Source: Bacteroidales bacterium (GTDB lineage Bacteria; Bacteroidota; Bacteroidia; Bacteroidales; GCA-2711565). Taken from it: a stretch of 64,000 nucleotides of DNA. The stretch spans positions 64,212-128,211 of the forward strand of contig JANQLW010000022.1 of the NCBI GenBank assembly GCA_028280405.1. Direction: 5' to 3'. Both the position numbers and the translations under genes were made by a program. A model generated the notes under the pieces. It ran no database searches. It saw only the letters and a list, made by a program, of their open reading frames with translations, and had not been told where the DNA came from. Of the stretch, positions 1 through 64,000 are shown in pieces (within the stretch, counting starts at the first letter, position 1; every line of letters begins with the position of its first letter).

Positions 1-1479
1 AAAGAGAAGAAAAAAGACCTGGAAATTGATTTAGTAAATATTGAAGATAGAAAACGCAGGCTTACGATTCATTCTTCAAATTTAAGCGATATGATTTTAT
101 CGAAAGATGGAGATGAACTTTATTATTTAAGCCAGTTTGAAAAAGGCTATGATTTATGGGTAACAAATATTCGTAAAAATGAGACAAAACTTGTCACAAA
201 ACTCCAGGGAAGAGGTGGAGGACTACAATGGGATAAAAAAGGGAAATACCTTTTCTTATTTAGTGGAAACCGTATTGTACGTATTGATCCAAAAACAAAA
301 AAACCGAAATTCATTTCTTTCAATGCCGAATTGAATTTAGATCAAATAGCTGAAAAAGAATATTTATTTGAACACGTCTGGCGCCAGGTGAAAAAGAAAT
401 TCTATGATGAAGATATGCATGGTTTAGACTGGGAGTTCTATAAAAAAGAATACGAAAAGTTTATTCCGTATATCAATAATAATTTCGATTTTGCAGAAAT
501 GTTAAGTGAGCTGCTTGGAGAACTAAATGCTTCACATACGGGAAGTGGTTATCGCTTCCGGGCTCAGGGCGGAGATGCTACGGCCAGCCTGGGAATTTTC
601 TGGGATATGGATCATACCGGTGCAGGAATTAAAATTCTTGAAGTTATCAATAAAGGGCCGTTTACTAAAGCCAAATCGAAAGTGAAAGCCGGTGACATTA
701 TTGAAAAAATTGATGGCAATGAAATCAAAGCCTTTCAAAGTTTTTATCCGTTATTAAATCATAAAGCAGGCAAGAAAGTAGTGGTTTCAGTATTCAGGCC
801 AACTACAGGAAAACGTTGGGATGAAACTGTAAAACCTATAACGGGAAGAACTCACGGGCAACTTTTATACCAGCGCTGGGTAAAAATTCAAAAAGAAGAA
901 ACTAAAAGATTATCAAACGGACGCATTGGATACGTTCATGTCAGAGGAATGAATAGTAATAGCTACCGCGAAACATTTTCTGAACTATTAGGACGTAACT
1001 TCAATAAAGAAGCTGTCATTATTGATACCAGATTTAATGGTGGAGGCTGGCTTCATAACGACCTTGTAACTCTTCTTGGAGGTAAGCAATACATGAAATT
1101 CCAGGGAAGGGGAACCAAAATTATGGGAGGAGAGCCATTGGATAAATGGTATAAACCAAGTGCTGTGATTGTTAATGAAGGTAACTACTCTGATGCCCAT
1201 ACATTCCCTTATGCATATCAGACTTTAGGAATTGGCCCAATAATAGGTATGCCTGTTGCCGGAACCAGTACTTCCGTATGGTGGGAAACTTTACAGGACA
1301 GATCCCTTTACTTTGGAATTCCTCAAGTGAAAAATATAGATATGCAAGGAGATGCGCTTGAAAATAAAGAAGTAGTTCCTGAATATATCATCGACAACCA
1401 TCCGAATATTGTAGTAACCGGAAGAGATCAACAGTTGGAAAAAACAGTTGAAGTGCTTTTGAATTCATTAAAGAAATAA
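1..1479 (+). CDS. C-terminal part of a tricorn-like S41 serine peptidase (PDZ + S41 domains); the 5' end lies outside the window
   Basis: The frame is open from base 1 (KEKKKDLEIDL...) into the listed ORF at 91. A PDZ-like segment (GIKILEVINKGPFTKAKSKVKAGDIIEKIDGNEI) is followed by an S41-like core (VIIDTRFNGGGW ... NEGNYSDAHTFP). Confidence 0.75.
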   Translation, partial: KEKKKDLEIDLVNIEDRKRRLTIHSSNLSDMILSKDGDELYYLSQFEKGYDLWVTNIRKNETKLVTKLQGRGGGLQWDKKGKYLFLFSGNRIVRIDPKTKKPKFISFNAELNLDQIAEKEYLFEHVWRQVKKKFYDEDMHGLDWEFYKKEYEKFIPYINNNFDFAEMLSELLGELNASHTGSGYRFRAQGGDATASLGIFWDMDHTGAGIKILEVINKGPFTKAKSKVKAGDIIEKIDGNEIKAFQSFYPLLNHKAGKKVVVSVFRPTTGKRWDETVKPITGRTHGQLLYQRWVKIQKEETKRLSNGRIGYVHVRGMNSNSYRETFSELLGRNFNKEAVIIDTRFNGGGWLHNDLVTLLGGKQYMKFQGRGTKIMGGEPLDKWYKPSAVIVNEGNYSDAHTFPYAYQTLGIGPIIGMPVAGTSTSVWWETLQDRSLYFGIPQVKNIDMQGDALENKEVVPEYIIDNHPNIVVTGRDQQLEKTVEVLLNSLKK

Positions 1480-1490
1480 CATATCATTTT

Positions 1491-1561
1491 CCGGTCATTG
1501 AGCTTGTCGAAATGTATATCGTATACGAAAAATGCTTCGATAAGCTCAGCAACCGGTTTTT
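1491..1561 (+). terminator. Long composite hairpin plus T-run downstream of the S41 peptidase gene
   Basis: ccggt-cat-tgagcttgtcgaa (1491-1511) pairs with ttcgataagctca-gca-accgg (1536-1556) with one G-U wobble on the + strand. There is an inner gtata-tcg-tatac hairpin, and the structure is followed by ttttt. Confidence 0.6.
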
Positions 1562-1681
1562 GTGAGAAACCTTGGCAGGATCAAAAGTTTAGTTTTCTAT
1601 AGGACAAGTATGTAAAGACCCCGTCAGGGTAAATTCACATGAAATTTGTTAACATTCTTTAGTTTATATCATACATAGCTG

Positions 1682-1689
1682 TAACTTTG
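1682..1689 (+). promoter_or_regulatory. Candidate Bacteroidota -7 box (TAACTTTG) upstream of dcp
   Basis: Exact match to TAnnTTTG, 58 nt upstream of the dcp ATG. No clean TTTG -33 box at the expected spacing. Confidence 0.25.
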
Positions 1690-1746
1690 CCTCTCTTAGA
1701 TCATCTAACTTCTGGATGTGATTTTAAGTAACTAAATTTAAAACAC

Positions 1747-3852
1747 ATGAAAGCTCCGAAATTATTAGGACTATTAATTTTGTTAATTATGACAACAACT
1801 AATGTGATCGGTGCGGATAAGAACCCATTACTTGAAAAATGGAATACGCCTCACCAAACACCCCCGTTCGATCTTATCAAAACTGAACATATTAAACCTG
1901 CTATGGAAATAGCATTAAAAAAAGCTTATACCGAAATAAATGCAATTATCGACAGTAAAGAAAAACCAACATTTAAAAATACGATTGTTGCTTTAGAACT
2001 TGCCGGGAAAAGCTTAAATAAAGTTGCATACGTAATGTATAACTTAAATAGCACCGACACAAACCCTGAATTAATGGAGATTATGCGTGAGCTTGCACCT
2101 CAACTATCAAAATTCCAAACCTATGTATCTCTTCATCCAAAATTATTTGAAAAGATAAAAGTGATTTATGCAAAAAAAGCTCAGTTGAAGCTGGATGCTG
2201 AAAGTGCAAGGTTACTGGAAGAGAATTATAAAGGCTTTATCCGTTCAGGAGCAAACCTAAAAGGAGATGCTAAAAAACGTTATGCTGAGATCTCCGCTGA
2301 ACTAGCCAGGTTAACTTTAGAATTTGGAGAAAACGTCTTAAATGAAACCAATGCTTATTCTCTTCATGTAACCGATAAAAAAGATTTAAGTGGTTTACCT
2401 GAGCATGTGATCACGGGAGCCGCATATCTTGCAAAGCAAAATAAAAAAGAAGGCTGGATGTTTAATCTTCAGTTTCCTAGTTTTTATCCTTTCTTGAAGT
2501 TTGGTGACAACCGAAAATTAAGAGAAGAACTTTATATGGCTTATAATACCCGTGCTTTTAAAGATAATGAGTATAACAACGAAACCATTCTTAAAAAGAT
2601 CGCAGATTTACGTCTAGAGTCTGCAAAGTTATTAGGTTTTGAAAGCTATGCAGATTATGTATTGGATGAAAGAATGGCTCAAAGCAAAGAAAAAGTAAAT
2701 AATTTCCTCGAAGAATTACATCAAGCTTCCAGACCATTTGCTTTAAAAGAATACAAAGAAGTTCTTGAGCTTGCTAAAAAATCAGGTTTCAAAGGCGAAC
2801 TCAAACAATGGGATTGGAGCTATTATACCGAAAAACTCAAAGCTAAGAAATTCGGCTTTAAAGAATCAGATGTGAAACCTTATTTCCAATTGGAAAAAGT
2901 AACCAAAGGAATTTTCGATTTAGCAAATACATTATATGGTATAAGCTTTAAAGTAAATAGGGATATTCAGGTATATAATAAAGAAGTGAAAGCATATGAA
3001 GTTTATGATAAGGATGATTCGTTCTTAGGGGTTCTTTATATGGATTTCTTCCCTCGTCAAAGTAAGAGAGGTGGAGCGTGGAGTAGTTCATTCCGCTCTC
3101 AAAGCAATGTGAATGGAAAAATGATCCGTCCGTTCAAAACTGTAGTTTGTAATTTCACAAAACCAACCGAAGATATGCCTTCACTTTTAACTTTTGGTGA
3201 AGTAACTACCTACTTACATGAATTTGGGCATGCATTACACGGATTATTTGCAAACACAACTTATTCAAGTATGTCCGGAACAAGTGTTTACAGAGATTTT
3301 GTTGAACTTCCTTCACAAGTAATGGAAAACTATGCTTACGAAAAAGAATGGCTGGATACTTTTGCTGAACACTATAAAACAGGTGAAAAAATTCCTGTTG
3401 ACTTAGTTCAAAAAATAATTGATGCCCGTAATTTCTTAGCAGGATCTTTCAGCGAAAGACAATTAAGCTTAGGAATGTGTGATATGGCATGGCACAGCAT
3501 CACAAAACCTGTAAGCGATAAAAGTGTTAAAGATATTGAAACCGAATCCATGGCAGCAACCAGTGTTTTCCCAACCATTAAGGAAACTTCTACCAGTACT
3601 GCTTTCAACCATATTTTTTCAGGAGGATATGCTGCCGGTTACTATAGTTACAAATGGGCCGAGGTATTGGATGCGGATGCATTTTATTACTTCAAAGAAA
3701 ATGGAATCTTTAATAAAAAGATTGCTTCTTCTTTCCGTGAGCATATATTATCAAAAGGAGGCACGGAACATCCGATGAAGCTTTATGTGAAATTCAGAGG
3801 TAAAGAACCTTCGATTGATGGTTTGTTGAAAAGATCAGGATTGATGAGGTGA
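1747..3852 (+). CDS. dcp: M3-family peptidyl-dipeptidase (Dcp-like zinc metallopeptidase), secreted
   Basis: 701 aa with an N-terminal signal peptide and an HEFGH zinc motif (TYLHEFGHALHG). Length and overall pattern are typical of M3 oligopeptidase/Dcp. Confidence 0.85.
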   Translation: MKAPKLLGLLILLIMTTTNVIGADKNPLLEKWNTPHQTPPFDLIKTEHIKPAMEIALKKAYTEINAIIDSKEKPTFKNTIVALELAGKSLNKVAYVMYNLNSTDTNPELMEIMRELAPQLSKFQTYVSLHPKLFEKIKVIYAKKAQLKLDAESARLLEENYKGFIRSGANLKGDAKKRYAEISAELARLTLEFGENVLNETNAYSLHVTDKKDLSGLPEHVITGAAYLAKQNKKEGWMFNLQFPSFYPFLKFGDNRKLREELYMAYNTRAFKDNEYNNETILKKIADLRLESAKLLGFESYADYVLDERMAQSKEKVNNFLEELHQASRPFALKEYKEVLELAKKSGFKGELKQWDWSYYTEKLKAKKFGFKESDVKPYFQLEKVTKGIFDLANTLYGISFKVNRDIQVYNKEVKAYEVYDKDDSFLGVLYMDFFPRQSKRGGAWSSSFRSQSNVNGKMIRPFKTVVCNFTKPTEDMPSLLTFGEVTTYLHEFGHALHGLFANTTYSSMSGTSVYRDFVELPSQVMENYAYEKEWLDTFAEHYKTGEKIPVDLVQKIIDARNFLAGSFSERQLSLGMCDMAWHSITKPVSDKSVKDIETESMAATSVFPTIKETSTSTAFNHIFSGGYAAGYYSYKWAEVLDADAFYYFKENGIFNKKIASSFREHILSKGGTEHPMKLYVKFRGKEPSIDGLLKRSGLMR

Positions 3853-3873
3853 CACCTTAAGGTGTCACCTCAT
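3844..3873 (+). terminator. Perfect 13-bp hairpin overlapping the dcp stop codon
   Basis: atgaggtgacacc-ttaa-ggtgtcacctcat. No strong T-run follows, so terminator function is uncertain. Confidence 0.4.
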
Positions 3874-3878
3874 ATCAA

Positions 3879-3918
3879 AACCTGTCAGGTTGATCAACCT
3901 TGATCAACCTGACAGGTT
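3879..3918. repeat. 40-nt near-perfect palindrome of the CCTGTCAGG family, containing the tandem 10-mer tgatcaacct x2
   Basis: aacctgtcaggttgatcaa-cc-ttgatcaacctgacaggtt. It sits between the convergent genes dcp (+) and the TPR gene (-). Confidence 0.7.
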
Positions 3919-3936
3919 AGAATAAATAAGTATTAA

Positions 3937-5295
3937 TTACTTTTTCAAGGCCCTTACTTTAGTCTTTTCATTAATCCACCCTTCTACCAAATAAATTTCA
4001 TTTTCTTTTAAATCACTAAAAAAAATTGCATCCATTGTAGGAAATTGTTTTTTATAATCATTAATTCTCTGATTCGCCGATTCACTTATTGAAGGATCAA
4101 CTTTTTTTGCCTGATAGTACTTATCTACAGCAGCCCAATAGACAGCTCTCGAAGTAAAATCATCATTTCCAACAGTCTTTGCGGTTACAGCATAACAATC
4201 TCCAATAATCATATAAGCTTTACCGATATTCGGATTACATTTTAGTGCTTTTCTGGCATATTTTCTTGTCTCAGGATATTTTTTTAGCTGGAAATAACAA
4301 TATCCTATATAATAATAAATATCAGCAAGTTTATCAGAATTTGTTTCTTCCGTGGCATTTATTAAATAGTTTAAAGCGCTATCAAACTTGTTTTCACTTA
4401 AATATACTTTTCCTATATAATAAGCTGAAACCGGATCAGGTTCCAATTCATAAAGTTTCAATTTAGATTGTAAATAAAACGGATGTTCCCTCCTATCCTT
4501 TTTCTCTAAAAGGCCAGTTACTTTTTTAAGCAAGTCTATATTACCTGGACTTTCTGTAAGCTTGCCACTATATAAAGTAATGATTTCATCGGCTGTAGCA
4601 AATTCCTCATAATTGATTTCGACCTTATTTTTTAGTTTTTCCCATTTACTCTTTACAGCATTTTTTTTGCTCTTTCTAAGGTTTATATCGATAAGATTTA
4701 TAATCTGCTCATAATTATTAGAAATTAAAGAAGTTTCAGCTTTATTTTCTTTTACCATTTTCATACTAAGCTTAAAATACAATTCCAGGGTGTTGCGTTT
4801 GGATTTTTCCTTTAGCAATTCAACGGATTCTTTAATGAAATGATAAGCTCTTCTAACATCCTGACTATTGTAATTATAGTAGCTTACACCTTTTCTTGCC
4901 AGCACTTTTCCTTCTTCTCCAAAATATTTAATCCGGGTATCATAAATAAGCATCAGCGTATCAATAAGGGCATTTCTTTTTATTTTATCTTTTTCCCTAC
5001 TAATTAAGAAACGGTACATTGTTTCTCCATCAACAAAAGTTCTTTTTTTCAATTTCGGACAGTGTTTAAATGCATATCTCCAATAAGGCAAAGCACCATT
5101 AATGTTTAAATTCTTTTTCTCCGACTTTTTCCAATGTTTAAAATAATCAGAATAAACAGCAATACTTTCAAGACATTTAATACTGTCTCGTTCCTGTTTG
5201 GATTTTTCTGTTTGAGCACTAACCTTATTAATTGGATTAAGCATCAACAGGCAAAGAATCATGCAACTAATTAAGGTTTTTGGATTCATATTCAT
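3937..5295 (-). CDS. Secreted TPR-repeat protein, function unknown
   Basis: 452 aa with a signal peptide (LLMLNPINKVSAQ). The C-terminal half has TPR-like Y/A/L periodicity (AYYIGKVYLSENKFDSALNYL, YYYIGYCYFQLKKYPETRKYARKAL). Confidence 0.6.
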   Translation of the reverse strand: MNMNPKTLISCMILCLLMLNPINKVSAQTEKSKQERDSIKCLESIAVYSDYFKHWKKSEKKNLNINGALPYWRYAFKHCPKLKKRTFVDGETMYRFLISREKDKIKRNALIDTLMLIYDTRIKYFGEEGKVLARKGVSYYNYNSQDVRRAYHFIKESVELLKEKSKRNTLELYFKLSMKMVKENKAETSLISNNYEQIINLIDINLRKSKKNAVKSKWEKLKNKVEINYEEFATADEIITLYSGKLTESPGNIDLLKKVTGLLEKKDRREHPFYLQSKLKLYELEPDPVSAYYIGKVYLSENKFDSALNYLINATEETNSDKLADIYYYIGYCYFQLKKYPETRKYARKALKCNPNIGKAYMIIGDCYAVTAKTVGNDDFTSRAVYWAAVDKYYQAKKVDPSISESANQRINDYKKQFPTMDAIFFSDLKENEIYLVEGWINEKTKVRALKK

Positions 5296-5378
5296 TAGGT
5301 TTAAGATTGATTAGATATAATATGAAATCCAAAATTCATACCGAAAATGAACCGAGCCTGAAGGGGTATAGCTGGTAA

Positions 5379-5417
5379 TAAAAAAACAACCTGTCAGGTT
5401 AATTAACCTGACAGGTT
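5379..5417 (-). terminator. Rho-independent terminator of aspS; perfect 32-nt palindrome of the CCTGTCAGG family plus a T-run
   Basis: caacctgtcaggttaattaacctgacaggttg (5386-5417) is its own reverse complement. On the minus strand it is followed by ttttttt. Confidence 0.75.
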
Positions 5418-5444
5418 GAAAATATTTAACCTTTAAAAATATTT

Positions 5445-7193
5445 TTATTCTTTCACTAATTTTAACTTCAATTCATCCAATTGCTCTTCTGCAATTGGTG
5501 ACGGAGAATCAATCATTTGATCTCTGCCGGCATTATTCTTAGGGAACGCAATAAAATCGCGGATTGAATCAGAACCGCCAAATAAAGCAACTAAACGGTC
5601 AAACCCTAAAGCAATACCTCCATGAGGCGGAGCACCATACTCAAAGGCATTCATTAAGAATCCAAATTGTGCCTGAGCTTCTTCTTGAGTAAATCCTAAC
5701 AGTTTGAACATCTTCGCTTGTAATTCCTTGTCAAAAATACGGATGGAACCACCTCCTATTTCAACACCATTCACAACCAGATCATAAGCATTGGCTCTCA
5801 CTTTTCCGGGATCGGTTTCCATCAGTTCAATATCTTCTTTCTTAGGAGAAGTAAACGGATGATGCATCGCATGATATCTTTCAGTTTCTTCATCCCACTC
5901 CAATAATGGAAAGTCAACCACCCACAAAGGTTTAAACACATTTGGATTTCTCAAACCTAACTGATTCCCCATTTCCAAACGAAGTTCACATAATTGCTTA
6001 CGAACTTTATCGCCTTCACCAGATAAAACAAGTAGCAAGTCTCCTGCCTTAGCTCCCATCTTTTCAGCCCATGCCTTTAAAGCTTCCTGATTGAAAAACT
6101 TATCTACTGAAGACTTGAAAGTACCATCTTCATTACACTTTACATAAACCAAACCTTTGGCTCCGATTTGAGGTTTTTTTACAAAGTCTGTTAGTTTATC
6201 TAAATTTTTACGCGTATAAGTCGCACAATCCTCAGCATTTATTCCCACAACTAATTCAGCATCATCAAATACTTTGAAGCCTTTGTTTTGAGCAACATCA
6301 TTCAGCTCGACAAATTGCATCCCAAAACGAATATCCGGTTTATCAGAACCATATAATTTGATGGCTTCAGAATATGGCATTCTAGGGAAGTCTTCAACCT
6401 CAACACCTTTCACCGTTTTAAATAAATATTTGGCCATTCCTTCGAAGGTATCCAGGATATCTTCCTGATCTACAAAGGACATTTCACAATCGATTTGAGT
6501 AAATTCAGGCTGACGGTCAGCTCTCAAATCTTCATCACGGAAACATTTTACAATTTGATAATAGCGGTCGTAACCGGCTACCATCAACAATTGTTTAAAT
6601 GTTTGGGGTGATTGTGGTAACGCATAAAATTCATTCTCATTCATACGTGAAGGAACCACGAAATCCCTTGCACCTTCCGGAGTAGATTTTATTAAATAAG
6701 GAGTTTCTATTTCAAAAAAATTCTGGCTATCTAAATATTTACGAGTTTCGATCGACATACGGTGACGTAACTCCATATTTTTACGAAGCGGATTTCTTCT
6801 TAAATCCAGATAACGGTATTTCATACGCAATTCTTCTCCGCCATCAGTTTCATCTTCAATGGTGAATGGAGGTACTGCAGATTGATTCAAAACATTTAAT
6901 TCCTCAACAATGATTTCAATTTCACCTGTTGGGATTTTCATGTTTTTATTGGAACGCTCAGCAACTTCACCTTTAGCCTGAATCACAAACTCACGGCCTA
7001 ATTTACGGGCTTGTTCGCATAATTCGGTATTGGTTTCCATATTAAAAACCAATTGTGTAATGCCATAACGATCACGAAGATCAATAAAGGTCATACCACC
7101 TAAATCGCGTGATTTTTGAACCCATCCGCTTAAACTAACTTTTTCACCTATATGCTGAATATTCAGCGCACCGCAAGTATGTGATCTTAACAT
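5445..7193 (-). CDS. aspS: Aspartate--tRNA ligase
   Basis: 582 aa. Class II motifs and typical AspRS blocks are present ([41 protein letters not shown]). Confidence 0.95.
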
Positions 7194-7264
7194 AAGTATA
7201 ATTTATTTTAAAGCTGCGAAATTACAAAAAAATATAACGTATTTAGCCCGAAAAAGAATAGCAA

Positions 7265-7296
7265 CCTGTCATGCTGAACTTGTTTCAGCATGACGG
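7265..7296 (-). terminator. Hairpin (CCTGTCA-type arm) downstream of the 229-aa gene
   Basis: cctgtcatgctgaa (7265-7278) pairs with ttcagcatgacgg (7284-7296) with one bulge. The minus strand continues with a T-rich run. Confidence 0.5.
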
Positions 7297-7309
7297 TCTT
7301 TTATAAAAC

Positions 7310-7999
7310 TTATTCCAAAAATAAAATCGAGCCCCCGTCAAATAATGACCCATCATATAATTCAATTACCTCATAGTTTCTTGAACTAACAAATTCCAGG
7401 ATTTCTGATTCATTATCCAAATGCTTCAGGCTTCCTATAACAAAAAATTTTGAATCTTGTATTCCTACACAGCCACCGAAAAAACCATGAGAAAAGCCGG
7501 GTAACTGAATAGGTTGTGGATTTACAAATAAAACATTTTTATTAAAACGATTCAATGTTTTTTCAATTCCTTTATCAGATGAAATATAATGATCATTTTC
7601 CAGAGAAATTAAATTACAACGGGTATATCCCTGATCTACATGAATCAAATCTAAACCCTCTCCAATCCGGTTTACAATATAATCGGTATTTCTGAAATTA
7701 TGAATAATATGCTTCTTATCTGCTACAATATTATAACAGGAACTCATTGGATATTTATCTCCCACCTCCTGTTCTCCTTTTATATATCTGATTCCTTTTT
7801 CATCAAGGAGATCAAAATATTCTTGTGGAATATTAGGAGCTACTACCAATTGCTCTGCTATCTGGCAAAAGAAAATATCAGGATGTCCGGAAATAGCTTC
7901 ATAAGTAATTCCCTTTGTTTCAAATTCAACTAACTCGCCAAACTTTTTAAGTTTGTGTTTAGCTTTTTCAGGTATTTTTTTGTCGACTATAATTAACAT
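7310..7999 (-). CDS. Hypothetical protein, probably translationally coupled to the upstream radical SAM gene
   Basis: 229-aa ORF with no motif I can assign. Its start overlaps the radical SAM stop region by 32 nt (7968-7999). Confidence 0.5.
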   Translation of the reverse strand: MLIIVDKKIPEKAKHKLKKFGELVEFETKGITYEAISGHPDIFFCQIAEQLVVAPNIPQEYFDLLDEKGIRYIKGEQEVGDKYPMSSCYNIVADKKHIIHNFRNTDYIVNRIGEGLDLIHVDQGYTRCNLISLENDHYISSDKGIEKTLNRFNKNVLFVNPQPIQLPGFSHGFFGGCVGIQDSKFFVIGSLKHLDNESEILEFVSSRNYEVIELYDGSLFDGGSILFLE

Positions 8000-8984
8000 G
8001 GAAAGCCCGTTTTTCTAAGTTTGAATTTAATACAAATTTAACAACCTTATACTTTCCCTTCAACCATTTTTTATTGACAGATCCATAGCCAACCGCATAA
8101 TTCAACTCTTTTGGATTTATTGAAATTATAAGCTCTTCTTTTTCAAAATTCAGAGATTCAAATTGCTTTCGCCATATTTGAGTATAAACCAATTCCCGGA
8201 AAGAAGGGTGAAAAGGGCCGGCTATTAGATCATGTCCTTCCATAAAACCATCTGAAGCATGCAACCCAACTCTTAATATGGTCACCTTGGATTTTTCAAA
8301 AATTTTTATGATATCTGCAGTCCAATCAATAGCCTCATGTAAACTCAAAGGATGATAAAAACCTTTATTGTACAATTCCTCAAGCTTAGTATCTTTAATA
8401 ACTAGTGTAGGATATATACGGGTATTATCAGCTTTCAGCTCTATAATTCTATGTGCAGTTTTGAGGGCTTTTTCTTTTGTATCTCCAGGTAGTCCTATCA
8501 TCATTTGAAGCCCTAACGAAAAACCATACTTTTTAATTAAAGTTGATGCTCTCTCCGTTGCCAATACATTATGTCCCCTGCCCGATTTTAACAAAACATC
8601 ATCATCGAAACTTTGTGCCCCGATTTCAATATTTTTAACATTATACCGACTCAATAAATCCAAAACTTCTTCGTTGATATAATCAGGACGCGTTGAACAA
8701 CGGATTGATTTTATTTTTCCTGCGTTTATATATGGCTGAACCAATTCCAGATAATGTTGCTGATCTTTGGCTGGGATAGCTGTAAAATTCCCACCAAAAT
8801 ATCCCAATTCAATGTGCGAATTATCAGGAATCGTTTGAAGGTGTTTGTCAATGGTTTTAATAATTTCAGTATCAGATGGAAGCTTAAGCTGCCCACTGAT
8901 TTTTTGTTGATTACAATACAAACATTGAAATGGACAGGCCAATTCTGGAATAAATATTGGTATTATGAAATTTTTCAGCGGCAT
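7968..8984 (-). CDS. Radical SAM enzyme (ELP3-like small family)
   Basis: 338 aa with an N-terminal CxxxCxxC cluster motif (ELACPFQCLYCNQQ), followed by a TIM-barrel-like pattern typical of radical SAM proteins. Confidence 0.75.
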   Translation of the reverse strand: MPLKNFIIPIFIPELACPFQCLYCNQQKISGQLKLPSDTEIIKTIDKHLQTIPDNSHIELGYFGGNFTAIPAKDQQHYLELVQPYINAGKIKSIRCSTRPDYINEEVLDLLSRYNVKNIEIGAQSFDDDVLLKSGRGHNVLATERASTLIKKYGFSLGLQMMIGLPGDTKEKALKTAHRIIELKADNTRIYPTLVIKDTKLEELYNKGFYHPLSLHEAIDWTADIIKIFEKSKVTILRVGLHASDGFMEGHDLIAGPFHPSFRELVYTQIWRKQFESLNFEKEELIISINPKELNYAVGYGSVNKKWLKGKYKVVKFVLNSNLEKRAFHVNYSRQKNT

Positions 8985-9072
8985 AATTAGCTATAAAAGT
9001 ATAAAATAAATATTTTTGTTTTTCTATAATACTATAGGGAATCTGTGAATTAAAAATCTAAAAATTAGTCAT

Positions 9073-9705
9073 ATGAAGAAGTACTTATTTAAAGTTGGAG
9101 TGATTGTGTTTTCTGTGATGGCATTTGGCTTATCTTTTACAGGATGTAAGAGTAAACAAAAACTGGCTCAGGAAGAAGCGATCAGTGCGAGAGCACAACA
9201 AATGGAACAAGCAAAACGTGATTTACTGGAAATCATTAATGATCAGGGTTCGATGAGCCTGGAAGAGAAAGAAAACAGACTGAATATTATCAAAGGTCAG
9301 AATTTTGATAATCAGGAAATTAAAGACCTTATTGCAAGAGCAGAAAATGTATTGGCAAAAATTCGTGCCGATCGAGAAGCAAAAGCAAAAAGAGAAGCAA
9401 AGAAAACACAGGAAGTAGGTTTCAAAGATCAAGTATTACAACACTTTAAAGCAGTTGCCGGTGCATATAGTTTTGCAGAAGCAAATCTTCGTATTAGGAA
9501 AGCATTAAAACTTTATGCTTCTTCAGATGTTCCTGTTTTAATTATTGTAAGTCAGGAAAATGGAGTAAAAGATTATGATCGTCCGACTACCATCAAAAAA
9601 TATCTTGAATATTTGAAGGATGTCAAAAAATTCGATAAACAAATCGATAATTTCGTTTTAGACAATAATGGTAAAATAACTGAAATCGAACTCATCAAAA
9701 AATAA
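9073..9705 (+). CDS. Lipoprotein with a Lys/Glu-rich coiled-coil segment, function unknown
   Basis: 210 aa with a signal peptide and lipobox-like FTGC. First gene of a tightly packed four-gene + strand operon. Confidence 0.6.
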   Translation: MKKYLFKVGVIVFSVMAFGLSFTGCKSKQKLAQEEAISARAQQMEQAKRDLLEIINDQGSMSLEEKENRLNIIKGQNFDNQEIKDLIARAENVLAKIRADREAKAKREAKKTQEVGFKDQVLQHFKAVAGAYSFAEANLRIRKALKLYASSDVPVLIIVSQENGVKDYDRPTTIKKYLEYLKDVKKFDKQIDNFVLDNNGKITEIELIKK

Positions 9706-9710
9706 GAACA

Positions 9711-10286
9711 ATGACAAAACTTAAAATATTATTCGCTGCTGTATTTTTAATGACTTTTACAGTGTCCTCATTTGCACAAGGACAAATCAGTGCAGAAAGA
9801 AAACAGGCTATTGATAGCTTAGCCATGGAAAAAATCAGGGATTTAAGCAAATATATCTCCATTGTGGGGAGTAAAGACACTCCTTTTTCAGAAGCAAACC
9901 GTGTAATTGAACGTACACTGGAACTATTTGCGGATGACAGCCAAATTGGAGTTTCTTCCTTATATCGTACTGAAATAGAGTATTATGGAGTTCGTAAATA
10001 TTTAGAACATCTAATGGCTCTTAATTATGATAAGGTAACCATTAGCTGGTACCACATTCAATATATCAGTGACCTTGAATTACAACCGGATGGGCGTTAT
10101 GTAGGTGTAATTACCATCTATCAACGTTTTGAAGGTATTTCAAACGACGGCTTGAATTATAAGGATACAACAAAAAAAGATATCACCGTTTATGTTGAGC
10201 GTAAGCAAACGCAAATTGGCGGTAAATTGATTGGTTTCTGGGATGTATTATTGGGGGATGTAAGAGTAACTGAAACAACGAAATGA
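9711..10286 (+). CDS. Secreted hypothetical protein
   Basis: 191 aa with a signal peptide (FAAVFLMTFTVSSFAQ). Starts 5 nt after the previous gene and overlaps the next by 4 nt. Confidence 0.6.
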   Translation: MTKLKILFAAVFLMTFTVSSFAQGQISAERKQAIDSLAMEKIRDLSKYISIVGSKDTPFSEANRVIERTLELFADDSQIGVSSLYRTEIEYYGVRKYLEHLMALNYDKVTISWYHIQYISDLELQPDGRYVGVITIYQRFEGISNDGLNYKDTTKKDITVYVERKQTQIGGKLIGFWDVLLGDVRVTETTK

Positions 10287-11125
10287 GATTAAAACCCAGA
10301 GGATTATTACTAATATTACTATTTATAAAGACTGCTGTATCTGCACAATTTATTGACAATATTGTTGAAGATGAAAGTATGCTATATGCGCATACGAAGC
10401 AAGTCAACCAATTCTTTAGAAGATTTAACGGAGAAGAAAACAGGTATGGAAATCGTTTTGCAATAAACGATTCTCTTTACCGGAATCCGTCTTACCGAAA
10501 GCAATTTATTGAGGTACTTTTCGATAGCGAGAACCCCAATATTAACCCGGAAGTAAAAAAGGAATTCTTAGATCATTGTACCTATTCTTTTGATCAAAAA
10601 TTTCTGGATTTCCATGGTGGGAGCTATTTTGCAGAAGTGAAAACCACATTTAACTATAAAGGAGAACAAAAGGAATGCATCCTATTTCTCAAGCTTCAGG
10701 AGGAAAAGATCGGATCAAAGTGGGTAATCACTAATGTGGTGTTTGAGCCCTTTCTGAAACAATTTATCAATGCAGAAAAGCTACCTGATGAAGATAAAAA
10801 ATTCTTACATCCTTTGAGCCATGAACTGGATTTTATGAACCTGATCAAAGTATTTACTTCAAAAGCTATTCTTGAACAATTTGCAGAGAAAGATTATAAG
10901 CCAGATTTCTTAACTTTATTTATTTATGAATTCAGAAATTCAAATTTGGAGTTTTTGACGGTGAAAGATGTAAAATTCCATTTCTTCCAATTGGACGGAT
11001 GGTATTTTGAATTAGCAAGGTTTAATAGAAAGAGCAATAACTCCGGATGGCTGATTTCAAATTTGCTTAAAATCACAAAAGAAGATCAGGAAGTACTGAA
11101 ATCTTTAATATTCAGAGAAAACTAA
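10283..11125 (+). CDS. Secreted hypothetical protein
   Basis: 280 aa with a signal-like N-terminus (LLLILLFIKTAVSAQ). ATGA overlap with the upstream gene. Confidence 0.55.
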   Translation: MRLKPRGLLLILLFIKTAVSAQFIDNIVEDESMLYAHTKQVNQFFRRFNGEENRYGNRFAINDSLYRNPSYRKQFIEVLFDSENPNINPEVKKEFLDHCTYSFDQKFLDFHGGSYFAEVKTTFNYKGEQKECILFLKLQEEKIGSKWVITNVVFEPFLKQFINAEKLPDEDKKFLHPLSHELDFMNLIKVFTSKAILEQFAEKDYKPDFLTLFIYEFRNSNLEFLTVKDVKFHFFQLDGWYFELARFNRKSNNSGWLISNLLKITKEDQEVLKSLIFREN

Positions 11126-11133
11126 ATTAATAC

Positions 11134-13749
11134 ATGAAGCGTTTTTATATCATAATTTTCTCTCTATGCTTTTCATTAAGTTTATTTTCCAATAATGATA
11201 AGGATAAGTCATTTACACAAGATGACATTGAAACCTATAAAAAACAAGCTTCACAATTACTTAGCTTTCTGGAGTTCACTCTAAATACTTTGGGAAGCGA
11301 ACAGTCAACGCAGAAAGAAAAAGAAACCATCATTAACGAGAGTTTTCTGAAAATCTTTGCCAATGAAAAGGTTCAGGTTGAAGATGATTTGGATGAAAAA
11401 CGAACAGTTGCAACCAATAAAGATGTTCAGGCTTATCTGAAAGATATCGACTTCTTCTTTAAACAGGCCCAATTCAAATTCACCATAGAAGAAATTACCC
11501 ATCAGATAAACGATAAAGATCATTTGTTTTTCAAATTTCAGATCAATAGGAATCTCAAGGCGACATTAATCAATGGAGATACTATAAACACGAATAAACA
11601 ACGATTTATTGAAATCAATTTTGATGACCGGAAGCAGGATTTAAAAATTGCAAGTATTTATACTACCAAGCTAAATGAAAAGGAAGAGCTTCGAAATTGG
11701 TGGAACTCCTTATCAGATAAGTGGAAGTTAATTCTTGCCAGGGGTCGTATGCTCAATGATTTCATTCAATTAGCAGATGTTAAAAGCTATACGGATTCTA
11801 CATTTATCCGGACTTACGACTCAACCATTATTTTCAAAATAGATACCTTTTTGGCCTATAACACGGATACGATCTTTATCAATGAATATGACACTATTCA
11901 GCAAACTATTTACGATACGACATTGTTTAATTCGGATATAATCTATAATCACTTGACCGAAATCATTGATTACAGATCATTAGAAATACCGGATACATTG
12001 GGAATTACCCGTTTAGATCCTTTGAGTAAGCTAACTCAGCTAAAAAGTGTTGTGGCTGCGAATATTGACATTCAAAGCCTGATGCCTTTACGTAATCTGA
12101 TTTCTTTGGAGAACCTGGACTGCCACAATACTTTTATAGATAATCTTGAGCCTTTAAAATATACGACCAACTTAAAATCATTAAACATTAATGATACTGA
12201 AGTTACAGACCTAAGACCTTTATCTCAATTCCTGCAACTTGAACGACTGTATTTTAGCAATACCCTTATCGATAATATTCACGCTTTATCAAGCCTGGAC
12301 AAATTACAGGATTTAAGATTTATCAATACCCGTGTAACGGATATTGGTCCAATTGAAGCTTTAAATAATTTAACTGTTCTGAATTTTTCATCTAATAAAA
12401 TAAAATCGGTCGAAGCACTTTCAAATCTGGATAATTTAAAGATACTGGTCATCGATAATACTCAGATTCACAATTTATCCCCATTAGAAAAGAATAAAAA
12501 TCTGATCAAAATATATTGCGATCATACCAACATTATGGCTGAAGAGGCAAATCGTTTTATGCGGATTAACCCGAACTGCCTGGTGATTTATAATACTGAC
12601 GAATTAGTTAACTGGTGGTCTAACCTAAATAGAAATTGGAAAAGAATTTTCAGAAAATATAAGGATCTGGATCATACACCAACCAAAGAACAACTTCATA
12701 CTTTGATCAAACTTAGAGAAATAAATATTAGCAATAACCGATCTATTTATTCCTTGGAGCCATTGAGAAAGTTTATTTACCTGAAAAGGTTAAACTGTAG
12801 TAAAACAAAAGTCAGAAGCCTTGAACCGCTCAGGTACCTGATTGACTTGAACTATCTGAACTGTAATAATACCCAGGTTGAAAACCTCAGCCCTATCCAG
12901 AATCTGACAAAACTGGAATATGTTTATTTATCGAATTCCAATATTTTAAGCATACAGCCCTTACAAAGGCATAAACATTTAAAAGAATTACATATTGAAA
13001 ACACGCAGGTGACTTCTTTAAAAGCATTGAAGCGCTCTTCATTACTAAAAAGAATATATGCTGATAATACCAGAATAAGCTTAAAGGAAGTGCTTAAATT
13101 TAAAGAAAATAATAAACGCTGCCTGGTTATTTTACGATCATCCGAACTAAAGAATTGGTGGAAGGGTTTAAGCCGTAGTTGGCAACAGATATTTCTGAAG
13201 GCTATACAACTAAACAAAAGTTCTGTAAGTATAGAAGAGCTGCATGAAATCTATTATCTTGAAAAACTAAACCTGAATAATGTAACTGGCATCAGAAGCC
13301 TGGCTCCTTTAACTACATTGGCGAATTTAAAAGAATTGAGATTTACGGGGACCCAAATCACCCAGTTAACACCATTAAGAAAAATAAAAAGCCTTGAATT
13401 GATCGAATGTGCAAATAATCCAATTCATGATTTATCTGCCATTATGAATTTACCTAATTTGAAATACCTGGATATTTCAAATATCCCAGTTCAAAATTTT
13501 GAACAAATCCAATTCATGAAAAAACTTGAAACTTTGATTTGTCCGGGTATTCAAATCAAAAATCTGAAAAAAATTGAAATGTTAACCAATTTAAAGCATT
13601 TGGAAATTTATAATACCAGGATCAAAAACCTTGGTCCACTTGAAAATTTAAAATTAAAACATCTCAAGTGTTATAATACCGGATTAAATGCTAAAAAGGT
13701 GAATAAGTTTAAGGAAAAACAACCCAAATGTGAGGTCATATACTACTAA
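11134..13749 (+). CDS. Secreted leucine-rich-repeat protein (internalin-like 22-residue LRRs) with three repeated super-modules
   Basis: 871 aa with a signal peptide. It has many LxxLxxLxLxxTxIxDLxPL repeats and a thrice-repeated NWW..L...W..IF motif. Confidence 0.8.
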   Translation: MKRFYIIIFSLCFSLSLFSNNDKDKSFTQDDIETYKKQASQLLSFLEFTLNTLGSEQSTQKEKETIINESFLKIFANEKVQVEDDLDEKRTVATNKDVQAYLKDIDFFFKQAQFKFTIEEITHQINDKDHLFFKFQINRNLKATLINGDTINTNKQRFIEINFDDRKQDLKIASIYTTKLNEKEELRNWWNSLSDKWKLILARGRMLNDFIQLADVKSYTDSTFIRTYDSTIIFKIDTFLAYNTDTIFINEYDTIQQTIYDTTLFNSDIIYNHLTEIIDYRSLEIPDTLGITRLDPLSKLTQLKSVVAANIDIQSLMPLRNLISLENLDCHNTFIDNLEPLKYTTNLKSLNINDTEVTDLRPLSQFLQLERLYFSNTLIDNIHALSSLDKLQDLRFINTRVTDIGPIEALNNLTVLNFSSNKIKSVEALSNLDNLKILVIDNTQIHNLSPLEKNKNLIKIYCDHTNIMAEEANRFMRINPNCLVIYNTDELVNWWSNLNRNWKRIFRKYKDLDHTPTKEQLHTLIKLREINISNNRSIYSLEPLRKFIYLKRLNCSKTKVRSLEPLRYLIDLNYLNCNNTQVENLSPIQNLTKLEYVYLSNSNILSIQPLQRHKHLKELHIENTQVTSLKALKRSSLLKRIYADNTRISLKEVLKFKENNKRCLVILRSSELKNWWKGLSRSWQQIFLKAIQLNKSSVSIEELHEIYYLEKLNLNNVTGIRSLAPLTTLANLKELRFTGTQITQLTPLRKIKSLELIECANNPIHDLSAIMNLPNLKYLDISNIPVQNFEQIQFMKKLETLICPGIQIKNLKKIEMLTNLKHLEIYNTRIKNLGPLENLKLKHLKCYNTGLNAKKVNKFKEKQPKCEVIYY

Positions 13750-13794
13750 CCAATATATTTCTTTGTTTATTATTTCGGTAAATGCGGCAGACAG

Positions 13795-13941
13795 GAATCA
13801 ATTATAATTAAGGAGAGGTCATTTAAGGTATGAACCGGGAACTCATTCTGTCCGCCGGTTGTTCCTGGCAGGGAAGCCATCCTATTTTTTTTAAGTAAAG
13901 CCTGGTAATCAAACTATGGTAATTGTTTGTAAGTGAAAGGA
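13795..13941. repeat. Copy A of a conserved noncoding element at the 3' end of Sus-like locus A
   Basis: 13871-13941 matches 23753-23823 with 2 mismatches in 71 nt. 13795-13817 matches 23719-23741 with 1 mismatch in 23 nt. It contains the 12-mer gggaagccatcc. Confidence 0.85.
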
Positions 13942-14023
13942 AAGGCACGGGCTTGTAGTCCGTGCCGGTAGGTTTGCTTATCCCTGATCAGTGAAAGAAC
14001 CAGCGACTACAGCCCAGCAAGTA

Positions 14024-14638
14024 TCAATTTTTAATTCCATACTGCTCCTCGAAAATTTGTAGTTGTCTTTTATAACTATTGACTTCAGCAGCAGGCGAAT
14101 CTGGAGGTAAGCTCAATAATGCATTAAGCATAGCTTTTTTCCCATTTAAAGGATCTCCATTAAAATAGTAGGCTCCAGCCATTAGCCTATAATTAACAGG
14201 AATATTACCAGGAGTTTTAGTAATTTCGATAACTTTTTTATAACATTCGATTGCTAAATCAAAATCGAAATATCTTTTCTTCTTTTCGCTTACGCTTGCA
14301 GAACTAGCATTTACACCAATTCTATAAAGAAAAGCTTCATTGCCTGCTGACCATGGGAAGATATGAAGCACCTTCCAACCAAAAACATAGGCGTACGCAG
14401 GATTGACTTCTAACAGTTTTACAAATGATTTTTCATACAATTTAGGCTCATGCTTCGTTTTTAAAAAAACATACAATTCTTTGAATGAGCCATCTTCATC
14501 CTGTGCTATTAATTCATCAATTTTTTTAACATTTTGTATAAACTCCATTTTGATTTTTTCACTACTAAGCTCTTTTTGACTATATGTATAAGTCGAAATA
14601 AATAAGCCAATTATAATTATGAATATTTTTAATTTCAT
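14024..14638 (-). CDS. Secreted helical (TPR-like) protein, paralogous to the C-terminal module of the adjacent TlpA-like protein
   Basis: 204 aa with a signal peptide. Segments AYAYVFGWKVLHIFPWSAGNEAFLYRI and AIECYKKVIEITKTPGN...GAYYFNGDPLNGKKAMLNALLSLP parallel the 514-aa protein's AHDYAKEMIMEDWTGGNEHWLIRL and IAMNKKLLEITSD...WVFFLKGDIEQGELMMQKALEEVP. Confidence 0.6.
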   Translation of the reverse strand: MKLKIFIIIIGLFISTYTYSQKELSSEKIKMEFIQNVKKIDELIAQDEDGSFKELYVFLKTKHEPKLYEKSFVKLLEVNPAYAYVFGWKVLHIFPWSAGNEAFLYRIGVNASSASVSEKKKRYFDFDLAIECYKKVIEITKTPGNIPVNYRLMAGAYYFNGDPLNGKKAMLNALLSLPPDSPAAEVNSYKRQLQIFEEQYGIKN

Positions 14639-14645
14639 GTTTTTT

Positions 14646-14894
14646 TCAATTTAATTCTTTAATTAATTCATTTAACATTGGAATCGCTTTAATACATGGC
14701 TTACACTTAATGAAACTAAAATCTAACAAATAAATATGGCCTTTCTTAAATTCATTAAGCTTTTCTCCTTTATTCCAAGCCTCAATAATAATAGGTGGAG
14801 CTTTATCTCCAATTTTTAGCGATCCTATCTCTTGTGAATTTGCAGCACTTACAAAGGTTAAAAGCGTAATAATTGTTACTGTTATTTTTAACAT
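14646..14894 (-). CDS. Short thioredoxin-fold fragment (82 aa, CxxC retained); possibly a truncated TlpA paralog
   Basis: The ATG at 14894 gives a signal peptide (MLKITVTIITLLTFVSAANSQ). IGDKAPPIIIEAWNKGEKLNEFKKGHIYLLDFSFIKCKPCIKAIPML aligns with the N-terminus of the 514-aa protein, but the ORF stops after about a third of a thioredoxin fold. The listed ORF start at 14966 looks like read-through. Confidence 0.5.
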   Translation of the reverse strand: MLKITVTIITLLTFVSAANSQEIGSLKIGDKAPPIIIEAWNKGEKLNEFKKGHIYLLDFSFIKCKPCIKAIPMLNELIKELN

Positions 14895-14952
14895 TGTAGA
14901 ATGAATAATTAGTTTTCGTAAGATTTGAAATGATAAATGCTTTAGTATTAAA

Positions 14953-16497
14953 CTAAAGTGAACCAAAATCTCGTCGTAAACTTTTTAGCGATTTTTTAAA
15001 TACTCTTCTGCGATCCTTGTATTTATCTCCGGGGACTTCTTCTAGTGCTTTTTGCATCATTAATTCACCTTGTTCAATATCTCCCTTTAAAAAAAATACC
15101 CAACTCAGAGTGCTATAGGCATCAGAACGATTTCTAACGTCACTCGTTATCTCAAGGAGTTTTTTGTTCATCGCTATTGAAATATCATAGCCTTCCGGAT
15201 ATCTTAGTACATGTTGTGATAAGCGAATTAGCCAGTGTTCATTGCCACCAGTCCAGTCCTCCATGATCATCTCTTTAGCATAGTCATGGGCTTTGGTAAC
15301 ATCTATTTGGTATAATAGAAATAACTTAATACGATTTGCATATTTGTTATCCGGGTGCTTTTTAATGTAATCGTTTAAGGTCTTTAAGTGTTTTTTTTCA
15401 AAGCCTGACTTTTTTATTTTCTCTGCAATTTCCGGAAGCCCCTCTGCAAACCGTTTCTTTAAAACATCTCTCTTCTCAATTGCCTGATCTCTATTATAAG
15501 GACTTACACATACTTCAATAGCTTTTTGCATTAATGAATCTCCTGTACTATTATTACCCTCCCAATAATAGCTAAATGCCAGTAACTCATATACTATATT
15601 TTTAAGTATGGGTGTAGATAAATTAGACTTAACTATTACCTTTCTCATAGCCCTTGACAATTCATTACTTTTTTCTTTTTCTCTAAACTCACCAAATGGT
15701 AGTTCCAAGGCCATTTTATGGAGATAATCTGTTGCTCCTTGAATTGTATACCAAACATCACTCTTCAATATATGCCAACCATATTTATAAGCTCTTTCTT
15801 TGTTATTATTTAACAAGGTTTTGAACTTTATGGAAATTAAACTTATATCTTCCGGATAAACTGATATTAAGCTATCCAATTTTTTAATATTAGTATCCAA
15901 ATTATCAATTGTTGATTTGCCTATCTCTCTTTTAAGTCTTTTTATTTGTTCTGCATATTCCCCTATTGTCTTTCCTTCTCCGGAAATTAGTTCGTTTATA
16001 GTTTCCTGCAAATGTGTGGTATTACTTCCAATCCAGGCTAATTTCCCTTTATCATCAATTATCATTACTGTAGGATAACCACTTCTACCACTGGCATAAA
16101 CCCAATTCTTCTCCATATTTCTTTCAAAACCATCGACAGCAACAGTATATTGCATTTCATCTCCAATATTGTCTAATAGAGATTGAACAGCCTCAACTCT
16201 ATCTCCGGCTGTGAAAATACTTATAACTGTTACTCTGCCTTTAAATTCCCTGGCTACTTTAGTTAAATGTGGAATCGCAGCTCTGCATGGAGCACATGAT
16301 ATAAAACCAAAATCAACAATATAAATATGCCCGGGTTTGTAATCTAAAATGGGCTCTCCTTTTAGCCATGCTTCAACTTCTATTTTTGGTGCGTCATCAC
16401 CGATTTTAAGTGTATTTTTTATATTCTGTCCTGTACTTGTTAAACAAAATAAAACAGTAAAAAACAGATTTATAATTATTGTCTTATAGATTCTCAT
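14953..16497 (-). CDS. TlpA-like thiol-disulfide oxidoreductase (N-terminal thioredoxin domain) fused to a long helical/TPR-like C-terminal region
   Basis: 514 aa with a signal peptide and a CxxC motif in YIVDFGFISCAPC, followed by a helical repeat region. It lies directly downstream of susD in the same strand. Confidence 0.75.
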   Translation of the reverse strand: MRIYKTIIINLFFTVLFCLTSTGQNIKNTLKIGDDAPKIEVEAWLKGEPILDYKPGHIYIVDFGFISCAPCRAAIPHLTKVAREFKGRVTVISIFTAGDRVEAVQSLLDNIGDEMQYTVAVDGFERNMEKNWVYASGRSGYPTVMIIDDKGKLAWIGSNTTHLQETINELISGEGKTIGEYAEQIKRLKREIGKSTIDNLDTNIKKLDSLISVYPEDISLISIKFKTLLNNNKERAYKYGWHILKSDVWYTIQGATDYLHKMALELPFGEFREKEKSNELSRAMRKVIVKSNLSTPILKNIVYELLAFSYYWEGNNSTGDSLMQKAIEVCVSPYNRDQAIEKRDVLKKRFAEGLPEIAEKIKKSGFEKKHLKTLNDYIKKHPDNKYANRIKLFLLYQIDVTKAHDYAKEMIMEDWTGGNEHWLIRLSQHVLRYPEGYDISIAMNKKLLEITSDVRNRSDAYSTLSWVFFLKGDIEQGELMMQKALEEVPGDKYKDRRRVFKKSLKSLRRDFGSL

Positions 16498-16510
16498 AAT
16501 ACATACTGAT

Positions 16511-17929
16511 TTAGTAACCTGGATTTTGTGTTAAATTGGGGTTGTTTTGAATATCTACAGAAGGGATTGGAAAAAGAACATCTGTGCTATTCCATAGCGG
16601 TTTTACAGCACCTAAAATTTGGTCTGACCTACCATAACGTTTTAAATCAAACCATCTATGGCCCCACTCTATAAATAATTCGAATCGTCTTTCCTGCTCT
16701 ATAGCTAAAACTAATGATGCTTCATCTGTAGCATCTGTATCCGGAAGAGAAGCTCTATTCCTAATCATGTTTAAATCAGATTGTGCCCCGGAAATATTCC
16801 CTAGTCTGGCTTTAGCTTCTGCACGAATCAAATATTGTTCAGACAATCTAAATACCATAGAATACTCGGTAACTGTGGATCCAAATCGAATTTTATATTT
16901 ATTAGGGTAATAGGCTGTATCTATCCCATCTGTAACTGTGCCTATCCAATTTATTCTTCTGGTATCAATGGTATCAAAAGCATTTGCTAAATTTTCATCA
17001 AGTACAGCACCGCCTATTGGGCTTGGGGGAAATGAATTTACTATAAACAGGTAACCTTCATTCGTATTTAAGCCTTGGGTATTTGGTAATAATTGCCATA
17101 TTGCCTCGGAACTTGTTGATAAAAAAACATCGTTTAAATCTTCTTCTAATTCGTATTGGCTATTTGATAGAACGAAACTGGCTTCATTTTCGGCATTGTT
17201 CCAATCTTCCAAAAATAAATATACTCTTGCCAAAAATGCTGATACTACAAACTTGTTAGGTCTAACTCTGGAAGTAGTCGGATAGTCATCGGCAAGTAGG
17301 TTTTTAGCTTCAACCAGATCCTTTACGATCTGAGCATAGATTTCTCCCTCCGAATTACGACTTGCAAATTGCGTAGATTCAATATCTGTTGTAAGAATTA
17401 ATGGGACATCGCCAAAAAGATTAACTAAATAAAAATATGAAAATGCCCTTAAAAACTTAGCTTCGCCTTCTATTTGTATTGTTAATTCATCAGACAGGTC
17501 TGTAGAATTATTGATTCCGGTTAATAAAGCATTAGTACGATAAATAATTTCATACGGAACAACCCAAAATCCGTTTCTTGCATCTGTATTTGTAGGTACA
17601 ACATCATTTTCATTTATTTCTATAAGCCCTTCTCTGGTATTGATGTAGGTTAGCTCATCTGCCGCCAGACCTGAAAGAAAAGTTACGCTTTGTCTCCAAC
17701 CGTCAGAAAACCCAGAGCCCAGACCAATCATATCACCATAAATTCCGATTAAAGCCGATTCAGCAGAAGCATCATTGTTAAAAACAAATTCGTCAGTTAC
17801 TTCATTATTAGGTAAGTCTATTTCAATAAAATCTTCACAGGCTATATTCAACACTAATAATAATACAGTAATTAGAATGCTAAATGTTTTATGAAGATTT
17901 ATATTCTTTTTTATTTTTAAATTTTCCAT
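16511..17929 (-). CDS. SusD/RagB-family outer-membrane lipoprotein
   Basis: 472 aa with a lipoprotein signal (LNIACEDF). Typical SusD blocks are present (FLRAFSYFYLVNLFGDVPL, ERRFELFIEWGHRWFDLKR, C-terminal NPNLTQNPGY). It lies immediately downstream of susC. Confidence 0.9.
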   Translation of the reverse strand: MENLKIKKNINLHKTFSILITVLLLVLNIACEDFIEIDLPNNEVTDEFVFNNDASAESALIGIYGDMIGLGSGFSDGWRQSVTFLSGLAADELTYINTREGLIEINENDVVPTNTDARNGFWVVPYEIIYRTNALLTGINNSTDLSDELTIQIEGEAKFLRAFSYFYLVNLFGDVPLILTTDIESTQFASRNSEGEIYAQIVKDLVEAKNLLADDYPTTSRVRPNKFVVSAFLARVYLFLEDWNNAENEASFVLSNSQYELEEDLNDVFLSTSSEAIWQLLPNTQGLNTNEGYLFIVNSFPPSPIGGAVLDENLANAFDTIDTRRINWIGTVTDGIDTAYYPNKYKIRFGSTVTEYSMVFRLSEQYLIRAEAKARLGNISGAQSDLNMIRNRASLPDTDATDEASLVLAIEQERRFELFIEWGHRWFDLKRYGRSDQILGAVKPLWNSTDVLFPIPSVDIQNNPNLTQNPGY

Positions 17930-17938
17930 GTCTATATT

Positions 17939-20900
17939 TTAAAAAGTTAATTGAACACCAGCAGAAAGAATTCTTAAAGGGGGCACAGCGAAGTTCTGTG
18001 TTTCAGGATCCAGACCTTTATAATCTGTAATGGTCCATAAATTCTGTCCTTGTACATATATTTTCATTTTTTGTATCCCTGTTTTTTCTAAAAACTTTGC
18101 AGGTAATGTATATGAGAAATGAACATTTTTTAAACGGATAAAAGAAGCATCTGTTAGTTCACGACTTGTTGCACCAATAGGACTAAAAGCTACACCTGCA
18201 ATTGAACCATTACTACTTGTGTATTTTTGAACATTTGTTTCATCCCCGGGTTGTTGCCACCTGTTAATCACCTCTATCGGTTGATTCATTCTGGTTCCCG
18301 GTGCATTAAATAATGTTGAAAATGTGGTGCCTTTTTGTTTAACAAACTGAAACAAGAAATTAAGTTCAACCCCCTTGTAGCTTAAGTTATTCTGAACACC
18401 TCCAAAATATTTTTGATTTTTATTGCCAAAAAATTGAAGATCCTCCGGGTTATCCAAACCGTCTCCATTATTGTTTAAATCTTCATACACATATATACCT
18501 GTTGCCGGATCTATTCCTATAAGTTTAAACCCTTTTATATCTCTAAGTGATCTTCCCACTTCAGTTCTGTCTCTATACTCAGAACCCTCGATATTTGGAA
18601 AAGACACCACTTTAGCTATTGAAACCGGTACGGTTAGATTCAGATAAGAACTCCATGAAAAATTCCTGGAACTAAAATTTATAGTGTTAAGTTCAAACTC
18701 CCAGCCACTGTTTTCAATATCCGCATTTAAATTGGCCTGAAAACTTTGAAAACCGGTAATTGCTGAAATTGAACGCCCCACTAATTGATTGTCCGATCTG
18801 TTTTTATACCAACTTAAAGAAAAGTTAATGTTATCATTGAATAGCCCTAAATCCAGACCAAATTCCAATTTTTTATTCGTTTCCCAACCAAAAGTAGGAT
18901 TTGCAAGACGTACTGGAACTAAACCAACATCGCCTTGATATATCTGCCCGGAGCCATAAGTACTCAAATAGCCATAATCCTGAATTCTATCGTTACCCGT
19001 TAAGCCATAGCTTCCTCTGATTTTTCCAAAGGAAATAATTGAATTGTCAGATATAAAATTTTCTTTTGAAAATATCCATGCCGCACCAATGGCTCCAAAA
19101 TTACCAAACCGATTTCCCGGTCCAAACCGACTCGAGCCATCACGACGCCCCGTTAGATTGACAAAGTATTTTTCATCCCAATTAAAATTTAATCTGGTAA
19201 AAATGGCTGTATATTTAAATTTAGTGAGACCAGAACTTATAATTCTAATACTTGAATGCGATTTTAAATCTGTAATTAAAGCATCATTTTTTGCTCCAAA
19301 TGCCGATATTGAAAGGTTCTCATTGTTTGTACTTCTGAACGTGCTTCCTATCAGGACTTTCATTTTCATCTTCCCAAAAACTTTATTATAATTAATTTGA
19401 GGTTCTATGATCCAGGTACTTATATAAGAGTCAGCTAAATTAACCTGTGCAAAATCAATACCCCTAGATGGAGAAAATGAACTTATTGGGATTTTTGTAG
19501 TTTCATCCGTCTGTAATCTATTATAGCCAAAAGTGGAACTTATAGCTAAACCTTCTGACAATTTATATGATAACATTCCATTGGTAATGATATTTAATGT
19601 ATTATATGAGTAAGGCGTTTGTAATGCTAAAATAGGATTGTTATTAAATGTTTCATTTTCTCTGTTAGGCTTACCGAATTCATCATATAAGGCGGGTGCA
19701 TTGGGTGGTAAGGTTAAAGCATCTCTGGTTAAATCTTTCCGTATTAAATTATTCTTTTCAAAAATGATATTAACTCCCGCATTTGCAGTAAACTTTTTAT
19801 TATTTGAAGAATGGTTTATGTTTAATTTGCCTGAACCTCTTTGATAATTTAAATCACCCGGAAATACGGTGGATTCCTTATAGTAACTACCCCCAAGAAA
19901 AAATTGTGTATTCTCATTACCTCCTGAAGCGTTAGCATTAAAACTTGTAATTTTTGCAGTACCCCCTAATAGTTCCTCTTGCCAGTCTGTATAACGTGTT
20001 TGATCCCATGTTCCATTTACGTCATAGTCTCTCGAGCGCGGTGTCATACCATCATTAGCAAAGGCTTCGTTACGCATTTCTATATATTGCTCGGTATTTA
20101 GTAAATCTACTTTATTTGATACTTGACCAAATCCTGTCCAAGTATCGATATAAAGTTGTGTTTTTCCAATTTTTCCTTTTTTAGTCGTAATAAGTACCAC
20201 TCCATTAGCTGCCTGGGAACCATATATAGCTGTTACATCAGCATCTTTCAAAACTTCTATGCTCTCAATATCAGCAATATTTATAGAAGCTAAAGGATTA
20301 AACCTTCCATTAGCTGATCCGAATGTGGCTTGTGCAATTGGAATATCCGGATAAGGAACACCGTCAATAATGTACAACGGCCAATTTCCTTCCTGTCTAA
20401 AACTATTGATTCCACGAATTTGAATGCGAAAACCACCACCTGGTACACCGCTAAATGGCTGAATCTGCACACCTGACATTCTTCCCTGCAAGGCCTGCAA
20501 TGGGTTGGAAACCGGTTGCTTTTCGATTTCTTTAGAAGCTATCCTGGAAATATTCCCTGTTTTTTCCCGTTCTTTTACGGTATAATAACCGGCATTAATG
20601 GTTACTTCTTCCAATTCGGTAGCAGCTGTTTCCAAGCTAACATTAATAATGGTTTTATTACCTACTATAATTTCCTGCTTGGCAAAACCTATATATGAGA
20701 ATACTAATACCGTTTTTGAATCAGGAACCGTAATTGAATATTCTCCATCCGCATTAGTGGTTATTCCCTTAAAGGTTCCTTTGATTAATATGGTGGCACC
20801 GGGTAAAGGCTTACCGTCTTTATCCGTGACCCTCCCTTTGATTTTTGTTAGGACGACCTCCGGGTTTACAGGAGTTTGTTTTTTTAGAATGATCTGTTTA

Positions 20901-21235
20901 TCCAGTACTTCAAAAGATATCCCTTTACCGGCAAATAAACGTTCTAATACTGTTTTAAGTTTTTCATCCCGGGCTTTTATTGATAGCTGTTGGCTCAGGT
21001 CTATATCTGTACGGTTTACTAAAAATTTAAAATCTGTTTTAGATTCGATTTCACTTAAGACTTGTTCCAGACTTACCTTATCAATATCCAGCGTAATTTT
21101 TGTGTTTTGTGCGTAGCCTTTGTATGACAGGATTAGCATTATTGCCAGCGTAATACAAAACAAAAATGGCTTCATTGAAAATCCAAATTTTGGCAAAAAG
21201 CTTCCATTTGTCATTTTTATGCATTTTTTTTTCAT
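17939..21235 (-). CDS. SusC/RagA-family TonB-dependent transporter with an N-terminal STN signalling domain and a carboxypeptidase-regulatory-like domain
   Basis: 1098 aa. An STN-like N-terminus is followed by GRVTDKDGKPLPGATILIKGT, a plug region (IESIEVLKDADVTAIYGSQAANGVVLITTKKG) and a beta-barrel ending in F. The true start may be M21 (coordinate 21175). Confidence 0.9.
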   Translation of the reverse strand: MKKKCIKMTNGSFLPKFGFSMKPFLFCITLAIMLILSYKGYAQNTKITLDIDKVSLEQVLSEIESKTDFKFLVNRTDIDLSQQLSIKARDEKLKTVLERLFAGKGISFEVLDKQIILKKQTPVNPEVVLTKIKGRVTDKDGKPLPGATILIKGTFKGITTNADGEYSITVPDSKTVLVFSYIGFAKQEIIVGNKTIINVSLETAATELEEVTINAGYYTVKEREKTGNISRIASKEIEKQPVSNPLQALQGRMSGVQIQPFSGVPGGGFRIQIRGINSFRQEGNWPLYIIDGVPYPDIPIAQATFGSANGRFNPLASINIADIESIEVLKDADVTAIYGSQAANGVVLITTKKGKIGKTQLYIDTWTGFGQVSNKVDLLNTEQYIEMRNEAFANDGMTPRSRDYDVNGTWDQTRYTDWQEELLGGTAKITSFNANASGGNENTQFFLGGSYYKESTVFPGDLNYQRGSGKLNINHSSNNKKFTANAGVNIIFEKNNLIRKDLTRDALTLPPNAPALYDEFGKPNRENETFNNNPILALQTPYSYNTLNIITNGMLSYKLSEGLAISSTFGYNRLQTDETTKIPISSFSPSRGIDFAQVNLADSYISTWIIEPQINYNKVFGKMKMKVLIGSTFRSTNNENLSISAFGAKNDALITDLKSHSSIRIISSGLTKFKYTAIFTRLNFNWDEKYFVNLTGRRDGSSRFGPGNRFGNFGAIGAAWIFSKENFISDNSIISFGKIRGSYGLTGNDRIQDYGYLSTYGSGQIYQGDVGLVPVRLANPTFGWETNKKLEFGLDLGLFNDNINFSLSWYKNRSDNQLVGRSISAITGFQSFQANLNADIENSGWEFELNTINFSSRNFSWSSYLNLTVPVSIAKVVSFPNIEGSEYRDRTEVGRSLRDIKGFKLIGIDPATGIYVYEDLNNNGDGLDNPEDLQFFGNKNQKYFGGVQNNLSYKGVELNFLFQFVKQKGTTFSTLFNAPGTRMNQPIEVINRWQQPGDETNVQKYTSSNGSIAGVAFSPIGATSRELTDASFIRLKNVHFSYTLPAKFLEKTGIQKMKIYVQGQNLWTITDYKGLDPETQNFAVPPLRILSAGVQLTF

Positions 21236-21382
21236 AATTTTGGTTTGATTTGTTAGTGAATAATATTTTTATTCGCTCTACATTTTAACCGGGATTCCGG
21301 ACCATGGGATTCCGGTTATATCTTTTCTTTTAGAGCTTTTCTTCATGTTTTGGTGTTTTTTATGTTTTCATTGTTTTCTTTG

Positions 21383-22558
21383 TTAGTTAATAATAATTTG
21401 ATTGTTTTTAATGCTATATTCAATTGCATAGCTTTTATGAAAGGCCTTTAACACCTGTTCAATGCTTTCGATATCAAAGGTAGCATCGTAATATTGCTTA
21501 TCCAGTTCCGTATTGTTGTTGATAATGGTAACATTGTAATGGCGTTCCAATTTTTTAATGATATTTTTGAAAGGGATATTTTTGAAAATAAGTTTCCCCT
21601 GCATCCAGGCAATATATCGTTCGGTATCAGCCATTTTTGTAATTATTTTTCCGTTAACATCAACAGAAGCGATTTCTCCGGGCTTTAAAGTTAGAGAGAG
21701 AGGAAAAGAGGAGGCTGATAGATCAGCTTGATCACCTGGCTGTTCTGCAGGCAGGGAGTCGAAGAATGAGGAGACCTCCACACTTCCTTCGATTAGTACG
21801 GTGGTGGTTTGGAGGTCTTCGGGATAAGCGCTTAGGTTGAATTGGGTTCCCAGCACTTTTACATTTGTGTTTTTGGCGTTGATAATGAAAGGATGGACAA
21901 TATCTTTAGCTACCTTAAAAAAGGCTTCGCCATTTAAAAAAATCCGGCGGTTTTGTCCGTTGATAAATTTTACGGGATATTTTAAAGAGGTTCCTGCATT
22001 CAGGTGTATTTGTGTACCGTCTGATAATTGAATTTCAAAACGTTTACCGTAAGGTACATTTAAGGTATTATATATTAAGGTGTCTTTTACTTCAGTCGTA
22101 TTATTGTAGATTAATTGTTTACCGTTTTGTGTTCCGACGATCGTACCATTTACATCAAGTATTTGGGCGGTGCTATCTTCTTTAATGATTTGAATATCTC
22201 CATTTGCCAATTGTAGGGTAATGTCTTCGTCTTCAATAATCAGGGTGGGTTCATTTCCAGAGTAATCTTGCCGGAAAATATAAGCTAAACCTAAAAGTAA
22301 AATGGCTAAGGCAGCATACCTGAACCATTGCGGGAATAATTTTTGTACCGGTTTTTCTTTACTTTCAATATGGTGCATGACTTTATTGTAGGCCTCTTCT
22401 ACATTGCTTTTCAAGATGGCCAGATTTAAATCATGATAATCCCGTACATAATTTTTCAGTACCGATTGGTTTTCGGGCTTATGCAGGTAATCACGAAGTT
22501 TTATCAATTCAGCTTCAGTAATAGTACCGGTAAAGAGTTTTGTAATCAGGCTTTTCAT
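21383..22558 (-). CDS. FecR-family anti-sigma factor
   Basis: 391 aa. It has an N-terminal cytoplasmic helix, one TM segment (YAALAILLLGLAYIF) and a FecR-like periplasmic domain (GEAFFKVAKD...PFII...VKVLGTQFNLSAY). It sits between the sigma and susC genes. Confidence 0.85.
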   Translation of the reverse strand: MKSLITKLFTGTITEAELIKLRDYLHKPENQSVLKNYVRDYHDLNLAILKSNVEEAYNKVMHHIESKEKPVQKLFPQWFRYAALAILLLGLAYIFRQDYSGNEPTLIIEDEDITLQLANGDIQIIKEDSTAQILDVNGTIVGTQNGKQLIYNNTTEVKDTLIYNTLNVPYGKRFEIQLSDGTQIHLNAGTSLKYPVKFINGQNRRIFLNGEAFFKVAKDIVHPFIINAKNTNVKVLGTQFNLSAYPEDLQTTTVLIEGSVEVSSFFDSLPAEQPGDQADLSASSFPLSLTLKPGEIASVDVNGKIITKMADTERYIAWMQGKLIFKNIPFKNIIKKLERHYNVTIINNNTELDKQYYDATFDIESIEQVLKAFHKSYAIEYSIKNNQIIIN

Positions 22559-22704
22559 TTGGTTGGATTATGTATTTTCCTATTAAAATTAATACTTATA
22601 TACCTAAATGCTCCAAAAGCTCAAAAAACCCTTAGTGATAATTAAAAAAAAATTTTCACCTTTACAGCATAAAATGGTGATTTGCTTTAACACATTCACT
22701 TACA

Positions 22705-23286
22705 ATGTACGAGAAAACAGTTGTAAATGCATTACAGACAGGCGATAAGGCAGCGTTTAAATGGTTGTTTGAACGTTATTACGATCGTCTTATGGCTTAT
22801 GTTATGACTTATACGCATGACCGTGCATGGTCGGAAGATGTGGTTCAGCAAGCTTTTATTGACTTGTGGAATGACCGGCAAAAGCTGGATGCCGGCAAAT
22901 CTCCTAAAAATTATTTATATGCTATCGCCCATAACCGTTATATTGATAGTATCAAAGATAAAAAACGGCGGGAGAAAATTTTGGATGTGATCTGGGAACG
23001 TGCATTGGAAGATCGTATTAAAGAAGATAATGAACTGCTTGAAAAGCGTATTGATAAAATGAAGCGGGTGATAACGGATTTACCTCCCAAATGTAAAGAA
23101 ATCATTGAGCTTAATAAGATACAGGGTATCAAATATAAAGATATAGCCATACGTATGGGTATTTCGGTTAAAACGGTAGAGGCTCATATGGGAACGGCTT
23201 TTAAAAAAATACGGAAAGCTTTTAAAGATAATAATGCATTATTGTTTTTTCTTTTGGGAAAGTTGAAATTGAGATCACGAGAATGA
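22705..23286 (+). CDS. ECF-type RNA polymerase sigma-70 factor
   Basis: 193 aa. Region 2 (DVVQQAFIDLW) and region 4 HTH (KYKDIAIRMGISVKTVEAHMGTAFKKIR) are present. Divergent from the FecR gene. Confidence 0.9.
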   Translation: MYEKTVVNALQTGDKAAFKWLFERYYDRLMAYVMTYTHDRAWSEDVVQQAFIDLWNDRQKLDAGKSPKNYLYAIAHNRYIDSIKDKKRREKILDVIWERALEDRIKEDNELLEKRIDKMKRVITDLPPKCKEIIELNKIQGIKYKDIAIRMGISVKTVEAHMGTAFKKIRKAFKDNNALLFFLLGKLKLRSRE

Positions 23287-23718
23287 TTTTGCTTTACCCG
23301 CCAAACACCACACTCACAATATTGCTCTACTGCCCGGTCTCATCATCACCGCTCAGGCCAATTTTCTTCTTAGACCCACCCCGGCCCCTCCCTAAAAAAT
23401 CTACTCTTTATACACATCTTTTATCACAATACCGATTTTTTACCTTCCGAATGCTGAATATTGTTTTCAATGTTTTAAAATGAAATAAAATGGTGTCGTC
23501 CCTACAGGACTTATAATAGTTGTCTTCTATTATTTACTACTACCATACTTTAGCCCCTTTAGGGGCTAATCGAAGAACAATAGAAATTACTTATAGAGCC
23601 GTAGGCTCAAAATTATGGTAGTATATTATGATATGTGGGATTAAATAAAGTCCCGTTTAAAATTTCATGAAAGAGGAGTAAACCCCGGAATCTACTGGCA
23701 CAGATTCCGGGGAAATAT

Positions 23719-23886
23719 GAATCAATTTTAATTAAGGAGAGATTATCGGCTATGGGAAGCCATCCTATTTTTTTTAAGTAAAGCCTGGTATTCAAACTAT
23801 AGTAATTGTTTGTAAGTGAAAGGATGGCTTCCCATATCAATGAACCAGGAAGCCATCCTCGATTTAATCGTAAAGAGGATGGGTTC
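23719..23886. repeat. Copy B of the conserved 3' noncoding element, plus extra GGGAAGCCATCC-type inverted repeats
   Basis: 23753-23823 matches 13871-13941. The 12-mer gggaagccatcc (23753-23764) is inverted at 23821-23832. A related hairpin, ggaagccatcctc / gaggatgggttcc, lies at 23847-23886. Confidence 0.85.
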
Positions 23887-23894
23887 CCTTTTTG

Positions 23895-24626
23895 CTATTG
23901 TTTAAAATCAAAAACCGACTCATCAATTTTTCCGTTGATCTCATAAGAATCAACCTGGATGACCATGTGCGATTCATCAATAATTTGATTGATGGAAAAA
24001 GGAAGCAATATGCCGTCAACTTCCCTGTAATCACTGTAATACGTATAAAGGGTAGATTCATGTGCACCTCGTTTATACTCTCTTTCTACCAATACCTGAA
24101 GAAACGTTTTTTTGCTGATATACGAAATAGAAACATCATCTACCAGCTTACCATTCTTCGGAATTTTTCCTTTGGTAAGTTGTAAATGGTAACAGTCCTC
24201 TCCCTGAATATTTTCTTCCCCCATTAATTCAATTTTATAGCCGTACTTTTTCGCAACAATAAAATCAGAAGGAAAGTCTTTTGCACCTTTTTTGGACCGT
24301 AAACTTGCCTCTTCACTTCTTTTTTGGGGTTTCATGCTTCTAAAATTAGTCTCCCATCGAATCGCTCCATCAAAGGCAAAATCTACAACATACTCTCCAT
24401 TCATTTTCCTTAGTCCTACAAATTTTCCTTTTTTATTGATGCTTACGATATCGATAAGCCCTCCTGAAGAATTAAGTTTTGCATTCATTTGAATGGACTT
24501 GATCTCATTCCAGGCTTTTTCTCCACCTGTTTTTTCAATGTGTTTCTGAACAATTTCCTCTGCCGTTTGCCCGTTGACAAAAACAATCATCAGTATGCAT
24601 ATAAATAATAATGTAATTTTTTTCAT
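23895..24626 (-). CDS. Secreted hypothetical protein; last gene of Sus-like locus B
   Basis: 243 aa with a signal peptide (LLFICILMIVFVNGQ). No motif I can assign with confidence. Confidence 0.55.
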   Translation of the reverse strand: MKKITLLFICILMIVFVNGQTAEEIVQKHIEKTGGEKAWNEIKSIQMNAKLNSSGGLIDIVSINKKGKFVGLRKMNGEYVVDFAFDGAIRWETNFRSMKPQKRSEEASLRSKKGAKDFPSDFIVAKKYGYKIELMGEENIQGEDCYHLQLTKGKIPKNGKLVDDVSISYISKKTFLQVLVEREYKRGAHESTLYTYYSDYREVDGILLPFSINQIIDESHMVIQVDSYEINGKIDESVFDFKQ

Positions 24627-24769
24627 CTGTTTTATTTTTTTGATTTGATTTTTGTTACTACTGGATGCTTGGGACTCAAATATTTGCTATCCTTAGTCCT
24701 CAATCTATTATTTTTCTATTGCTCTATCATTATCGATTCATTCTTCCCGTCTTATCTTCCTTTCGTCTC

Positions 24770-26095
24770 TCAGTCTTTCTTTCCCAACTCCAGGTATTGA
24801 CGGATCAATGGTTCAAGCTTGTGGCCACGTGCCTGTTTATTGACAATCTTTCCGTCTTTATCCAGTAACCAAACCGTGGGTAAGGAAGTAATGCCGTATA
24901 AATGCCTGTAAGAATCGGATGTAAATCCACTGCCTTCAAAACGTTGTGGCCAAGCCATTTTATTTCTACGAAGAAGTTCTTTCACATGCATACGTAATCG
25001 TTCATCATCAAAACAAATTCCAACAATCTCAAAGCCCTGTTCATGGTATTTTTTATAAGCTGCTTTCAGGTAGCGGATTTCTGCCAGACAAGGTTTGCAC
25101 CAACTAGCCCAAAAATCAACCAGCACCACTTTACCACGCAATTCTGCTACACTTACTTTAGCCCCGTCCATGGCTGTGAATTCCATTGTGAGTGGCTTTT
25201 TACCGGATATAATATCTAAGGCTTCTATTTGTTTTTTGGCTGTTTTGCGCAATGCTTTCAACCCAGCTTCATTGGCCAATTTGCCATTATCATCAATCGA
25301 CACTTGATACAGATGTTTCCAAAAGCTTTCTGTATATTCCGGGGCATAGGATTTTAGGGTCGATAAGATTGTTCTGGCACGATCGGCCAGTATCGGCAAT
25401 GTGGCATACTTTTTAATGTGTTCATCAAAACGTAGTTGAAAGGCCTGCCAGTAATAGCTGTTTAACATTCGCCAATAATCACTTTTCTGCTTTCTTTTTT
25501 TGGGTAAAAAACTATGGTAGATACCGGCTTGTTGAAAGTCACGGTATAAAAGCGAAAATGTAGCATCTTCCTTTTGCTCAACAGAAGCCCGGGAGGCCAG
25601 TACTTCGGCTACCATTTTATTGCCTTTTTCAAGCCATTTTTTTCTGGATTGATGGTCTATGGGGAGTTTTCGCATCATCCGATAAAATTCTCCCGAAGGG
25701 AGGCTATCTAAGAATTCTTGTTGCACATTCGAAATTTCTCCAATAAAATAAGGATTGGCATAGATAAAGATGGCACGGGCATGATGGCGACGTTTATCTT
25801 CAGGATAATTTTCCCAGAAGGCTTTGGCTAGCTTGATTCGTTCCCTTTTGCGTTTGTCTTCAAACTGTTTACGAGCCAAATTGGATGTTTCTTTAGAATT
25901 ATAAGTACGATGTTCCGCTTGGGATTTGAACATGGGCAGGGCTTGTTGCAAAGCGGACCAGTCTGTATCGGCATCTGTTTTCAAGGTATCTGTAGTTGCT
26001 TGTGCCCGTAAATTGATACTATATACTACTGTGATTCCAATAATAAGTAATGCCAAAGCTTTGCTACCTTGTATTTGTAAAGTATTTTTTTTCAT
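24770..26095 (-). CDS. TlpA-like thiol-disulfide oxidoreductase with an N-terminal helical region and a C-terminal thioredoxin domain
   Basis: 441 aa with a signal peptide. Classic TlpA/ResA block: GKVVLVDFWASWCKPCLAEIRYLKAAYKKYHEQGFEIVGICFDD ... ITSLPTVWLLDKDGKIV. Confidence 0.85.
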   Translation of the reverse strand: MKKNTLQIQGSKALALLIIGITVVYSINLRAQATTDTLKTDADTDWSALQQALPMFKSQAEHRTYNSKETSNLARKQFEDKRKRERIKLAKAFWENYPEDKRRHHARAIFIYANPYFIGEISNVQQEFLDSLPSGEFYRMMRKLPIDHQSRKKWLEKGNKMVAEVLASRASVEQKEDATFSLLYRDFQQAGIYHSFLPKKRKQKSDYWRMLNSYYWQAFQLRFDEHIKKYATLPILADRARTILSTLKSYAPEYTESFWKHLYQVSIDDNGKLANEAGLKALRKTAKKQIEALDIISGKKPLTMEFTAMDGAKVSVAELRGKVVLVDFWASWCKPCLAEIRYLKAAYKKYHEQGFEIVGICFDDERLRMHVKELLRRNKMAWPQRFEGSGFTSDSYRHLYGITSLPTVWLLDKDGKIVNKQARGHKLEPLIRQYLELGKKD

Positions 26096-26116
26096 TTGTA
26101 TTTAATTTTGGGAAAA

Positions 26117-26157
26117 GGGAAGCCATCCTCAAGCTTATAGCCATAGGATGGCTTCCC
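26117..26157. terminator. GGGAAGCCATCC inverted-repeat hairpin between susD and tlpA of locus B (possible attenuator or terminator)
   Basis: gggaagccatcc (26117-26128) and ggatggcttccc (26146-26157) form a 12-bp stem. T-runs follow on both strands (ctttttat on +, cttttccc on -). Confidence 0.5.
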
Positions 26158-26294
26158 TTTTTATATTATTGAAAGGGGGGGTGATCCCACCTAATATACA
26201 TTAAAATGGGGCGACACCCCTTACTTTCACCTTGTATTACCCCCTCTGTTCCGCTGAATAGCGAACCAGAGGGGAATAATGGAAAATGTGTTTA

Positions 26295-27740
26295 TCAATA
26301 GCCTGGGTTTTGGGTCATATTCGGGTTGTTTAATATTTCCCACTCCGGAATCGGCCATAAGACATCCGTTTCATCCCAAAAGGTTTTTATTGCACCTAAA
26401 ACAGTATTACTTCTTCCGGTGCGTTTGAGATCAAGCCAGCGATGGCCTTCTGCAAAAAGTTCGAAAGACCGTTCCTGTTCAATAGCCATCAATATCGAAG
26501 CCTGGTCATCGGTTGTAATATCAGTCAGGCCTGCCCTTGCCCGGATCATATTCAGGTCGGCTTTGGCACCATCGATGTCACCTTGTTTTACACGGGCTTC
26601 GGCACGGATGAGGTATTGCTCCGCCAACCTCATAAGGGTAAGAAATTCGATATCCGGACCCGAGAAAAAACGTATCTTATATTTATGACAATAATAATAA
26701 GTTACGGTGTCTCCCGGATTTGTGATGGTCAGGGAACCCACCCAATCATCTAAGCGTTTGTCTGTAGTGTCAAAAGCCTGAACCACTTCCTCACGTAATG
26801 AAAATTGTGATGGTTTACGGGTAAAAATGAAGCTAAATCCCGGAGAGATAGAAGTCGCGTTTTCCAGTTGCCAGATAGCCTCCTGACTATCGACCAGGAA
26901 TACTTCAGTCAGACCTTCAGCCAGTTCATAGGCCGGATCATCGATAAGGGCTGTGGCTTCTGCTTCGGCATTGTTCCAGTCTTCCGTATACAGATAGACC
27001 CTGGCTAAGAATGCTCTTGCTGCCCCCTTATTGACCCGGGTTCGGAACGGCTCCGTCACATATTCTTCGGGCAGCAGGCTGCCGGCTTGCTTGAGGTCTT
27101 CAATAATTTGTGCATAAACTTCGGATGCCGGCGTACGGGCCAATAGTATATTGGTCTGGTAATCGGTTGCTAATGTCAAGGGCACGTCCCCCCATAAATT
27201 CACCAGATAAAAATAAGCCAAGGCCCTTAAGAAGCGGGCTTCGCCTTCGAGCTGTAGAGCCAGATCCTCGCTTACATTTTCCGAAGCTTTAAGGCCTTCA
27301 AGGACACTATTGGTGACATAAACAAGATGGTACAATTTTTTCCAAAAACTATTATTGGAGCTATTTTGCACAGCGATACTATTATCAAAGAACTCTACAC
27401 GAGATTCGGTTGCCCAGTAATTTAAAAACTCATCGGATGCCATCCCGCTGAATACAATCAGGCCTGAATGCGAGCCCATCCATGTATAACCAATATCATT
27501 CATATTTCCATAGATACCTACCAAAGCCGATTCGGCATTGACATCACTGTCAAAAACCGTTTCACCGACCAGGAAGGTATCCGGTGGATCCAGTTCCACA
27601 AATTTTTCACAGGAACTCATCAAAACAACACAAAGCATGGCAATAATGAGCTTTTTTAATTGCTTTAGGGAGCATATTCCAGCAATCTGTTTTTTATCGA
27701 TCACCTTAACTATATATTTATTATTGTTATTTTTCATCAT
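26295..27740 (-). CDS. SusD/RagB-family outer-membrane lipoprotein
   Basis: 481 aa with a lipobox (VLMSSCEKF). Contains FLRALAYFYLVNLWGDVPL, ERSFELFAEGHRWLDLKR and C-terminal NPNMTQNPGY. It is a paralog of 16511-17929. Confidence 0.9.
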   Translation of the reverse strand: MMKNNNNKYIVKVIDKKQIAGICSLKQLKKLIIAMLCVVLMSSCEKFVELDPPDTFLVGETVFDSDVNAESALVGIYGNMNDIGYTWMGSHSGLIVFSGMASDEFLNYWATESRVEFFDNSIAVQNSSNNSFWKKLYHLVYVTNSVLEGLKASENVSEDLALQLEGEARFLRALAYFYLVNLWGDVPLTLATDYQTNILLARTPASEVYAQIIEDLKQAGSLLPEEYVTEPFRTRVNKGAARAFLARVYLYTEDWNNAEAEATALIDDPAYELAEGLTEVFLVDSQEAIWQLENATSISPGFSFIFTRKPSQFSLREEVVQAFDTTDKRLDDWVGSLTITNPGDTVTYYYCHKYKIRFFSGPDIEFLTLMRLAEQYLIRAEARVKQGDIDGAKADLNMIRARAGLTDITTDDQASILMAIEQERSFELFAEGHRWLDLKRTGRSNTVLGAIKTFWDETDVLWPIPEWEILNNPNMTQNPGY

Positions 27741-27748
27741 ACATCATT

Positions 27749-30700
27749 TTATAAGGTTATATTTAAGCCAAACGTAATGGTTTGCAGGGGAGGGAGACTG
27801 AATGCTGTTTCAGGGTCCCATCCTTTATAATTGCTAATGACAAAGAGGTTTTGAGCCTGTATATATAACTTTAAACTTTTCAGTCTTAGCTTTTCTAGAA
27901 AAGAGGACGGAAACTGGTAAGCCAGTGAAACATTCTGCAAGCGAATAAAAGAAGCATCGGTGATGGAACGGTCGCTGTAGCGATAATAATTATTATAAGC
28001 GCTGTAAGCTACTCCCCCTTGAGTGAGACGTGGTACATCTGTAATATCCCCGGGTTTTTGCCAACGGTTTTCCAGCACAAAAGCAGGTTGATTCGCAAAA
28101 TAGCCGGGAGGCCTTAGATATTGCAAGTAGTTATGCCCAAGCTGTTTTACAAAGCGGAAAGTGAAATCCAGGCTAAGGCCTTTATAACTGATCGTGTTTG
28201 TCAGCCCGCCATAAAATTGTTTTTGCAGATCAAAAACGGCTGTCCTGTCTCCTGCATAAGTCATTCTTCCATCCCCATCGACATCTTCAAGGATGGCGAT
28301 ACCGGTCTCGGGATCCACCTCTTTAAAAACATAATATTTTCTGATATAAATAGATTTACCAATTATATATCGATTGGCATAACTACTATTTTCAAAATTT
28401 TCAAAAGAAACTAGTTTATTATCCGGCATGGTAATATTAAAATTTGTTGACCATCTAAAGTCCTTATTCTTGATATTTATGGTATACAGTTCTATCTCCA
28501 GGCCTGTATTGCGCACCAGGGCAGGAAAATTTGACTGAATATTTTGGAAACCGGTAATATGCGGCAAGGGCTTTCCTACCAATTGGTTGGAAGACTCGTT
28601 GTGGTAATAACTGATGGACGGGTTCACCCGGTTTTTGAAAAGGCCCAGCTCCAGACCAATCTCAAGTTTTGTGGTCTTTTCCCAGGCAAAATCTTCATTA
28701 AAAAGGTTATTGGGTAATAAGCCCAAAATATCATCGTAAGGGTAGCGTACGGGTTTCCATTGCGCCAGGTATTGATAGTCCCCAATATTGTCACTACCTG
28801 TAGTTCCGTAGCTCATCCTTAGTTTCCCATAGTTAATAAAAGAGAAATTATCTTTAATAAAGTCTTCGTTGGAAAATATCCAGGCTGCCCCAATGGCTGC
28901 AAAGTTGGCAAATTTTTTGCCGGGGCCAAAACGGCTGGAACCGTCTCTTCGCCCTGTAATATTCACGATATAAGTATCTTCCAGGTTATAGTTCAGGCGT
29001 CCAAAGATAGAACTGAAACGATAGGCCCTGCTATCATATGATCGTGCTTCAATGACACCGGCCGCTTCGGGGTTACCCAAAAGTGCATCACTGGTATAAT
29101 CCTTCGCCCAGAAACCCTGACGGTTGGAAGAGGTTTCCTGGAAGGTAAAACCGACAAATGCGGTAAAAACGCCTTTTCTTAATTGGGTAATGTATTCAGC
29201 CTGGGGTTCGATATTCCAGGTTTTACTAACACCATCGTCTAAAAAAGCATTAGGCAACGGTTTGGTAAAATAATTACCGTAAGGGTTAATGACCTTAGAG
29301 GGTGTTTTAGTAATCCGGTCCGTTCTAATTTCGGAAAATCCAATCTTGGTTTTAAGTGTCAGGCCTTTAAATAATGTATAACCAACTCCCAGATTGGCTA
29401 CCCAATTATGTGTTTTGTTATCTGTAGTAATATGAATTCCGACAATCGGGTTGCTCCAGGTTCCTTCTTCCCAGTTTATATTTCCTTCTTCATCATATAA
29501 AGGTGGTGCATTAGGGGCAAATCTAGTTGCACTATTGATACTAGCGGATGAGAAATTGGATAGATTAAGGTCATTTAAAGTATACAAGCCTGACAAATGA
29601 ATATTCAGTTTTCCATCTTCAGAGCGATGATTGATTTTAAAATTAGTAGAAAACTTCTGGTCATAAAAATCGTGGGAATAGAGGGTGGTTTGCTTCAGGT
29701 AATTGGTGCTGATCAAAAATCGGGTTTTCTCCGTACCTCCGGAAACCGTAGCCTGTACATTATCCATTTTGGCCGACTTCCCTCTTAGTAATTCATCCTG
29801 CCAATCGGTTTCCCGGGTCTGGTCCCAGGTACCGTTTACATCATAATCCGAGCTTCTTGGTTCTGCCCCATCATTGGCAAAAGCTTCCTCACGCATGGCC
29901 AGGTATTGCTCTAAATTTAACACATCCAATGTTTTGGACACCCTGCTAATACCGGTATACGCATTTACCGATACTTGTGTGTTTCCGGCCTTTGCTTTTT
30001 TGGTGGTGATCAAAATTACTCCATTGGCTCCGCGGGAACCGTAAATGGCCGTGGCATCCGCATCTTTCAACACCTCAATGCTTTCAATATCATTAGGATT
30101 GATAAAATTCAGCGGATGTGTAAATCCTCTGCTAAATGTCCTCGATTCAGCAGGATAAGGGATCCCATCGATTAGGTATAAAGGGTTGTTCCCATCATTC
30201 CTGAGGCTGTTCAGCCCACGTATTTGGACGGTATAATTGCCGCCGATTAGTCCTGAACCCCCTATAATATCAACGCCTGTCATCCTTCCCTTCATCGCTA
30301 ATAAAGGGTTTGAGACAGGTTGTTGTTCTATGGCTTCCGCTTTTAGTTGTGCAATATTACTGGTGGCCGTTTTTTTCTTCATTTTATAGTAACCGGCATT
30401 AATGGTTACTTCTTTCAATTCAGTGGCGGCCTGTTCCAAACTGACATTAATAAAGGTTTTGTTTCCCACTTTGATTTCCTTTTTAGCAAAACCTACATAA
30501 GAAAATATCAATACCGTTTTTGAATCAGGAACTGTAATTGAATATTCTCCATCCACATTAGTGGTTATACCCTTAAAAGTTCCTTTGATTAATATTGTGG
30601 CACCGGGTAAAGGTTTGCCTTCTTTGTCGGTGACTTTACCGGTAATGGTAATCGAAGCCTCTGCTTCATTTAGGTTGTCTTCTGCTTTAGGAGTAACTAC

Positions 30701-31051
30701 AATGGTTTCTCCTACAAAGGTATACGTAAAAGGTTGGTCTTTAAAGCAAGATTCCAGGGCTTCGGTAAGCGACACATTCTTTAATTCCACACTTACCGGT
30801 AAGGCTTCTTCAAGCATTTGTGAATTATAAAGAAATTCATGACCGGTTTGCCGGTTAATTTGTTTAAATATTTCTTTCAATGAAGCCTTTTCGGTCGAGA
30901 GGGAAACATTTTGTGCACTTACGCCCGCATATACCTGGATGCAGATTACACTTAGCATAATGGCTAATTTCATGGTCATCAACATTTTAATGAGCAATCG
31001 CCAGTTGATCCCGGACTTTTCCGGGATTTGGCAAAATAAATTTAAATCCAT
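27749..31051 (-). CDS. SusC/RagA-family TonB-dependent transporter with an STN signalling domain
   Basis: 1100 aa with the same architecture as 17939-21235. The true start is probably M25 (coordinate 30979), giving the signal peptide MTMKLAIMLSVICIQVYAGVSAQ. Confidence 0.9.
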   Translation of the reverse strand: MDLNLFCQIPEKSGINWRLLIKMLMTMKLAIMLSVICIQVYAGVSAQNVSLSTEKASLKEIFKQINRQTGHEFLYNSQMLEEALPVSVELKNVSLTEALESCFKDQPFTYTFVGETIVVTPKAEDNLNEAEASITITGKVTDKEGKPLPGATILIKGTFKGITTNVDGEYSITVPDSKTVLIFSYVGFAKKEIKVGNKTFINVSLEQAATELKEVTINAGYYKMKKKTATSNIAQLKAEAIEQQPVSNPLLAMKGRMTGVDIIGGSGLIGGNYTVQIRGLNSLRNDGNNPLYLIDGIPYPAESRTFSRGFTHPLNFINPNDIESIEVLKDADATAIYGSRGANGVILITTKKAKAGNTQVSVNAYTGISRVSKTLDVLNLEQYLAMREEAFANDGAEPRSSDYDVNGTWDQTRETDWQDELLRGKSAKMDNVQATVSGGTEKTRFLISTNYLKQTTLYSHDFYDQKFSTNFKINHRSEDGKLNIHLSGLYTLNDLNLSNFSSASINSATRFAPNAPPLYDEEGNINWEEGTWSNPIVGIHITTDNKTHNWVANLGVGYTLFKGLTLKTKIGFSEIRTDRITKTPSKVINPYGNYFTKPLPNAFLDDGVSKTWNIEPQAEYITQLRKGVFTAFVGFTFQETSSNRQGFWAKDYTSDALLGNPEAAGVIEARSYDSRAYRFSSIFGRLNYNLEDTYIVNITGRRDGSSRFGPGKKFANFAAIGAAWIFSNEDFIKDNFSFINYGKLRMSYGTTGSDNIGDYQYLAQWKPVRYPYDDILGLLPNNLFNEDFAWEKTTKLEIGLELGLFKNRVNPSISYYHNESSNQLVGKPLPHITGFQNIQSNFPALVRNTGLEIELYTINIKNKDFRWSTNFNITMPDNKLVSFENFENSSYANRYIIGKSIYIRKYYVFKEVDPETGIAILEDVDGDGRMTYAGDRTAVFDLQKQFYGGLTNTISYKGLSLDFTFRFVKQLGHNYLQYLRPPGYFANQPAFVLENRWQKPGDITDVPRLTQGGVAYSAYNNYYRYSDRSITDASFIRLQNVSLAYQFPSSFLEKLRLKSLKLYIQAQNLFVISNYKGWDPETAFSLPPLQTITFGLNITL

Positions 31052-31286
31052 AATTTTACTTTGTTTTGGTGAATACGATGTATACTTTTATTTAATGTTT
31101 CGCCAGGACTTTTTGGCCGGGTTCTGTCTTCAGCGGAATCCGGTTTTATTTTGTCTGCCGGGGCCACCGGTTGGTGGAGCAGGCAGATCCTGACAATTCC
31201 TGAAAAAGTTCACTTCATCAGGCTATTATTGAATCAAGAGTCAGGTTTTTTTCATACGCTATATAATTGGTTTTACATTGGTAAAT

Positions 31287-32444
31287 TTATTGAGTGTCTT
31301 TTCCGGCTTTTACAATAAGGGTTGTTCCCTGTATATCAAAATCCACTGTTCCGGTCCGTTTCATTAGGCCGAGTATGGCTGATGCGTTTTCTTTGCGCGA
31401 AATAATACCACCAAACCTAAGTGTCTTAACATTGCCCTCATATTGTACCTTAAGGTTGTACCAACGGGCGAGGCTGTTCATGATCGTTTCAATATTGGTA
31501 TCATTAAAATGGAACATGCCTTCTTTCCAGGCAATGGCTTCTTCAGCATCTACTTTTTCCACGCTTAACTTACCACTTGCGTCTAATGAAGCCTGATGAT
31601 CCGGAGTGATGAGTAATGAGTGATGGGCTATGAGTGATGAAACCTGAACACTGCCTTCCAGTAAGGTTGTTTTTATGGTGCCTTCATCTTCGTAAGCATT
31701 GATATTAAAATGGGTTCCTAATACTTTAACTTCAGCCTTGTTATTAATCTTTACGATAAAAGGCATGCTTGCATTTTCAGCAACTTCAAAATAAGCTTCC
31801 CCTTTAATTTCTACCCGTCGCTCCTTACCGATAAATGCAGTAGGGAAAGTGATATCAGAGGCGGCATTGAGCCATACGCGGCTTCCGTCAGCCAGTGTAA
31901 GTGTAGCTACCTTACTGCCCCTGGGGTTGGTAAGGGTATTATATACGGCTTCGGAAGAAGATCCTTTATACTCAATTTTTCCATCGTCCAGTTTCAGGAT
32001 TTTCATTCCTTTTTGCATCGCTAATTGTCCGCTGTTCGCACTGTCTAAATAAACATGTTGTCCATCAGCCAATAATATCGTGGCCCGGTTGATATCAGGT
32101 GCTTTTATATTATAAGCAATAGGGGGGCTTTCAACATCGGCCTGATGAAAAAACAGGAAGTAGGAAGATATCATCAGAATGAGAACGGCTGCTGCTGCAA
32201 TCCGTTTTCCATACAAATGAATAAACGACTTTTGAACAAGCGTACGCTTACTTTTATGCATACGTTCCTGTATGTCGACCCAAATCTTTGCCCGGATTTC
32301 TTCGCGCTTTCCATCGCTGTCCGCAACCTGTTCTTCTTCGTCCTTCCATTGATCATACCAATCGTGAAGTTCTTTCAGTTCGAGGTCAGTAGCTGTACCG
32401 GCCAGCCATTTTTTTGTGAGTTCGATTTGTTTTTCTTTTTCCAT
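31287..32444 (-). CDS. FecR-family anti-sigma factor
   Basis: I placed the start at the ATG at 32444 (MEKEKQIELTKKWLAGTATDLELKELHDWY). The 69 upstream residues of the listed ORF look like noncoding read-through. It has a TM segment (AAAAVLILMISSYFLFF) and a FecR domain (GEAYFEVAENASMPFIV...VKVLGTHFNINAY). Confidence 0.85.
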   Translation of the reverse strand: MEKEKQIELTKKWLAGTATDLELKELHDWYDQWKDEEEQVADSDGKREEIRAKIWVDIQERMHKSKRTLVQKSFIHLYGKRIAAAAVLILMISSYFLFFHQADVESPPIAYNIKAPDINRATILLADGQHVYLDSANSGQLAMQKGMKILKLDDGKIEYKGSSSEAVYNTLTNPRGSKVATLTLADGSRVWLNAASDITFPTAFIGKERRVEIKGEAYFEVAENASMPFIVKINNKAEVKVLGTHFNINAYEDEGTIKTTLLEGSVQVSSLIAHHSLLITPDHQASLDASGKLSVEKVDAEEAIAWKEGMFHFNDTNIETIMNSLARWYNLKVQYEGNVKTLRFGGIISRKENASAILGLMKRTGTVDFDIQGTTLIVKAGKDTQ

Positions 32445-32658
32445 TGTAAACCTAAAATAAGAATGCCCTTTCTTATATAGAGTCCATCGAAGATCAAAAA
32501 CCCTTAATTGGGGATGAAAAAAATTGGAAATCCATATTTTCGTAGTTATTGAAACCCTGCCAGGGTAACACTCATCATTACATTGCCATATTGAAACATA
32601 ATCCATATATTTGATTTTAAATAAAAAAACTCCATTAATCTTTAATAGCAATTAAGAA

Positions 32659-34023
32659 ATGAACGAATCCAATCGTATAGAATATAAAAGCAAGCTAAAT
32701 GATAATTTAGAAAAAGAAGTAGTAGCTTTTCTTAATTATAAGGATGGTGGTAATATTTATTTGGGTATTGATAATGATGGTACACCAGTAGGAATTGAAA
32801 ATTATGACACTGTTCAATTAAAGATAAAAGATCGCTTAAGAAATAATATTTTACCTTCCTGTCTAGGACTATTCGATGTGATTCACGAAATCCGGGAACG
32901 TAAGGATATTATTCGTATTAACATTGCCAGTGGTACCGAAAAACCCTATTATATAAAAAAGCATGGCATGAGTGAAAAAGGTTGTTTTATTCGGGTAGGT
33001 TCTGCTGCCGAACCCATGACGGTTCGCATGATCGAAGAACTTTTTACCAAGCGTACCCGTAACTCGTTAGGTAAAATAAAAGCCACTCGTCAAAATTTAA
33101 CCTTTGAACAACTTAAGATCTATTATAATGAAGCAGGCTTTAACTTAACCGATAAGTTTGCTACTAATTTGGAATTACTTACTGAATCCGGTGAATATAA
33201 TTACGTGGCCTACCTGATGGCCGATAATAACGGCAACTCCATAAAAGTAGCTAAATACGCAGGAAAAGACAGAATTGATTTAATCGAGAGTAATGAATAC
33301 GGTTATTGTTCACTGATAAAAGCGACCAAACAAGTTTTGGATAAATTGGATTTAATGAATCATACTGCAACGAAAATTACTCCCAAAGAACGCATTGATA
33401 CCCGGCTTTGGAATCCAGTAGCTTTACGCGAGGCTGTTATTAACGCTATTGTTCATAATGATTATTCATACGAAGTACCTCCAAAATTTGAAATATTTTC
33501 CAACCGACTGGAAATAACTTCAACCGGCGGATTGGTTCCAGGACTAAATCAGAATGAGTTTTTCGAAGGCTATTCTATCCCACGCAATAAAGAAATCATG
33601 CGTATTTATAAAGATCTGGAAATGGTAGAATACCTGGGTTCTGGAATGCCCCGTATTCTAAAAATTTATCCGAAGGAATCTTTCAAGTTTTCAGAGAATT
33701 TCCTTAGAATAGTATTTCCTTCCTCCGTACCAGTTCATATAGAAAGTACCGAACAAGTCACCGAACAAGTCACCGAACAAGTCACCGAACAAGTCACACG
33801 TTTACTTTCTTGCTTCAAAGATACACCATTAAGCACCCGTGACCTTATGAAAAAACTAGATTTACGCCACCGACAAACATTTATATATAGTTATTTGCAA
33901 CCTTCGTTAGAACAAGGATTACTAGAGATGACTATACCAGAAAAGCCTCAAAGTAGCAAACAGACATATAAGTTAACAAAAAAAGGAATTGCTTTAAAGA
34001 AAGAGTTAAACTCAAAAAAATAG
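32659..34023 (+). CDS. AlbA_2 (Schlafen-like) DNA-binding domain / HATPase_c_4-like / C-terminal wHTH protein (family often mis-annotated as RecG-like)
   Basis: 454 aa. N-terminus ESNRIEYKSKLNDNLEKEVVAFLNYKDGGNIYLGIDNDGTPVGI is typical of AlbA_2, and the central REAVINAIVHNDY block is typical of the associated ATPase-like domain. Family assignment is from memory of these signatures. Confidence 0.7.
   Translation: MNESNRIEYKSKLNDNLEKEVVAFLNYKDGGNIYLGIDNDGTPVGIENYDTVQLKIKDRLRNNILPSCLGLFDVIHEIRERKDIIRINIASGTEKPYYIKKHGMSEKGCFIRVGSAAEPMTVRMIEELFTKRTRNSLGKIKATRQNLTFEQLKIYYNEAGFNLTDKFATNLELLTESGEYNYVAYLMADNNGNSIKVAKYAGKDRIDLIESNEYGYCSLIKATKQVLDKLDLMNHTATKITPKERIDTRLWNPVALREAVINAIVHNDYSYEVPPKFEIFSNRLEITSTGGLVPGLNQNEFFEGYSIPRNKEIMRIYKDLEMVEYLGSGMPRILKIYPKESFKFSENFLRIVFPSSVPVHIESTEQVTEQVTEQVTEQVTRLLSCFKDTPLSTRDLMKKLDLRHRQTFIYSYLQPSLEQGLLEMTIPEKPQSSKQTYKLTKKGIALKKELNSKK
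33748..33795 (+). repeat. Perfect in-frame 12-bp tandem repeat (accgaacaagtc x4) encoding (TEQV)4
   Basis: Four identical head-to-tail copies read directly from the sequence. They lie in the linker before the C-terminal domain of the AlbA_2 protein. Confidence 0.95.
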
Positions 34024-34099
34024 AAATTAGATATTTTTAAACACCCAAACTTGTCTGCCGGATTGATTCTTCATAAATTAAAGGGTTAATTCTGTTAGT

Positions 34100-35142
34100 A
34101 TGAAAATTTCGAAACGGGGGACATTAAATGATCAATCAGGTTATGAAATCCTGATGAATAAAATCTCCACAAGTTATATTACCGGACAGCAGCATGCTGT
34201 AAATGCTGTAAATTCCAGTTTGCTGCAATCTTATTGGACAGTCAGCATATAGTAGAGTTTGAACAGGATGGAAATGTAAAAGCGAAATATGGCAATAAAT
34301 TGCTTGAAAATCTTTCTAAAGACCTTTCATTACTTCATGGTAGAGGTTTTAGCCTTAGCAATATAAAGCGAATGAGGCAGTTTTATACTCAATATCCAAT
34401 TAGTGCGACAGTGTCGCACCAATTGAGTTGGTCACATTATGTCGAACTTTTGAAAATAAATGATCCGCTGGAACGAGAATTTTATGAAAAACAAGCCATT
34501 CTTGAAAATTGGAACATCAGGGAACTAAAACGTCAAAAGAAATCTTCCCTTTTTCTTCGTTTGGCTGCTGCAAAAGATAAAGAAGGTATCCTGAAATTAG
34601 CAAAGCAAGGACAAAGGATAGAAAATCCTGTAGATATTATGCGGGAACCCTATATCCTGGAGTTTCTTAAAATCCCGGAACCTTACCATCTTTCGGAAAC
34701 TGATCTGGAAAAGCGGCTGATTAATGAACTACAGCATTTTTTACTGGAACTGGGTAAAGGTTTTGCTTTTATTGGCCGCCAATACAGGATTACATTAGGC
34801 AACCGTCATCACTATGTGGATCTTGTTTTTTATCATCGCATATTGAAATGTTTTGTACTGATAGACCTGAAAAAAGAAGAGGCCGGCTATGAAGATGTAG
34901 GTCAAATGAATATGTACCTGGGTTATTTTGAAAAAGAAGAAAACACAGAAGGCGATAATCCGCCCATAGGCATTGTTCTTGCGCGAGACAAAGATGAATT
35001 ACTAGTAGAATATGCCATGCATGGAATATCTGCACAACTGTTTGTACAAAAATACCAACTCTATCTTCCTCATGAAGCAGAGCTAAGAAAGGAAATTGAA
35101 AAGATATATAGCCAGCATAAAGAAGAGCAGGGAAAGATTTGA
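34100..35142 (+). pseudogene. DUF1016/YhcG-type PD-(D/E)xK nuclease gene interrupted by a 1-nt frameshift
   Basis: The ATG at 34100 opens a 46-codon frame (...AVNAVNSSLLQSYW) that stops at 34250. The listed ORF (TTG at 34234) continues in the -1 frame as DSQHIVEFEQDG.... Restoring one G at tattgg/gac (34235-34237) fuses them. A nuclease motif is present (HYVDLVFY...VLIDLKK). Confidence 0.65.
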
Positions 35143-35190
35143 AAATCATGCCTGAGCTTTGGCTAACAAGCCTCAATCCAAATATGTGTT

Positions 35191-35760
35191 TCAAAGTAAC
35201 AAAAACATCCTGAAGCTATCCCCCATTTTCCCCCGGATTATTTTCAATGATTTGGTAAGATGAGCTTCCGCTGTCTTAATGGAGATATTGAGTTTTTTAG
35301 CAACCTGTTTCAAAGGTTGATCCATTAGTTTGTTATGGACAAAGACCAAACGGCATTTTTCGGGAAGGCGGGCTGAAAGTTTTTCAACCATTTCAAGCAA
35401 AAGACGGTCATCCATTACTGCTTCTTCATCAATACCAACCGATGCTTTTCTTTGCAGTTCATCTAAAGAAAGGAAGGAAGACTTTTGTTCCCGGGCAAGA
35501 TACCGGTACACTGCATAACGGGTCATGGCAGCCAGGTATTGCGGAAGGGAACGAATCTGAAGTGTGGTTCTTTTATTCCAAAGATTCAGGAAAACATCCT
35601 GCACGATCTCTTCGGAAGCTTCGGCCGATTTCAGGTGTTTGTGAGCCAAAAAATAAAGTTTATCCCAATAGTAATTATAGATCTGTTCAAAAGCATCTTC
35701 ATCTCCAAGCACTAAGCCGGAAAGCATTTCCTCTTCATTATATGAATTTGATGCTTTCAT
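35191..35760 (-). CDS. ECF-type RNA polymerase sigma-70 factor (presumed partner of the FecR at 31287-32444)
   Basis: 189 aa. Region 2 (EIVQDVFLNLW) and region 4 HTH (PLKQVAKKLNISIKTAEAHLTKSLKIIR) are present. Same strand as FecR/SusC/SusD of locus B. Confidence 0.9.
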   Translation of the reverse strand: MKASNSYNEEEMLSGLVLGDEDAFEQIYNYYWDKLYFLAHKHLKSAEASEEIVQDVFLNLWNKRTTLQIRSLPQYLAAMTRYAVYRYLAREQKSSFLSLDELQRKASVGIDEEAVMDDRLLLEMVEKLSARLPEKCRLVFVHNKLMDQPLKQVAKKLNISIKTAEAHLTKSLKIIRGKMGDSFRMFLLL

Positions 35761-35868
35761 GAATATGTTTTATTTTGACTTGCCATAGGCAAGAGAAATA
35801 CACACGCAGAGCTCTCAAAATTATAAAAATTTATGAAATACCAATTTACATTTTCATTAATTTACTGT

Positions 35869-38800
35869 TTAATCAAGGGACTGAACTTTTACTCTTATTC
35901 CCTCTGAATGACTATTAAACTCAGGTGCATACATACATTGAATCGTACTAATGCCATTTGAAAAGTCTCCACTTTGACTGGCAACCACTTCATATTCGAA
36001 AACATAAGTACCCTTTCTTAAGCTATCAAAATAGAAATGCGTTGCAGCGTCTTTAGTGCTTTCATAATAACCCACTGCACCGTTATACTTATACTTTGAG
36101 ACAATACTCAATGGTTCAAAAGCAGAAGCTCTCATGTCTTTCAGGTGTATAAATTCCATATCCCGGTCAACCTTTACAATGATTCGTGAAACCACTTTAT
36201 CTCCGATATGAATATTACTTGAATTATCCAGAGGTATTAACTGGGGGCCTGCATTAGTGAGTTCTTTTTTATAAAAATTTTTCTCAATGCTTATTGGACT
36301 TTTGTACGAAGAAATTTTGTCAAGATCTTCAAAATACTGCCAGTGAACGGCACCCCAAACCATTTTGGAATTTGGGTTTTTCACATGAATTTTACCCATA
36401 TCTGCATCTACAATACTACCTTTCCAGGTTTTTGCAGCATATGAAGTTCCTGCTTCTGCTTTATCAAAAACGACCCTCGAGCTTCCCAGTCTGACATAAG
36501 GTAATTCAGTATCATCCAGAAACTGATCATCGCCAAGCATTAAAGCATAAACAGCTTCAACACTCGCCTTTTGAGTATTCCACATCTGGGTTTGTTTCTG
36601 TTTCAGTAAATACTTCTTCAAGCCTGTAATCTCTTTTTTAGAAGCTTTGAGTTCCGTAAAAGCTTCCAGCATCATAGACTGAGTTTCCACAGTAGATTGA
36701 TACCAATAATATCCTGTAAGCTGATTCCAGTAGACTCCCATTTCCTCATCAGTAACTGCTCGCTCACTTAAAGATTTAATGATCGTTTGTGCTGTTTGTG
36801 TTTCTCCATTTCTATTTAGAATTAAGGCGATCATTGCTTGTAAATAGTTATTTTTATTCATCCAGAATTGCTGAGCCTGATTCAAATAAAAACTGATGGC
36901 AACCTCTGTATCCTCATCATTCTTTACATTATTCAACCAATAACTCAAAGCATACAAATACTGAATTTGGAGATTACTTAGGTGATCCTTTTTAAGGTCT
37001 TCTTCATCATCTATCAGTTTCTGATAATTATCTTTTACCTTTTTATTCAAGTACTCAAAGGCTTTCATAATAGAGACATGAACTTCAGTTTTGTATTCAT
37101 TGCCAAGGAGGTTATTTTTATACAGCCTGACGAAACCTATTAAAATACTTTGAGTAATATATCGGTTACTTCTTCCTCCTTTGAACCATGCCCATGAACC
37201 ATCATTTAGTTGAAGTTTAAGCAGTTTTTGTAAATCGTCCCGTAATTTTTGTTGAAGGTTATTCTGATTAAAATATAAAGCCAGTTTATGCATCCTTTCG
37301 CTATCATTTTGAGCTTCTGTTACCCATGGAGTTTCTTCCAGTAAAGCAGATTTTAAATCCTGATTTAGTTCAAGTTTGGAAAGGAATGAATCCGGACTAC
37401 TTTTCTTCCATATTTCAAAAACAGCTTTAATCTTCGGGTTTTGCTGTAAAATATGATTGGCCATCACATTTGCATAAAAGCTGTTAAACAATGAAATTGA
37501 ATTCTCACCTTTTATTTTATCTATTGCAGCTAAAGCCTGAATGACATACCAATTCGGATTTGCTGTAATTTCCAGTTTAAGTTGATGGTGTTGAATGTCT
37601 CTATTCTTTTTCGAGTTAAGTAATGAGCTAAAATTAAAATCTTTAGCCTGATTAGGATTTAAATGCAGAGGCAAACTTTTCGTTACCAGTTTCTTTTTGG
37701 AAAGCACAGGTATAATTCTTTCTTCACCATCATTATGCTTATCAGAAACAGCATGGATTTTATATTTGATGGCATCTACATTTTCAGGAATAATCAACTT
37801 CCATTGTACTGATTGGGATGATGAAGGCTCAATTATAAATGATTGAACATTCGGAAAACCTGTATTCATCTTTTTTAATTCAAAATTATTTACTGCATTA
37901 AACAGTCTCAATTCAACTTTTCCTTTTAGAATATTCTTATTTAAATTAGTAAGCTTAGCTGAAAAGTTAAGGGTGTCACCCTGGCGGAAAAATCTTGGGA
38001 TATTAGGAATTACCATTAATTCCTTTTGTGTTATGACTTCTTTTTCAACAGTATCGCTTCTTAAATCCTTAGTGTGTAACAGAGCCATAAATTTCCATTT
38101 GCTGAGTGCATCTGGGGCTTTGAAACTAATAATATATTCACCATTTTCGTTCTTGTACAATGTTGGATAAAAGAATACTGTTTCATTAAAGTTTTTTCTT
38201 AACTCAACCATAGGGGGTATAATCGAAGGTACCATTTTAGTATCCGGAACCCCTGCTATCTCCTGTAAATCCATTAATTCATCACCAGCTATTCTTTTCA
38301 CATTACTCATTCCTCTGATCTTAAGAGGAGAGGAACCTACGTCCAGATATTGTCTGGTATTAAATGAATAAAATAGTGGCAGAAACTCAAAAGACTTTTT
38401 GATTTCAGAAAAATACATACTATATCTTCTGTAATTTAAATTTCTGCCTTGCGAAGACATATTGAAGTTATTATAGCTATTCCAGTATAAGGATGGGTAT
38501 CTTCTTTTTTGCAAATACAAACCCCAGGTATTGGGTCTGATTTTATCCAGTGAAGCATCATACATACAAGCCAAAAGTTCTGCTTCAATATTCTCATCAG
38601 AAGATATAAGCTTGATTTTCCATTCTTCCTGAGCTCCAGGTTTCAATTTTGACCTGAACGTTTCCAATAAAATTTTTAGCTCCTTGTTTTTATCCTTAAC
38701 ATTTATCGATTGAGAATTCCTGAAAACTTCATTCTCGAAAACAAAGTTGGTTGTAAGCTCTAATTTTCCCTCTATCTCTTGAGAAATTGGGAAATTAATT

Positions 38801-41778
38801 TCCTTTTGTTCACTACTAATCTTAATACGTTCACTCTTTATCAGCTTACCTTTATTATGAAATTCATATAAAACAGATACATTGGGGGCTGAACTTCCAA
38901 TGATGAATGAACAATTATCACCTACATTAGCATTCGACTTTGCCGGAACAAACCAATTTAAGACAGGTAATGGCACTTTATCAGACTTAGGATCATAGAG
39001 GGTAAAATATTTTTCCAACTCAAGCTTTTCGTCAAATTGATCATAGGATTTCAAAATCATTTTATACATTCCATCTTCCCATCTGCTTAAACGGGGAATG
39101 GAAAAACCATTTACTTCACCGGTATTGATTTCGGCTTGAAATACCTGGTTTGCAATTTCCCATTTTTTATAATCTTTTTCATGATCATATTGCTCGTATG
39201 GAAAATGGCTGTAAAAAGTTTCTTTGTCCATTACAAATTGATCCGGTCTGTTTTTCTTTTTAGATTTTAAAGGCCTGTCAATATCTTTCAGTTTATAAAT
39301 ACCGATAGAAACATTTACATTTTGTTTTTGATCACTATAATTCGTAGCCTTTACCAAAAACTCTTCTTCGGTATGTTTATCAACATGTTTTGGAACTGAA
39401 CAGTCAAGCTTCAAATCGACTTCAGGTACAATAATACTTTTACCTGCCGATTGAGTTTCACCATTTATATCTGTAACATCAACACTTACATAATAGTTTG
39501 TAAAATTCAAAATTGGATGCGACGGATTTTCTGATGCTAAAAACCGGATTTCAAACCGACCCTTATCTGATGTCTTGGTTTCACCCTTCAGCCAAGGAAA
39601 TAGCTTGGACCGGACAGAATATTTTACCAAAGCATTACTTAATTCACTTCCGGAAAAAGATTTTACCGCACCTCTTACAATCACAGTATCATTAATTCTA
39701 AACTGTTCTTTCGGGTCATCAAATTGAATTTCAAAATTAGGCCTTTTGTATTCTTCAACCTGAAAAGCAATACTTCCATGAGGGGTTTTAAGCCTCATTT
39801 GTCCATTGAGCAAATTTAAAGGAAGTATAAACGATCCGTTAATTGAGCCATAGTCATTCGTTGTCTGACTTGTTTTTGAGACTGTTTGATTATTTACATC
39901 AATAAGGCTTACGGTAGTTTTATAATTCTTTAGAATTTTGTTTTCATTATTATGATTCTCAACAATAATTCCCTTATAATAGATAGTTTGGCCCGGGCGA
40001 TATATTTTTCTGTCAAGAAAGAAATGAGCCTTTAATTGAGGTCTCTGATTCTCCCTGATATAAAGAGGGTTTAAATCTGAAACCGATAGTGAATCTGATT
40101 GATATGAAAATTTAAAAAGATAATTATTTTTGCTTCTTTCATTCTGTATATGCAGGTAACCATTATGATCAGAAAACAGTTCTTCTTTCTTTTCCAAAGT
40201 AAATCCTCTTTCCCTGTAATTATAGGTTTTGTAAAATACTTCTAATTTCACATTGCTCATTGGTTCTCCGGATTTTCGGTTCTGAACATAAACATCCATT
40301 CCTTTCTTTCCATCATTTCTGCTTATAAAACTAATATGGGAAACCCAAAAGAAATTGGAATAAATTAGTTTCTTCTTTTCAAATTCAGGAGAGGTTGATG
40401 CCAGTAATACATAATACCCTTTATCTAATTCAGGGAAGAGTAATTTTACGGAATGTAAATTATAATCATGATCTTTAGGTAAATGCTGAATCCATTCTTC
40501 AGAAGCTTTCTGCTGTAAATAAAAATCCAACCTATTTGCCAATTGTTGATTGGAAAGCTTGTTTTGTTCATTTTCATAATTCAACTTTACAATTCTGAAG
40601 TAAAGCTCTTCCAAGTTTTTATACTTTAAAGTGGCTAATATTGGAGATTGAGGAACTTCCACTCCATTTATACTTACACTAACAGATGGAGCCTCCAAAG
40701 CCTTTTTTATTTCGCTGCAATATTTTGCACCTAAAGAATTGGGAAATCTGTATATGGTCTTTTTACAAACTTCCATAGCTTTAGTATTCTCAAGTTTATA
40801 TTCTTCACTGTTTACAGAAAAAGGATCATAACGCCTTCCTCTCTGGGTATAAACCAGTGCTTTTTCATATTGTACTTCTGCAGAAGACTCATGCCGAGGG
40901 AATACTGTTATCATTGAATTGAGCGCATTTAAATACGGAAGTTCATATTTTTCTTCATTAAGAAAGTATTTTCTCACATATTTCAACCTTTCCAGGTCAG
41001 CACCTATAAAAGCAGTTGGATTATGCCGGTGATTTTTTAGTAGCTTTTGAAATATTATTAGATTTTTATACAAGGGATGAACATATTTCAGGGTGTCTAT
41101 CCTTAGCTTTAAAAATTTATCCGCAGGAAGAAAATACGCTGTATTATTATTGCTAATAAAGTCTTTCGTAAAATAGTATTGAGAAGTTGATTTTATAGCT
41201 CTATAAGCCAATAGGTCAAATAGGCCTGGTCTGTATTTTCTGGTTGTAGAATCTCCTTTCAATACTTCATCCAAAACCTCTATTTTAATATTTCTAACGT
41301 TTTCAGTATTTCTTACAGCAACTGAAGCACTCCTTAATATTTCTTTCTCAAAGTTAAGAGTGGTCCAGGTATTAATATCTGTACTAGCTGTATTTAGCTT
41401 AGTTCTTTTAGAAATCTTCCAATGATTTTCACTAAAGTATTTTTGCAGAACTTCAGCCCGAATGGAATGTAATAATTGCCACCTTGGAGATTGGGCTACT
41501 TCAATCTCATTATCCACTAAACCGACAACTAAATTTATATCATAATCTTTATGAGATTTTAATAATTGAACTTTATAATTAAGAGCTTTAATATAATCAC
41601 CTAAATTATCATTCAATTTAGCCTCATTAAATAAGTCATTTATATCTGCCTCAGCTGTTTTTACCAAGCCTATTCTCATAAGTGAATCTACTCTGGTCCA
41701 TTTAGTAATTTCCTTTTGAGAATAAACTAAACTAAAGCTTAGGAATAATATAATGGTAAGAAGGTTTCTGCACTTCAT
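35869..41778 (-). CDS. Bacterial alpha-2-macroglobulin-family protein (very large, secreted), lacking the CxEQ thioester motif
   Basis: 1969 aa with a signal peptide. Contains the A2M bait-region-end signature (NFNETVFFYPTLYKNENGEYIISFKAPDALSKWKFMAL), a TED-like region (DGSWAWFKGGRSNRYITQSIL, YWYQSTVETQSMMLEAF) and a receptor-binding-like C-terminus (IQCMYAPEFNSHSEG). No Cys in the protein is followed by xEQ. Confidence 0.8.
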   Translation of the reverse strand: MKCRNLLTIILFLSFSLVYSQKEITKWTRVDSLMRIGLVKTAEADINDLFNEAKLNDNLGDYIKALNYKVQLLKSHKDYDINLVVGLVDNEIEVAQSPRWQLLHSIRAEVLQKYFSENHWKISKRTKLNTASTDINTWTTLNFEKEILRSASVAVRNTENVRNIKIEVLDEVLKGDSTTRKYRPGLFDLLAYRAIKSTSQYYFTKDFISNNNTAYFLPADKFLKLRIDTLKYVHPLYKNLIIFQKLLKNHRHNPTAFIGADLERLKYVRKYFLNEEKYELPYLNALNSMITVFPRHESSAEVQYEKALVYTQRGRRYDPFSVNSEEYKLENTKAMEVCKKTIYRFPNSLGAKYCSEIKKALEAPSVSVSINGVEVPQSPILATLKYKNLEELYFRIVKLNYENEQNKLSNQQLANRLDFYLQQKASEEWIQHLPKDHDYNLHSVKLLFPELDKGYYVLLASTSPEFEKKKLIYSNFFWVSHISFISRNDGKKGMDVYVQNRKSGEPMSNVKLEVFYKTYNYRERGFTLEKKEELFSDHNGYLHIQNERSKNNYLFKFSYQSDSLSVSDLNPLYIRENQRPQLKAHFFLDRKIYRPGQTIYYKGIIVENHNNENKILKNYKTTVSLIDVNNQTVSKTSQTTNDYGSINGSFILPLNLLNGQMRLKTPHGSIAFQVEEYKRPNFEIQFDDPKEQFRINDTVIVRGAVKSFSGSELSNALVKYSVRSKLFPWLKGETKTSDKGRFEIRFLASENPSHPILNFTNYYVSVDVTDINGETQSAGKSIIVPEVDLKLDCSVPKHVDKHTEEEFLVKATNYSDQKQNVNVSIGIYKLKDIDRPLKSKKKNRPDQFVMDKETFYSHFPYEQYDHEKDYKKWEIANQVFQAEINTGEVNGFSIPRLSRWEDGMYKMILKSYDQFDEKLELEKYFTLYDPKSDKVPLPVLNWFVPAKSNANVGDNCSFIIGSSAPNVSVLYEFHNKGKLIKSERIKISSEQKEINFPISQEIEGKLELTTNFVFENEVFRNSQSINVKDKNKELKILLETFRSKLKPGAQEEWKIKLISSDENIEAELLACMYDASLDKIRPNTWGLYLQKRRYPSLYWNSYNNFNMSSQGRNLNYRRYSMYFSEIKKSFEFLPLFYSFNTRQYLDVGSSPLKIRGMSNVKRIAGDELMDLQEIAGVPDTKMVPSIIPPMVELRKNFNETVFFYPTLYKNENGEYIISFKAPDALSKWKFMALLHTKDLRSDTVEKEVITQKELMVIPNIPRFFRQGDTLNFSAKLTNLNKNILKGKVELRLFNAVNNFELKKMNTGFPNVQSFIIEPSSSQSVQWKLIIPENVDAIKYKIHAVSDKHNDGEERIIPVLSKKKLVTKSLPLHLNPNQAKDFNFSSLLNSKKNRDIQHHQLKLEITANPNWYVIQALAAIDKIKGENSISLFNSFYANVMANHILQQNPKIKAVFEIWKKSSPDSFLSKLELNQDLKSALLEETPWVTEAQNDSERMHKLALYFNQNNLQQKLRDDLQKLLKLQLNDGSWAWFKGGRSNRYITQSILIGFVRLYKNNLLGNEYKTEVHVSIMKAFEYLNKKVKDNYQKLIDDEEDLKKDHLSNLQIQYLYALSYWLNNVKNDEDTEVAISFYLNQAQQFWMNKNNYLQAMIALILNRNGETQTAQTIIKSLSERAVTDEEMGVYWNQLTGYYWYQSTVETQSMMLEAFTELKASKKEITGLKKYLLKQKQTQMWNTQKASVEAVYALMLGDDQFLDDTELPYVRLGSSRVVFDKAEAGTSYAAKTWKGSIVDADMGKIHVKNPNSKMVWGAVHWQYFEDLDKISSYKSPISIEKNFYKKELTNAGPQLIPLDNSSNIHIGDKVVSRIIVKVDRDMEFIHLKDMRASAFEPLSIVSKYKYNGAVGYYESTKDAATHFYFDSLRKGTYVFEYEVVASQSGDFSNGISTIQCMYAPEFNSHSEGIRVKVQSLD

Positions 41779-41932
41779 AAATTGTAATTGTAATTTTAAT
41801 ATAAACTTACAAAATTTGTTCCTTTCGTGCTTTTTATAGAAGAAAAAAGGGAAACCTTTTATTTACCATCTTGTTAATTTAAATTTTATCAGAACAAATC
41901 AATCATCATGGTATTACGGACACTCAATTATT

Positions 41933-43873
41933 TTACGAATCAATAAAATAAGGAAGGTATAAGTTTACGGCAGTGCCTCCGACACTCTCCGAAAGATCAG
42001 TAATATGGTAAACAGCATTTCTATCAAAGGACTTTGCATAAACTTTTAAACGTTCCTTGAGAATTTTTCCTGAAAGAGACTCATAGGATCTATTTTTGGT
42101 ACGGTTTTCCAAACCTTTATTATAGCCAATTCCATTATCAACAATTAAGCATTCAAGTAATTCGTCCTTTTCATGAAATCTAAACTCCATTTTTATCTCT
42201 GCATTACTTATCCCATTAAAACCGTGATTAATAGAGTTTTCAATGAAGGGCTGAATAAACATTGGAGGGATTAAAATTTCCTGAGGGTCAATCGTTTCAT
42301 CAATTATAATTGAATAAACAAAGCGGTTCGAAAAGTTAGATTGAAGCTCCAGGTAATCATTAAGTGCCTGTATTTCATCTTCCAGAGATATAAACTCTTC
42401 CCGTGAATTTTTCAAAATTAAACGAAGCAAACTGCTAAATTTTAGCACAAAAGGAACTGTTTTTTCAGATTTTGACTTTGCCAATCCACTAATTGAATTC
42501 AATGCATTAAAAATAAAATGTGGGTTTAGCTGTGAACGCAAAAGGCGCTGCTCCAGATTCACCAACCGGTACATATTTTTTAGCTTTCTTTGCCTGAATA
42601 CAAAGATTGTAATTGTAATAAGTAATAGAACCCCAAAACCTAAAATAAAATTAATGGTTTGCCGCTGTTTTAGGATGTAAGCTTGTGATTCATTTTGTTT
42701 TTCCAGTTCTTTAATGGAATTATCTTTTTCTTTTACTTCATAATAGGTTGTATATTCCTGAAACTGTTTAGCTATATTTTTTTCCTGGTATTCATTTAGG
42801 TAATAGATAAAATCATTTTTAACTCGTATTATGTTTTCAATATCATTGAGTTTTTGGTAGATTTTCACAAGATGTTGGCTGATAAGTTCAAACATATCCC
42901 TTTCATTTCTTGAAAAATCTTTGTCAGCATCCAGTTTATTATAAACCATCTGCAATAGTTCAAAAGCATCATCAAGTTTGTTTTCTTGGATTAATAAGTA
43001 TGCTTTACTAATTTGATTGCGGTAAGTTATTGTACCTTCTTTATAGTTCGTATCAAGATTATGATAATCATAATAGTCATTTGCTTTTTTGAAAAGCAGT
43101 TTTGCAGAATCAACACTCATTTCTCTTAAGTGTATATTCCCAATACTGTTTAGTGAATTAACAACATTGGCATGAATTCTATATTTGTAAAAGCTTCTGC
43201 TGTTCTTTGTTGTATCAGTATATGATTGAATTGATTTTCTTAAATAGTATTTGGCAGAATCCAAGTCGTTTTTATAAGAATATAAAATACCAATATTCTG
43301 ATTTAGATTGCCACTTGTATATTGATAGGACATATAGTTTTCAAACGGGAGTAACTTTAGTTTATACTTTAGTGATAAATTATAATCACCTAATCCTAAA
43401 TGAATAATAGAAATACGATGAATTATACTGGTTTCCCAATTGCTTTCTTCTTTCTCCGGATATTTTTTGGCATATTCCAAAGCTTTGTAGAGCGTTTCAA
43501 TGGATTTTAGTTTTTCATCATTAAAGTATTCATGTAAACCAATCATATAATAAGCTTTCGAAATGGCTTTTTGTGCAACATCAAAATCTTTTTCTTCATT
43601 TTCATATATCTCAATAACCTTTCTAGAATAAAATGCTGCTGAATCTCTTTCGAGTACCTTTAAAAATGCAAAGGCTTTAAAGGCATAGTATTTTGACCAT
43701 CCTTTCAATGATTGGTCAGATTCTAACATTTTTCTAATACTGTCAGCCTTTCTGTGTTTAACCCACATATAAGGTATTGTATCAATAGAAAGTTGGGTGA
43801 TTTTTTCATTTTGGGTAAAAATGTCAGGTGAGAAAATCAAACAAAGACAAGCAATCAAATAATATTTTTTCAT
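41933..43873 (-). CDS. Sensor histidine kinase of the LytS/YehU type (His_kinase + HATPase) with an N-terminal TPR-like extracytoplasmic domain
   Basis: 646 aa with a signal peptide, a TPR-like region of about 390 aa and one TM segment (INFILGFGVLLLITITIFVF). These are followed by LRSQLNPHFIFNALNSI and VDNGIGY. Confidence 0.8.
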   Translation of the reverse strand: MKKYYLIACLCLIFSPDIFTQNEKITQLSIDTIPYMWVKHRKADSIRKMLESDQSLKGWSKYYAFKAFAFLKVLERDSAAFYSRKVIEIYENEEKDFDVAQKAISKAYYMIGLHEYFNDEKLKSIETLYKALEYAKKYPEKEESNWETSIIHRISIIHLGLGDYNLSLKYKLKLLPFENYMSYQYTSGNLNQNIGILYSYKNDLDSAKYYLRKSIQSYTDTTKNSRSFYKYRIHANVVNSLNSIGNIHLREMSVDSAKLLFKKANDYYDYHNLDTNYKEGTITYRNQISKAYLLIQENKLDDAFELLQMVYNKLDADKDFSRNERDMFELISQHLVKIYQKLNDIENIIRVKNDFIYYLNEYQEKNIAKQFQEYTTYYEVKEKDNSIKELEKQNESQAYILKQRQTINFILGFGVLLLITITIFVFRQRKLKNMYRLVNLEQRLLRSQLNPHFIFNALNSISGLAKSKSEKTVPFVLKFSSLLRLILKNSREEFISLEDEIQALNDYLELQSNFSNRFVYSIIIDETIDPQEILIPPMFIQPFIENSINHGFNGISNAEIKMEFRFHEKDELLECLIVDNGIGYNKGLENRTKNRSYESLSGKILKERLKVYAKSFDRNAVYHITDLSESVGGTAVNLYLPYFIDS

Positions 43874-43948
43874 AAAAAGTATTTAAACATTAATTATTTT
43901 TGATAATTGTTTCTTAACAAGAAATATTTATCAATCCCCAATTTAACT

Positions 43949-44695
43949 ATGAACAGTCATATTCGAGCTGTAATTATTGAAGACGACATTGAATCACTAA
44001 ATTATTTATCTTCTATAATTGATAAGAGTTTTGATGAACTAAAAATTTGTGGTTACGCTAAAACTGTAAATGAAGGTATAAAGCTAATAAATAATTTCAA
44101 GCCGGAAATTGTATTTATGGATATTGAGCTGGAAGATGGAACTGCTTTTGAAATACTTGATAATATTGAGTCTCCTGACTTTGAAGTCATTTTCACTACA
44201 GCGTATAATGATTATTTTGAAAAGGCACTGGAACATTTTGCATTTTGTTATCTGTTAAAACCTATTGACGATAAAAAGCTTAGAAAAGTAATAGATCGAT
44301 ATACCAATGTTAAAAACCGTTTATTCTCTTTATCAAAATATGCATTGTATCAGGAATTTATTAGAGATAAAGATGCACGACTGCTTATTCATGCCGGAAA
44401 CAATCACATCGCAGTTAATCTTTCCGACATTATTTATTGTGAAGCCGATGGCAATTATACCATTTTCAAGCTTTGTGGTAACAAAAATGTCTTGGCTTCG
44501 AATACATTAAAGTATTATGAAGAACTTTTGAACCACAAGGCCTTTTTCAGGGCAAACAGGTTTACGCTTATTAATGTAAGGCATATTAGTAATATTTTCA
44601 AAAGAGAAACAATTGTTTTGAGTAATAAAAGCAAAATAAATGTATCTGTTAGAAATAAGTCTAAGCTTTCAGAGCTTATTTCTGAGCTTTCATAA
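43949..44695 (+). CDS. LytTR-family response regulator
   Basis: I placed the start at the ATG at 43949 (MNSHIRAVIIEDD). Receiver domain (PEIVFMDIELEDGTAFE) plus a C-terminal LytTR domain (IIYCEADGNYTIFKL...FFRANRFTLINVRHI). The listed TTG start at 43907 is less likely. Confidence 0.85.
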   Translation: MNSHIRAVIIEDDIESLNYLSSIIDKSFDELKICGYAKTVNEGIKLINNFKPEIVFMDIELEDGTAFEILDNIESPDFEVIFTTAYNDYFEKALEHFAFCYLLKPIDDKKLRKVIDRYTNVKNRLFSLSKYALYQEFIRDKDARLLIHAGNNHIAVNLSDIIYCEADGNYTIFKLCGNKNVLASNTLKYYEELLNHKAFFRANRFTLINVRHISNIFKRETIVLSNKSKINVSVRNKSKLSELISELS

Positions 44696-44735
44696 ATAAA
44701 CTTTTAAACAAAAATTTTTGAGGCTTCTTATGCAC

Positions 44736-44765
44736 TTAACGCTTATATCTCAAAAATTAACGTTT
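44736..44765 (+). promoter_or_regulatory. Candidate LytTR-regulator binding site: two 9-bp direct repeats with 21-bp periodicity
   Basis: ttaacgctt (44736-44744) and ttaacgttt (44757-44765) are separated by 12 nt. They lie 41 nt after the LytTR regulator stop and upstream of the lanthipeptide cluster. A near -7 box (TACTTTTT, 44788-44795) follows. Confidence 0.35.
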
Positions 44766-44964
44766 AAACTATAAATCCGGTGGCTCATACTTTTTTCAAC
44801 TTTTAATTCCTGAAAAAAAGATAATTTAACTCTTCGATTCACCATATTATCCCCCCCTAGCACAAGTGAATCTAAAGTAGTCAGGGAAGGCTCAGTGTAA
44901 GATTAAATTCAATTAATTAAGGGATTGATGAACTTGCTATTCTATTAGCAATAATAAACTTCAG

Positions 44965-45329
44965 ATGGAATACGAAATTAAAGAAAAGCTAAACGAGATT
45001 GCATACCTTTTGAAAAGCAATTATAAAACTATTGAAAACCCGGGATTGGCCGGTGGTAAATCAGGAATAGCCCATATATACAATCGAATGTATTCATATA
45101 CAAAAATTGAAAAGTTCAAGGAGATCTCAGATTTTTGGTACGGGAAAACACTGAAAATGGCAAAATATGAAGATGCTTATACCGAGTTTAAAACTGGTAA
45201 TCAGCCAATAAAGGATTTTGGTTCCCAAATCATAGTTTTCTGGAAGATATTTCCGGAATCGAATTGTCACTAATTACAGCAATTTCAAACGAAGAATCAA
45301 ATTGGGCCAAATGTTTTATGATTAACTAA
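44965..45329 (+). pseudogene. Remnant of a LanC-like cyclase gene (internal deletion plus frameshift)
   Basis: GGKSGIAHIYNRMYSYTKIEKFKEISDFWYGKTL parallels CHGANGIAQIYNRMFHYTGIDTFQTSAKYWYNKAL of the intact LanC. After a frameshift near 45230, another frame reads SFLEDISGIELSLITAISNEESNWAKCFMIN*, which parallels LLEGASGIGLSLISAISDIEPTWDSCLLLS*. Confidence 0.7.
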
Positions 45330-45549
45330 CAAAAAACCTCCTCAATAGAATGATGATTAATAAACACACAAATATTTTGTTAACCACTAAACTAGAAAGG
45401 AGGTATGTCAAAGATATGGATGTGATATAATTTATGCAAACTTAGTAATACGAAAAGTGAGCATAAAATATTTTGGAAAAAAGAGATATTATAAGGAGGT
45501 TGCTGAAAATCCATTGAAAGAGTAAGCTATAATAACAAATAATACAATT

Positions 45550-45735
45550 ATGAAAACTAAAAATTCAAAAAAATTAAAACTTAAAAAAAGAACTATTGCT
45601 AATCTTAACAAAGGAGCTATGAATAATTTGAAAGGTGGTGCACTTTCCGTTGGCTGTGTTTATACCTCAAATACAGGCGGAACGCACCCTCATCCTGGTT
45701 GCGATTTTGACCCTACAAGCAAAGAGTGTGAGTAA
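45550..45735 (+). CDS. Class I lanthipeptide precursor (LanA) with a Bacteroidota GG-type leader
   Basis: 61 aa. The leader MKTKNSKKLKLKKRTIANLNKGAMNNLKGG has hydrophobic residues at -4, -7, -12 and -15 relative to the GG. The core ALSVGCVYTSNTGGTHPHPGCDFDPTSKECE has 3 Cys and 7 Ser/Thr. It lies directly upstream of lanC/lanB. Confidence 0.85.
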   Translation: MKTKNSKKLKLKKRTIANLNKGAMNNLKGGALSVGCVYTSNTGGTHPHPGCDFDPTSKECE

Positions 45736-45761
45736 TAATACTATGATTTAAAGCATTCTCA

Positions 45762-45793
45762 CTCAAAGGCTCAATTAATATTGAGCCTTTGAG
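45762..45793 (+). terminator. Perfect 14-bp hairpin between lanA and lanC (candidate partial terminator or transcript stabiliser)
   Basis: ctcaaaggctcaat-taat-attgagcctttgag. It is followed by caaaaaa rather than a T-run, so it is not a canonical intrinsic terminator. Confidence 0.45.
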
Positions 45794-45811
45794 CAAAAAA
45801 CAATTCGTATT

Positions 45812-47020
45812 ATGAAATGGTCAAAATGTATTGATGATCAAAACAAACATATTTCTTTAAAGATAGATAAGATAGCCTTAGAATTAAATAGTTTAAAAAA
45901 TTTAAACGAAATAGGATTATTTATTGGCTTGAGTGGAATTTCACTGTTTAATTTTTACTACTCACGTTATAAAAACATCTCAAAGTATTCTGAATTAGGG
46001 TATAAATATATTCTAAAAATATTTGAGGCTATAAATGAAAAATCATTTGTCCACTCATTTTCATATGGCTTACCAGGTATAGGATGGTTGATTGAACATC
46101 TTATTGAATATGATTTCATCGAGGAGGAAAATAGGAATGTCCTTGAGGATATTGATAGTTTCATATTTGAGGATATGATGAAAGCACTTCAAACATCAAA
46201 CTATGACTATCTACATGGAGGGTTAGGTAACGCTATGTATTTATTGAATAGAAAAAACACGAATACTGTTAATAACTACCTGCATCAATTAGTTGATACT
46301 CTTCATGAAAAAAGCATTAAAGACACTAATGGTAGTATAAAATGGGTTTCAAAACCAAGTAATAACTCAAGCGAATCTGAATTTACTTATAACATTTCAT
46401 TATCTCATGGAATGTCGAGCCTTTTATTAATACTGTGTAAAATATACCACTTAAAAATAAACAAAAGAATTAGCAAGAAGCTCATAAGAGGCTGTGTTTT
46501 ATATATATTAAGTCAGAAATTTTGTTCAAGAGACTTCAATTCATTTTTCCCTAGCCTTTCTAAAGATAATAGTAAACCAAAACCTAGTAGATTGGCATGG
46601 TGCTATGGTGACCTGGGGATTTGTTTAGCAGTTTTCAAATCAGCTGAAATCTTAGATGATAATTCATTGAAAAAAGAAATAGTCAATTTGTTACAATTAT
46701 CCACACAAAGAAAAAGTCTTAAAAAAAATGGAGTTTATGATGCTGCGTTGTGTCATGGAGCTAATGGTATAGCACAAATATATAACAGAATGTTCCATTA
46801 TACAGGAATTGACACATTTCAAACTTCCGCAAAATATTGGTATAACAAAGCTTTGTCATTACCATATTATACAAAAGTAATTGAAAATAAACATGTTGAA
46901 TATTCAAATTTAACAAGAAAGTATAGTTTGCTTGAAGGAGCATCAGGTATTGGTTTAAGCCTTATTTCTGCCATATCAGACATAGAGCCTACATGGGATA
47001 GTTGTTTATTACTTAGCTAA
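45812..47020 (+). CDS. lanC: LanC-like lanthionine cyclase
   Basis: 402 aa. Repeated GxxG motifs of the alpha-toroid are present (GLSGISLF, GLPGIGW, GGLGNAMY, GMSSLL, GDLGI, GANGIA, GASGIGL). Zn-ligand contexts are WCYGDLG and LCHGANG. Confidence 0.9.
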   Translation: MKWSKCIDDQNKHISLKIDKIALELNSLKNLNEIGLFIGLSGISLFNFYYSRYKNISKYSELGYKYILKIFEAINEKSFVHSFSYGLPGIGWLIEHLIEYDFIEEENRNVLEDIDSFIFEDMMKALQTSNYDYLHGGLGNAMYLLNRKNTNTVNNYLHQLVDTLHEKSIKDTNGSIKWVSKPSNNSSESEFTYNISLSHGMSSLLLILCKIYHLKINKRISKKLIRGCVLYILSQKFCSRDFNSFFPSLSKDNSKPKPSRLAWCYGDLGICLAVFKSAEILDDNSLKKEIVNLLQLSTQRKSLKKNGVYDAALCHGANGIAQIYNRMFHYTGIDTFQTSAKYWYNKALSLPYYTKVIENKHVEYSNLTRKYSLLEGASGIGLSLISAISDIEPTWDSCLLLS

Positions 47021-47029
47021 ATAATTAAT

Positions 47030-49255
47030 ATGAATTCTGATAATAGATATAAATTCTTCAATAAATTTATTCTACGGACACCATTATTCCCATATAGTAC
47101 ATTAGATGCCATTATTTCAAAAAGGAATATTAGAGAAGAAGACTTAAAACAGATATGTTCAAACCCTTCATTTCAGGAAGCCATATTTCTGGCATCACCC
47201 GAGTTGTCAGCAGAAGTTAGTAAATGGCTAAATAAAGAACTTAGTGGCAAATCACAGAAAGCTATTGAAAAATTGCACTTTGCCGTTTTAAAATACTTGA
47301 TAAGGATGTCCACAAGATGTACTCCCTTTGGATTATTTGCAGGATTCTCTGTTGGACACTATGGCAGTGAAAACAATATCAAAACACCTGACCGATCAAC
47401 TTTTAAAAGACATACGCGCCTTGACATGAATTATCTATGTTCTTTAATTCAAGATATTTCACAAATTCCTGAGCTTAGAGAAACAACAAAATATTACCCC
47501 AACAATAGTATTTATTCTGTCGGAAATCAATTGCGGTATATAGAATACCATTATGAATATTCCCGGCGATTCCATCAAATTGTAGCAGTTGATTACTCAG
47601 AATACTTAAAAAAAATCCTCAGGAAATCATCGAACGGCGCATACATTGATGACTTAGCAACAGTACTCGTAAATGATGAGATTGAGTTCGAAGAAGCTAA
47701 AGAATTTGTAAATGAACTTATAGACGGGCAATTATTGGTCAATGAATTCGAACCCTCCATCACAGGAAAAGAATTCCTGGATCAGATATTGCAGATTTTA
47801 GAAAATATCAACAGCTCCAGCAAACTCAAAGAAGTCCTGATTCAAATTAAAAAAAAACTAGATGAAATTGATAGCAATGCAATTGGAACGACCTTATCAA
47901 AATATCACGAAATCGCGAATAATCTGAATTCTTTAGAAACAAAATACGATATCAAATTTCTGTTTCAAACAGATATGATAATCCCCTCACAAAATTTTAC
48001 ACTTAGCAAAGATATTCCAGTTCAAGTATTACAAGGCATTGAAGCATTAAACAAATTAACGCTACCACCTCCAACAACCTATCTTAAGCAGTTTAAAGAA
48101 GCTTTTTACGAGCGCTATGAAGATAGGGAAATGCCACTATTACACGTTTTAGATACGGAAGTAGGAATTGGATATATGCAAAATAATAATTCTGGAGATG
48201 TTTCTCTTTTGGCAGACAATATTTTTCTACCCAATTTAACAAGAAACCATACTTCTATAAATTGGACCGATATACATTCCTTCCTATTAAAAAAGATTAC
48301 TCAAGCTATTTCACAAAGTAAGCTTTCAATTGAAATTAAGGAAGATGAGTTGAAATCATTCAATTCCAATTGGGATGATATGCCTGATACTTTTTCAACT
48401 ATGGTGAATATTTTCGAAAATGGGAAAATATATATGAAAGAAGCCGGAGGTTCAAGCTCTACTAATCTATTGGGACGATTTTGTCACGCAGATGGAGAGT
48501 TATATAACTATGTCAAAGAGATTAAAGCTAAGGAAGAAGAACTAAATCCGGATAAAATCCTGGCTGAAATTGTGCATCTTCCGGAATCAAGAGTTGGGAA
48601 TATTCTTTTGCGGCCAGTATTAGGTGAATATGAAATTCCTTACCTGGCAAAATCATCAGTAAAAAAAGAAAATCGAATAGAGTTACAGGACCTGATGATT
48701 TCCGTGAAAAGAAATAGAGTTGTGTTACGATCCAAAAAATTAAACAAAGAAATTATTCCACGCCTGAGTACAGCTCACAATTACACTTCAAACGCCTTAC
48801 CGGTTTATCAATTTCTTTGCGATATGCAAAACCAGGAAATTAGAAGTGTTGTAGGATTTAATTGGCGAAGGTTTGAAATCGAATATCCCTTTCTACCAAG
48901 AATTGAATACAAAAATTTAATTCTATCACTGGCAACTTGGAATATCAAAAAAGAAGACATTGATGATATTCTTAATGCAAATTCTGATGACGAATTATAC
49001 AAGCAAATGGAAAATTTTAAACTTGAAAGGAAGTTACCTGATCTGGTCACTCTGGTTGATGGAGATAATAAACTACTGATTAATCTAAAAAATTTACTTT
49101 GCATTAAAACCCTTATAGCAACTATAAAAAATCGTAAAAATTTTATACTCACTGAATTTCTTTTCAATGCAAAAGATGGAATTGCAAAAGGGCCTGAAGG
49201 TATATTTACAAACCAATTTATAATCTCTTTTTACAAAACAACTAAACAGAACTGA
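47030..49255 (+). CDS. lanB: Lanthipeptide dehydratase, N-terminal glutamylation part of a split LanB
   Basis: 741 aa. N-terminus FILRTPLFPYS and overall size are typical of the Lant_dehydr_N family. Starts 9 nt after lanC. Confidence 0.85.
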   Translation: MNSDNRYKFFNKFILRTPLFPYSTLDAIISKRNIREEDLKQICSNPSFQEAIFLASPELSAEVSKWLNKELSGKSQKAIEKLHFAVLKYLIRMSTRCTPFGLFAGFSVGHYGSENNIKTPDRSTFKRHTRLDMNYLCSLIQDISQIPELRETTKYYPNNSIYSVGNQLRYIEYHYEYSRRFHQIVAVDYSEYLKKILRKSSNGAYIDDLATVLVNDEIEFEEAKEFVNELIDGQLLVNEFEPSITGKEFLDQILQILENINSSSKLKEVLIQIKKKLDEIDSNAIGTTLSKYHEIANNLNSLETKYDIKFLFQTDMIIPSQNFTLSKDIPVQVLQGIEALNKLTLPPPTTYLKQFKEAFYERYEDREMPLLHVLDTEVGIGYMQNNNSGDVSLLADNIFLPNLTRNHTSINWTDIHSFLLKKITQAISQSKLSIEIKEDELKSFNSNWDDMPDTFSTMVNIFENGKIYMKEAGGSSSTNLLGRFCHADGELYNYVKEIKAKEEELNPDKILAEIVHLPESRVGNILLRPVLGEYEIPYLAKSSVKKENRIELQDLMISVKRNRVVLRSKKLNKEIIPRLSTAHNYTSNALPVYQFLCDMQNQEIRSVVGFNWRRFEIEYPFLPRIEYKNLILSLATWNIKKEDIDDILNANSDDELYKQMENFKLERKLPDLVTLVDGDNKLLINLKNLLCIKTLIATIKNRKNFILTEFLFNAKDGIAKGPEGIFTNQFIISFYKTTKQN

Positions 49256-49260
49256 AGTGT

Positions 49261-50169
49261 ATGGTTACCAATAAACGCACATTTATACCGGGAAACGAAT
49301 GGCTCTATTATAAAATTTATACCGGAGTTAAAACAGCTGATATGATTCTCACAGAGATAATCAAGCCTGTAACAGAGCATCTATTAGCCGATAAACTGAT
49401 AAATCAGTGGTTCTTTATTAGATATGCCGATCCTCATTCACACCTAAGACTTAGGTTTCATATTTCGGATCCTGGCAAGCTTGGAGACATCATACACTAT
49501 TTCAACCATTTCATAAAACCATTGATAGACCAGAATATCATCTGGAAAATTCAAACCGACACTTATCAAAGAGAAATTGAAAGATATGGTTTAAGCACCA
49601 TTCATCTTGCTGAAGAATTGTTTTACCATGACAGTACACTAATTACAAACACACTCGATTTAATTGAAGGGGTTGAAGGCGAGAAAATACGATGGTTGTT
49701 TAGCCTTCGAATGATGGACGAATTACTGGATGGTTTTAACTATAGCCTGGAAGAAAAAATGAAGCTACTGAACCATCTGGCTATGGGATTCGGAAAGGAA
49801 TTTGGCATTAACTCAGGTTTAATAAAACAGTTAAGTAATAAATACCGCAACGAAAAAAAAGAAATATCCACGGTACTAAATAGAAACCTGGACAAAGACA
49901 ACGAGATGCTTCCGCTTTTCGAATTGCTAAATACCAAAAGCGAATTGTCACAAAAAGCAATTGCCGGGATATTGAATGCAAAAACCAAAAATGAGTTAAA
50001 TATTCCGTTGGACAACTTGCTTGGAAGCCTCATACATATGATGTTGAATCGTTTGTTCAGATCAAAGCAAAGATTACATGAAATGGTTTTATACGGATTT
50101 CTGTTCAGGTATTACAAATCTGAAATAGCAAAACTTAAATATCAAAAGAAGCAATTCGTTCCGGTATAA
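49261..50169 (+). CDS. SpaB_C / thiopeptide-type bacteriocin biosynthesis domain protein (glutamate-elimination part of a split LanB)
   Basis: 302 aa. The signature EWLYYKIYTG...WFFIRYADPHSHLRLRFH is typical of this family. Starts 5 nt after the previous gene. Confidence 0.85.
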   Translation: MVTNKRTFIPGNEWLYYKIYTGVKTADMILTEIIKPVTEHLLADKLINQWFFIRYADPHSHLRLRFHISDPGKLGDIIHYFNHFIKPLIDQNIIWKIQTDTYQREIERYGLSTIHLAEELFYHDSTLITNTLDLIEGVEGEKIRWLFSLRMMDELLDGFNYSLEEKMKLLNHLAMGFGKEFGINSGLIKQLSNKYRNEKKEISTVLNRNLDKDNEMLPLFELLNTKSELSQKAIAGILNAKTKNELNIPLDNLLGSLIHMMLNRLFRSKQRLHEMVLYGFLFRYYKSEIAKLKYQKKQFVPV

Positions 50170-50188
50170 TCAGAAGTAAAGAGTTAAG

Positions 50189-52393
50189 ATGAAAAAAAGA
50201 TTTCCTGCATATAAACAACTGGATGCCATGGATTGTGGTCCTTCATGTTTGAAGATCATAGCCCAATACTATGGGAAATTTTTCTCGCTTCAAAGCTTGA
50301 GAGAAAAATGCAGCATTAACAGAGAAGGAGTTTCTTTACTTGGCATCAGTGATGCTGCCGAATTGATTGGTTTTCGCACGGTGGGATCCAGAATTGATTT
50401 TGAAAAATTAAAAGATGAAGTTCCCTTGCCTTGTATTGCACACTGGAATCAACGGCACTTTGTTGTGATATACGATATTAAGTCCAAAAAAGGTGAAGAC
50501 ATGATTTGCATATCCGATCCGGCACATGGAAAAGTAAAATATAGCAAAAAAGAGTTTTTAAAGGCTTGGGCAAGTACTGTAAATAACAACAAAGAAGAGG
50601 GGGTGGTTTTAATGCTGGAACCAACACCGGATTTCTTTAAACAAGAAGACGAACAACTTAATAAAAAAAGTTTCAGGTTTCTGTTTTCTTACCTGAAACC
50701 TCATAAAAGATATTTGTTTCAACTTGTGCTGGGGTTGATATTGGGAAGCTTGCTCCAACTTATCTTCCCGTTTCTAACACAATCTATTGTTGATATCGGT
50801 ATTAATAATCAAGATTTAGGATTTATAACCCTGATATTAATTGCCCAACTTGTTTTATTTATTAGCCAAACCAGTGTCGAATTTATCAGAAGCTGGATTT
50901 TACTACACATCAGTACCCGCATCAATGTTTCACTTATATCCGATTTCTTAATAAAACTAATGAAGCTGCCCATTGGTTTTTTTGATCAAAAAATGATTGG
51001 CGACCTCATGCAAAGAATCAGTGATCACACACGTATTGAATCATTTTTAACCGGATCATCACTTCAGATATTATTTGCCTTTGTGAACCTGATCATCTTT
51101 GCCATTGTATTGGGTATTTATAGTCTGAAAATATTGCTAATTTTTCTTATTGGTTCAGCTTTGTATGCTGCTTGGGTGTCTGTTTTTATGAAAAAAAGAC
51201 GGGAAATTGATTACAAAAGATTTTCTCAAATGGCCGATAATCAAAGTAATCTGATACAATTGATCAATGGGATACAAGAAATCAAGCTTAACAATTGTGA
51301 AAAGCAAAAAAGATGGGACTGGGAACGCATACAGGCAAAGTTGTTTCGCGTAAATATAGGGGGGCTTGCCTTGAATCAATATCAACAAGCCGGTGGAGCA
51401 TTTTTTAATCAAACCAAAAATATTCTGATCACTTTCATAGCGGCCCAGTCTGTTGTAAAAGGTGATATCACATTGGGGATGATGCTTGCCATACAGTATA
51501 TCATCGGACAATTAAATGCTCCGATTGAACAGATGATAAACTTTGTCCGTTCGGCACAGGATGCAAAAATAAGTTTAGAGCGTTTAGGGGAAATTCATTT
51601 GAAAGATGAGGAGGAAAATCCCAATGAAAGCAAACTATCAGAACTTCCAATCAAAAAAGACATCACCATTAGCAATCTCTTTTTTCAATATGACGGGCCA
51701 AATTCAGAATTTGTGTTAAACAGCCTGAATTTACTCATTCCTGAAAACAAAATTACCGCTATTGTTGGCAGCAGCGGAAGCGGTAAAACAACACTTTTGA
51801 AGCTCTTACTGGGGTTTTATCCTCCTGTAAAGGGAGATATTAAAATCGATAAAATTCAAATAGCAAATATTACCGGAAAAGTTTGGCGGTCAAGTATTGG
51901 GGCAGTTATGCAGGATGGCTATATTTTTTCGGATACCATTGCACAAAATATCGCTATCAGCGACGAACATATTGATAAAAATAAGCTGCTTAATGCTGTT
52001 GAAGTTGCAAACATCAGAGAATATATTGAATCCCTTCCCTTAGGCTTTAATACAAAAATTGGCCAAGAGGGTATAGGCTTAAGCCAGGGTCAAAAACAAC
52101 GAATTCTCATTGCTCGTGCAGTATATAAAAATCCGGATATTATTTTCTTTGATGAAGCCACAAATGCCCTTGATGCCAATAATGAAAAAATCATCATGCA
52201 AAACCTGAATGAATTCTTTAAAGGGAAAACAGTAGTGGTGGTTGCACACCGTTTAAGTACTGTCAAAAACGCCGATCAGATTGTAGTTCTCGAAAAAGGA
52301 AAAATCATTGAAAAAGGAAATCATAAAGAATTGAGCACACAAAAAGGAGCATACTTTGAGTTAGTAAAAAACCAATTAGAATTAGGAAATTAA
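50189..52393 (+). CDS. lanT: Bacteriocin/lanthipeptide ABC exporter with an N-terminal C39 double-glycine peptidase domain (LanT type)
   Basis: 734 aa. C39 catalytic context (QLDAMDCGPSCL, IAHWNQRHFVV, ISDPA), six-helix TMD, Walker A (GSSGSGKTT), ABC signature (LSQGQKQR), Walker B (IIFFDEAT). Confidence 0.9.
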   Translation: MKKRFPAYKQLDAMDCGPSCLKIIAQYYGKFFSLQSLREKCSINREGVSLLGISDAAELIGFRTVGSRIDFEKLKDEVPLPCIAHWNQRHFVVIYDIKSKKGEDMICISDPAHGKVKYSKKEFLKAWASTVNNNKEEGVVLMLEPTPDFFKQEDEQLNKKSFRFLFSYLKPHKRYLFQLVLGLILGSLLQLIFPFLTQSIVDIGINNQDLGFITLILIAQLVLFISQTSVEFIRSWILLHISTRINVSLISDFLIKLMKLPIGFFDQKMIGDLMQRISDHTRIESFLTGSSLQILFAFVNLIIFAIVLGIYSLKILLIFLIGSALYAAWVSVFMKKRREIDYKRFSQMADNQSNLIQLINGIQEIKLNNCEKQKRWDWERIQAKLFRVNIGGLALNQYQQAGGAFFNQTKNILITFIAAQSVVKGDITLGMMLAIQYIIGQLNAPIEQMINFVRSAQDAKISLERLGEIHLKDEEENPNESKLSELPIKKDITISNLFFQYDGPNSEFVLNSLNLLIPENKITAIVGSSGSGKTTLLKLLLGFYPPVKGDIKIDKIQIANITGKVWRSSIGAVMQDGYIFSDTIAQNIAISDEHIDKNKLLNAVEVANIREYIESLPLGFNTKIGQEGIGLSQGQKQRILIARAVYKNPDIIFFDEATNALDANNEKIIMQNLNEFFKGKTVVVVAHRLSTVKNADQIVVLEKGKIIEKGNHKELSTQKGAYFELVKNQLELGN

Positions 52394-52398
52394 TCACT

Positions 52399-53703
52399 AT
52401 GCCTTTAAACCAATTTGAAATACGGACTGAAGAAATCAATGAGATACTAGGAAAAACTCCCAACAGGATTATTCGTTGGGGAATTAGTGTATTCTTCATT
52501 GTTATTCTTCTTCTACTGGTTAGCAGTTATTTTTTTAAGTATCCTGATTTTATTACTTCTACTATTGAAATAACAACAACGATCCCACCATCTGAAATCA
52601 AAGCTACAAGCGGTGGAAAGATTGAGAAATTATTTGTAGATGATATGCAATTGGTAAGTAAAGGGGAATATTTAGCGTTGATTGAAAACACAGCTAATTA
52701 TGATCACGTAAAAAAACTAATCTCTTTTGTGAATTCAATCTCAGATAGTAATCCTATCAAAAATTTTGATGCTATAAGATCTTTTTTGCAATCGGCTGAT
52801 ATGATACTTGGCGATTTGCAACCATACCTGGCAAACTTTAAATACAATTTCAAAGAATACGAAAATTACCTGACTCTTTCATATCATGTAAAAAGAATTG
52901 TTGCGATTAAAAAACAAATAGCGGATCGAAAGAACTATAAAACCTTATCTGAAAAACAATTGAAAAGCTTAACGCTTGAATTTGATTTAACCCAAAAAGA
53001 GCTTAATCGATTTAAAGGATTGTATGAGGAAAAAATTGTTGCCGAAAGCGAATACGAAAAAATTGAAGCCAACTACTACAAAAAAAAATACAGTTTAGAA
53101 GGGTTTACCGCAAGACTGGCTGAAATCGATAGCGAAATTATGCGTTTACAAAATGACATTACTGACCTAGAACTTCAAAATCAAATTCAGCAAAATCAAC
53201 TCGAAAATAAATTACAGAAATCATTCAATGAGCTTCAAAATCAAATAAAATCCTGGGAACTGAAATATGTGTTGAAATCCCCAATAAAAGGGAAATGCTC
53301 ATTCACAAAGATTTGGAACGTTAATCAAAACGTAAAAACAGGAAAAACCGTATTAACAATCGTACCCTCTAACGATCAGCAAATAATTGGTAAACTTTTA
53401 TTACCGGTTCAAGGGTCGGGCAAGGTAAAAAAAGGACAAAAACTAAATATAAAGCTTTTCAATTATCCATTCATGGAATATGGTATGCTGTTAGGCAGAA
53501 TTGAAAACATATCGCTAGTACCTGAAGAAAATTACTACTCCGTAGAGGTTGCTCTTATAAATGGCTTAACTACCAATTACAAAAAAGAATTGAACTTCCA
53601 TCAAAAGATGCAAGGAACGGCGGAAATTATAACAGAAGAAAGAAGACTGATTGAACGGGTAATATCACCCCTTAAATCCTTAATCAAGAATAAATCCTAC
53701 TAA
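52399..53703 (+). CDS. HlyD-family membrane fusion / secretion adaptor protein
   Basis: 434 aa with an N-terminal TM segment, a long coiled-coil central region and a beta-barrel C-terminus. Starts 5 nt after the ABC exporter. Confidence 0.8.
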   Translation: MPLNQFEIRTEEINEILGKTPNRIIRWGISVFFIVILLLLVSSYFFKYPDFITSTIEITTTIPPSEIKATSGGKIEKLFVDDMQLVSKGEYLALIENTANYDHVKKLISFVNSISDSNPIKNFDAIRSFLQSADMILGDLQPYLANFKYNFKEYENYLTLSYHVKRIVAIKKQIADRKNYKTLSEKQLKSLTLEFDLTQKELNRFKGLYEEKIVAESEYEKIEANYYKKKYSLEGFTARLAEIDSEIMRLQNDITDLELQNQIQQNQLENKLQKSFNELQNQIKSWELKYVLKSPIKGKCSFTKIWNVNQNVKTGKTVLTIVPSNDQQIIGKLLLPVQGSGKVKKGQKLNIKLFNYPFMEYGMLLGRIENISLVPEENYYSVEVALINGLTTNYKKELNFHQKMQGTAEIITEERRLIERVISPLKSLIKNKSY

Positions 53704-53724
53704 AATTCAATTTCCAAAATAGAA

Positions 53725-56700
53725 TTAAATGACAATGTTCACAATTTTATTCGAAACCACAATTACCTTGCGTGGAGTTTTTCCTGCAATCCATTTTTGA
53801 GCTTCTTCTGCTTCAAGAACTGCCTTTTCTATGTCATCTTTAGACATATCCACAGGAAGATCAATTTTAAACCTCATTTTCCCATTAAACGAAACAGGAT
53901 ACGAATAATCATTTTCTTTTACATATTCCTCTTTAAATTCAGGGAATTTTGCATAAGTAATGGATTCCTGATTTCCCAGGATTGACCATAATTCTTCTGC
54001 AATATGAGGAGCATAGGAAGAAATCAAAATACAAAAGTCAGATAATACAGAACGCTTATTACACTTTAAATCCTTAAGCTCATTTACACAGATCATAAAG
54101 CTACTCACCGCCGTATTGAATGAGAATCGCTCAATATCATCTTTTACTTTCTTAATCGTTTTATGAAGTGCTTTTAATTCTTCTTTTGTAGGTTCTGCAT
54201 CCGATAAGGCAATATTTCCTTCATCATCAAAATACAACTTCCAAAGTTTCTTAATGAAGCGAAATACACCTTCAATCCCTTTCGTATCCCATGGTTTATG
54301 ATTTTCCAAAGGCCCAAGGAACATCTCATATAAACGCAAGGTATCGGCACCATATTTTTCAATTAAAGCATCCGGATTTTGTATATTGTGTTTCGATTTT
54401 GACATTTTTTCGATTTCATACCCACAACGGTACTTACCATCTTCCAATATAAATTCAGCATCATTGAACTCAGGACGCCAGCTTACAAAGCTTTCAAGGT
54501 TCAGAATATCATTTTCAACTAGATCAATATCCACATGTAATGGTGTTGAAAATAATTTTCTATCTTTTACACCTTTAGACACAAAGATTGGCTTCAAAGG
54601 ACGAATTTCGTGATGATTGAAAATTACTCCTTTATCAGTATTCTCCACCGCTTTTTTAGTTGCTTCCATGATTTCCTCATCCATATCAATAATATCTGCA
54701 ATAGGAAGCAATAATAATTTTTTATCTGTCGATTTTATATATTCTTCATAATAAGATTCCAGTTTTTCCAGTTTAGGCTGACTCTTAATTTCAATGATCA
54801 GATTTACTTCTTCATTGTAGAAATCAAACTTACGATGTCCGTCACGATAATCTCTTATCCATTTCTTTTCATCACCTATTTGTTTGATGTATTCCCATAA
54901 TAAATATTCAGCATACTTTTCATGATTCACACGATATACAAAACTGGAACGCCCCTGGATTTTACCCTGATTAATCAGCTTTTTAAAGGGTTCGTCTTCA
55001 CATGCAATTCCAATATCAAATAAGAATTTATTCCAGAAACGAGAGTAAATCAAGTGGCCTGCAGCATGTTCATCGCCTCCTATATAAAGATCTACATCTT
55101 TCCAATATTCATTGGTTTCTTTTGAAAAATACTCATTATCATTATGAGGATCCATATATCTTAGATAATAAGCACTTGATCCGGCAAAACCAGGCATTGT
55201 ATTCGTTTCCAGAGGGTATCCTTCTTCAGTAGTCCAGTTTTTAGCACGGGCCAATGGCGGTTCTCCGGTTTCAGTAGGCAAATACTTATCAACTTCCGGT
55301 AGCAAAAGAGGAAGCTTATCTTCACTCAACATATATGGAACTCCATCTTTATAATAAACAGGGAATGGTTCTCCCCAATATCTCTGACGACTAAATATAG
55401 CATCACGTAAACGATAATTAATGGTGCCATAACCAATCCCCTGTTCTTCAATTTTAGCAATGGTAGCTCTAATTGCATCTTTCACTTCCATTCCATTAAG
55501 GAAACCGGAATTCATCATTTTACCTTCCTTTGCATCATATGATTCTTCAGAAATATCCCCACCCGAAACAACCTGAATAATTGGTAATCCAAAATGTTTG
55601 GCAAAAGCATAATCCCTGCTATCATGTGCAGGTACAGCCATAATTGCTCCGGATCCATATCCTGCTAATACATAATCAGCCACCCAAATTGGAATTTCCT
55701 TTCCATTCAACGGATTAATACCATAAGCCCCGGTAAAAATTCCACTAATATTTTTTACTTCAGATTGTCTCTCTCTTTCCGAACGGTTTTTGGCCCACTC
55801 AAGGTATTTTTTAACTTCAGCTTTTTGTTCAGGAGTAGTTATCTTCTCAACAATATCAAGTTCAGGTGCAATAACCATATAAGTAGACCCAAACATAGTA
55901 TCTGGCCGAGTAGTAAAAATTTCCAGCTTTTCATCATGGTCCTTAATATTGAAATAGCAGGTAGCACCTTCTGAACGGCCAATCCAGTTTCTTTGTACTT
56001 CTTTTAATGAATCAGACCAATCTATGGTATTTAACCCATCTAATAATCGCTGTGCATAAGCTGTAATTCGAAGCGACCATTGCTTCATTAATTTACGTTC
56101 AACCGGATGCCCTCCTCTTTCAGACAATCCGTCTTTAACTTCATCATTAGCTAAAACAGTTCCTAACTCAGGGCACCAGTTTACCATGGTATCAGAAAGA
56201 TAAGCCAGGCGATAGTTCATTAACAATTCCTGTTGTTCCTTTTCATTTTTAGCTTTCCATTCATCTGCTGTAAATGGCTCATGTTGGTCACAAGCAGCAT
56301 TTATCCTTGCATTACCATTCTTTTCAAACTCAACTGTTAAAAGGTCTATAGATTCAGCCTTTTGAGTATCATTATTATACCATGAATTGAACAATTGAAT
56401 AAAAGTCCATTGGGTCCATTTATAATACTTAGGATCACAGGTTCTTACTTCACGGTCCCAATCAAATGAAAAACCAATTCTATCCAATTGTTCGCGATAA
56501 CGATCAATATTTTTAAAAGTTGTTACTTCAGGATGGGTTCCGGTTTGAATTGCATATTGTTCAGCAGGTAATCCATAAGCATCATACCCCATTGGGTGCA
56601 ACACATTGTATCCACGCTGACGCATATATCTGGCATAAATATCTGAAGCAATATATCCCAGCGGATGACCAACATGCAAGCCTGCTCCCGAAGGGTAAGG

Positions 56701-56817
56701 AAACATATCCAGCACATAAAATTTAGGTTTATTGTGATCAATTTCCGCTTTGAAAGTTTTTTTCTCGCTCCAATACTTTTGCCATTTAGGCTCAATTTCT
56801 AAAAAATTGTAATCCAT
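53725..56817 (-). CDS. leuS: Leucine--tRNA ligase (1030 aa, unusually long)
   Basis: HIGH motif (HVGHPLG), editing-domain block (TTRPDTMFG), KMSKS at residues 804-808 and a typical C-terminal domain. It carries an extra segment of about 125 aa before KMSKS. Confidence 0.95.
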
Positions 56818-56911
56818 CCTGATTTAATGATTTATTTATCAAAATAATATGAAATTTTACTTTAGCTCGCGAAGTTAGGAAAAATACAGGTTTAATTGAA
56901 CAAAAATATAA

Positions 56912-57021
56912 GTTATGCAGTTATGCGATCCCGAAGCTTCAGGATACAGTTGTGCAGTTGAGTGTTACGGGTTTCTGATTGCGAGTTTTGAACCCACAAC
57001 TTGCAACCCGCAACCCGTAAC
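56912..57021. repeat. Short-period word repeats and hairpin in the leuS/ftsX divergent spacer
   Basis: gttatgca/gttatgcg tandem (56912-56927); near-palindrome atcccgaagcttcaggat; gttacgggtt (56964-56973) pairs with aacccgtaac (57012-57021); gcaaccc x2 tandem (57003-57016). Confidence 0.7.
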
Positions 57022-57030
57022 ATTATTTCC

Positions 57031-57061
57031 TTTGACTTCTTTCACTTTTTAATTAATTTAG
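57031..57061 (+). promoter_or_regulatory. Candidate Bacteroidota promoter for ftsX (TTTG-N19-TAATTTAG)
   Basis: TTTG at 57031-57034 and TAATTTAG at 57054-57061 (one mismatch to TAnnTTTG), 18 nt before the ATG. Confidence 0.35.
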
Positions 57062-57079
57062 CTTCATACAAGTCCTATC

Positions 57080-57958
57080 ATGTCACGTAAAGAAGATAAA
57101 TACAATAAACGCCGATTAAGATCATCCTATTTGACCACTATGGTAAGCATAACTTTAGTGCTTTTGATGCTGGGAGTGCTGGGGCTCATCATACTTCATG
57201 CCCAGAAATTGTCTGATCATGTAAAAGAAAATATAGCGGTCAGAATAATGATGAAAGAAGATGCCCGGGAAGCAGAGATCATACAATTGCAAAAAGTACT
57301 GGATGCGAGTGCATATGTAAAATCTACAGAATATATTACTCAGGAAATGGCAGCTAAAGAAATGAAGGAAGGTCTGGGAGAAGATTTTGTTAGTTTTTTA
57401 GGATACAATCCCCTTCCACCTTCTATCGATCTTCATTTGAAAGCTGATTATGCCAATATCAAAAGCATCGAAAGTATCGAAAAAGAATTATTGGCTAATC
57501 CGGGCGTTAAAGAAATCTTCTATCAGAAACCTTTGGTACAGGCAATCAATAAAAACCTCAGAAGGATTAGCTTGGTGCTATTGGGATTTAGTGGTCTATT
57601 ATTGATTATTGCTGTCGCACTTATAAACAATACAATACGTCTTTCTGTTTATTCCAAACGGTTTTTAATCCGAAGCATGCAATTAGTTGGAGCAACCCGT
57701 GGTTTTATTCGGAGGCCATTTATTTATAAAGGGATTTTTCAGGGTATATACAGTGCTTTTCTAGCTATTTTAATACTAGTAGGTATCATCTATGTATCAG
57801 TGAAAGAGCTACCTGAATTATTAGAACTACAAGATATAAACTTATTTATCATACTCTTTAGTTCTATTATATTATGCGGCATTCTTATATCATGGCTGTC
57901 TACTTTTTTTGCAATTCACAAGTATTTAAGGATGCGTACTGATGACTTATATTTTTAA
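57080..57958 (+). CDS. ftsX: Cell division protein FtsX (permease-like)
   Basis: 292 aa with an N-terminal TM segment, a periplasmic domain and three C-terminal TM segments. Characteristic block IRLSVYSKRFLIRSMQLVGATRGFIRRPF. Confidence 0.85.
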   Translation: MSRKEDKYNKRRLRSSYLTTMVSITLVLLMLGVLGLIILHAQKLSDHVKENIAVRIMMKEDAREAEIIQLQKVLDASAYVKSTEYITQEMAAKEMKEGLGEDFVSFLGYNPLPPSIDLHLKADYANIKSIESIEKELLANPGVKEIFYQKPLVQAINKNLRRISLVLLGFSGLLLIIAVALINNTIRLSVYSKRFLIRSMQLVGATRGFIRRPFIYKGIFQGIYSAFLAILILVGIIYVSVKELPELLELQDINLFIILFSSIILCGILISWLSTFFAIHKYLRMRTDDLYF

Positions 57959-58018
57959 ATTTTTAAGAATTTCATATCAAAAAAGAACTTAATTTTGAAG
58001 TTCAAAAATCAGAAGGTT

Positions 58019-58297
58019 ATGTCAACTAAAGCAAAAAAGCAAAAAAGCAAAAAAAGCGATAAGCCAAATGAAGAATTAATCACTTTTGCTTTTACGAAAC
58101 AGAATTACCGTTTAGTCATTATAGGTATTATTGTAATTACTGTTGGATTCTTACTAATGATAGGTGGTGGTTCAGATGACCCGAATGTTTTTAGTGACAA
58201 AATTTTCAATTTTCAACGTATGACTTTAGCTCCTATTCTTATCATTGCCGGTTATATCATTGAAATTTATGCAATCATGAAACGGCCTAAACAATAG
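58019..58297 (+). CDS. Small two-TM membrane protein (DUF3098-like)
   Basis: The ATG at 58019 gives 92 aa with a Lys-rich N-terminus and two TM helices. This family commonly follows ftsX in Bacteroidota (from memory). Confidence 0.6.
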   Translation: MSTKAKKQKSKKSDKPNEELITFAFTKQNYRLVIIGIIVITVGFLLMIGGGSDDPNVFSDKIFNFQRMTLAPILIIAGYIIEIYAIMKRPKQ

Positions 58298-58321
58298 GTT
58301 CTTTTTATTCAAATATTTATT

Positions 58322-59104
58322 ATGGATTGGTTAGAAGCCTTAATATTGGGAATTGTACAAGGCTTAACGGAGTTTTTACCGGTAAGTAGCAGTGGACATT
58401 TAGAATTAGGAAAAGTAATACTGGGAGTGGATGCAAAAAAGAGTTTAATCTTTACTGTAGTAGTTCATGGAGCTACAGTATTGAGTACTTTAGTTGTTTT
58501 TTATAAAGATATCTGGCAATTACTGAAAGGCTTATTTCAATTCAAATGGAATGAAGAAACAGCTTATACTTTTAAGATAATAGTCTCGATGATTCCAGTT
58601 ATTATTTTAGGATTATTCTTTACCGAAGAAATCGAACAATTTTTTACTGGCAATACCATCTTTGTAGGATCAATGTTAATTGTTACGTCTTTGTTGTTGG
58701 CATTTACTTATTTTTCTAAATCCAATAAAAGGAATATCCGGTTTCTGGATGCATTAATTATAGGTATTGCTCAGGCTGCTGCAGTCTTGCCAGGAATTTC
58801 ACGTTCCGGATCAACCATAGCTACCGGAATTCTTATAGGAAACAAAAAAGAGATTATTGCCAAATTTTCATTCTTAATGGTATTAATTCCAATTATTGGA
58901 GCAAATGTAAAAGATCTCTTTGACTCGAACCTTTCTCAAGAAAGCAACATCGGAGCGATTCCATTGTTAGTTGGTTTTATAGCAGCATTTGTTTCCGGAA
59001 CACTTGCATGTAAGTGGATGATTAAAATTGTGAGCCGAGGTAAGTTAATTTATTTTGCGATATATTGTTTTATTATTGGATTGGTAGCCATATTTTTAGT
59101 TTAA
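58322..59104 (+). CDS. uppP: Undecaprenyl-diphosphate phosphatase
   Basis: 260 aa, polytopic. Signature blocks GIVQGLTEFLPVSSSGHL and PGISRSGSTI. Confidence 0.92.
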   Translation: MDWLEALILGIVQGLTEFLPVSSSGHLELGKVILGVDAKKSLIFTVVVHGATVLSTLVVFYKDIWQLLKGLFQFKWNEETAYTFKIIVSMIPVIILGLFFTEEIEQFFTGNTIFVGSMLIVTSLLLAFTYFSKSNKRNIRFLDALIIGIAQAAAVLPGISRSGSTIATGILIGNKKEIIAKFSFLMVLIPIIGANVKDLFDSNLSQESNIGAIPLLVGFIAAFVSGTLACKWMIKIVSRGKLIYFAIYCFIIGLVAIFLV

Positions 59105-59107
59105 ATT

Positions 59108-59153
59108 GCTATTAGCTATTCGCTTTTGGCTATTAGAGGAAATAGCTAAGAGC
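59108..59153. repeat. Word-repeat / imperfect hairpin spacer built from GCTATTAG
   Basis: gctattag occurs at 59108-59115 and 59129-59136. gctattagctatt (59108-59120) is roughly complementary to aatagctaagagc (59141-59153). It lies between uppP and truB. Confidence 0.6.
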
Positions 59154-59180
59154 TAACAGTTAACGGCCAATAGTGTAAAC

Positions 59181-59891
59181 ATGATTAATAACACCACAAA
59201 TAAAAATACTTACAATTTTCAAAAGGGTGAAGTTTTGCTATTCAACAAACCATATACCTGGTCATCTTTCAATGTGGTAAATAAAATCAGATATGCAATT
59301 CGGAAACATACCGGATTAAAACGCATAAAAGTTGGGCATGCCGGAACTCTCGACCCCTTGGCCACCGGGCTTTTAATAATTTGTACCGGAAAATTCACAA
59401 AAAGGATAGAAGAATTTCAGGAGCTTGAAAAAGAATATACCGGAACCATGATTTTAGGCAAAACCACTCCATCCTTTGATCTGGAAACTGAAATCGATCA
59501 GGAATATCCAACTGAACATATTACTGAGAATTTAATTGAAGAAACAGCCAAAAAGTTTATTGGCACCCAGAAACAAACGCCTCCTGTATTTTCTGCCATC
59601 AAAATAGATGGGAAGAGAGCCTACAAATATGCGCGTGATAATGAAGAAGTAAAAATCAAAGCTAAAACGATTAATATTTCCAAATTTGAAATTACCAAAG
59701 TCAACTTTCCTGAAATTGAATTCAGAGTAGTATGCAGTAAAGGTACTTATATTCGTTCTCTGGCAAATGATTTTGGCAAGGCAATAAACAGTGGAGCTCA
59801 CCTTAGCGTTTTATGCAGAACCCGTATTGGAGAATTCCAGTTGAAAGATGCTTTGGACCCTGAAAAATTCGACGATTTTATCAATTCGTGA
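59181..59891 (+). CDS. truB: tRNA pseudouridine(55) synthase
   Basis: 236 aa. Catalytic block VGHAGTLDPLATGLLIICTG and IDGKRAYKYAR. Confidence 0.92.
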   Translation: MINNTTNKNTYNFQKGEVLLFNKPYTWSSFNVVNKIRYAIRKHTGLKRIKVGHAGTLDPLATGLLIICTGKFTKRIEEFQELEKEYTGTMILGKTTPSFDLETEIDQEYPTEHITENLIEETAKKFIGTQKQTPPVFSAIKIDGKRAYKYARDNEEVKIKAKTINISKFEITKVNFPEIEFRVVCSKGTYIRSLANDFGKAINSGAHLSVLCRTRIGEFQLKDALDPEKFDDFINS

Positions 59892-59951
59892 AAAAAGCTC
59901 CGTTTCCTTGACAAACGGTCTCTCATTTATTATTTTAGCGCTCGTGAATTT

Positions 59952-59982
59952 TTTGAACTTACCTCGAAAAACACTAATTTTG
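59952..59982 (+). promoter_or_regulatory. Candidate Bacteroidota promoter for queA (TTTG-N19-TAATTTTG)
   Basis: TTTG at 59952-59955 and an exact TAnnTTTG at 59975-59982, 28 nt before the ATG. Confidence 0.45.
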
Positions 59983-60010
59983 CGGCCATTTTAAAAAACT
60001 TGATATAAGA

Positions 60011-61060
60011 ATGAAATTATCTCAATTTAGATTTAACCTTCCACCGGAACTAGTTGCAAATCATCCTCAAGAAAACAGGGATGAATCAAAGCTTATGGTT
60101 TTGAACAGGAAGGAACAAACTATAGAACACAAAACTTTTAAAGATATTTTAGGATATTTTGATGACGGAGATGTATTTGTAATCAACAATACAAAGGTAT
60201 TTCCTGCTCGTTTGTATGGTGAAAAAGAAAAGACGGGAGCTAAAATCGAAGTATTTTTATTAAGAGAGCTGAACAGGGAAAGCAGGTTATGGGATGTATT
60301 GGTTGATCCGGCTCGTAAAATCCGAATAGGGAATAAACTTTATTTTGGAGATGATGACTCATTAGTTGCCGAAGTAATCGATAATACAACCTCCAGAGGC
60401 AGAACCTTACGTTTCTTATTTGACGGATCTTATGATGAATTTAAGAAAACTATTTATGGTTTAGGAAAAACTCCTCTTCCAAAAATTCATAAAAGAGATA
60501 CTATACCGGAAGATGAAGAACGTTATCAAACCATTTATGCTAAGCATGAAGGAGCTGTTGCCGCTCCGACAGCAGGATTGCATTTTAGTCGTGAATTAAT
60601 GAAACGCATGGAGCTTAAAGGTGTAACTTTCGCAGAAATTACACTTCATGCCGGTTTAGGTAATTTCCGTACCATTGAAGTAGAAGACCTGACCAAACAT
60701 AAAATGGATTCTGAAGAAGTTGTGATCAGCGACGAATGCACTAAAATAGTCAACACTGCTAAAGACTTTAAGAAAAGAGTTTGTGCTGTAGGTACCACTT
60801 CCATGAAAGCCATGGAAACCAGTGTTTCTATTGCAGGAAAGGTAAAACCTTTTAACGGATGGACTAATAAATTCATTTTCCCTCCATACGATTTTAGCGT
60901 AGCGAATTGTATGGTAAGTAATTTACATTTACCTCAATCATCGATGATGATGATGGTATCTGCTTTTGCAGGATATGATTTTCTAATGCAAGCCTATAAA
61001 GAAGCTGTAGAAAAAGAATACAAGTTTTTTACTTATGGCGATGCTATGTTGATATTATAA
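60011..61060 (+). CDS. queA: S-adenosylmethionine:tRNA ribosyltransferase-isomerase
   Basis: 349 aa. N-terminus [19 protein letters not shown], plus [19 protein letters not shown] and the LHLPQSS block. Confidence 0.92.
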
Positions 61061-61068
61061 AGTTTTGT

Positions 61069-61135
61069 GGTTATGCAGTTCATTAGCTACAAACTGCATA
61101 ACCGCATAACCGCATAACCGCATAACCGCATAACC
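61069..61135 (+). repeat. 12-bp hairpin followed by the 8-bp tandem repeat GCATAACC x5, ending 3 nt before the ispD start
   Basis: ggttatgcagtt (61069-61080) pairs with aactgcataacc (61092-61103). gcataacc repeats head-to-tail five times (61096-61135). Confidence 0.9.
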
Positions 61136-61138
61136 AAA

Positions 61139-61804
61139 ATGAAACAATCCGTTATCATCGTTGCCGGTGGCTCAGGTAGCCGGATGAATACAGAAATTCC
61201 CAAACAATTTCTGTTACTTAATGATAGACCTGTATTGTTTTATAGCCTTGAAGCCTTTTACAATTATAATCCGGATATTCAAATCCTATTAGTTCTCCCT
61301 CATATTCATATTGATTTTTGGAAATCACTTTGTAAAAAGTTTGATCTTAAGATTAAGCATGAAATTATTGAAGGAGGCAATACACGTTTTGTTTCGGTTA
61401 AAAATGGATTATCAGCAATAGAAGATGACTGTTTTGTTGCAGTTCATGATGGAGCGAGACCATTGATTACAGCAGATACTATTCATCATCTATTTGAAGA
61501 AGCAAAGAAGTATGGTAATGTAATTCCTGTAGTTGATATAAATGAATCCATTCGAGAAATATCTATTGATGGTAATAAAATAGCTGATCGATCTAAATTT
61601 AAATTGGTCCAAACTCCTCAAATATTCAAATCAGAAGATTTACATGCTGCCTATAAGCAGGAATATAAAACAGAATTTACTGATGATGCCAGTGTTGTGG
61701 AAACCTTAGGTATAAAAATACATTTAGCAGAAGGACAAGCAAACAATCTTAAAATCACCCAACCGTCTGACTTAAAAATTGCAGAAGCATTTCTTAAATT
61801 ATGA
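61139..61804 (+). CDS. ispD: 2-C-methyl-D-erythritol 4-phosphate cytidylyltransferase
   Basis: 221 aa. N-terminus IIVAGGSGSRM...PKQF, plus VHDGARP and VQTPQ. Confidence 0.9.
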   Translation: MKQSVIIVAGGSGSRMNTEIPKQFLLLNDRPVLFYSLEAFYNYNPDIQILLVLPHIHIDFWKSLCKKFDLKIKHEIIEGGNTRFVSVKNGLSAIEDDCFVAVHDGARPLITADTIHHLFEEAKKYGNVIPVVDINESIREISIDGNKIADRSKFKLVQTPQIFKSEDLHAAYKQEYKTEFTDDASVVETLGIKIHLAEGQANNLKITQPSDLKIAEAFLKL

Positions 61805-61825
61805 TTTCTGATTAATCGAACAATG

Positions 61826-62196
61826 TTCAACCCCTCTGGGGTTGTGGTTTCATAGTATTCATTTGGGTATTAAAGTTAATCTCCTTCGGAGATTCAACAA
61901 GTCATATAATTAACGATCTTCACTATCGCCAAAGGCGATAAACAAAATACCCCCTGCCTAAGATATTTATGGCCAAGCCTGAAGGGCTTGAACCAACATA
62001 AGAAGAAACTTCAACCCCTCTGGGGTTGGGGTTTCAAGCTATTGTTCATTGGATTATTATGATTCATCTCCTTCTCAGATTCAATAAGTCGTATAATTAA
62101 TGGCTTTCATTATCGCCAAAGGCGATAAACAGAAATAACCCAAAACCAGGATATATATGACCAAGCCCGAAGGGCTTGAACTAACAGAAGAAAAAA
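61826..62196. repeat. Two tandem ~184-bp units, each carrying four 17-nt mini-hairpins (7-bp stem, 3-nt loop)
   Basis: Unit 1 is 61826-62009 and unit 2 is 62010-62196. Hairpins are caacccc-tct-ggggttg, aatctcc-ttc-ggagatt, tatcgcc-aaa-ggcgata and caagcc(t/c)-gaa-gggcttg. The array fills the whole convergent spacer between ispD and the GT2 gene. Confidence 0.9.
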
Positions 62197-63324
62197 CTAT
62201 AATTTTCTCCCTTTCCAGGTATTTCTTGTAAAGAAAGCCAGAATAGCCACAAGTGTAGTATAAAATGGATAAAATATTTGTACCGGTAAATAATACCACA
62301 TCAACGATTTCTTATTAAAGAATAAACAACCCGAAGACAATAAAGCAAAATCAGCCAGAATTTTTACTCCTAAACCTAAGATTCCATATCCTAATATGCT
62401 ATGGTTAAAAATACTTGCAATTACCAGAATACTAATAAGCAAATTATACAAGATAATAACAATGCCTGTAAAAATTGTCAGCTCGTCCTTATATGATTTA
62501 CTTTTAGATGCCCATCTTTTTCTTTGTCTTAATAATTCCCCGATACTACCGGCACTTTCCGTTGAAACAATAGCCAACTTATCTTTAAGAAAACATATAG
62601 CTTTGCTGCCAAAGTTTTTCTTTATTTTATGCAATAAAAAAACGTCATCTCCGGAAGCAATGTTTTTATTTCCAACAAATCCACTAACTTTTTCGAAAGC
62701 AGATTTCCTGAATGCCAGATTTGCTCCATTACACATTACAGGGCTTCCAATTCCTATTGCACCTGCTCCGGAAGTAATTAAACTAAGAAATTCAATGGAT
62801 TGAAATGCCTGAAAAAAAGATTTGCTATTTGAATAAGCAACCGGGCCCGAAACAAATAGAACTTGTTGTTCAGCAAACCTTTTTAATAATTTTTGTACCC
62901 ATAAGTTTCCAAGTCTGCAATCAGCATCAGTACAGATTATAACTTCTGAACTCGAAAATAAAATCGCCTGCTGAATGGCAGATTTCTTTCCATGATTACT
63001 TGCGTGCAACAACTTAATATTCATCTCAGGATGATCAAATATAAAATTATTCACAATTCTTGAAGACTGATCTTCCGAGTGATCATCTACTATAATTATA
63101 TTAAAATTTTTATATGATTGATTTTTTAAATCCTGAAGAAGATTATAAATATTTTCTTCTTCATTCCGCATAGCTACTATTACACTTGAGGAAATATCTG
63201 GAATTTCATAAAAATTATGGTTCCGTAGTCGAAACCAACCAATAGTAAACAGGGATATCAGGATAAAGTAAAGCCCTCCTAAAATGAGTAGCAACAAAAA
63301 ATATATGTTTATTTCATCAAGCAT
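62197..63324 (-). CDS. Family 2 glycosyltransferase with flanking TM helices
   Basis: 375 aa. GT2 motifs IIIVDDHSED and ICTDADC, a later QRKRW-type motif (LRQRKRWASK), and N- and C-terminal TM segments. Confidence 0.8.
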   Translation of the reverse strand: MLDEINIYFLLLLILGGLYFILISLFTIGWFRLRNHNFYEIPDISSSVIVAMRNEEENIYNLLQDLKNQSYKNFNIIIVDDHSEDQSSRIVNNFIFDHPEMNIKLLHASNHGKKSAIQQAILFSSSEVIICTDADCRLGNLWVQKLLKRFAEQQVLFVSGPVAYSNSKSFFQAFQSIEFLSLITSGAGAIGIGSPVMCNGANLAFRKSAFEKVSGFVGNKNIASGDDVFLLHKIKKNFGSKAICFLKDKLAIVSTESAGSIGELLRQRKRWASKSKSYKDELTIFTGIVIILYNLLISILVIASIFNHSILGYGILGLGVKILADFALLSSGCLFFNKKSLMWYYLPVQIFYPFYTTLVAILAFFTRNTWKGRKL

Positions 63325-64000
63325 TATTTCGGAAAAACTTTAATCTGTAAACAAAAATTGTCCCGACCAGTGCAGGAATAATAATATTGATTAACCAAAG
63401 AGCTGAAGAAGCCGTAAATGCTGCCAGCCCAACTTCATCATTATAAAGCCCGGTATCTTTATAATAAACTTCAAACAAAAAAATGATCACACTTCCCCGA
63501 ACTCCCAATTCTGTTAAGGCAATTGTAGGAATAGCTGCAAGTACATAATACATTACAGAAGTGATCATTAAAGAATGTAATATTGGTATTTGCAAGCCAA
63601 GAATTCTGAGTAACAAATAAAACTGGAAATTAAAGATCAGAAATCTTGCAAAACTGTATGATAATACTTTAAATAATTCTTTATTAGAATATTTCTGAAG
63701 AACCCTTACATAGGATTTAAATTTTACCCAATTTTTGCTTACATACTTATCAATGATATTTGAAACCAAAGAAATATTAAAATAAAACAGAATGAAAAAG
63801 CCAACGGAAATAATGGAAAGGAAATAAATGGCCCAGCTAAAGTCTATATTAAAAAAATCTTCAATATCAATATACTTGGGAAGAAATATCATTAAAGCCA
63901 AACAGCCACAAATAAGTGTAATCATTAACTGGCTGATACTCCCAACAATGGTAACAATAATCCCCTGCCAACGGGTAGCTTTTCTGAGAATAAAGATTCG
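63317..64000 (-). CDS. Polytopic membrane protein (lysylphosphatidylglycerol-synthase-TM / flippase-like family); the 5' end lies outside the window
   Basis: The minus-strand frame stays open from 63925 to the window edge (RIFILRKATRWQGIIVTIVGSISQL-MITL...). It has multiple TM helices and overlaps the GT2 start by 8 nt. Confidence 0.6.
   Translation of the reverse strand, partial: RIFILRKATRWQGIIVTIVGSISQLMITLICGCLALMIFLPKYIDIEDFFNIDFSWAIYFLSIISVGFFILFYFNISLVSNIIDKYVSKNWVKFKSYVRVLQKYSNKELFKVLSYSFARFLIFNFQFYLLLRILGLQIPILHSLMITSVMYYVLAAIPTIALTELGVRGSVIIFLFEVYYKDTGLYNDEVGLAAFTASSALWLINIIIPALVGTIFVYRLKFFRNNA

What the first reader, a model, noticed from the sequence alone, without database searches (positions are those of the whole stretch)
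44965..53703. Complete Bacteroidota-type class I lanthipeptide gene cluster with a split LanB and an unrecognised product
Six + strand genes are packed with 5-19 nt gaps after lanC: lanA (61 aa), lanC (402 aa), lanB N-terminal glutamylation part (741 aa), a separate SpaB_C elimination part (302 aa), a C39-peptidase ABC exporter (734 aa) and HlyD (434 aa). Split LanB, a GG leader and a C39 exporter in place of LanP are the architecture described for Bacteroidota class I lanthipeptides such as the pinensin-type clusters. Very few products from this phylum have been characterised. I see no LanP protease, no LanI/LanFEG immunity genes and no tailoring enzymes, so self-protection, if the product is antimicrobial, is unexplained. 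I do not recognise the core peptide.
Basis: partly seen in the sequence, partly recalled or inferred. Interest (0 to 1): 0.8.

Follow-up and report, generated by a model that had tools for sequence, protein, structure and literature searches.

The report
Orphan Bacteroidota class I lanthipeptide cluster
This is an intact but ordinary-looking gene cluster of a type common in Bacteroidota that should make and export a small ring-containing peptide (a lanthipeptide); only the sequence of the peptide itself has no known relative.

Summary
Window 45550-53703 (+) carries six tightly packed genes. They are lanA (61 aa), lanC, a split lanB (741-aa glutamylation part and 302-aa elimination part), a C39-peptidase ABC exporter and an HlyD adaptor. 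All are confirmed by profile searches, and the catalytic residues I could check are present. The leader has the Bacteroidota LxLxKx5L motif, ends in GG and passes NCBIfam NF038153.

The 31-aa core (7 Ser/Thr, 3 Cys, 2 His, net charge about -3) has no relative. In searches covering about 15 billion predicted proteins, only leader-level matches appeared. This is expected for the family. At least 574 species genomes encode a related LanB, and about 113 precursor candidates found near 80 of them have hypervariable cores.

- Its start coordinate (44965) is an internally deleted, frameshifted lanC remnant, not part of the working operon.
- A perfect 14-bp hairpin separates lanA from lanC, and hairpins after lanA recur across the family.
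- The elimination subunit is the canonical NisB (anti) type, not the SapT syn type.
- The neighbouring LytTR two-component system is not conserved next to lan genes.

No LanP, LanFEG/LanI or tailoring gene occurs in the 64 kb. Verdict: a real new member of a known kind, of modest interest.

The parts
44965..45330 (+). Degenerate lanC remnant. A LanC N-terminal stretch (about residues 13-45) is fused to C-terminal residues about 308-353. A frameshift follows, then residues 371-401. The zinc ligands Cys-His are replaced by Ala-Gly. It is not a functional cyclase.
   Evidence: Pfam LANC_like 7e-5, below the family cutoff. tblastn with the intact LanC gives two collinear segments in different frames, 41% and 52% identical, joint E 6e-14. 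Sequence read.
45550..45735 (+). lanA precursor gene, 61 aa. The leader is M1-G30 (MKTKNSKKLKLKKRTIANLNKGAMNNLKGG) with the LxLxKx5L motif and a GG cleavage site. The core is ALSVGCVYTSNTGGTHPHPGCDFDPTSKECE.
   Evidence: NF038153 lant_leader_L1a 8e-7, 29.1 bits against a cutoff of 22, and TIGR04149. Precomputed PF28317 Lant_leader_dom. Motif as described in PMC7268733. Core composition and masses.
45762..45793 (+). Perfect 14-bp stem with a 4-nt loop between lanA and lanC, with no U-tract after it. It is probably a leaky terminator or transcript-stabilising element that sets the precursor-to-enzyme ratio.
   Evidence: MFE -24.5 kcal/mol, z = -6.1, and 0 of 200 shuffles fold as well. Of 112 candidate lanA genes in related loci, 54% have z < -3 in the 80 nt downstream, against 1.3% at random positions. 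The function is inferred.
45812..47020 (+). lanC, the zinc-dependent lanthionine cyclase (402 aa).
   Evidence: LANC_like 5e-46 over the full profile. SHG, WCYG and CHG align with the NisC and 8byk catalytic His and Cys/Cys-His zinc ligands. The best NCBIfam hit is the LanM C-terminal domain.
47030..49255 (+). lanB N-part, the glutamyl-tRNA-dependent Ser/Thr glutamylation subunit (741 aa).
   Evidence: Lant_dehydr_N 7e-152 over profile positions 2-649 of 649. The RMSTRCTPFGLFAG motif is invariant in 24 homologs and aligns to 9g04 and MibB. More than 2800 homologs were found, the nearest 62% identical.
49261..50169 (+). lanB C-part, the glutamate-elimination (lyase) subunit (302 aa), of the canonical anti-elimination type.
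   Evidence: Lant_dehydr_C 3e-73 and TIGR03891 4e-72. HLRLRF aligns with NisB R784/R786 and YQRE-IERYG with E823/R826. The His of SLIHMMLNR aligns with the equivalent His of MibB and 9g04.
50189..52393 (+). C39-peptidase ABC exporter (734 aa). It cleaves the leader after GG and exports the peptide across the inner membrane.
   Evidence: Peptidase_C39 1e-32, ABC_membrane 1e-32, ABC_tran 1e-29 and TIGR01193/TIGR03796. Read directly from the translation: Q10, DCG (Cys16), RHFVV (His90), SDP (Asp110), Walker A GSSGSGKTT, signature LSQGQ, Walker B IIFFDE.
52399..53703 (+). HlyD-family periplasmic adaptor (434 aa) that partners the ABC exporter.
   Evidence: HlyD_3 3e-8 and TIGR01843 type_I_hlyD 3e-35. 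It co-occurs with the C39-ABC in most of the related loci that carry one.

Best explanation
This is a functional class I lanthipeptide operon of the Bacteroidota 'L1a-leader / split-LanB' type. I propose the following pathway.

1. lanA is transcribed, probably in excess, because a strong hairpin separates it from the enzyme genes (inferred).
2. The 741-aa LanB subunit recognises the LxLxKx5L leader and uses Glu-tRNA(Glu) to glutamylate some of the seven core Ser/Thr residues. This follows from established LanB biochemistry and the conserved motifs shown here.
3. The separate 302-aa lyase subunit removes glutamate by anti-elimination to give Dha and (Z)-Dhb. The active-site residues are shown; the stereochemistry is inferred.
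4. The zinc-dependent LanC adds the three Cys thiols to dehydro residues. The most likely result is three non-overlapping rings: Ser3-Cys6, Thr15-Cys21 (enclosing His-Pro-His-Pro-Gly) and Thr26 or Ser27 to Cys30. Up to four dehydro residues would remain. This topology is inferred only.
5. The C39-ABC exporter cleaves after Gly30. Together with HlyD and an outer-membrane channel encoded elsewhere, it secretes the 31-residue anionic product. The expected mass is 3208.35 Da minus n x 18.01, down to 3082.28 Da for seven dehydrations.

The peptide's activity is unknown. It lacks the nisin-type lipid II motif and is acidic, so a classical cationic pore-forming lantibiotic is unlikely. That would also explain why no immunity genes are needed.
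For: - All five protein families were found with very strong E-values and full-length profile coverage.
- Catalytic and ligand residues are conserved in LanC, the LanB N-part, the LanB C-part and the C39/ABC motifs (translation).
- The leader passes NF038153 and carries the published LxLxKx5L...GG motif.
- The genes are packed with 5-19 nt gaps.
- The lanC-lanBN-lanBC order recurs across the 80 related loci. About 32 of them carry a C39-ABC at least 50% identical within 8 kb, and 16 of those lie directly downstream as here.
- About 113 LanA-like precursors with Cys- and Ser/Thr-rich cores lie next to these enzymes.
- Hairpins after lanA are a family-wide feature.
- Split LanB systems have been shown to make lanthipeptides (pinensin, SapT).
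Against: - There is no expression or chemistry evidence.
- Only one other copy of the locus exists in the databases, a 100% identical 3.3-kb contig. Purifying selection on lanA therefore cannot be measured.
- A decayed lanC lies immediately upstream, which shows that gene loss has occurred at this locus.
- No dedicated regulator or outer-membrane component could be assigned.
- The ring pattern is a guess, because Bacteroidota lanthipeptides are reported to have unusual ring patterns (title of Bothwell et al. 2021, cited).
Confidence: 0.85

Rival explanations
1. The cluster is a cryptic or decaying relic. The genes look intact, but the locus is being lost and no product is made.
For: An internally deleted, frameshifted lanC paralog lies directly upstream. 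There is a single lanA, whereas many relatives have 2-5. No cluster-specific regulator was found. Lanthipeptide operons in Gram-negative bacteria are reported to be mostly cryptic under laboratory conditions (abstract of PMC11270710).
Against: All six ORFs are full length and their catalytic residues are intact. The gene spacing is operon-like. The remnant is only 41-52% identical to the intact lanC, so it is an old loss of a different paralog, not ongoing decay of this operon.
Confidence: 0.08
2. The product is a metal-binding (zincophore-like) or signalling lanthipeptide, not an antimicrobial. A His-Pro-His-Pro loop held in a methyllanthionine ring, with flanking Asp/Glu, would chelate Zn(II) or Cu(II). 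This refines the best explanation's end function and does not replace its biosynthesis.
For: The core has 2 His, 2 Asp and 2 Glu, and a net charge of about -3. Pinensins, the prototype split-LanB Bacteroidota lanthipeptides, bind Zn(II) with nanomolar Kd, probably through two His (PMC13532221). No immunity genes are present. One distant precursor (L032 12068-12259) has a loosely similar GHTHDPHEC stretch.
Against: This rests on composition only. Two His residues in 31 is not unusual. No metal-uptake genes (TonB receptor, ABC importer) are attached to the cluster. The similarity to L032 is weak and could be chance.
Confidence: 0.12
3. The split LanB belongs to a non-lanthipeptide RiPP pathway (thiopeptide or pyritide type, or a PEARL-like small LanB) and LanC is incidental.
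For: The 302-aa protein's NCBIfam name is 'thiopeptide-type bacteriocin biosynthesis protein' (TIGR03891). Split LanBs are typical of thiopeptides.
Against: No YcaO/cyclodehydratase, dehydrogenase or [4+2] cyclase gene is present in the window. lanC lies directly between lanA and lanB with 76- and 9-nt gaps. The core has 3 Cys and no Ser-rich thiopeptide-like C-terminus. The glutamylation subunit is full size (741 aa) and is paired with a lyase, unlike PEARLs.
Confidence: 0.02

Closest known systems
Pinensin cluster of Chitinophaga pinensis (pinA, pinB1/pinB2 split LanB, pinC, pinT; MIBiG BGC0001392)
   Same: It is from the same phylum and is also a class I system with the dehydratase split into glutamylation and elimination proteins, a LanC, a transporter instead of LanP, and no LanFEG/LanI. 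Walker et al. report that LanCs of this group look LanM-like. Here too the best NCBIfam hit of LanC is the LanM C-terminal domain.
   Different: The core has no detectable relative, and it is 31 aa whereas pinensin A has 22. The pinensin cluster carries extra genes proposed for perception/import and export (Cpin5321-5324, 5330-5332), and these have no counterpart here. I could not obtain the PinA/B/C sequences for a direct comparison.
Uncharacterised lanA(x3)-lanC-lanBN-lanBC locus in MAG GCA_942491975.1 (L002)
   Same: It has the nearest enzymes found: LanB N-part 62%, LanB C-part 54% and LanC 41% identical. Its leaders are very similar (MKTKK-SLNKKTIA[NS]LND-AM-SVKGG).
   Different: It has three precursors with unrelated cores and a PDDEXK gene inserted in the cluster. 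No C39-ABC/HlyD lies next to it.
lanC-lanBN-lanBC-C39ABC-HlyD operons of Labilibaculum filiforme (L009) and several Bacteroidales and Aminicenantes MAGs (L012, L044, L050, L076)
   Same: They have the same five-gene order and orientation downstream of lanA. The exporter is 66-71% identical, HlyD 39-42% and LanB 42-51%.
   Different: The cores are unrelated and the organisms are from a different class or phylum. None has been characterised.
SapT system (SptBa/SptBb/SptC) of Streptomyces
   Same: It is a class I lanthipeptide made by a split LanB plus LanC.
   Different: SptBb lacks the catalytic His and an Arg and performs syn-elimination. The window's lyase keeps the NisB-type Arg/Arg/Glu/Arg/His set. 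The leader type and the export system also differ.
Nisin system (NisABTCIPRKFEG)
   Same: The chemistry is the same: tRNA-dependent dehydration and zinc-dependent cyclisation. A stem-loop follows the structural gene (the latter from general knowledge of nis operons).
   Different: NisB is a single polypeptide. The nisin leader has FNLD and is removed by the subtilisin NisP. Dedicated immunity (NisI, NisFEG) and NisRK regulation are present. Nisin is cationic and has a lipid II-binding motif, which is absent here.

Membership tests
Class I lanthipeptide biosynthetic gene cluster | LanB glutamylation domain (Lant_dehydr_N) | tested here: met
   PF04738 E 7e-152, full-length. The conserved R-x3-R-x-T-P-F-G motif is present.
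Class I lanthipeptide biosynthetic gene cluster | Glutamate-elimination domain (Lant_dehydr_C / SpaB_C) with catalytic Arg and His residues | tested here: met
   PF14028 E 3e-73. Equivalents of NisB R784/R786/E823/R826 are aligned, and the C-terminal His is conserved against MibB and 9g04. The equivalence of this His with NisB His961 comes from my own knowledge and was not aligned directly.
Class I lanthipeptide biosynthetic gene cluster | Stand-alone LanC cyclase with Cys-Cys-His zinc ligands and catalytic His | tested here: met
   PF05147 E 5e-46. SHG, WCYG and CHG align to NisC and 8byk.
Class I lanthipeptide biosynthetic gene cluster | Adjacent precursor with a leader and a Ser/Thr- and Cys-containing core | tested here: met
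   lanA lies 76 nt upstream of lanC. The core has 7 Ser/Thr and 3 Cys.
Class I lanthipeptide biosynthetic gene cluster | The product actually contains (methyl)lanthionine | not testable with these tools
   This needs heterologous expression and mass spectrometry or thiol alkylation.
Bacteroidota L1a-leader / pinensin-type subgroup | Leader with LxLxKx5L instead of FxLD, ending in Gly-Gly | tested here: met
   L9-K-L11-K-K13-RTIAN-L19 ... G29-G30. NF038153 scores 29.1 bits against a cutoff of 22. The motif definition is from PMC7268733.
Bacteroidota L1a-leader / pinensin-type subgroup | LanB split into two polypeptides | tested here: met
   The ORFs are separate, with a stop codon and a 5-nt gap. 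The same split is seen in nearly all of the 80 related loci.
Bacteroidota L1a-leader / pinensin-type subgroup | C39-peptidase ABC transporter in place of LanP | tested here: met
   Peptidase_C39 1e-32 with Cys, His and Asp present. No S8 protease is present in the 64 kb.
Pinensin peptide family (core homology) | Core peptide similar to pinensin A/B | tested here: inconclusive
   Exhaustive searches returned only leader-level matches, which argues against any known core relative. The PinA sequence itself was not available for a direct alignment.
syn-eliminating split LanB (SptBb / CoiSA-ED type) | Lyase lacks the catalytic His and the alpha-proton-acidifying Arg and has a conserved Lys instead (PMC9011353) | tested here: not met
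   The window's lyase retains the Arg of ERYG and the C-terminal His. It is therefore predicted to be an anti-type lyase giving (Z)-Dhb.
Thiopeptide / pyritide pathway | YcaO cyclodehydratase, dehydrogenase and [4+2] cyclase next to the split LanB | tested here: not met
   None of these families is present among all ORFs of at least 120 aa in the window.
Lantibiotic self-immunity (LanI / LanFEG) | Immunity lipoprotein or ABC-2 type transporter in the cluster | tested here: not met
   No such genes are in the window. The only FtsX-family gene (57080-57958) has the FtsX_ECD cell-division architecture.

The most novel reading that the evidence does not exclude
The product is a new kind of anionic, metal-chelating lanthipeptide. 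A His-Pro-His-Pro-Gly loop is locked inside a methyllanthionine ring (Thr15-Cys21) and is flanked by Asp22 and Asp24. It would act as a secreted zinc or copper scavenger or withholding agent, not as a membrane or lipid II antibiotic. That would explain the lack of immunity genes. It would also extend the recent finding that pinensins are nanomolar Zn(II) binders to a second, unrelated Bacteroidota scaffold.
Probability: 0.1. Interest if true: 0.55.

Novelty: new member of a known kind. Interest (0 to 1): 0.3.

Why it matters
Only a handful of Bacteroidota lanthipeptides have been characterised: the pinensins and Ped15.1/15.2. Class I LanC genes are nevertheless over-represented in the phylum. 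An intact, compact six-gene operon with a single orphan precursor is therefore a convenient target for heterologous expression. The acidic, His-containing core could test whether metal binding, as recently shown for the pinensins, is a wider theme among these peptides.

For genome annotation, the case is a clean example of the L1a-leader, split-LanB, C39-exporter architecture. It raises no new mechanistic question on present evidence.

Tried and rejected
1. The neighbouring TPR-histidine kinase and LytTR regulator pair (41933-44695) as the cluster's regulator. Similar pairs lie within 8 kb of lanB in 6 of about 80 loci (L017, L030, L049, L055, L068; L079 has the regulator only). That is roughly what I would expect by chance, taking from general knowledge that this regulator family is abundant in Flavobacteriia. 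The three closest kinase homologs (54%, 42% and 39% identical) are not next to lan genes. I rejected the pair as a demonstrable part of the cluster.

2. A search for relatives of the core peptide. The word-indexed search found only the peptide itself. The exhaustive HMMER search found five further hits; three are leader-only matches and two are spurious matches in larger proteins. A regex mining of 80 related loci found no similar core.

3. Identifying the source organism. The exact-sequence look-ups gave no names. The first genome-contig scan found nothing, so the genome is not among the GTDB species representatives. I can only say it is Bacteroidota, probably Flavobacteriaceae. The evidence is the SusC/SusD pairs and the ECF sigma/FecR modules, LeuRS 61% identical to that of Tenacibaculum, and kinase homologs found mostly in Aquimarina.

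4. Sigma-70 promoter and intrinsic-terminator scans gave background counts. They are not suited to Bacteroidota, and no TAnnTTTG motif lies upstream of lanA.

5. The Rfam scan of the window gave no hits.

6. The mersacidin-type TxTxEC lipid II motif. The core has only a partial match, PTSKEC, which is too short to mean anything.

7. The Bothwell et al. 2021 paper (PMC9845027) on Pedobacter ring patterns is not held in the library.

Full report
**1. Observation**

The ORF listing shows the six + strand genes exactly as described:
- lanA, 45550-45735 (61 aa)
- lanC, 45812-47020 (402 aa)
- a 741-aa ORF, 47030-49255
- a 302-aa ORF, 49261-50169
- a 734-aa ORF, 50189-52393
- a 434-aa ORF, 52399-53703

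The intergenic gaps are 76, 9, 5, 19 and 5 nt. Pfam and NCBIfam confirm every assignment:
- LANC_like, 5e-46
- Lant_dehydr_N, 7e-152, covering the whole profile
- Lant_dehydr_C, 3e-73, and TIGR03891, 4e-72
- Peptidase_C39, ABC_membrane and ABC_tran, each about 1e-30
- HlyD_3, and TIGR01843 at 3e-35

The 61-aa peptide passes NCBIfam NF038153, 'class I lanthipeptide leader L1a' (29.1 bits against a cutoff of 22). The protein collection also records PF28317 Lant_leader_dom for it.

**2. What lies at 44965-45330**

The 102-aa ORF hits LANC_like weakly. A tblastn with the intact LanC shows a remnant made of three pieces:
- A LanC N-terminal stretch (about residues 13-45) runs straight into C-terminal residues 308-353, 41% identical.
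- A frameshift follows.
- Residues 371-401 then continue, 52% identical.

About 260 residues of the barrel are missing. The Cys-His zinc ligands of the CHG motif read Ala-Gly. This is an old, decayed lanC paralog, not part of the working operon. It shows that this locus has lost lan genes in the past.

**3. Integrity of the enzymes**

- LanC keeps SHG, WCYG and CHG. These align with the catalytic His and zinc ligands of NisC and of structure 8byk.
- The glutamylation subunit keeps the R-x3-R-x-T-P-F-G-L-F-A-G motif. It is invariant in 24 homologs and aligns with 9g04 and MibB.
- The elimination subunit aligns HLRLRF with NisB R784/R786 and YQRE/IERYG with E823/R826. Its SLIHMMLNR His matches the corresponding His of MibB and 9g04.
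- The exporter shows Q10, DCG (Cys16), RHFVV (His90) and SDP (Asp110) of an active C39 peptidase. It also has intact Walker A, signature and Walker B motifs (translation; the motif definitions are from general knowledge).

Van der Donk and colleagues showed that syn-eliminating split lyases such as SptBb lack that His and an Arg (PMC9011353). The window's lyase is therefore predicted to be a canonical anti-lyase giving (Z)-Dhb.

**4. The precursor**

The leader, MKTKNSKKLKLKKRTIANLNKGAMNNLKGG, contains L-x-L-x-K-x5-L and ends in GG. Walker et al. (PMC7268733) reported this combination for Bacteroidota class I precursors that have C39 proteases in their clusters.

The core is ALSVGCVYTSNTGGTHPHPGCDFDPTSKECE. 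Its properties are:
- 7 Ser/Thr, 3 Cys and 2 His
- pI 4.9 and net charge about -3
- monoisotopic mass 3208.354 Da, or 3082.28 Da after seven dehydrations

Dehydro residues normally lie N-terminal to their Cys partner. The simplest topology is therefore Ser3-Cys6, Thr15-Cys21 and Thr26 or Ser27 to Cys30. This is inference only. The nisin-type lipid II motif is absent.

**5. Is the core known?**

No. The word-indexed search of 5.8 billion cluster representatives returned only the peptide itself. The exhaustive HMMER search of 1.84 billion representatives returned five further hits. Three match the leader only and two are spurious matches inside larger proteins.

**6. How common is the system?**

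The LanB N-part has more than 2800 homologs at E <= 1e-20. The nearest are 62% identical. At least 574 GTDB species genomes encode a relative. Most are Flavobacteriaceae (Kordia, Aquimarina, Sinomicrobium, Ulvibacterium) and Bacteroidales. Some MAGs are labelled Aminicenantes, Acidobacteria or other phyla.

In the 80 fetched loci, lanC-lanBN-lanBC is almost universal. About 32 loci carry a C39-ABC at least 50% identical within 8 kb, and 16 of those lie directly downstream as here. Mining these loci gave about 113 plausible LanA-like precursors (126 regex hits before filtering). Their leaders are conserved and their cores are hypervariable and unrelated.

The nearest relative, in MAG GCA_942491975.1, has three different precursors and no adjacent exporter. 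An orphan core is therefore the norm for this family, not an anomaly. The window's enzymes are rather divergent: LanC is at most 41% identical and LanB at most 62% identical to anything else. This fits an under-sampled lineage.

**7. Regulatory features**

A perfect 14-bp hairpin (45762-45793) sits between lanA and lanC. Its MFE is -24.5 kcal/mol, with z = -6.1. It has no U-tract.

Across related loci, 54% of 112 candidate lanA genes have z < -3 in the 80 nt downstream. At random positions the figure is 1.3% (Mann-Whitney p = 4e-21). The control positions are mostly coding, so part of the contrast simply reflects gene ends. By analogy with other lantibiotic operons, I read the hairpin as a leaky terminator or stabiliser that raises the precursor-to-enzyme ratio. 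This is inferred.

The divergent TPR-histidine kinase and LytTR regulator pair just upstream looked like a candidate regulator. Similar pairs lie near lan genes in six loci. However, the three closest kinase homologs are not next to lan genes. Linkage is therefore not supported.

**8. What is missing**

Pfam scans of all ORFs of at least 120 aa in the 64 kb found no subtilisin LanP, no LanI/LanFEG, and no methyltransferase, decarboxylase, reductase or YcaO. No TolC-like outer-membrane factor follows HlyD. The next gene is a convergent leuS. The exit channel must therefore be encoded elsewhere (inference). The flanks are housekeeping genes (leuS, ftsX, uppP, truB, queA, ispD) and Bacteroidota-typical SusC/SusD, ECF sigma and FecR modules. 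G+C content is unremarkable.

**9. Mechanism and rivals**

The best explanation (0.85) is a working class I pathway:
- leader-guided glutamylation by the 741-aa subunit
- anti-elimination by the 302-aa subunit
- zinc-dependent cyclisation by LanC to up to three thioether rings
- GG cleavage and export by the C39-ABC/HlyD pair

The rivals are:
- a cryptic or decaying locus (0.08)
- a non-lanthipeptide RiPP (0.02)
- a refinement of the end function: a metal-binding, non-antibiotic peptide (0.12)

The metal-binding idea is prompted by three things. The core is acidic and contains His-Pro-His. Pinensins bind Zn(II) at nanomolar Kd through two His (PMC13532221). Immunity genes are absent.

**10. 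Verdict**

The cluster is real and apparently intact, and its product is uncharacterised. Its architecture is a textbook instance of a very abundant Bacteroidota type, and orphan cores are the rule in that type. I rate it a new member of a known kind, with interest about 0.3. It is useful as a compact expression target but not surprising to a specialist.

Noticed in passing
window 54586-54924 (- strand; LeuRS residues about 632-744): The 1030-aa LeuRS carries an insertion of about 113 aa relative to the Tenacibaculum aiptasiae LeuRS; the tblastn match breaks at residues 631/745. No Pfam domain covers the insert. It contains a 'FDFY...NLIIEIKS' stretch that looks loosely like a PD-(D/E)xK motif, which I did not verify.
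   Followed up: partly
L057 8001-15021 (Tenacibaculum aiptasiae) compared with window 45812-56817: In T. aiptasiae, a lanC-lanBN-lanBC trio also lies next to leuS, but in the opposite relative orientation. This could be a recurrent insertion neighbourhood or a coincidence.
   Followed up: no
window 35869-41778 (-): This is a very large (1969 aa) bacterial alpha-2-macroglobulin-like protein with MG2, A2M bait-region, A2M and bMG10 domains. It lies just upstream of the two-component system.
   Followed up: no
window 14953-23286 and 24770-32651: Two paralogous modules, each of ECF-sigma/FecR plus SusC-like (STN-CarboxypepD_reg-Plug) plus SusD-like plus an AhpC/TSA thioredoxin-like protein. For the second module, the ECF sigma lies a few kb away at 35191-35760. 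The second module has a higher G+C content, 0.39-0.43 against about 0.33.
   Followed up: no
window 32659-35142: A Schlafen/AlbA_2 - HATPase_c_4 - Fic-like_C protein sits next to a YhcG PDDEXK nuclease (DUF1016). This may be a small defence or mobile-element-related islet.
   Followed up: no
window 7310-8984 (-): A radical SAM protein (with Radical_SAM_C) overlaps a DUF6873 gene. The pair lies 36 kb from the lan cluster and does not appear to be connected to it.
   Followed up: no
window 9073-13749 (+): Three consecutive ORFs (210, 191 and 280 aa) have no Pfam match. They are followed by an 871-aa leucine-rich-repeat protein.
   Followed up: no
L032 12068-12259 (Flavobacteriaceae bacterium M23B6Z8): The core of this precursor...YGHTHDPHECPSQGPTQCNGC, loosely resembles the window's ...GGTHPHPGCDFDPTSKEC: a Thr-His / Pro-His stretch before a Cys, then a short ring. 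It is the only hint of a related core and could be chance.
   Followed up: no
L068 6563-14527 (Allomuricauda MAG): Here a LytTR regulator and TPR-kinase pair is embedded inside the lan cluster, between lanBC and three lanA genes. Some clusters of this family may therefore be under such control, even though linkage is not general.
   Followed up: partly

Follow-up and report, generated by a model that had tools for sequence, protein, structure and literature searches.

Pinensins A and B, from Chitinophaga pinensis, are the first class I lanthipeptides of Bacteroidota (Mohr et al. 2015, as cited in PMC7268733), and they bind zinc at nanomolar affinity, with two histidines, His1 and His12, as the probable ligands (PMC13532221). 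For the class I systems of Bacteroidetes, Walker et al. (2020; PMC7268733) described an LxLxKx5L leader motif, leaders with GG ends, C39 proteases, a split LanB, and LanC proteins that resemble the cyclase domains of LanM. Two products of this kind have been characterised by mass spectrometry, ChmA from Chryseobacterium sp. OV715 and RuiA from Runella limosa, each with seven dehydrations and three thioether rings, and their modification depends on a Bacteroidota GluRS/tRNA(Glu) pair (Lee et al.; PMC9993889). The class I lanthipeptides of Pedobacter lusitanus NL19 have GG leaders, whose removal by LahT150 has been described (Caetano 2020 and Bothwell 2021, as cited in PMC9576775 and PMC12328550). 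In the GG leaders that it cleaves, LahT150 reads positions -4 and -7, and it has been applied to a class I lanthipeptide from Pedobacter (PMC12328550).

We have analysed a stretch of 64,000 nucleotides, hereafter the window, from a Bacteroidales bacterium (GCA_028280405.1, JANQLW010000022.1:64212-128211), in which a short ORF, here called lanA, had been read in the initial annotation as a RiPP precursor, in which a double-glycine leader is followed by a Cys/Ser/Thr-rich core that would serve as a lanthipeptide substrate. That reading is borne out by leader HMMs and by the genes that lie downstream, which encode LanC, a LanB in two halves, a C39-peptidase ABC exporter and an HlyD-type adaptor (Table 1). 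In all likelihood, lanA is the structural gene of a Bacteroidota class I lanthipeptide cluster of the split-LanB, double-glycine-leader type.

Table 1. Positions of the cluster genes, of the parts of lanA and of neighbouring elements, counted from the first nucleotide of the window (L001 and L003 are the most closely related clusters)
Feature	Positions	Strand	Description	Evidence
TPR-containing LytS-type histidine kinase	41933-43873	-	divergent from the response regulator; possible regulator, weakly linked	PF06580
LytTR response regulator	43907-44695	+	cluster orientation; possible regulator, weakly linked	PF00072, PF04397
Decayed second lanC	44965-45326	+	pseudogene	tblastn with the LanC of the window and those of L001 and L003
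lanA	45550-45735	+	very probable class I lanthipeptide precursor, 61 aa; stop codon included	translation, NF038153, TIGR04149, PF28317
Leader peptide	45550-45639	+	residues 1-30; LxLxKx5L motif, G29-G30 end	NF038153
Predicted core	45640-45732	+	ALSVGCVYTSNTGGTHPHPGCDFDPTSKECE; 31 aa, 3 Cys, 7 Ser/Thr, 2 His, net acidic	
Stem-loop	45762-45793	+	perfect, 14 bp; 27 nt past the lanA stop; followed by CAAAAAAC, not a U-tract	
LanC cyclase	45812-47020	+	402 aa	PF05147, 5e-46
LanB glutamylation protein	47030-49255	+	741 aa; first half of the split dehydratase	PF04738, 7e-152, full-length profile
LanB glutamate-elimination protein	49261-50169	+	302 aa; second half of the split dehydratase	PF14028, 3e-73; TIGR03891, 4e-72
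LanT	50189-52393	+	C39-peptidase ABC exporter, 734 aa	PF03412, PF00664, PF00005
HlyD-type periplasmic adaptor	52399-53703	+	434 aa	PF13437; TIGR01843, 3e-35, below curated cut-off

The precursor gene and its leader

The lanA ORF translates as MKTKNSKKLKLKKRTIANLNKGAMNNLKGGALSVGCVYTSNTGGTHPHPGCDFDPTSKECE followed by a stop codon, in exact agreement with the peptide given in the initial annotation, and divides into a lysine-rich leader of 30 residues, MKTKNSKKLKLKKRTIANLNKGAMNNLKGG, and the predicted core, ALSVGCVYTSNTGGTHPHPGCDFDPTSKECE. The leader ends in LKGG at residue 30, and L27, M24, L19 and I16 do stand at -4, -7, -12 and -15, as had been proposed. The further proposal, that this hydrophobic spacing is the pattern of C39 double-glycine leaders, is upheld by the family to which LanA belongs: these four positions are hydrophobic in 97, 91, 97 and 83%, respectively, of 35 GG-ending family leaders, and no other column from -3 to -16 is hydrophobic in more than 17% of them. 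The LxLxKx5L motif is found in LanA as L9-K-L11-K-K13-RTIAN-L19. Our census of the family comprises 39 further precursors, 40 with LanA; of the 40 leaders, 35 have GG at the end site fixed by the HMM alignment, and the LxLxKx5L motif occurs in its strict form in 28 and in a relaxed form in 39.

Curated leader models place LanA in the same class. The class I lanthipeptide model NF038153 (lant_leader_L1a), whose cut-off is 22 bits, gives 29.1 bits, with residues 1-30 of LanA aligned onto model positions 1-32 of 32, and PF28317 (Lant_leader_dom) is precomputed on a database protein (P0001) identical to LanA. The start of the peptide had initially been likened to the GG-Bacteroidales leader class, with an alignment to TIGR04149-type leaders suggested as a check; this model indeed matches residues 6-43 at 27.9 bits, above its cut-off of 25, but the leader is better filed as L1a under NF038153 and PF28317, and a radical-SAM maturase is absent from its vicinity. 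When all 2,413 stop-to-stop segments of the window were searched with a family leader HMM, lanA was the sole match, its score of 54.4 bits being partly circular because the model was built from eight related leaders that include LanA's own; no further precursor was detected in the window by this search.

Two readings of lanA other than that of a lanthipeptide precursor have to be weighed against these scores. The gene has only 61 codons, and neither a Shine-Dalgarno sequence nor a consensus promoter was identified for it (the exact Bacteroidetes -7 consensus TAnnTTTG is absent from 44600-45560, and a sigma-70 promoter scan performed no better than on shuffles), so that it might be taken for a chance ORF in an intergenic region; yet two independent curated HMMs, NF038153 and TIGR04149, exceed their cut-offs, lanA lies 76 bp upstream of lanC just as precursors do in related loci, and the best other leader-like segment of the window reaches 7.6 bits as against 54.4, by which the notion of a chance ORF is effectively refuted already. 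The TIGR04149 score, taken together with the clear relatedness of the two leader classes, would also be compatible with a radical-SAM-modified RiPP of the GG-Bacteroidales class, acted upon by a radical-SAM/SPASM enzyme instead of LanB and LanC, but it is the lanthipeptide leader model NF038153 that scores higher, and the direct neighbours of lanA are LanC and LanB, the nearest radical-SAM gene being some 36-37 kb away. The latter gene (7968-8984) is the only one of its kind in the window; its product has a Radical_SAM_C domain and no match to the SPASM domain, and it adjoins DUF6873. The ORFs of at least 150 aa that lie between 9 kb and 64 kb include no radical-SAM gene. We have rejected the radical-SAM assignment, since there is no adjacent maturase, and consider it highly improbable; the class I lanthipeptide precursor is the reading that we retain.

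The predicted core and the enzymes encoded downstream

The extent of the 31-residue core and the position of its reactive residues are as initially annotated, that is, Cys at 36, 51 and 60 and Ser/Thr at S33, T39, S40, T42, T45, T56 and S57. Judged against the proteome of the window itself (0.67% Cys), three Cys in 31 residues are unexpected by chance (p = 0.0012); Ser/Thr are at least as numerous as Cys (7 versus 3), as they also are in 37 of the 39 other family cores. The predicted core has a monoisotopic mass of 3208.354 Da unmodified, and of 3082.280 Da after seven dehydrations. The initial annotation had drawn attention to the Ser/Thr that lie 3-9 residues upstream of every Cys and had concluded that three non-overlapping rings could form (S33-C36, T42/T45-C51 and T56/S57-C60). 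The first point is true of this core but also of 42% of shuffled cores, which is chance level, and the second is allowed by the layout but is likewise possible in 17% of shuffled cores. Because the Ser/Thr-to-Cys spacing lies within chance, the three-ring topology is one possible arrangement, to which the statistics lend no support.

The core had also been singled out as unusual, which is appropriate for its distinctive HPHPG segment but not for its internal GG, shared in kind by 13 of the 39 family cores, nor for its acidity, which is normal in a family whose cores contain 9.9% acidic versus 3.7% basic residues. With family medians of 34 residues, 4 Cys and 6 Ser/Thr, the LanA core is compositionally typical, and the HPHPG segment alone is unique to it. 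No homologue of the core was found in a word index of 5.8 billion proteins or by phmmer run against the whole set of 1.84 billion representatives, both of which returned leader-level relatives only (P0123, P0125 and P0127). Two other matches in the search for core homologues, P0124 and P0126, were discarded as spurious. An orphan core is normal for a hypervariable precursor family; as the core has no homologue, conservation cannot confirm which of its residues matter. Both published lipid II-binding motifs (PMC7268733), SxxxCTP(G/S)C of nisin and gallidermin and TxTxEC of mersacidin, are absent from the core, in which the closest approach to TxTxEC is T56-S-K-E-C60, one residue shorter.

Downstream of lanA and on the same strand, LanC follows after a gap of 76 bp, and then the LanB glutamylation protein, the LanB elimination protein, LanT and HlyD, with gaps of 5-19 bp. 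All five ORFs are full length. The split of LanB is apparent from PF04738 and PF14028/TIGR03891, which match separate adjacent ORFs, each over the full profile. LanC has its catalytic His and its Cys/Cys-His zinc ligands in place: H199, C264 and C314-H315 are conserved in an alignment to MadC (8BYK) and NisC (2G0D), where they coincide with the NisC motifs LAHG, AWCYG and ICHG and their MadC counterparts; the protein also matches the LanM cyclase domain model TIGR03897 (3e-29). The glutamylation protein matches MadB (9G04) at 7e-52, and its R96, T98-P99-F100-G101, D132, D315 and R483 occupy invariant columns of the family alignment A1; R96, T98, D132, D315 and R483 are putative counterparts of the catalytic residues R87, T89, D121, D299 and R464 of NisB. 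In the elimination protein, R65 and R108 align with two arginines of NisB (R786 and R826, if numbered from the start of the alignment), and H259 aligns with the histidine of the MadB motif IIHLNCNR and is presumably equivalent to NisB H961, completing the Arg/Arg/His set of the elimination domain. LanT has the architecture of a PCAT/AMS transporter, with Q10, C16, H90 and D110 in its C39 domain and GSSGSGKT, LSQGQ and FFDEA as Walker A, signature and Walker B motifs of its ATPase; among solved structures, LahT150 (6MPZ, 4e-23) is the closest to the C39 domain. Judged by the residues of LanC, of the elimination protein and of the C39 domain, the maturation enzymes look competent. An outer-membrane channel, an immunity gene and a tRNA(Glu) gene were looked for in the window and not found, nor does the window contain any other tRNA gene.

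A maturation route can be proposed from this set of genes. The leader, through its LxLxKx5L motif, would dock the precursor on the dehydratase, whereupon the 741-aa LanB protein would glutamylate Ser/Thr of the core at the expense of glutamyl-tRNA(Glu), and the separate 302-aa protein would eliminate glutamate to leave Dha and Dhb. LanC, a zinc enzyme, would join the three Cys thiols to dehydro residues, for an outcome of at most three (methyl)lanthionine rings and at most four leftover dehydro residues. The C39 domain of LanT would recognise the leader by its hydrophobic -4/-7/-12/-15 face and cut the precursor after G29-G30, and LanT would export the 31-residue product in concert with the HlyD adaptor and a channel of the outer membrane that is encoded outside the cluster.

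Both the place of cleavage and the extent of modification admit other readings. The core has a GG dipeptide of its own at G43-G44, and a cut at this site would release the 17-residue THPHPGCDFDPTSKECE (1898.756 Da unmodified); because Ser40 would then stand at -4 and Gly29 at -15, with no fit to the C39 recognition pattern, and because such dipeptides are common in family cores, we regard cleavage at G43-G44 as very unlikely. Both curated leader models, moreover, end or fade at G30, and the Ser/Thr upstream of G43 would be dehydrated and locked in rings, unlike the helical leader that a C39 domain reads. As for modification, the peptide might be exported and GG-cleaved and yet not be a lanthipeptide, or be one only in part, in which case it would be a disulfide-containing or linear bacteriocin-like product, either of a silent or decaying cluster or of enzymes that refuse this core. 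In favour of such an outcome are the neighbouring lanC, which already is a pseudogene, the orphan core and the Ser/Thr-Cys spacing, which gives specific rings no statistical support; it is opposed by five full-length downstream ORFs in which every checked catalytic residue is intact, by a core composition typical of the family, and by the two related Bacteroidota systems whose peptides have been shown to be dehydrated and cyclised, and we assign it a low, though not a vanishing, probability.

Flanking elements and related loci

The stem-loop between lanA and lanC lies in an 83-nt stretch (45733-45815) with a minimum free energy of -24.5 kcal/mol (z = -7.1), a stability that none of 200 shuffles attains, and hairpins with z < -3 occur within 80 nt downstream of 18 of the 40 family precursors. 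A terminator scan found no canonical terminator. The stem-loop is probably an attenuator or a transcript stabiliser; it fits the classic arrangement for an excess of precursor mRNA over enzyme mRNA, and would probably raise the former relative to the latter.

Upstream, what is left of the decayed second lanC is a stub of some 25 residues from the N-terminus joined to the C-terminal third of the protein, with Ala-Gly in place of the Cys-His zinc ligands. The pseudogene includes a 102-codon ORF (44965-45273), has a frameshift near 45200 after which the frame runs on to about 45326, and scores 21.9 bits against PF05147, below the cut-off; its decay implies some erosion of the locus. A six-frame reading of 44690-44970 disclosed no decayed lanA upstream of this pseudogene. 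The order lanC-lanA-lanC-lanB is also that of locus L003. By GC content there is no signal of horizontal transfer, the cluster having 30-36%, the same as its flanks. Further upstream lies the kinase/regulator pair. A regulator 37-52% identical to the LytTR protein stands beside a histidine kinase at three of the 85 related loci that we compared (L058, L059 and L072), and the only candidate for LytTR-type repeats is a 10-nt repeat, AAATATTTTG, with a spacing of 96 bp between its copies, the usual form being a 9-bp repeat at about 21 bp.

Relatives of the glutamylation protein are plentiful: more than 2,800 of 8,000 candidates scored fall below E = 1e-20, and in species-representative genomes a relative of the dehydratase is present in at least 587 stretches. 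Most named records belong to Flavobacteriaceae (Aquimarina, Kordia, Sinomicrobium, Tenacibaculum), to Bacteroidales-labelled MAGs and to Lentimicrobiaceae, and a few to Aminicenantes or other MAGs; a scan of GTDB representatives yielded no locus of more than 52% identity. Within the stretches fetched around dehydratase relatives at 85 loci, the elimination protein was counted at 82, LanC at 69, the C39 exporter at 34 and HlyD at 28, in all 28 cases together with LanT. The closest clusters, L001 and L003 (62% LanB identity), have a near-identical leader, MKTKKLSLNKKTIANLNDDAMNSVKGG, and cores that are rich in Cys, Ser and Thr and unrelated to the core of LanA.

Since pinensins bind zinc through histidines, we have also considered that the mature peptide may be a metal-binding lanthipeptide, a scavenger or withholding agent for zinc or copper and not a conventional antibiotic, perhaps under the control of the LytTR pair. 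The putative site could be formed by the H46-P-H48-P-G loop beside the ring of C51, together with the acidic tail (D52, D54, E59 and E61). Two His in the 31 residues of the LanA core are not a significant number, however, the cores of the family show no clear enrichment in His (2.4% versus 1.7% in the background), and the kinase/regulator pair occurs at only three of the 85 related clusters. We hold this speculative function to be improbable; were the HPHPG segment and the acidic core to bind metals as pinensins do, interest in the locus would rise.

Significance and comparison with described systems

The locus is a further class I lanthipeptide cluster that looks complete; it comes from an uncultured lineage akin to Bacteroidales, and its core had not been seen before. 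Clusters of this type are well described in Bacteroidota. The novelty is confined to the sequence of the mature peptide, and our understanding of such systems is left unchanged. By its LeuRS, whose relatives carry the labels Bacteroidales or Lentimicrobium at 66-72% identity, the source stands near uncultured Bacteroidales or Lentimicrobium-like bacteria. This origin is of modest note, since LanB was absent from all 1,136 cultured Bacteroidales genomes surveyed in 2023 (PMC10352776), a notability tempered by the many Bacteroidales-labelled MAGs that carry such clusters. LanA is, at the same time, a ready candidate for heterologous production, because recipes for Bacteroidota exist, namely co-expression of the cognate GluRS/tRNA(Glu) and removal of the leader by LahT150.

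Several well-characterised systems share parts of this machinery. Thiopeptide split dehydratases (TbtB/TbtC; 6EC7) likewise consist of separate glutamylation and elimination proteins, and the elimination protein of the window matches TIGR03891, a model named for thiopeptide-type bacteriocin biosynthesis; in contrast with thiopeptide systems, the window has no YcaO/azoline or [4+2] cyclase genes and does have a LanC, and the match to TbtB is weak (2e-06). NisB/NisC and MadB/MadC of maddinglicin (4WD9, 2G0D, 9G04, 8BYK) belong to the same enzyme families, with the LanC His and Cys/Cys-His residues and the Arg/Arg/His of the elimination domain in common. The dehydratases NisB and MadB are single polypeptides, however, whereas the LanB of the window is split. 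The leader of nisin is of the FNLD type and is removed by the subtilisin-like protease NisP, and is not a GG leader cut by a C39 domain. LahT150 (6MPZ) and PCAT1 (4RY2) share the Gln/Cys/His/Asp motifs with LanT, and recognition depends on hydrophobic residues at -4 and -7 of the leader; they come from class II lanthipeptide or bacteriocin systems of Firmicutes, whereas the C39 domain of the window belongs to a class I system of a diderm and is accompanied by HlyD.

Closer likenesses are found within the phylum. The Pedobacter lusitanus NL19 peptides are, by their description, also Bacteroidota class I lanthipeptides with GG leaders. ChmA and RuiA are Bacteroidota class I lanthipeptides whose measured dehydrations and rings are equal in number to those that the LanA core would allow with its seven Ser/Thr and three Cys, although their core sequences differ and their products have been characterised by mass spectrometry. 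The cluster is a pinensin-type Bacteroidota class I lanthipeptide cluster. By the searches for core homologues, the core of LanA is unrelated to that of the pinensins, and antifungal activity and zinc binding have been shown for the pinensins only; what the two have in common is a class I system of Bacteroidota in which LanB is split into a glutamylation and an elimination protein, a LanC, and histidine in the core.

Upstream of lanA

The stretch directly 5' of lanA, the 61-aa class I lanthipeptide precursor gene of the window, holds the remains of a second lanC, in which the C-terminal third of the protein is joined to about 25 N-terminal residues, apparently as the result of a deletion between repeated GxxG motifs. 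This copy carries LAGG in place of the LCHG zinc ligands and a frameshift near 45200; its closest likeness is the first of two LanCs in L003, one of the 85 loci compared around relatives of the window's LanB dehydratase, and the gene order lanC - lanA - lanC is common to that locus and the window. Between the decayed gene and lanA lie two copies of a 10-nt direct repeat, AAATATTTTG, with a spacing of 96 bp, each followed after about 18 nt by AAGGAGGT. The pair may represent a duplicated promoter-like module. It does not match the Bacteroidetes -7 consensus, TAnnTTTG, exactly.

Positions of features in the window and in related loci
Feature	Location	Strand	Remark
DUF6873 and radical-SAM genes	window 7310-8984	-	32-nt overlap
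Paralogous modules	window 14953-23286, 24770-32651
ECF sigma factor	window 22705-23286
ECF sigma factor, second	window 35191-35760
Alpha-2-macroglobulin homologue	window 35869-41778	-	1,969 aa
TPR/LytS-type histidine kinase	window 41933-43873	-	divergent from LytTR response regulator
LytTR response regulator	window 43907-44695	+	just upstream of lanthipeptide cluster
Decayed second lanC	window 44965-45326	+	directly 5' of lanA
AAATATTTTG copies	window 45370-45379, 45466-45475
AAGGAGGT copies	window 45398-45405, 45495-45502
LeuRS	window 53725-56817
L001 precursors	4845-5042, 5350-5532, 7539-7745
L075 hairpin	386-450		3' of precursor
Aquimarina precursors with common core pattern	L015 3370-3766, L019 3492-3665, L025 252-419, L032 3402-3575, L040 719-886

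Regulators and other genes of the window

The divergent histidine kinase and LytTR regulator genes are separated by 33-75 bp, and a similar divergent pair adjoins the lanthipeptide genes in three of the 85 related loci (L058, L059 and L072), whose regulators share 37-52% identity with that of the window. The recurrence of such a pair beside lanthipeptide genes hints at occasional dedicated regulation. On its other side the kinase gene adjoins that of a very large bacterial alpha-2-macroglobulin homologue, which has no evident link to the lanthipeptide cluster.

Elsewhere, a SusC-like TonB-dependent receptor carrying STN and CarboxypepD_reg domains is encoded in each of two paralogous modules, together with a SusD-like protein, a FecR anti-sigma factor and a thioredoxin-like protein of the AhpC/TSA kind. 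The window has a single radical-SAM gene, whose product has a Radical_SAM_C domain; this gene overlaps the DUF6873 gene and is unrelated to the lanthipeptide cluster. Among close database relatives of the window's LeuRS, several proteins of 1167-1181 aa (P0131, P0135, P0136, P0139 and P0226) are longer by about 140 residues and bear additional PF04480 and PF18741 domains, which suggests that the LeuRS gene of related bacteria carries an endonuclease-like insertion; the LeuRS of the window is without it.

Related clusters and their precursors

A 2023 survey reported no LanB genes among 1,136 cultured Bacteroidales genomes (PMC10352776). Among MAGs, many with the label Bacteroidales, Prevotellaceae or Lentimicrobiaceae have split-LanB clusters (e.g. 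loci L009, L011, L013, L076 and L082). A few matches come from MAGs with the labels Clostridia, Aminicenantes, Thiohalospira or Hyphomicrobiales, and these matches could reflect either binning errors or horizontal transfer.

Stem-loops follow the precursor gene in 18 members of the 40-precursor family, the most extreme being a perfect palindromic 30-bp hairpin in L075, from a Bacteroidales MAG (MFE -39.9 kcal/mol, z = -13). As to the cores, the Aquimarina clusters share a short conserved pattern, SS(V/T)PPT...C...(H/F)(G/P)G.PC..., within 25-29 residues that include one or two Cys, and these form a recognisable core subfamily, whereas the core of the window is an orphan. The closest related cluster, L001 (GCA_942491975.1), has three precursors that combine nearly identical leaders with completely unrelated cores, a combinatorial layout that recalls the prochlorosins; in this cluster lanC is separated from the third lanA by an inserted PDDEXK_3 gene.

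What the first reader, a model, noticed from the sequence alone, without database searches (positions are those of the whole stretch)
61826..62196. Tandem 2 x ~184-bp array of evenly spaced mini-hairpins filling a convergent spacer
Each unit carries four different 17-nt hairpins with identical geometry: a 7-bp stem closing in CC/GG and a 3-nt loop. They start at 61828, 61878, 61924 and 61974, and again at 62012, (degenerate) 62066, 62111 and 62162, so they are spaced 46-50 nt apart. By eye the units are about three-quarters identical, with identity concentrated in hairpins 1, 3 and 4. Hairpin 4 in unit 1 has a T-G pair that is a wobble only if the + strand is transcribed. It is not a CRISPR array, because the repeat sequences differ from each other and the spacers are conserved between units, and I see no coding potential. 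Similar GC-rich mini-hairpins at about 50-nt spacing occur at 23498-23608.
Basis: seen in the sequence. Interest (0 to 1): 0.6.

Follow-up and report, generated by a model that had tools for sequence, protein, structure and literature searches.

The report
Orphan REP-like hairpin repeat cluster
The evenly spaced mini-hairpins are a cluster of REP-like DNA repeats whose sister copies sit beside a small IS200-like (Y1) transposase gene elsewhere in the same genome; this is a known kind of repeat/enzyme partnership, but in an enzyme subclass that the published survey lists as having no such repeats.

Summary
Window 61826-62196 holds two tandem units (about 185 and 189 nt, 81% identical). Each carries four 7-bp, C-G-closed triloop hairpins 45-54 nt apart.

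It is not a CRISPR array, an Rfam RNA or a coding sequence. It is a dispersed, BIME-like cluster of a small REP-like family.
- The same module (hairpin plus a 3' AAC tail, about 50-nt period, first module inverted) occurs at five other loci of this genome.
- One of these directly abuts a 148-aa Y1/HUH transposase gene (G000:C35:60022-60468).
- That protein carries the TnpA-Y1 subclass 1.2 signature (Y..NQ..HH) of Quentin et al. 2018, who list this subclass as having no REPs.
- Across Bacteroidota, 30 of 30 and 79 of 80 homologous gene loci carry such hairpins within 500-600 nt, and the modal spacing is 50-59 nt.
- Three congeners have only 3-11 nt between ispD and the glycosyltransferase gene, so the 392-nt array is an insertion.

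Between the two units, stems differ at 4 of 56 positions and linkers at 32 of 121.

This scan has already noted the same enzyme-repeat pairing on many other genomes. The window's second hairpin site (23498-23620) belongs to a sister family linked to another Y1 gene.

The parts
61826..62009 (.). Unit 1 of the tandem pair (about 185 nt, four hairpin modules)
   Evidence: Alignment of the two units and BLAST at 81% identity
62010..62196 (.). Unit 2 of the tandem pair (about 189 nt). It ends at the stop codon of the glycosyltransferase gene.
61828..61844 (-). Hairpin 1, CAACCCC-TCT-GGGGTTG. It is an inverted module: the AAC tail is on the minus strand (5' GTT on the plus strand).
   Evidence: It is near-identical to GAACCCC-TCT-GGGGTTC beside the Y1 gene at G000:C35:59808.
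61878..61894 (+). Hairpin 2, AATCTCC-TTC-GGAGATT, followed by C+AAC
61924..61940 (+). Hairpin 3, TATCGCC-AAA-GGCGATA, followed by AAC
   Evidence: Related copies are at G000:C77:9656, C51:118281, C14:42014, C53:11126 and C73:27159.
61974..61990 (+). Hairpin 4, CAAGCCT-GAA-GGGCTTG, followed by AAC. The closing pair is T-G.
62012..62028 (-). Hairpin 1 of unit 2, identical in sequence to hairpin 1 of unit 1 and also inverted
62065..62081 (+). Degenerate hairpin 2 of unit 2, CATCTCC-TTC-TCAGATT. Two closing pairs are lost.
62111..62127 (+). Hairpin 3 of unit 2, TATCGCC-AAA-GGCGATA, followed by AAC
62162..62178 (+). Hairpin 4 of unit 2, CAAGCCC-GAA-GGGCTTG, followed by AAC
61139..61804 (+). ispD, the left flank gene of the insertion site
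   Evidence: Pfam PF01128, E = 4e-51. Its stop codon lies 3-11 nt from the glycosyltransferase stop in three congeners.
62197..63324 (-). Family-2 glycosyltransferase gene, the right flank gene, convergent with ispD
   Evidence: Pfam PF00535, E = 1e-25
23498..23620 (.). Second REP-like site in the window, from a sister family. A reverse-type module (ctACCATAct + TTAGCCCCTTTAGGGGCTAA) sits with a forward-type module (GAGCCGTAGGCTC + aaaATTATGGTAG).
   Evidence: The same tail type flanks the Y1 gene at G000:C48:12057-12515.

Best explanation
The array is a dispersed, BIME-like cluster of REP-like repeats.

The basic module is a 7-bp, GC-closed triloop hairpin followed by a conserved AAC. Modules repeat about every 50 nt, and the first module of an element is inverted.

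The family is the DNA partner of a small Y1/HUH single-strand-DNA transposase of TnpA-Y1 subclass 1.2. That gene lies outside the window at G000:C35:60022-60468 and is bracketed by the same modules.

Inferred steps:
- The enzyme recognises the hairpin plus its tag on single-stranded DNA, as IS608 TnpA and E. coli TnpA-REP do.
- It seeded a four-module block between the stop codons of ispD and the glycosyltransferase gene.
- The block was then duplicated in tandem by slippage or unequal recombination.
- The two copies have since diverged in their linkers, while the hairpins were kept either by selection for enzyme recognition or by palindrome-templated repair.

Any host role, such as protection of the 3' ends of the two convergent mRNAs or insulation between them, would be secondary and is not shown.
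For: 1. The same module recurs in this genome. There are 23 modules at six multi-module loci (C69, C35, C12, C14, C51, C77), all sharing stem geometry, a triloop and the AAC tail. A28 is present in 21 of 23, A29 in 23 of 23 and C30 in 17 of 23. Of 161 stem cells, 153 are Watson-Crick pairs, and five of the seven pair positions show changes on both sides.
2. One locus abuts a Y1 gene. Five modules lie at C35:59808-60019, the gene at 60022-60468, and a further module at 60538 on its other side.
3. The protein has the HuH motif NHIH, the WQ motif and YVRNQKEHH. This is the subclass 1.2 signature of Quentin et al. 2018 (PMC6006769).
4. The pairing is general.
   - A profile of five such proteins hits 233 of 401 genomes of the order.
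   - All 30 best loci have at least 2 GC-closed mini-hairpins within 500 nt, and 24 of 30 have them on both sides. Density is 7.0 per kb near the gene against 0.68 per kb farther away. Spacing peaks at 50-59 nt.
   - Of the 80 closest relatives of the C35 protein, 79 have at least 2 hairpins within 600 nt. A GAACCCC-NNN-GGGGTTC hairpin typically follows the stop codon, as in C35.
5. In a pattern scan of 401 genomes, paired ACCCC-NNN-GGGGT hairpins 28-42 nt apart occur in 29 genomes, against 1 for the reversed-pattern control. In nine genomes a hit lies within 350 nt of a subclass 1.2 gene.
6. It is an insertion. Three congeners keep queA-ispD facing the glycosyltransferase gene with only 3-11 nt between the stop codons, against 392 nt here.
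7. The first module of each unit is inverted, and stems are conserved relative to linkers.
Against: - No activity of any subclass 1.2 enzyme on hairpin DNA has been shown, and the published survey lists this subclass as having no REPs.
- The family is small, with about 25 modules, far below the hundreds typical of classical REPs.
- The tag is a 3' AAC rather than the 5' GTAG of classical REPs.
- The hairpins in this array (AATCTCC, TATCGCC, CAAGCCY) have drifted from the GAACCCC type beside the gene. Cognacy rests on shared architecture, the tail and hairpin 1, not on overall sequence identity. BLAST finds no second full unit.
- One genome (G014) has 10 array pairs but no detectable Y1 gene.
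- Transcription could not be examined.
Confidence: 0.8

Rival explanations
1. The array is a structured non-coding RNA or a 3'-UTR element. It would be transcribed from the plus strand downstream of ispD, and its hairpins would act as protein-binding or stabilising modules.
For: - The spacer folds much better than shuffles (z = -6.2).
- Stems are conserved relative to linkers between the units.
- The closing pair of hairpin 4 in unit 1 is a T-G, which is a wobble only in plus-strand RNA.
- REP clusters in Proteobacteria are known, from established literature, to stabilise upstream mRNA. A secondary RNA role is therefore compatible with the main reading.
Against: - No Rfam family matches at gathering score, and only noise appears at E < 10.
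- Hairpin 1 is inverted relative to hairpins 2-4.
- The same modules lie in divergent and co-directional spacers and flank a transposase gene.
- The minus strand folds equally well as DNA (z = -6.0).
- The spacer is absent in congeners.
- A single wobble is weak evidence.
Confidence: 0.08
2. The array is a stack of bidirectional transcription terminators or insulators that arose locally between two convergent genes.
For: - Four of the six loci of the family lie in convergent spacers.
- Perfect palindromes act on both strands.
- One terminator-like hit falls on the minus strand at 62028-62012.
Against: - Seven of the eight hairpins lack a T-run.
- Congeners manage with 3-11 nt between the same genes.
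- Eight hairpins are far more than termination needs.
- The family also occurs in a divergent spacer (C77) and next to a transposase gene.
Confidence: 0.05
3. Each 185-nt unit is a MITE with terminal inverted repeats (hairpin 1 against hairpin 4), mobilised by a DDE transposase of an unrelated insertion sequence.
For: - The unit ends are inverted copies of each other: GTTCAACCCC... at the left and ...GGGCTTGAAC at the right.
- Elements with 3, 4 and 5 modules exist, which recalls the modular BOX elements of Streptococcus pneumoniae (own knowledge).
Against: - I saw no target-site duplication at the three complete elements.
- No second full-length copy exists in the genome.
- The inverted repeat is itself the hairpin that flanks Y1 genes across the phylum. 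Y1 enzymes use hairpins rather than double-stranded inverted repeats.
Confidence: 0.05

Closest known systems
REP/BIME sequences with their RAYT (TnpA-REP) genes, or 'REPtrons', of E. coli, Pseudomonas and Stenotrophomonas (Nunvar 2010, PMC2817692; Di Nocera 2013, PMC3733652; Ton-Hoang 2012)
   Same: - Short GC-rich extragenic palindromes occur as singletons, dimers and regularly spaced clusters.
- Copies bracket a small Y1/HUH transposase gene.
- A short conserved tag sits at the foot of the hairpin.
- Clusters grow by tandem reiteration together with flanking DNA.
- They are preferentially placed at gene 3' ends.
   Different: - The enzyme is not a class 2 RAYT. The NCBIfam REP_Tyr_transpos model gives at most 27 bits against a cut-off of 80.
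- The tag is a 3' AAC, not a 5' GTAG.
- Stems are only 5-7 bp, with triloops.
- The strict period of about 50 nt runs mostly head-to-tail rather than in alternating orientation.
- The genome has about 25 copies, not hundreds.
TnpA-Y1 subclass 1.2 (Quentin, Siguier, Chandler, Fichant 2018, PMC6006769)
   Same: The protein beside the sister array has the defining Y---Q--HH motif, the DH[IV]H-like HuH motif and the WQ motif. It is about 148 aa long, present in low copy number, and from a Bacteroidota host.
   Different: That paper's Table 1 lists 'REP: no' for this subclass and describes it as generally lacking terminal secondary structures. Here nearly every locus examined (30 of 30 and 79 of 80) is flanked by mini-hairpin arrays.
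Subterminal hairpins of IS200/IS605 elements (IS608, ISDra2)
   Same: - IS608 TnpA is the closest solved structure by sequence (2a6m, E = 6.5e-4).
- Those enzymes recognise small imperfect hairpins plus a nearby tetranucleotide on one DNA strand (established knowledge).
   Different: - There is no IS-like unit with a single hairpin at each end.
- The gene copies in this genome are not identical (29-37% identity).
- The hairpins form arrays and are dispersed without the gene.
BOX elements of Streptococcus pneumoniae (boxA, a variable number of boxB, boxC); compared from my own knowledge
   Same: Both are modular intergenic repeats with a variable number of internal modules of about 45-50 nt between inverted terminal modules, and both are strongly folded.
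   Different: There is no sequence relation. BOX elements have no known Y1 partner and occur in a different phylum.

Membership tests
REP/BIME-RAYT system (REPtron) | Short GC-rich palindromic units repeated in extragenic DNA of one genome | tested here: met
   There are 23 modules at six multi-module loci plus a few singletons, all intergenic.
REP/BIME-RAYT system (REPtron) | Copies of the repeat flank a Y1/HUH transposase gene in the same genome | tested here: met
   The gene at G000:C35:60022-60468 has five modules on one side and one on the other. The same arrangement holds in 30 of 30 and 79 of 80 related loci.
REP/BIME-RAYT system (REPtron) | A conserved GTAG (or CGTC) tetranucleotide at the 5' foot of the hairpin | tested here: not met
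   The conserved tag is AAC immediately 3' of the stem, which reads as 5' GTT on the other strand. The sister family elsewhere in the order has hairpin + GAnATTAT(N)(G/A)TAG, with the TAG 10-13 nt away.
REP/BIME-RAYT system (REPtron) | The enzyme belongs to the RAYT / TnpA-REP clade (class 2, Y-motif YIxxNP) | tested here: not met
   The Y-motif is YVRNQKEHH. The NCBIfam REP_Tyr_transpos model gives no hit for the C35 protein and 24-27 bits for two of its paralogues, against a cut-off of 80. The IS200 model gives 53-74 bits.
REP/BIME-RAYT system (REPtron) | High copy number (tens to hundreds per genome) | tested here: not met
   This genome has about 25 modules. Other genomes of the order reach 40-70 adjacent pairs.
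REP/BIME-RAYT system (REPtron) | Clusters of regularly spaced units (BIME-like) | tested here: met
   Spacing is 45-54 nt here. The modal spacing in 30 related loci is 50-59 nt.
REP/BIME-RAYT system (REPtron) | The enzyme binds and cleaves the hairpin on single-stranded DNA | not testable with these tools
   This needs biochemistry.
TnpA-Y1 subclass 1.2 (for the partner gene) | Y---Q--HH motif, DH[IV]H-type HuH motif, WQ motif, about 148 aa, low copy number, Bacteroidota or Cyanobacteria host | tested here: met
   The protein is 148 aa and has NHIH, GWQ and YVRNQKEHH. The genome holds four diverged paralogues. Relatives are from Bacteroidales, Chitinophagales and similar groups.
CRISPR array | Identical direct repeats separated by unique spacers, usually with cas genes nearby | tested here: not met
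   The four hairpins differ from one another, and the 'spacers' are conserved between units. The only CRISPR-DR hit in Rfam scores 15 bits against a cut-off of 35.
Any Rfam RNA family | A covariance-model score at or above the family's gathering threshold | tested here: not met
   There were no hits in the window and none in ten related array loci.
Intrinsic terminator | A GC-rich hairpin followed by a T-run | tested here: not met
   Only one weak minus-strand match was found, at 62028-62012. The other hairpins are followed by AAC and A-rich sequence.

The most novel reading that the evidence does not exclude
Subclass 1.2 Y1 enzymes, so far described as orphan IS200 relatives without DNA partners, are active REPtron-type enzymes. 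They would build head-to-tail hairpin arrays of about 50-nt period because each module carries, in its AAC or ..TAG tag, the insertion target for the next. Arrays such as this one would then have been co-opted as insulators or 3'-end protectors between tightly convergent genes in Bacteroidota.
Probability: 0.2. Interest if true: 0.6.

Novelty: new variant of a known kind. Interest (0 to 1): 0.4.

Why it matters
It explains an odd-looking spacer as part of a genome-wide repeat system and ties an 'orphan' array to its probable enzyme on another contig.

More generally, it adds to the evidence that a widespread Bacteroidota branch of IS200-like enzymes has cognate hairpin repeats. That branch is found in 233 of 401 genomes sampled in this order. 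The repeats have a characteristic period of about 50 nt and tags that differ from the classical GTAG, and the only survey of this subclass did not report them.

That gives a concrete substrate for testing what these enzymes do. It also warns annotators that such arrays are not CRISPRs or small RNA genes.

Tried and rejected
- Tandem Repeats Finder did not call the 185-nt period.
- Rfam gave nothing at gathering score for the window or for ten related loci, and only noise at E < 10.
- BLASTN of the whole unit found no other full copy in the genome and none in 60 relatives. The family is visible only at module level.
- A regex for the sister-family tail (ATTAT..TAG) and a loosened hairpin+AAC scan that allowed G-T pairs were both swamped by AT-rich background. 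The loosened scan gave 236 hits against 206 in the reversed-genome control. I used them only to pick out a few obvious extra copies.
- MAFFT mis-gapped two modules, so I counted pairs on the ungapped register instead and built no covariance model.
- The short ATG-initiated frames that run through hairpin 4 are in different frames at different loci. I dropped a micropeptide reading after inspecting.
- The CRISPR, terminator-stack and DDE-MITE readings were considered and ranked low; see the rival explanations.

Full report
**Observation**

The spacer between ispD (61139-61804, +) and a family-2 glycosyltransferase gene (62197-63324, -) is 392 nt long. It consists of two tandem units, 61826-62009 and 62010-62196. 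They align over 189 columns at 81% identity.

Each unit carries four different 17-nt hairpins, each a 7-bp stem with a CC/GG closure and a 3-nt loop.
- The copy at 62065/6 is degenerate.
- The closing pair of the copy at 61974 is T-G.
- Spacing is 45-54 nt inside a unit and 38 nt across the junction.

Tandem Repeats Finder missed the 185-nt period. The spacer folds much better than shuffled controls on either strand, with z about -6.

**More than chance**

The genome is 3.87 Mb at 34% G+C. It holds only 186 CC-NNN-GG hairpins with stems of at least 5 bp. Eleven consecutive pairs of them lie 45-54 nt apart, where about 0.1 would be expected from their density.

**What else in the genome looks like it**

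BLAST of a whole unit finds no second copy in the genome and nothing in 60 relatives. A hairpin census shows the same kind of array at five further loci:
- C35:59808-60019, with 5 hairpins
- C12:6925-7044, with 3 hairpins
- C14:42015-42079, C51:118282-118349 and C77:9655-9721, with 2 hairpins each

The first hairpin of each complete element is inverted. Once it is reverse-complemented, all 23 modules fall into one register: a 7-bp stem, a triloop, and then AAC. The tail is well conserved, with A28 in 21 of 23, A29 in 23 of 23 and C30 in 17 of 23.

Of 161 stem cells, 153 are Watson-Crick pairs, 2 are G-T and 6 are unpaired. Five of the seven pair positions show changes on both sides, for example CG/GC/TA at pair 4.

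Complete elements have one inverted module followed by 2, 3 or 4 direct ones. Four of the six loci lie in convergent spacers, one in a co-directional spacer and one in a divergent spacer.

**The link to an enzyme**

A search of the genome for Pfam Y1_Tnp (PF01797) gave four strong hits. One, C35:60022-60468 on the minus strand, starts 3 nt from the last hairpin of the C35 array. Another module, GAATCAC-GAA-GTGATTC+AAC, lies 70 nt beyond its other end.

The 148-aa protein has the HuH motif NHIH, the motif GWQ, and YVRNQKEHH. That Y---Q--HH signature, the length and the Bacteroidota host define TnpA-Y1 subclass 1.2 in Quentin et al. 2018 (PMC6006769).

- NCBIfam places it nearest IS200 (53 bits, below the 55-bit cut-off) and not in the REP-associated tyrosine transposase model.
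- The nearest solved structure by sequence is IS608 TnpA.
- Quentin et al. list this subclass as 'REP: no' and as generally lacking terminal secondary structures.

**Is the pairing general?**

A profile of five such proteins finds the gene in 233 of 401 genomes sampled from the same order. In the 30 best loci:
- every one has at least two GC-closed mini-hairpins within 500 nt of the gene, and 24 have them on both sides;
- hairpin density is 7.0 per kb near the gene against 0.68 per kb beyond 900 nt;
- spacing peaks sharply at 50-59 nt.

Stem sequences differ from genome to genome (ACCCC, ATCCC, GTCCC, GCTCC, GAGCC, GCCAC and others) while pairing is kept. Blocks of reverse-oriented modules are typically followed by forward-oriented ones, as in the units here.

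Independently, a pattern for two ACCCC-NNN-GGGGT hairpins 28-42 nt apart hits 29 of 401 genomes. The reversed-pattern control hits one. Some genomes have tandem runs of eight or more near-identical 53-55-nt units. In nine genomes a hit lies within 350 nt of a subclass 1.2 gene.

For the closest relatives of the C35 protein itself (55-66% identity, mostly Bacteroidales and Chitinophagales MAGs), 79 of 80 loci carry such hairpins. A GAACCCC-NNN-GGGGTTC hairpin typically sits just after the stop codon, as in C35, and AAC/AAT-tailed hairpins lie upstream.

One counter-example is G014, which has ten array pairs but no detectable Y1 gene.

**Insertion**

Three congeners keep the queA-ispD genes facing the glycosyltransferase gene, with only 3-11 nt between the two stop codons. 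The 392-nt array is therefore an addition in this lineage.

The C35-type enzyme also has no close orthologue in 12 congeners, where the best match is 41-44% identity. It reaches 63-66% identity in other Bacteroidales lineages. This suggests the system arrived by horizontal transfer. That is an inference.

**Mechanism**

What is shown:
- the module architecture;
- its recurrence in the genome;
- its physical association with subclass 1.2 Y1 genes;
- the insertion relative to congeners;
- the tandem duplication;
- the slower divergence of stems than linkers (4 of 56 against 32 of 121 positions, p = 0.0025).

What is inferred from the known behaviour of IS608 TnpA and E. coli TnpA-REP:
- the enzyme recognises the hairpin and its AAC tag on single-stranded DNA and moves or copies modules;
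- head-to-tail arrays of constant period arise because a module carries the preferred target for the next, or through slippage;
- the four-module block here was duplicated later.

A host role in mRNA 3'-end protection or insulation between the convergent genes is possible but untested.

**Comparison with known systems**

It works like a REP/BIME-RAYT system. It fails several membership criteria of the classical family: the enzyme is not class 2, the tag is not GTAG, the stems are shorter and the copy number is low.

It is not a CRISPR array, an Rfam family or a set of canonical terminators.

In the held library I found no paper after Quentin et al. 2018 that uses their terms 'REPtron' or 'TnpAY1', and none that describes repeats for subclass 1.2. 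This scan's own earlier notes report the same pairing on many other genomes. I reached it independently before reading them, and I tested it on 110 loci.

**Verdict**

The feature is an orphan cluster of a REP-like family that belongs to a subclass 1.2 Y1 transposase. I class it as a new variant of a known kind, of moderate interest.

Noticed in passing
A reverse-type module (ctACCATAct + TTAGCCCCTTTAGGGGCTAA) sits with a forward-type module (GAGCCGTAGGCTC + aaaATTATGGTAG). The same (A)TATGGTAG tail type flanks another Y1 gene at G000:C48:12057-12515, and further copies lie at C65:18129-18261.
   Followed up: partly
G000:C2:25790-26634 (outside the window; L066:1243-1803 minus strand): A 186-aa RAYT with NHIHLL and YIHQNP, the signature of Quentin subclass 2.6. 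It is flanked by a different hairpin repeat of about 30-nt period (CTGAGGC-NNN-GCCTCAG / AAAGGCTNAGCCTTT). That repeat recurs at about ten other loci (C27, C35:8875, C58:114119, C61:9646, C70:9035, C71, C80:1361, C84). The genome therefore hosts at least two classes of REPtron.
   Followed up: partly
G000, many contigs (for example C12:46355, C21:261, C60:5061, C88:916): The 19-mer CCTGCCTGCGGCAGGCAGG occurs at least 12 times in the genome. It is another short palindromic repeat, not assigned to any system.
   Followed up: no
G000:C55:7212-7667 (outside the window): One of the four subclass 1.2 Y1 genes has an in-frame TAA near its start, so it is probably a pseudogene. It keeps its own flanking hairpins, TGTCC-TAC-GGACA and AAGCCC-TAGC-GGGCTT.
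   Followed up: partly
window 61092-61135: An 8-nt tandem repeat, AACCGCAT x 5.5, fills the queA-ispD spacer and ends 3 nt before the ispD start codon.
   Followed up: no
G014 (another genome of the order), for example C1:1529-1595: Ten pairs of TGACCCC-GTA-GGGGTCA-type hairpins at about 54-nt spacing, but no Y1 transposase gene detectable in a 99% complete genome. The arrays can outlive, or exist without, the enzyme.
   Followed up: partly
G000:C35:60022-60468 compared with congeners: The Y1 gene next to the sister array has no close orthologue in 12 congeners (best 41-44% identity). It has relatives at 63-66% identity in other Bacteroidales MAGs, which suggests horizontal acquisition of the whole gene-plus-repeat system.
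   Followed up: partly
L072 (G154:C6), 1926-2634 minus strand: Long open reading frames of 129-216 aa run through a tandem hairpin array and encode repeated peptide motifs. They are probably artefacts of the repeat, but gene callers could annotate them as proteins.
   Followed up: no
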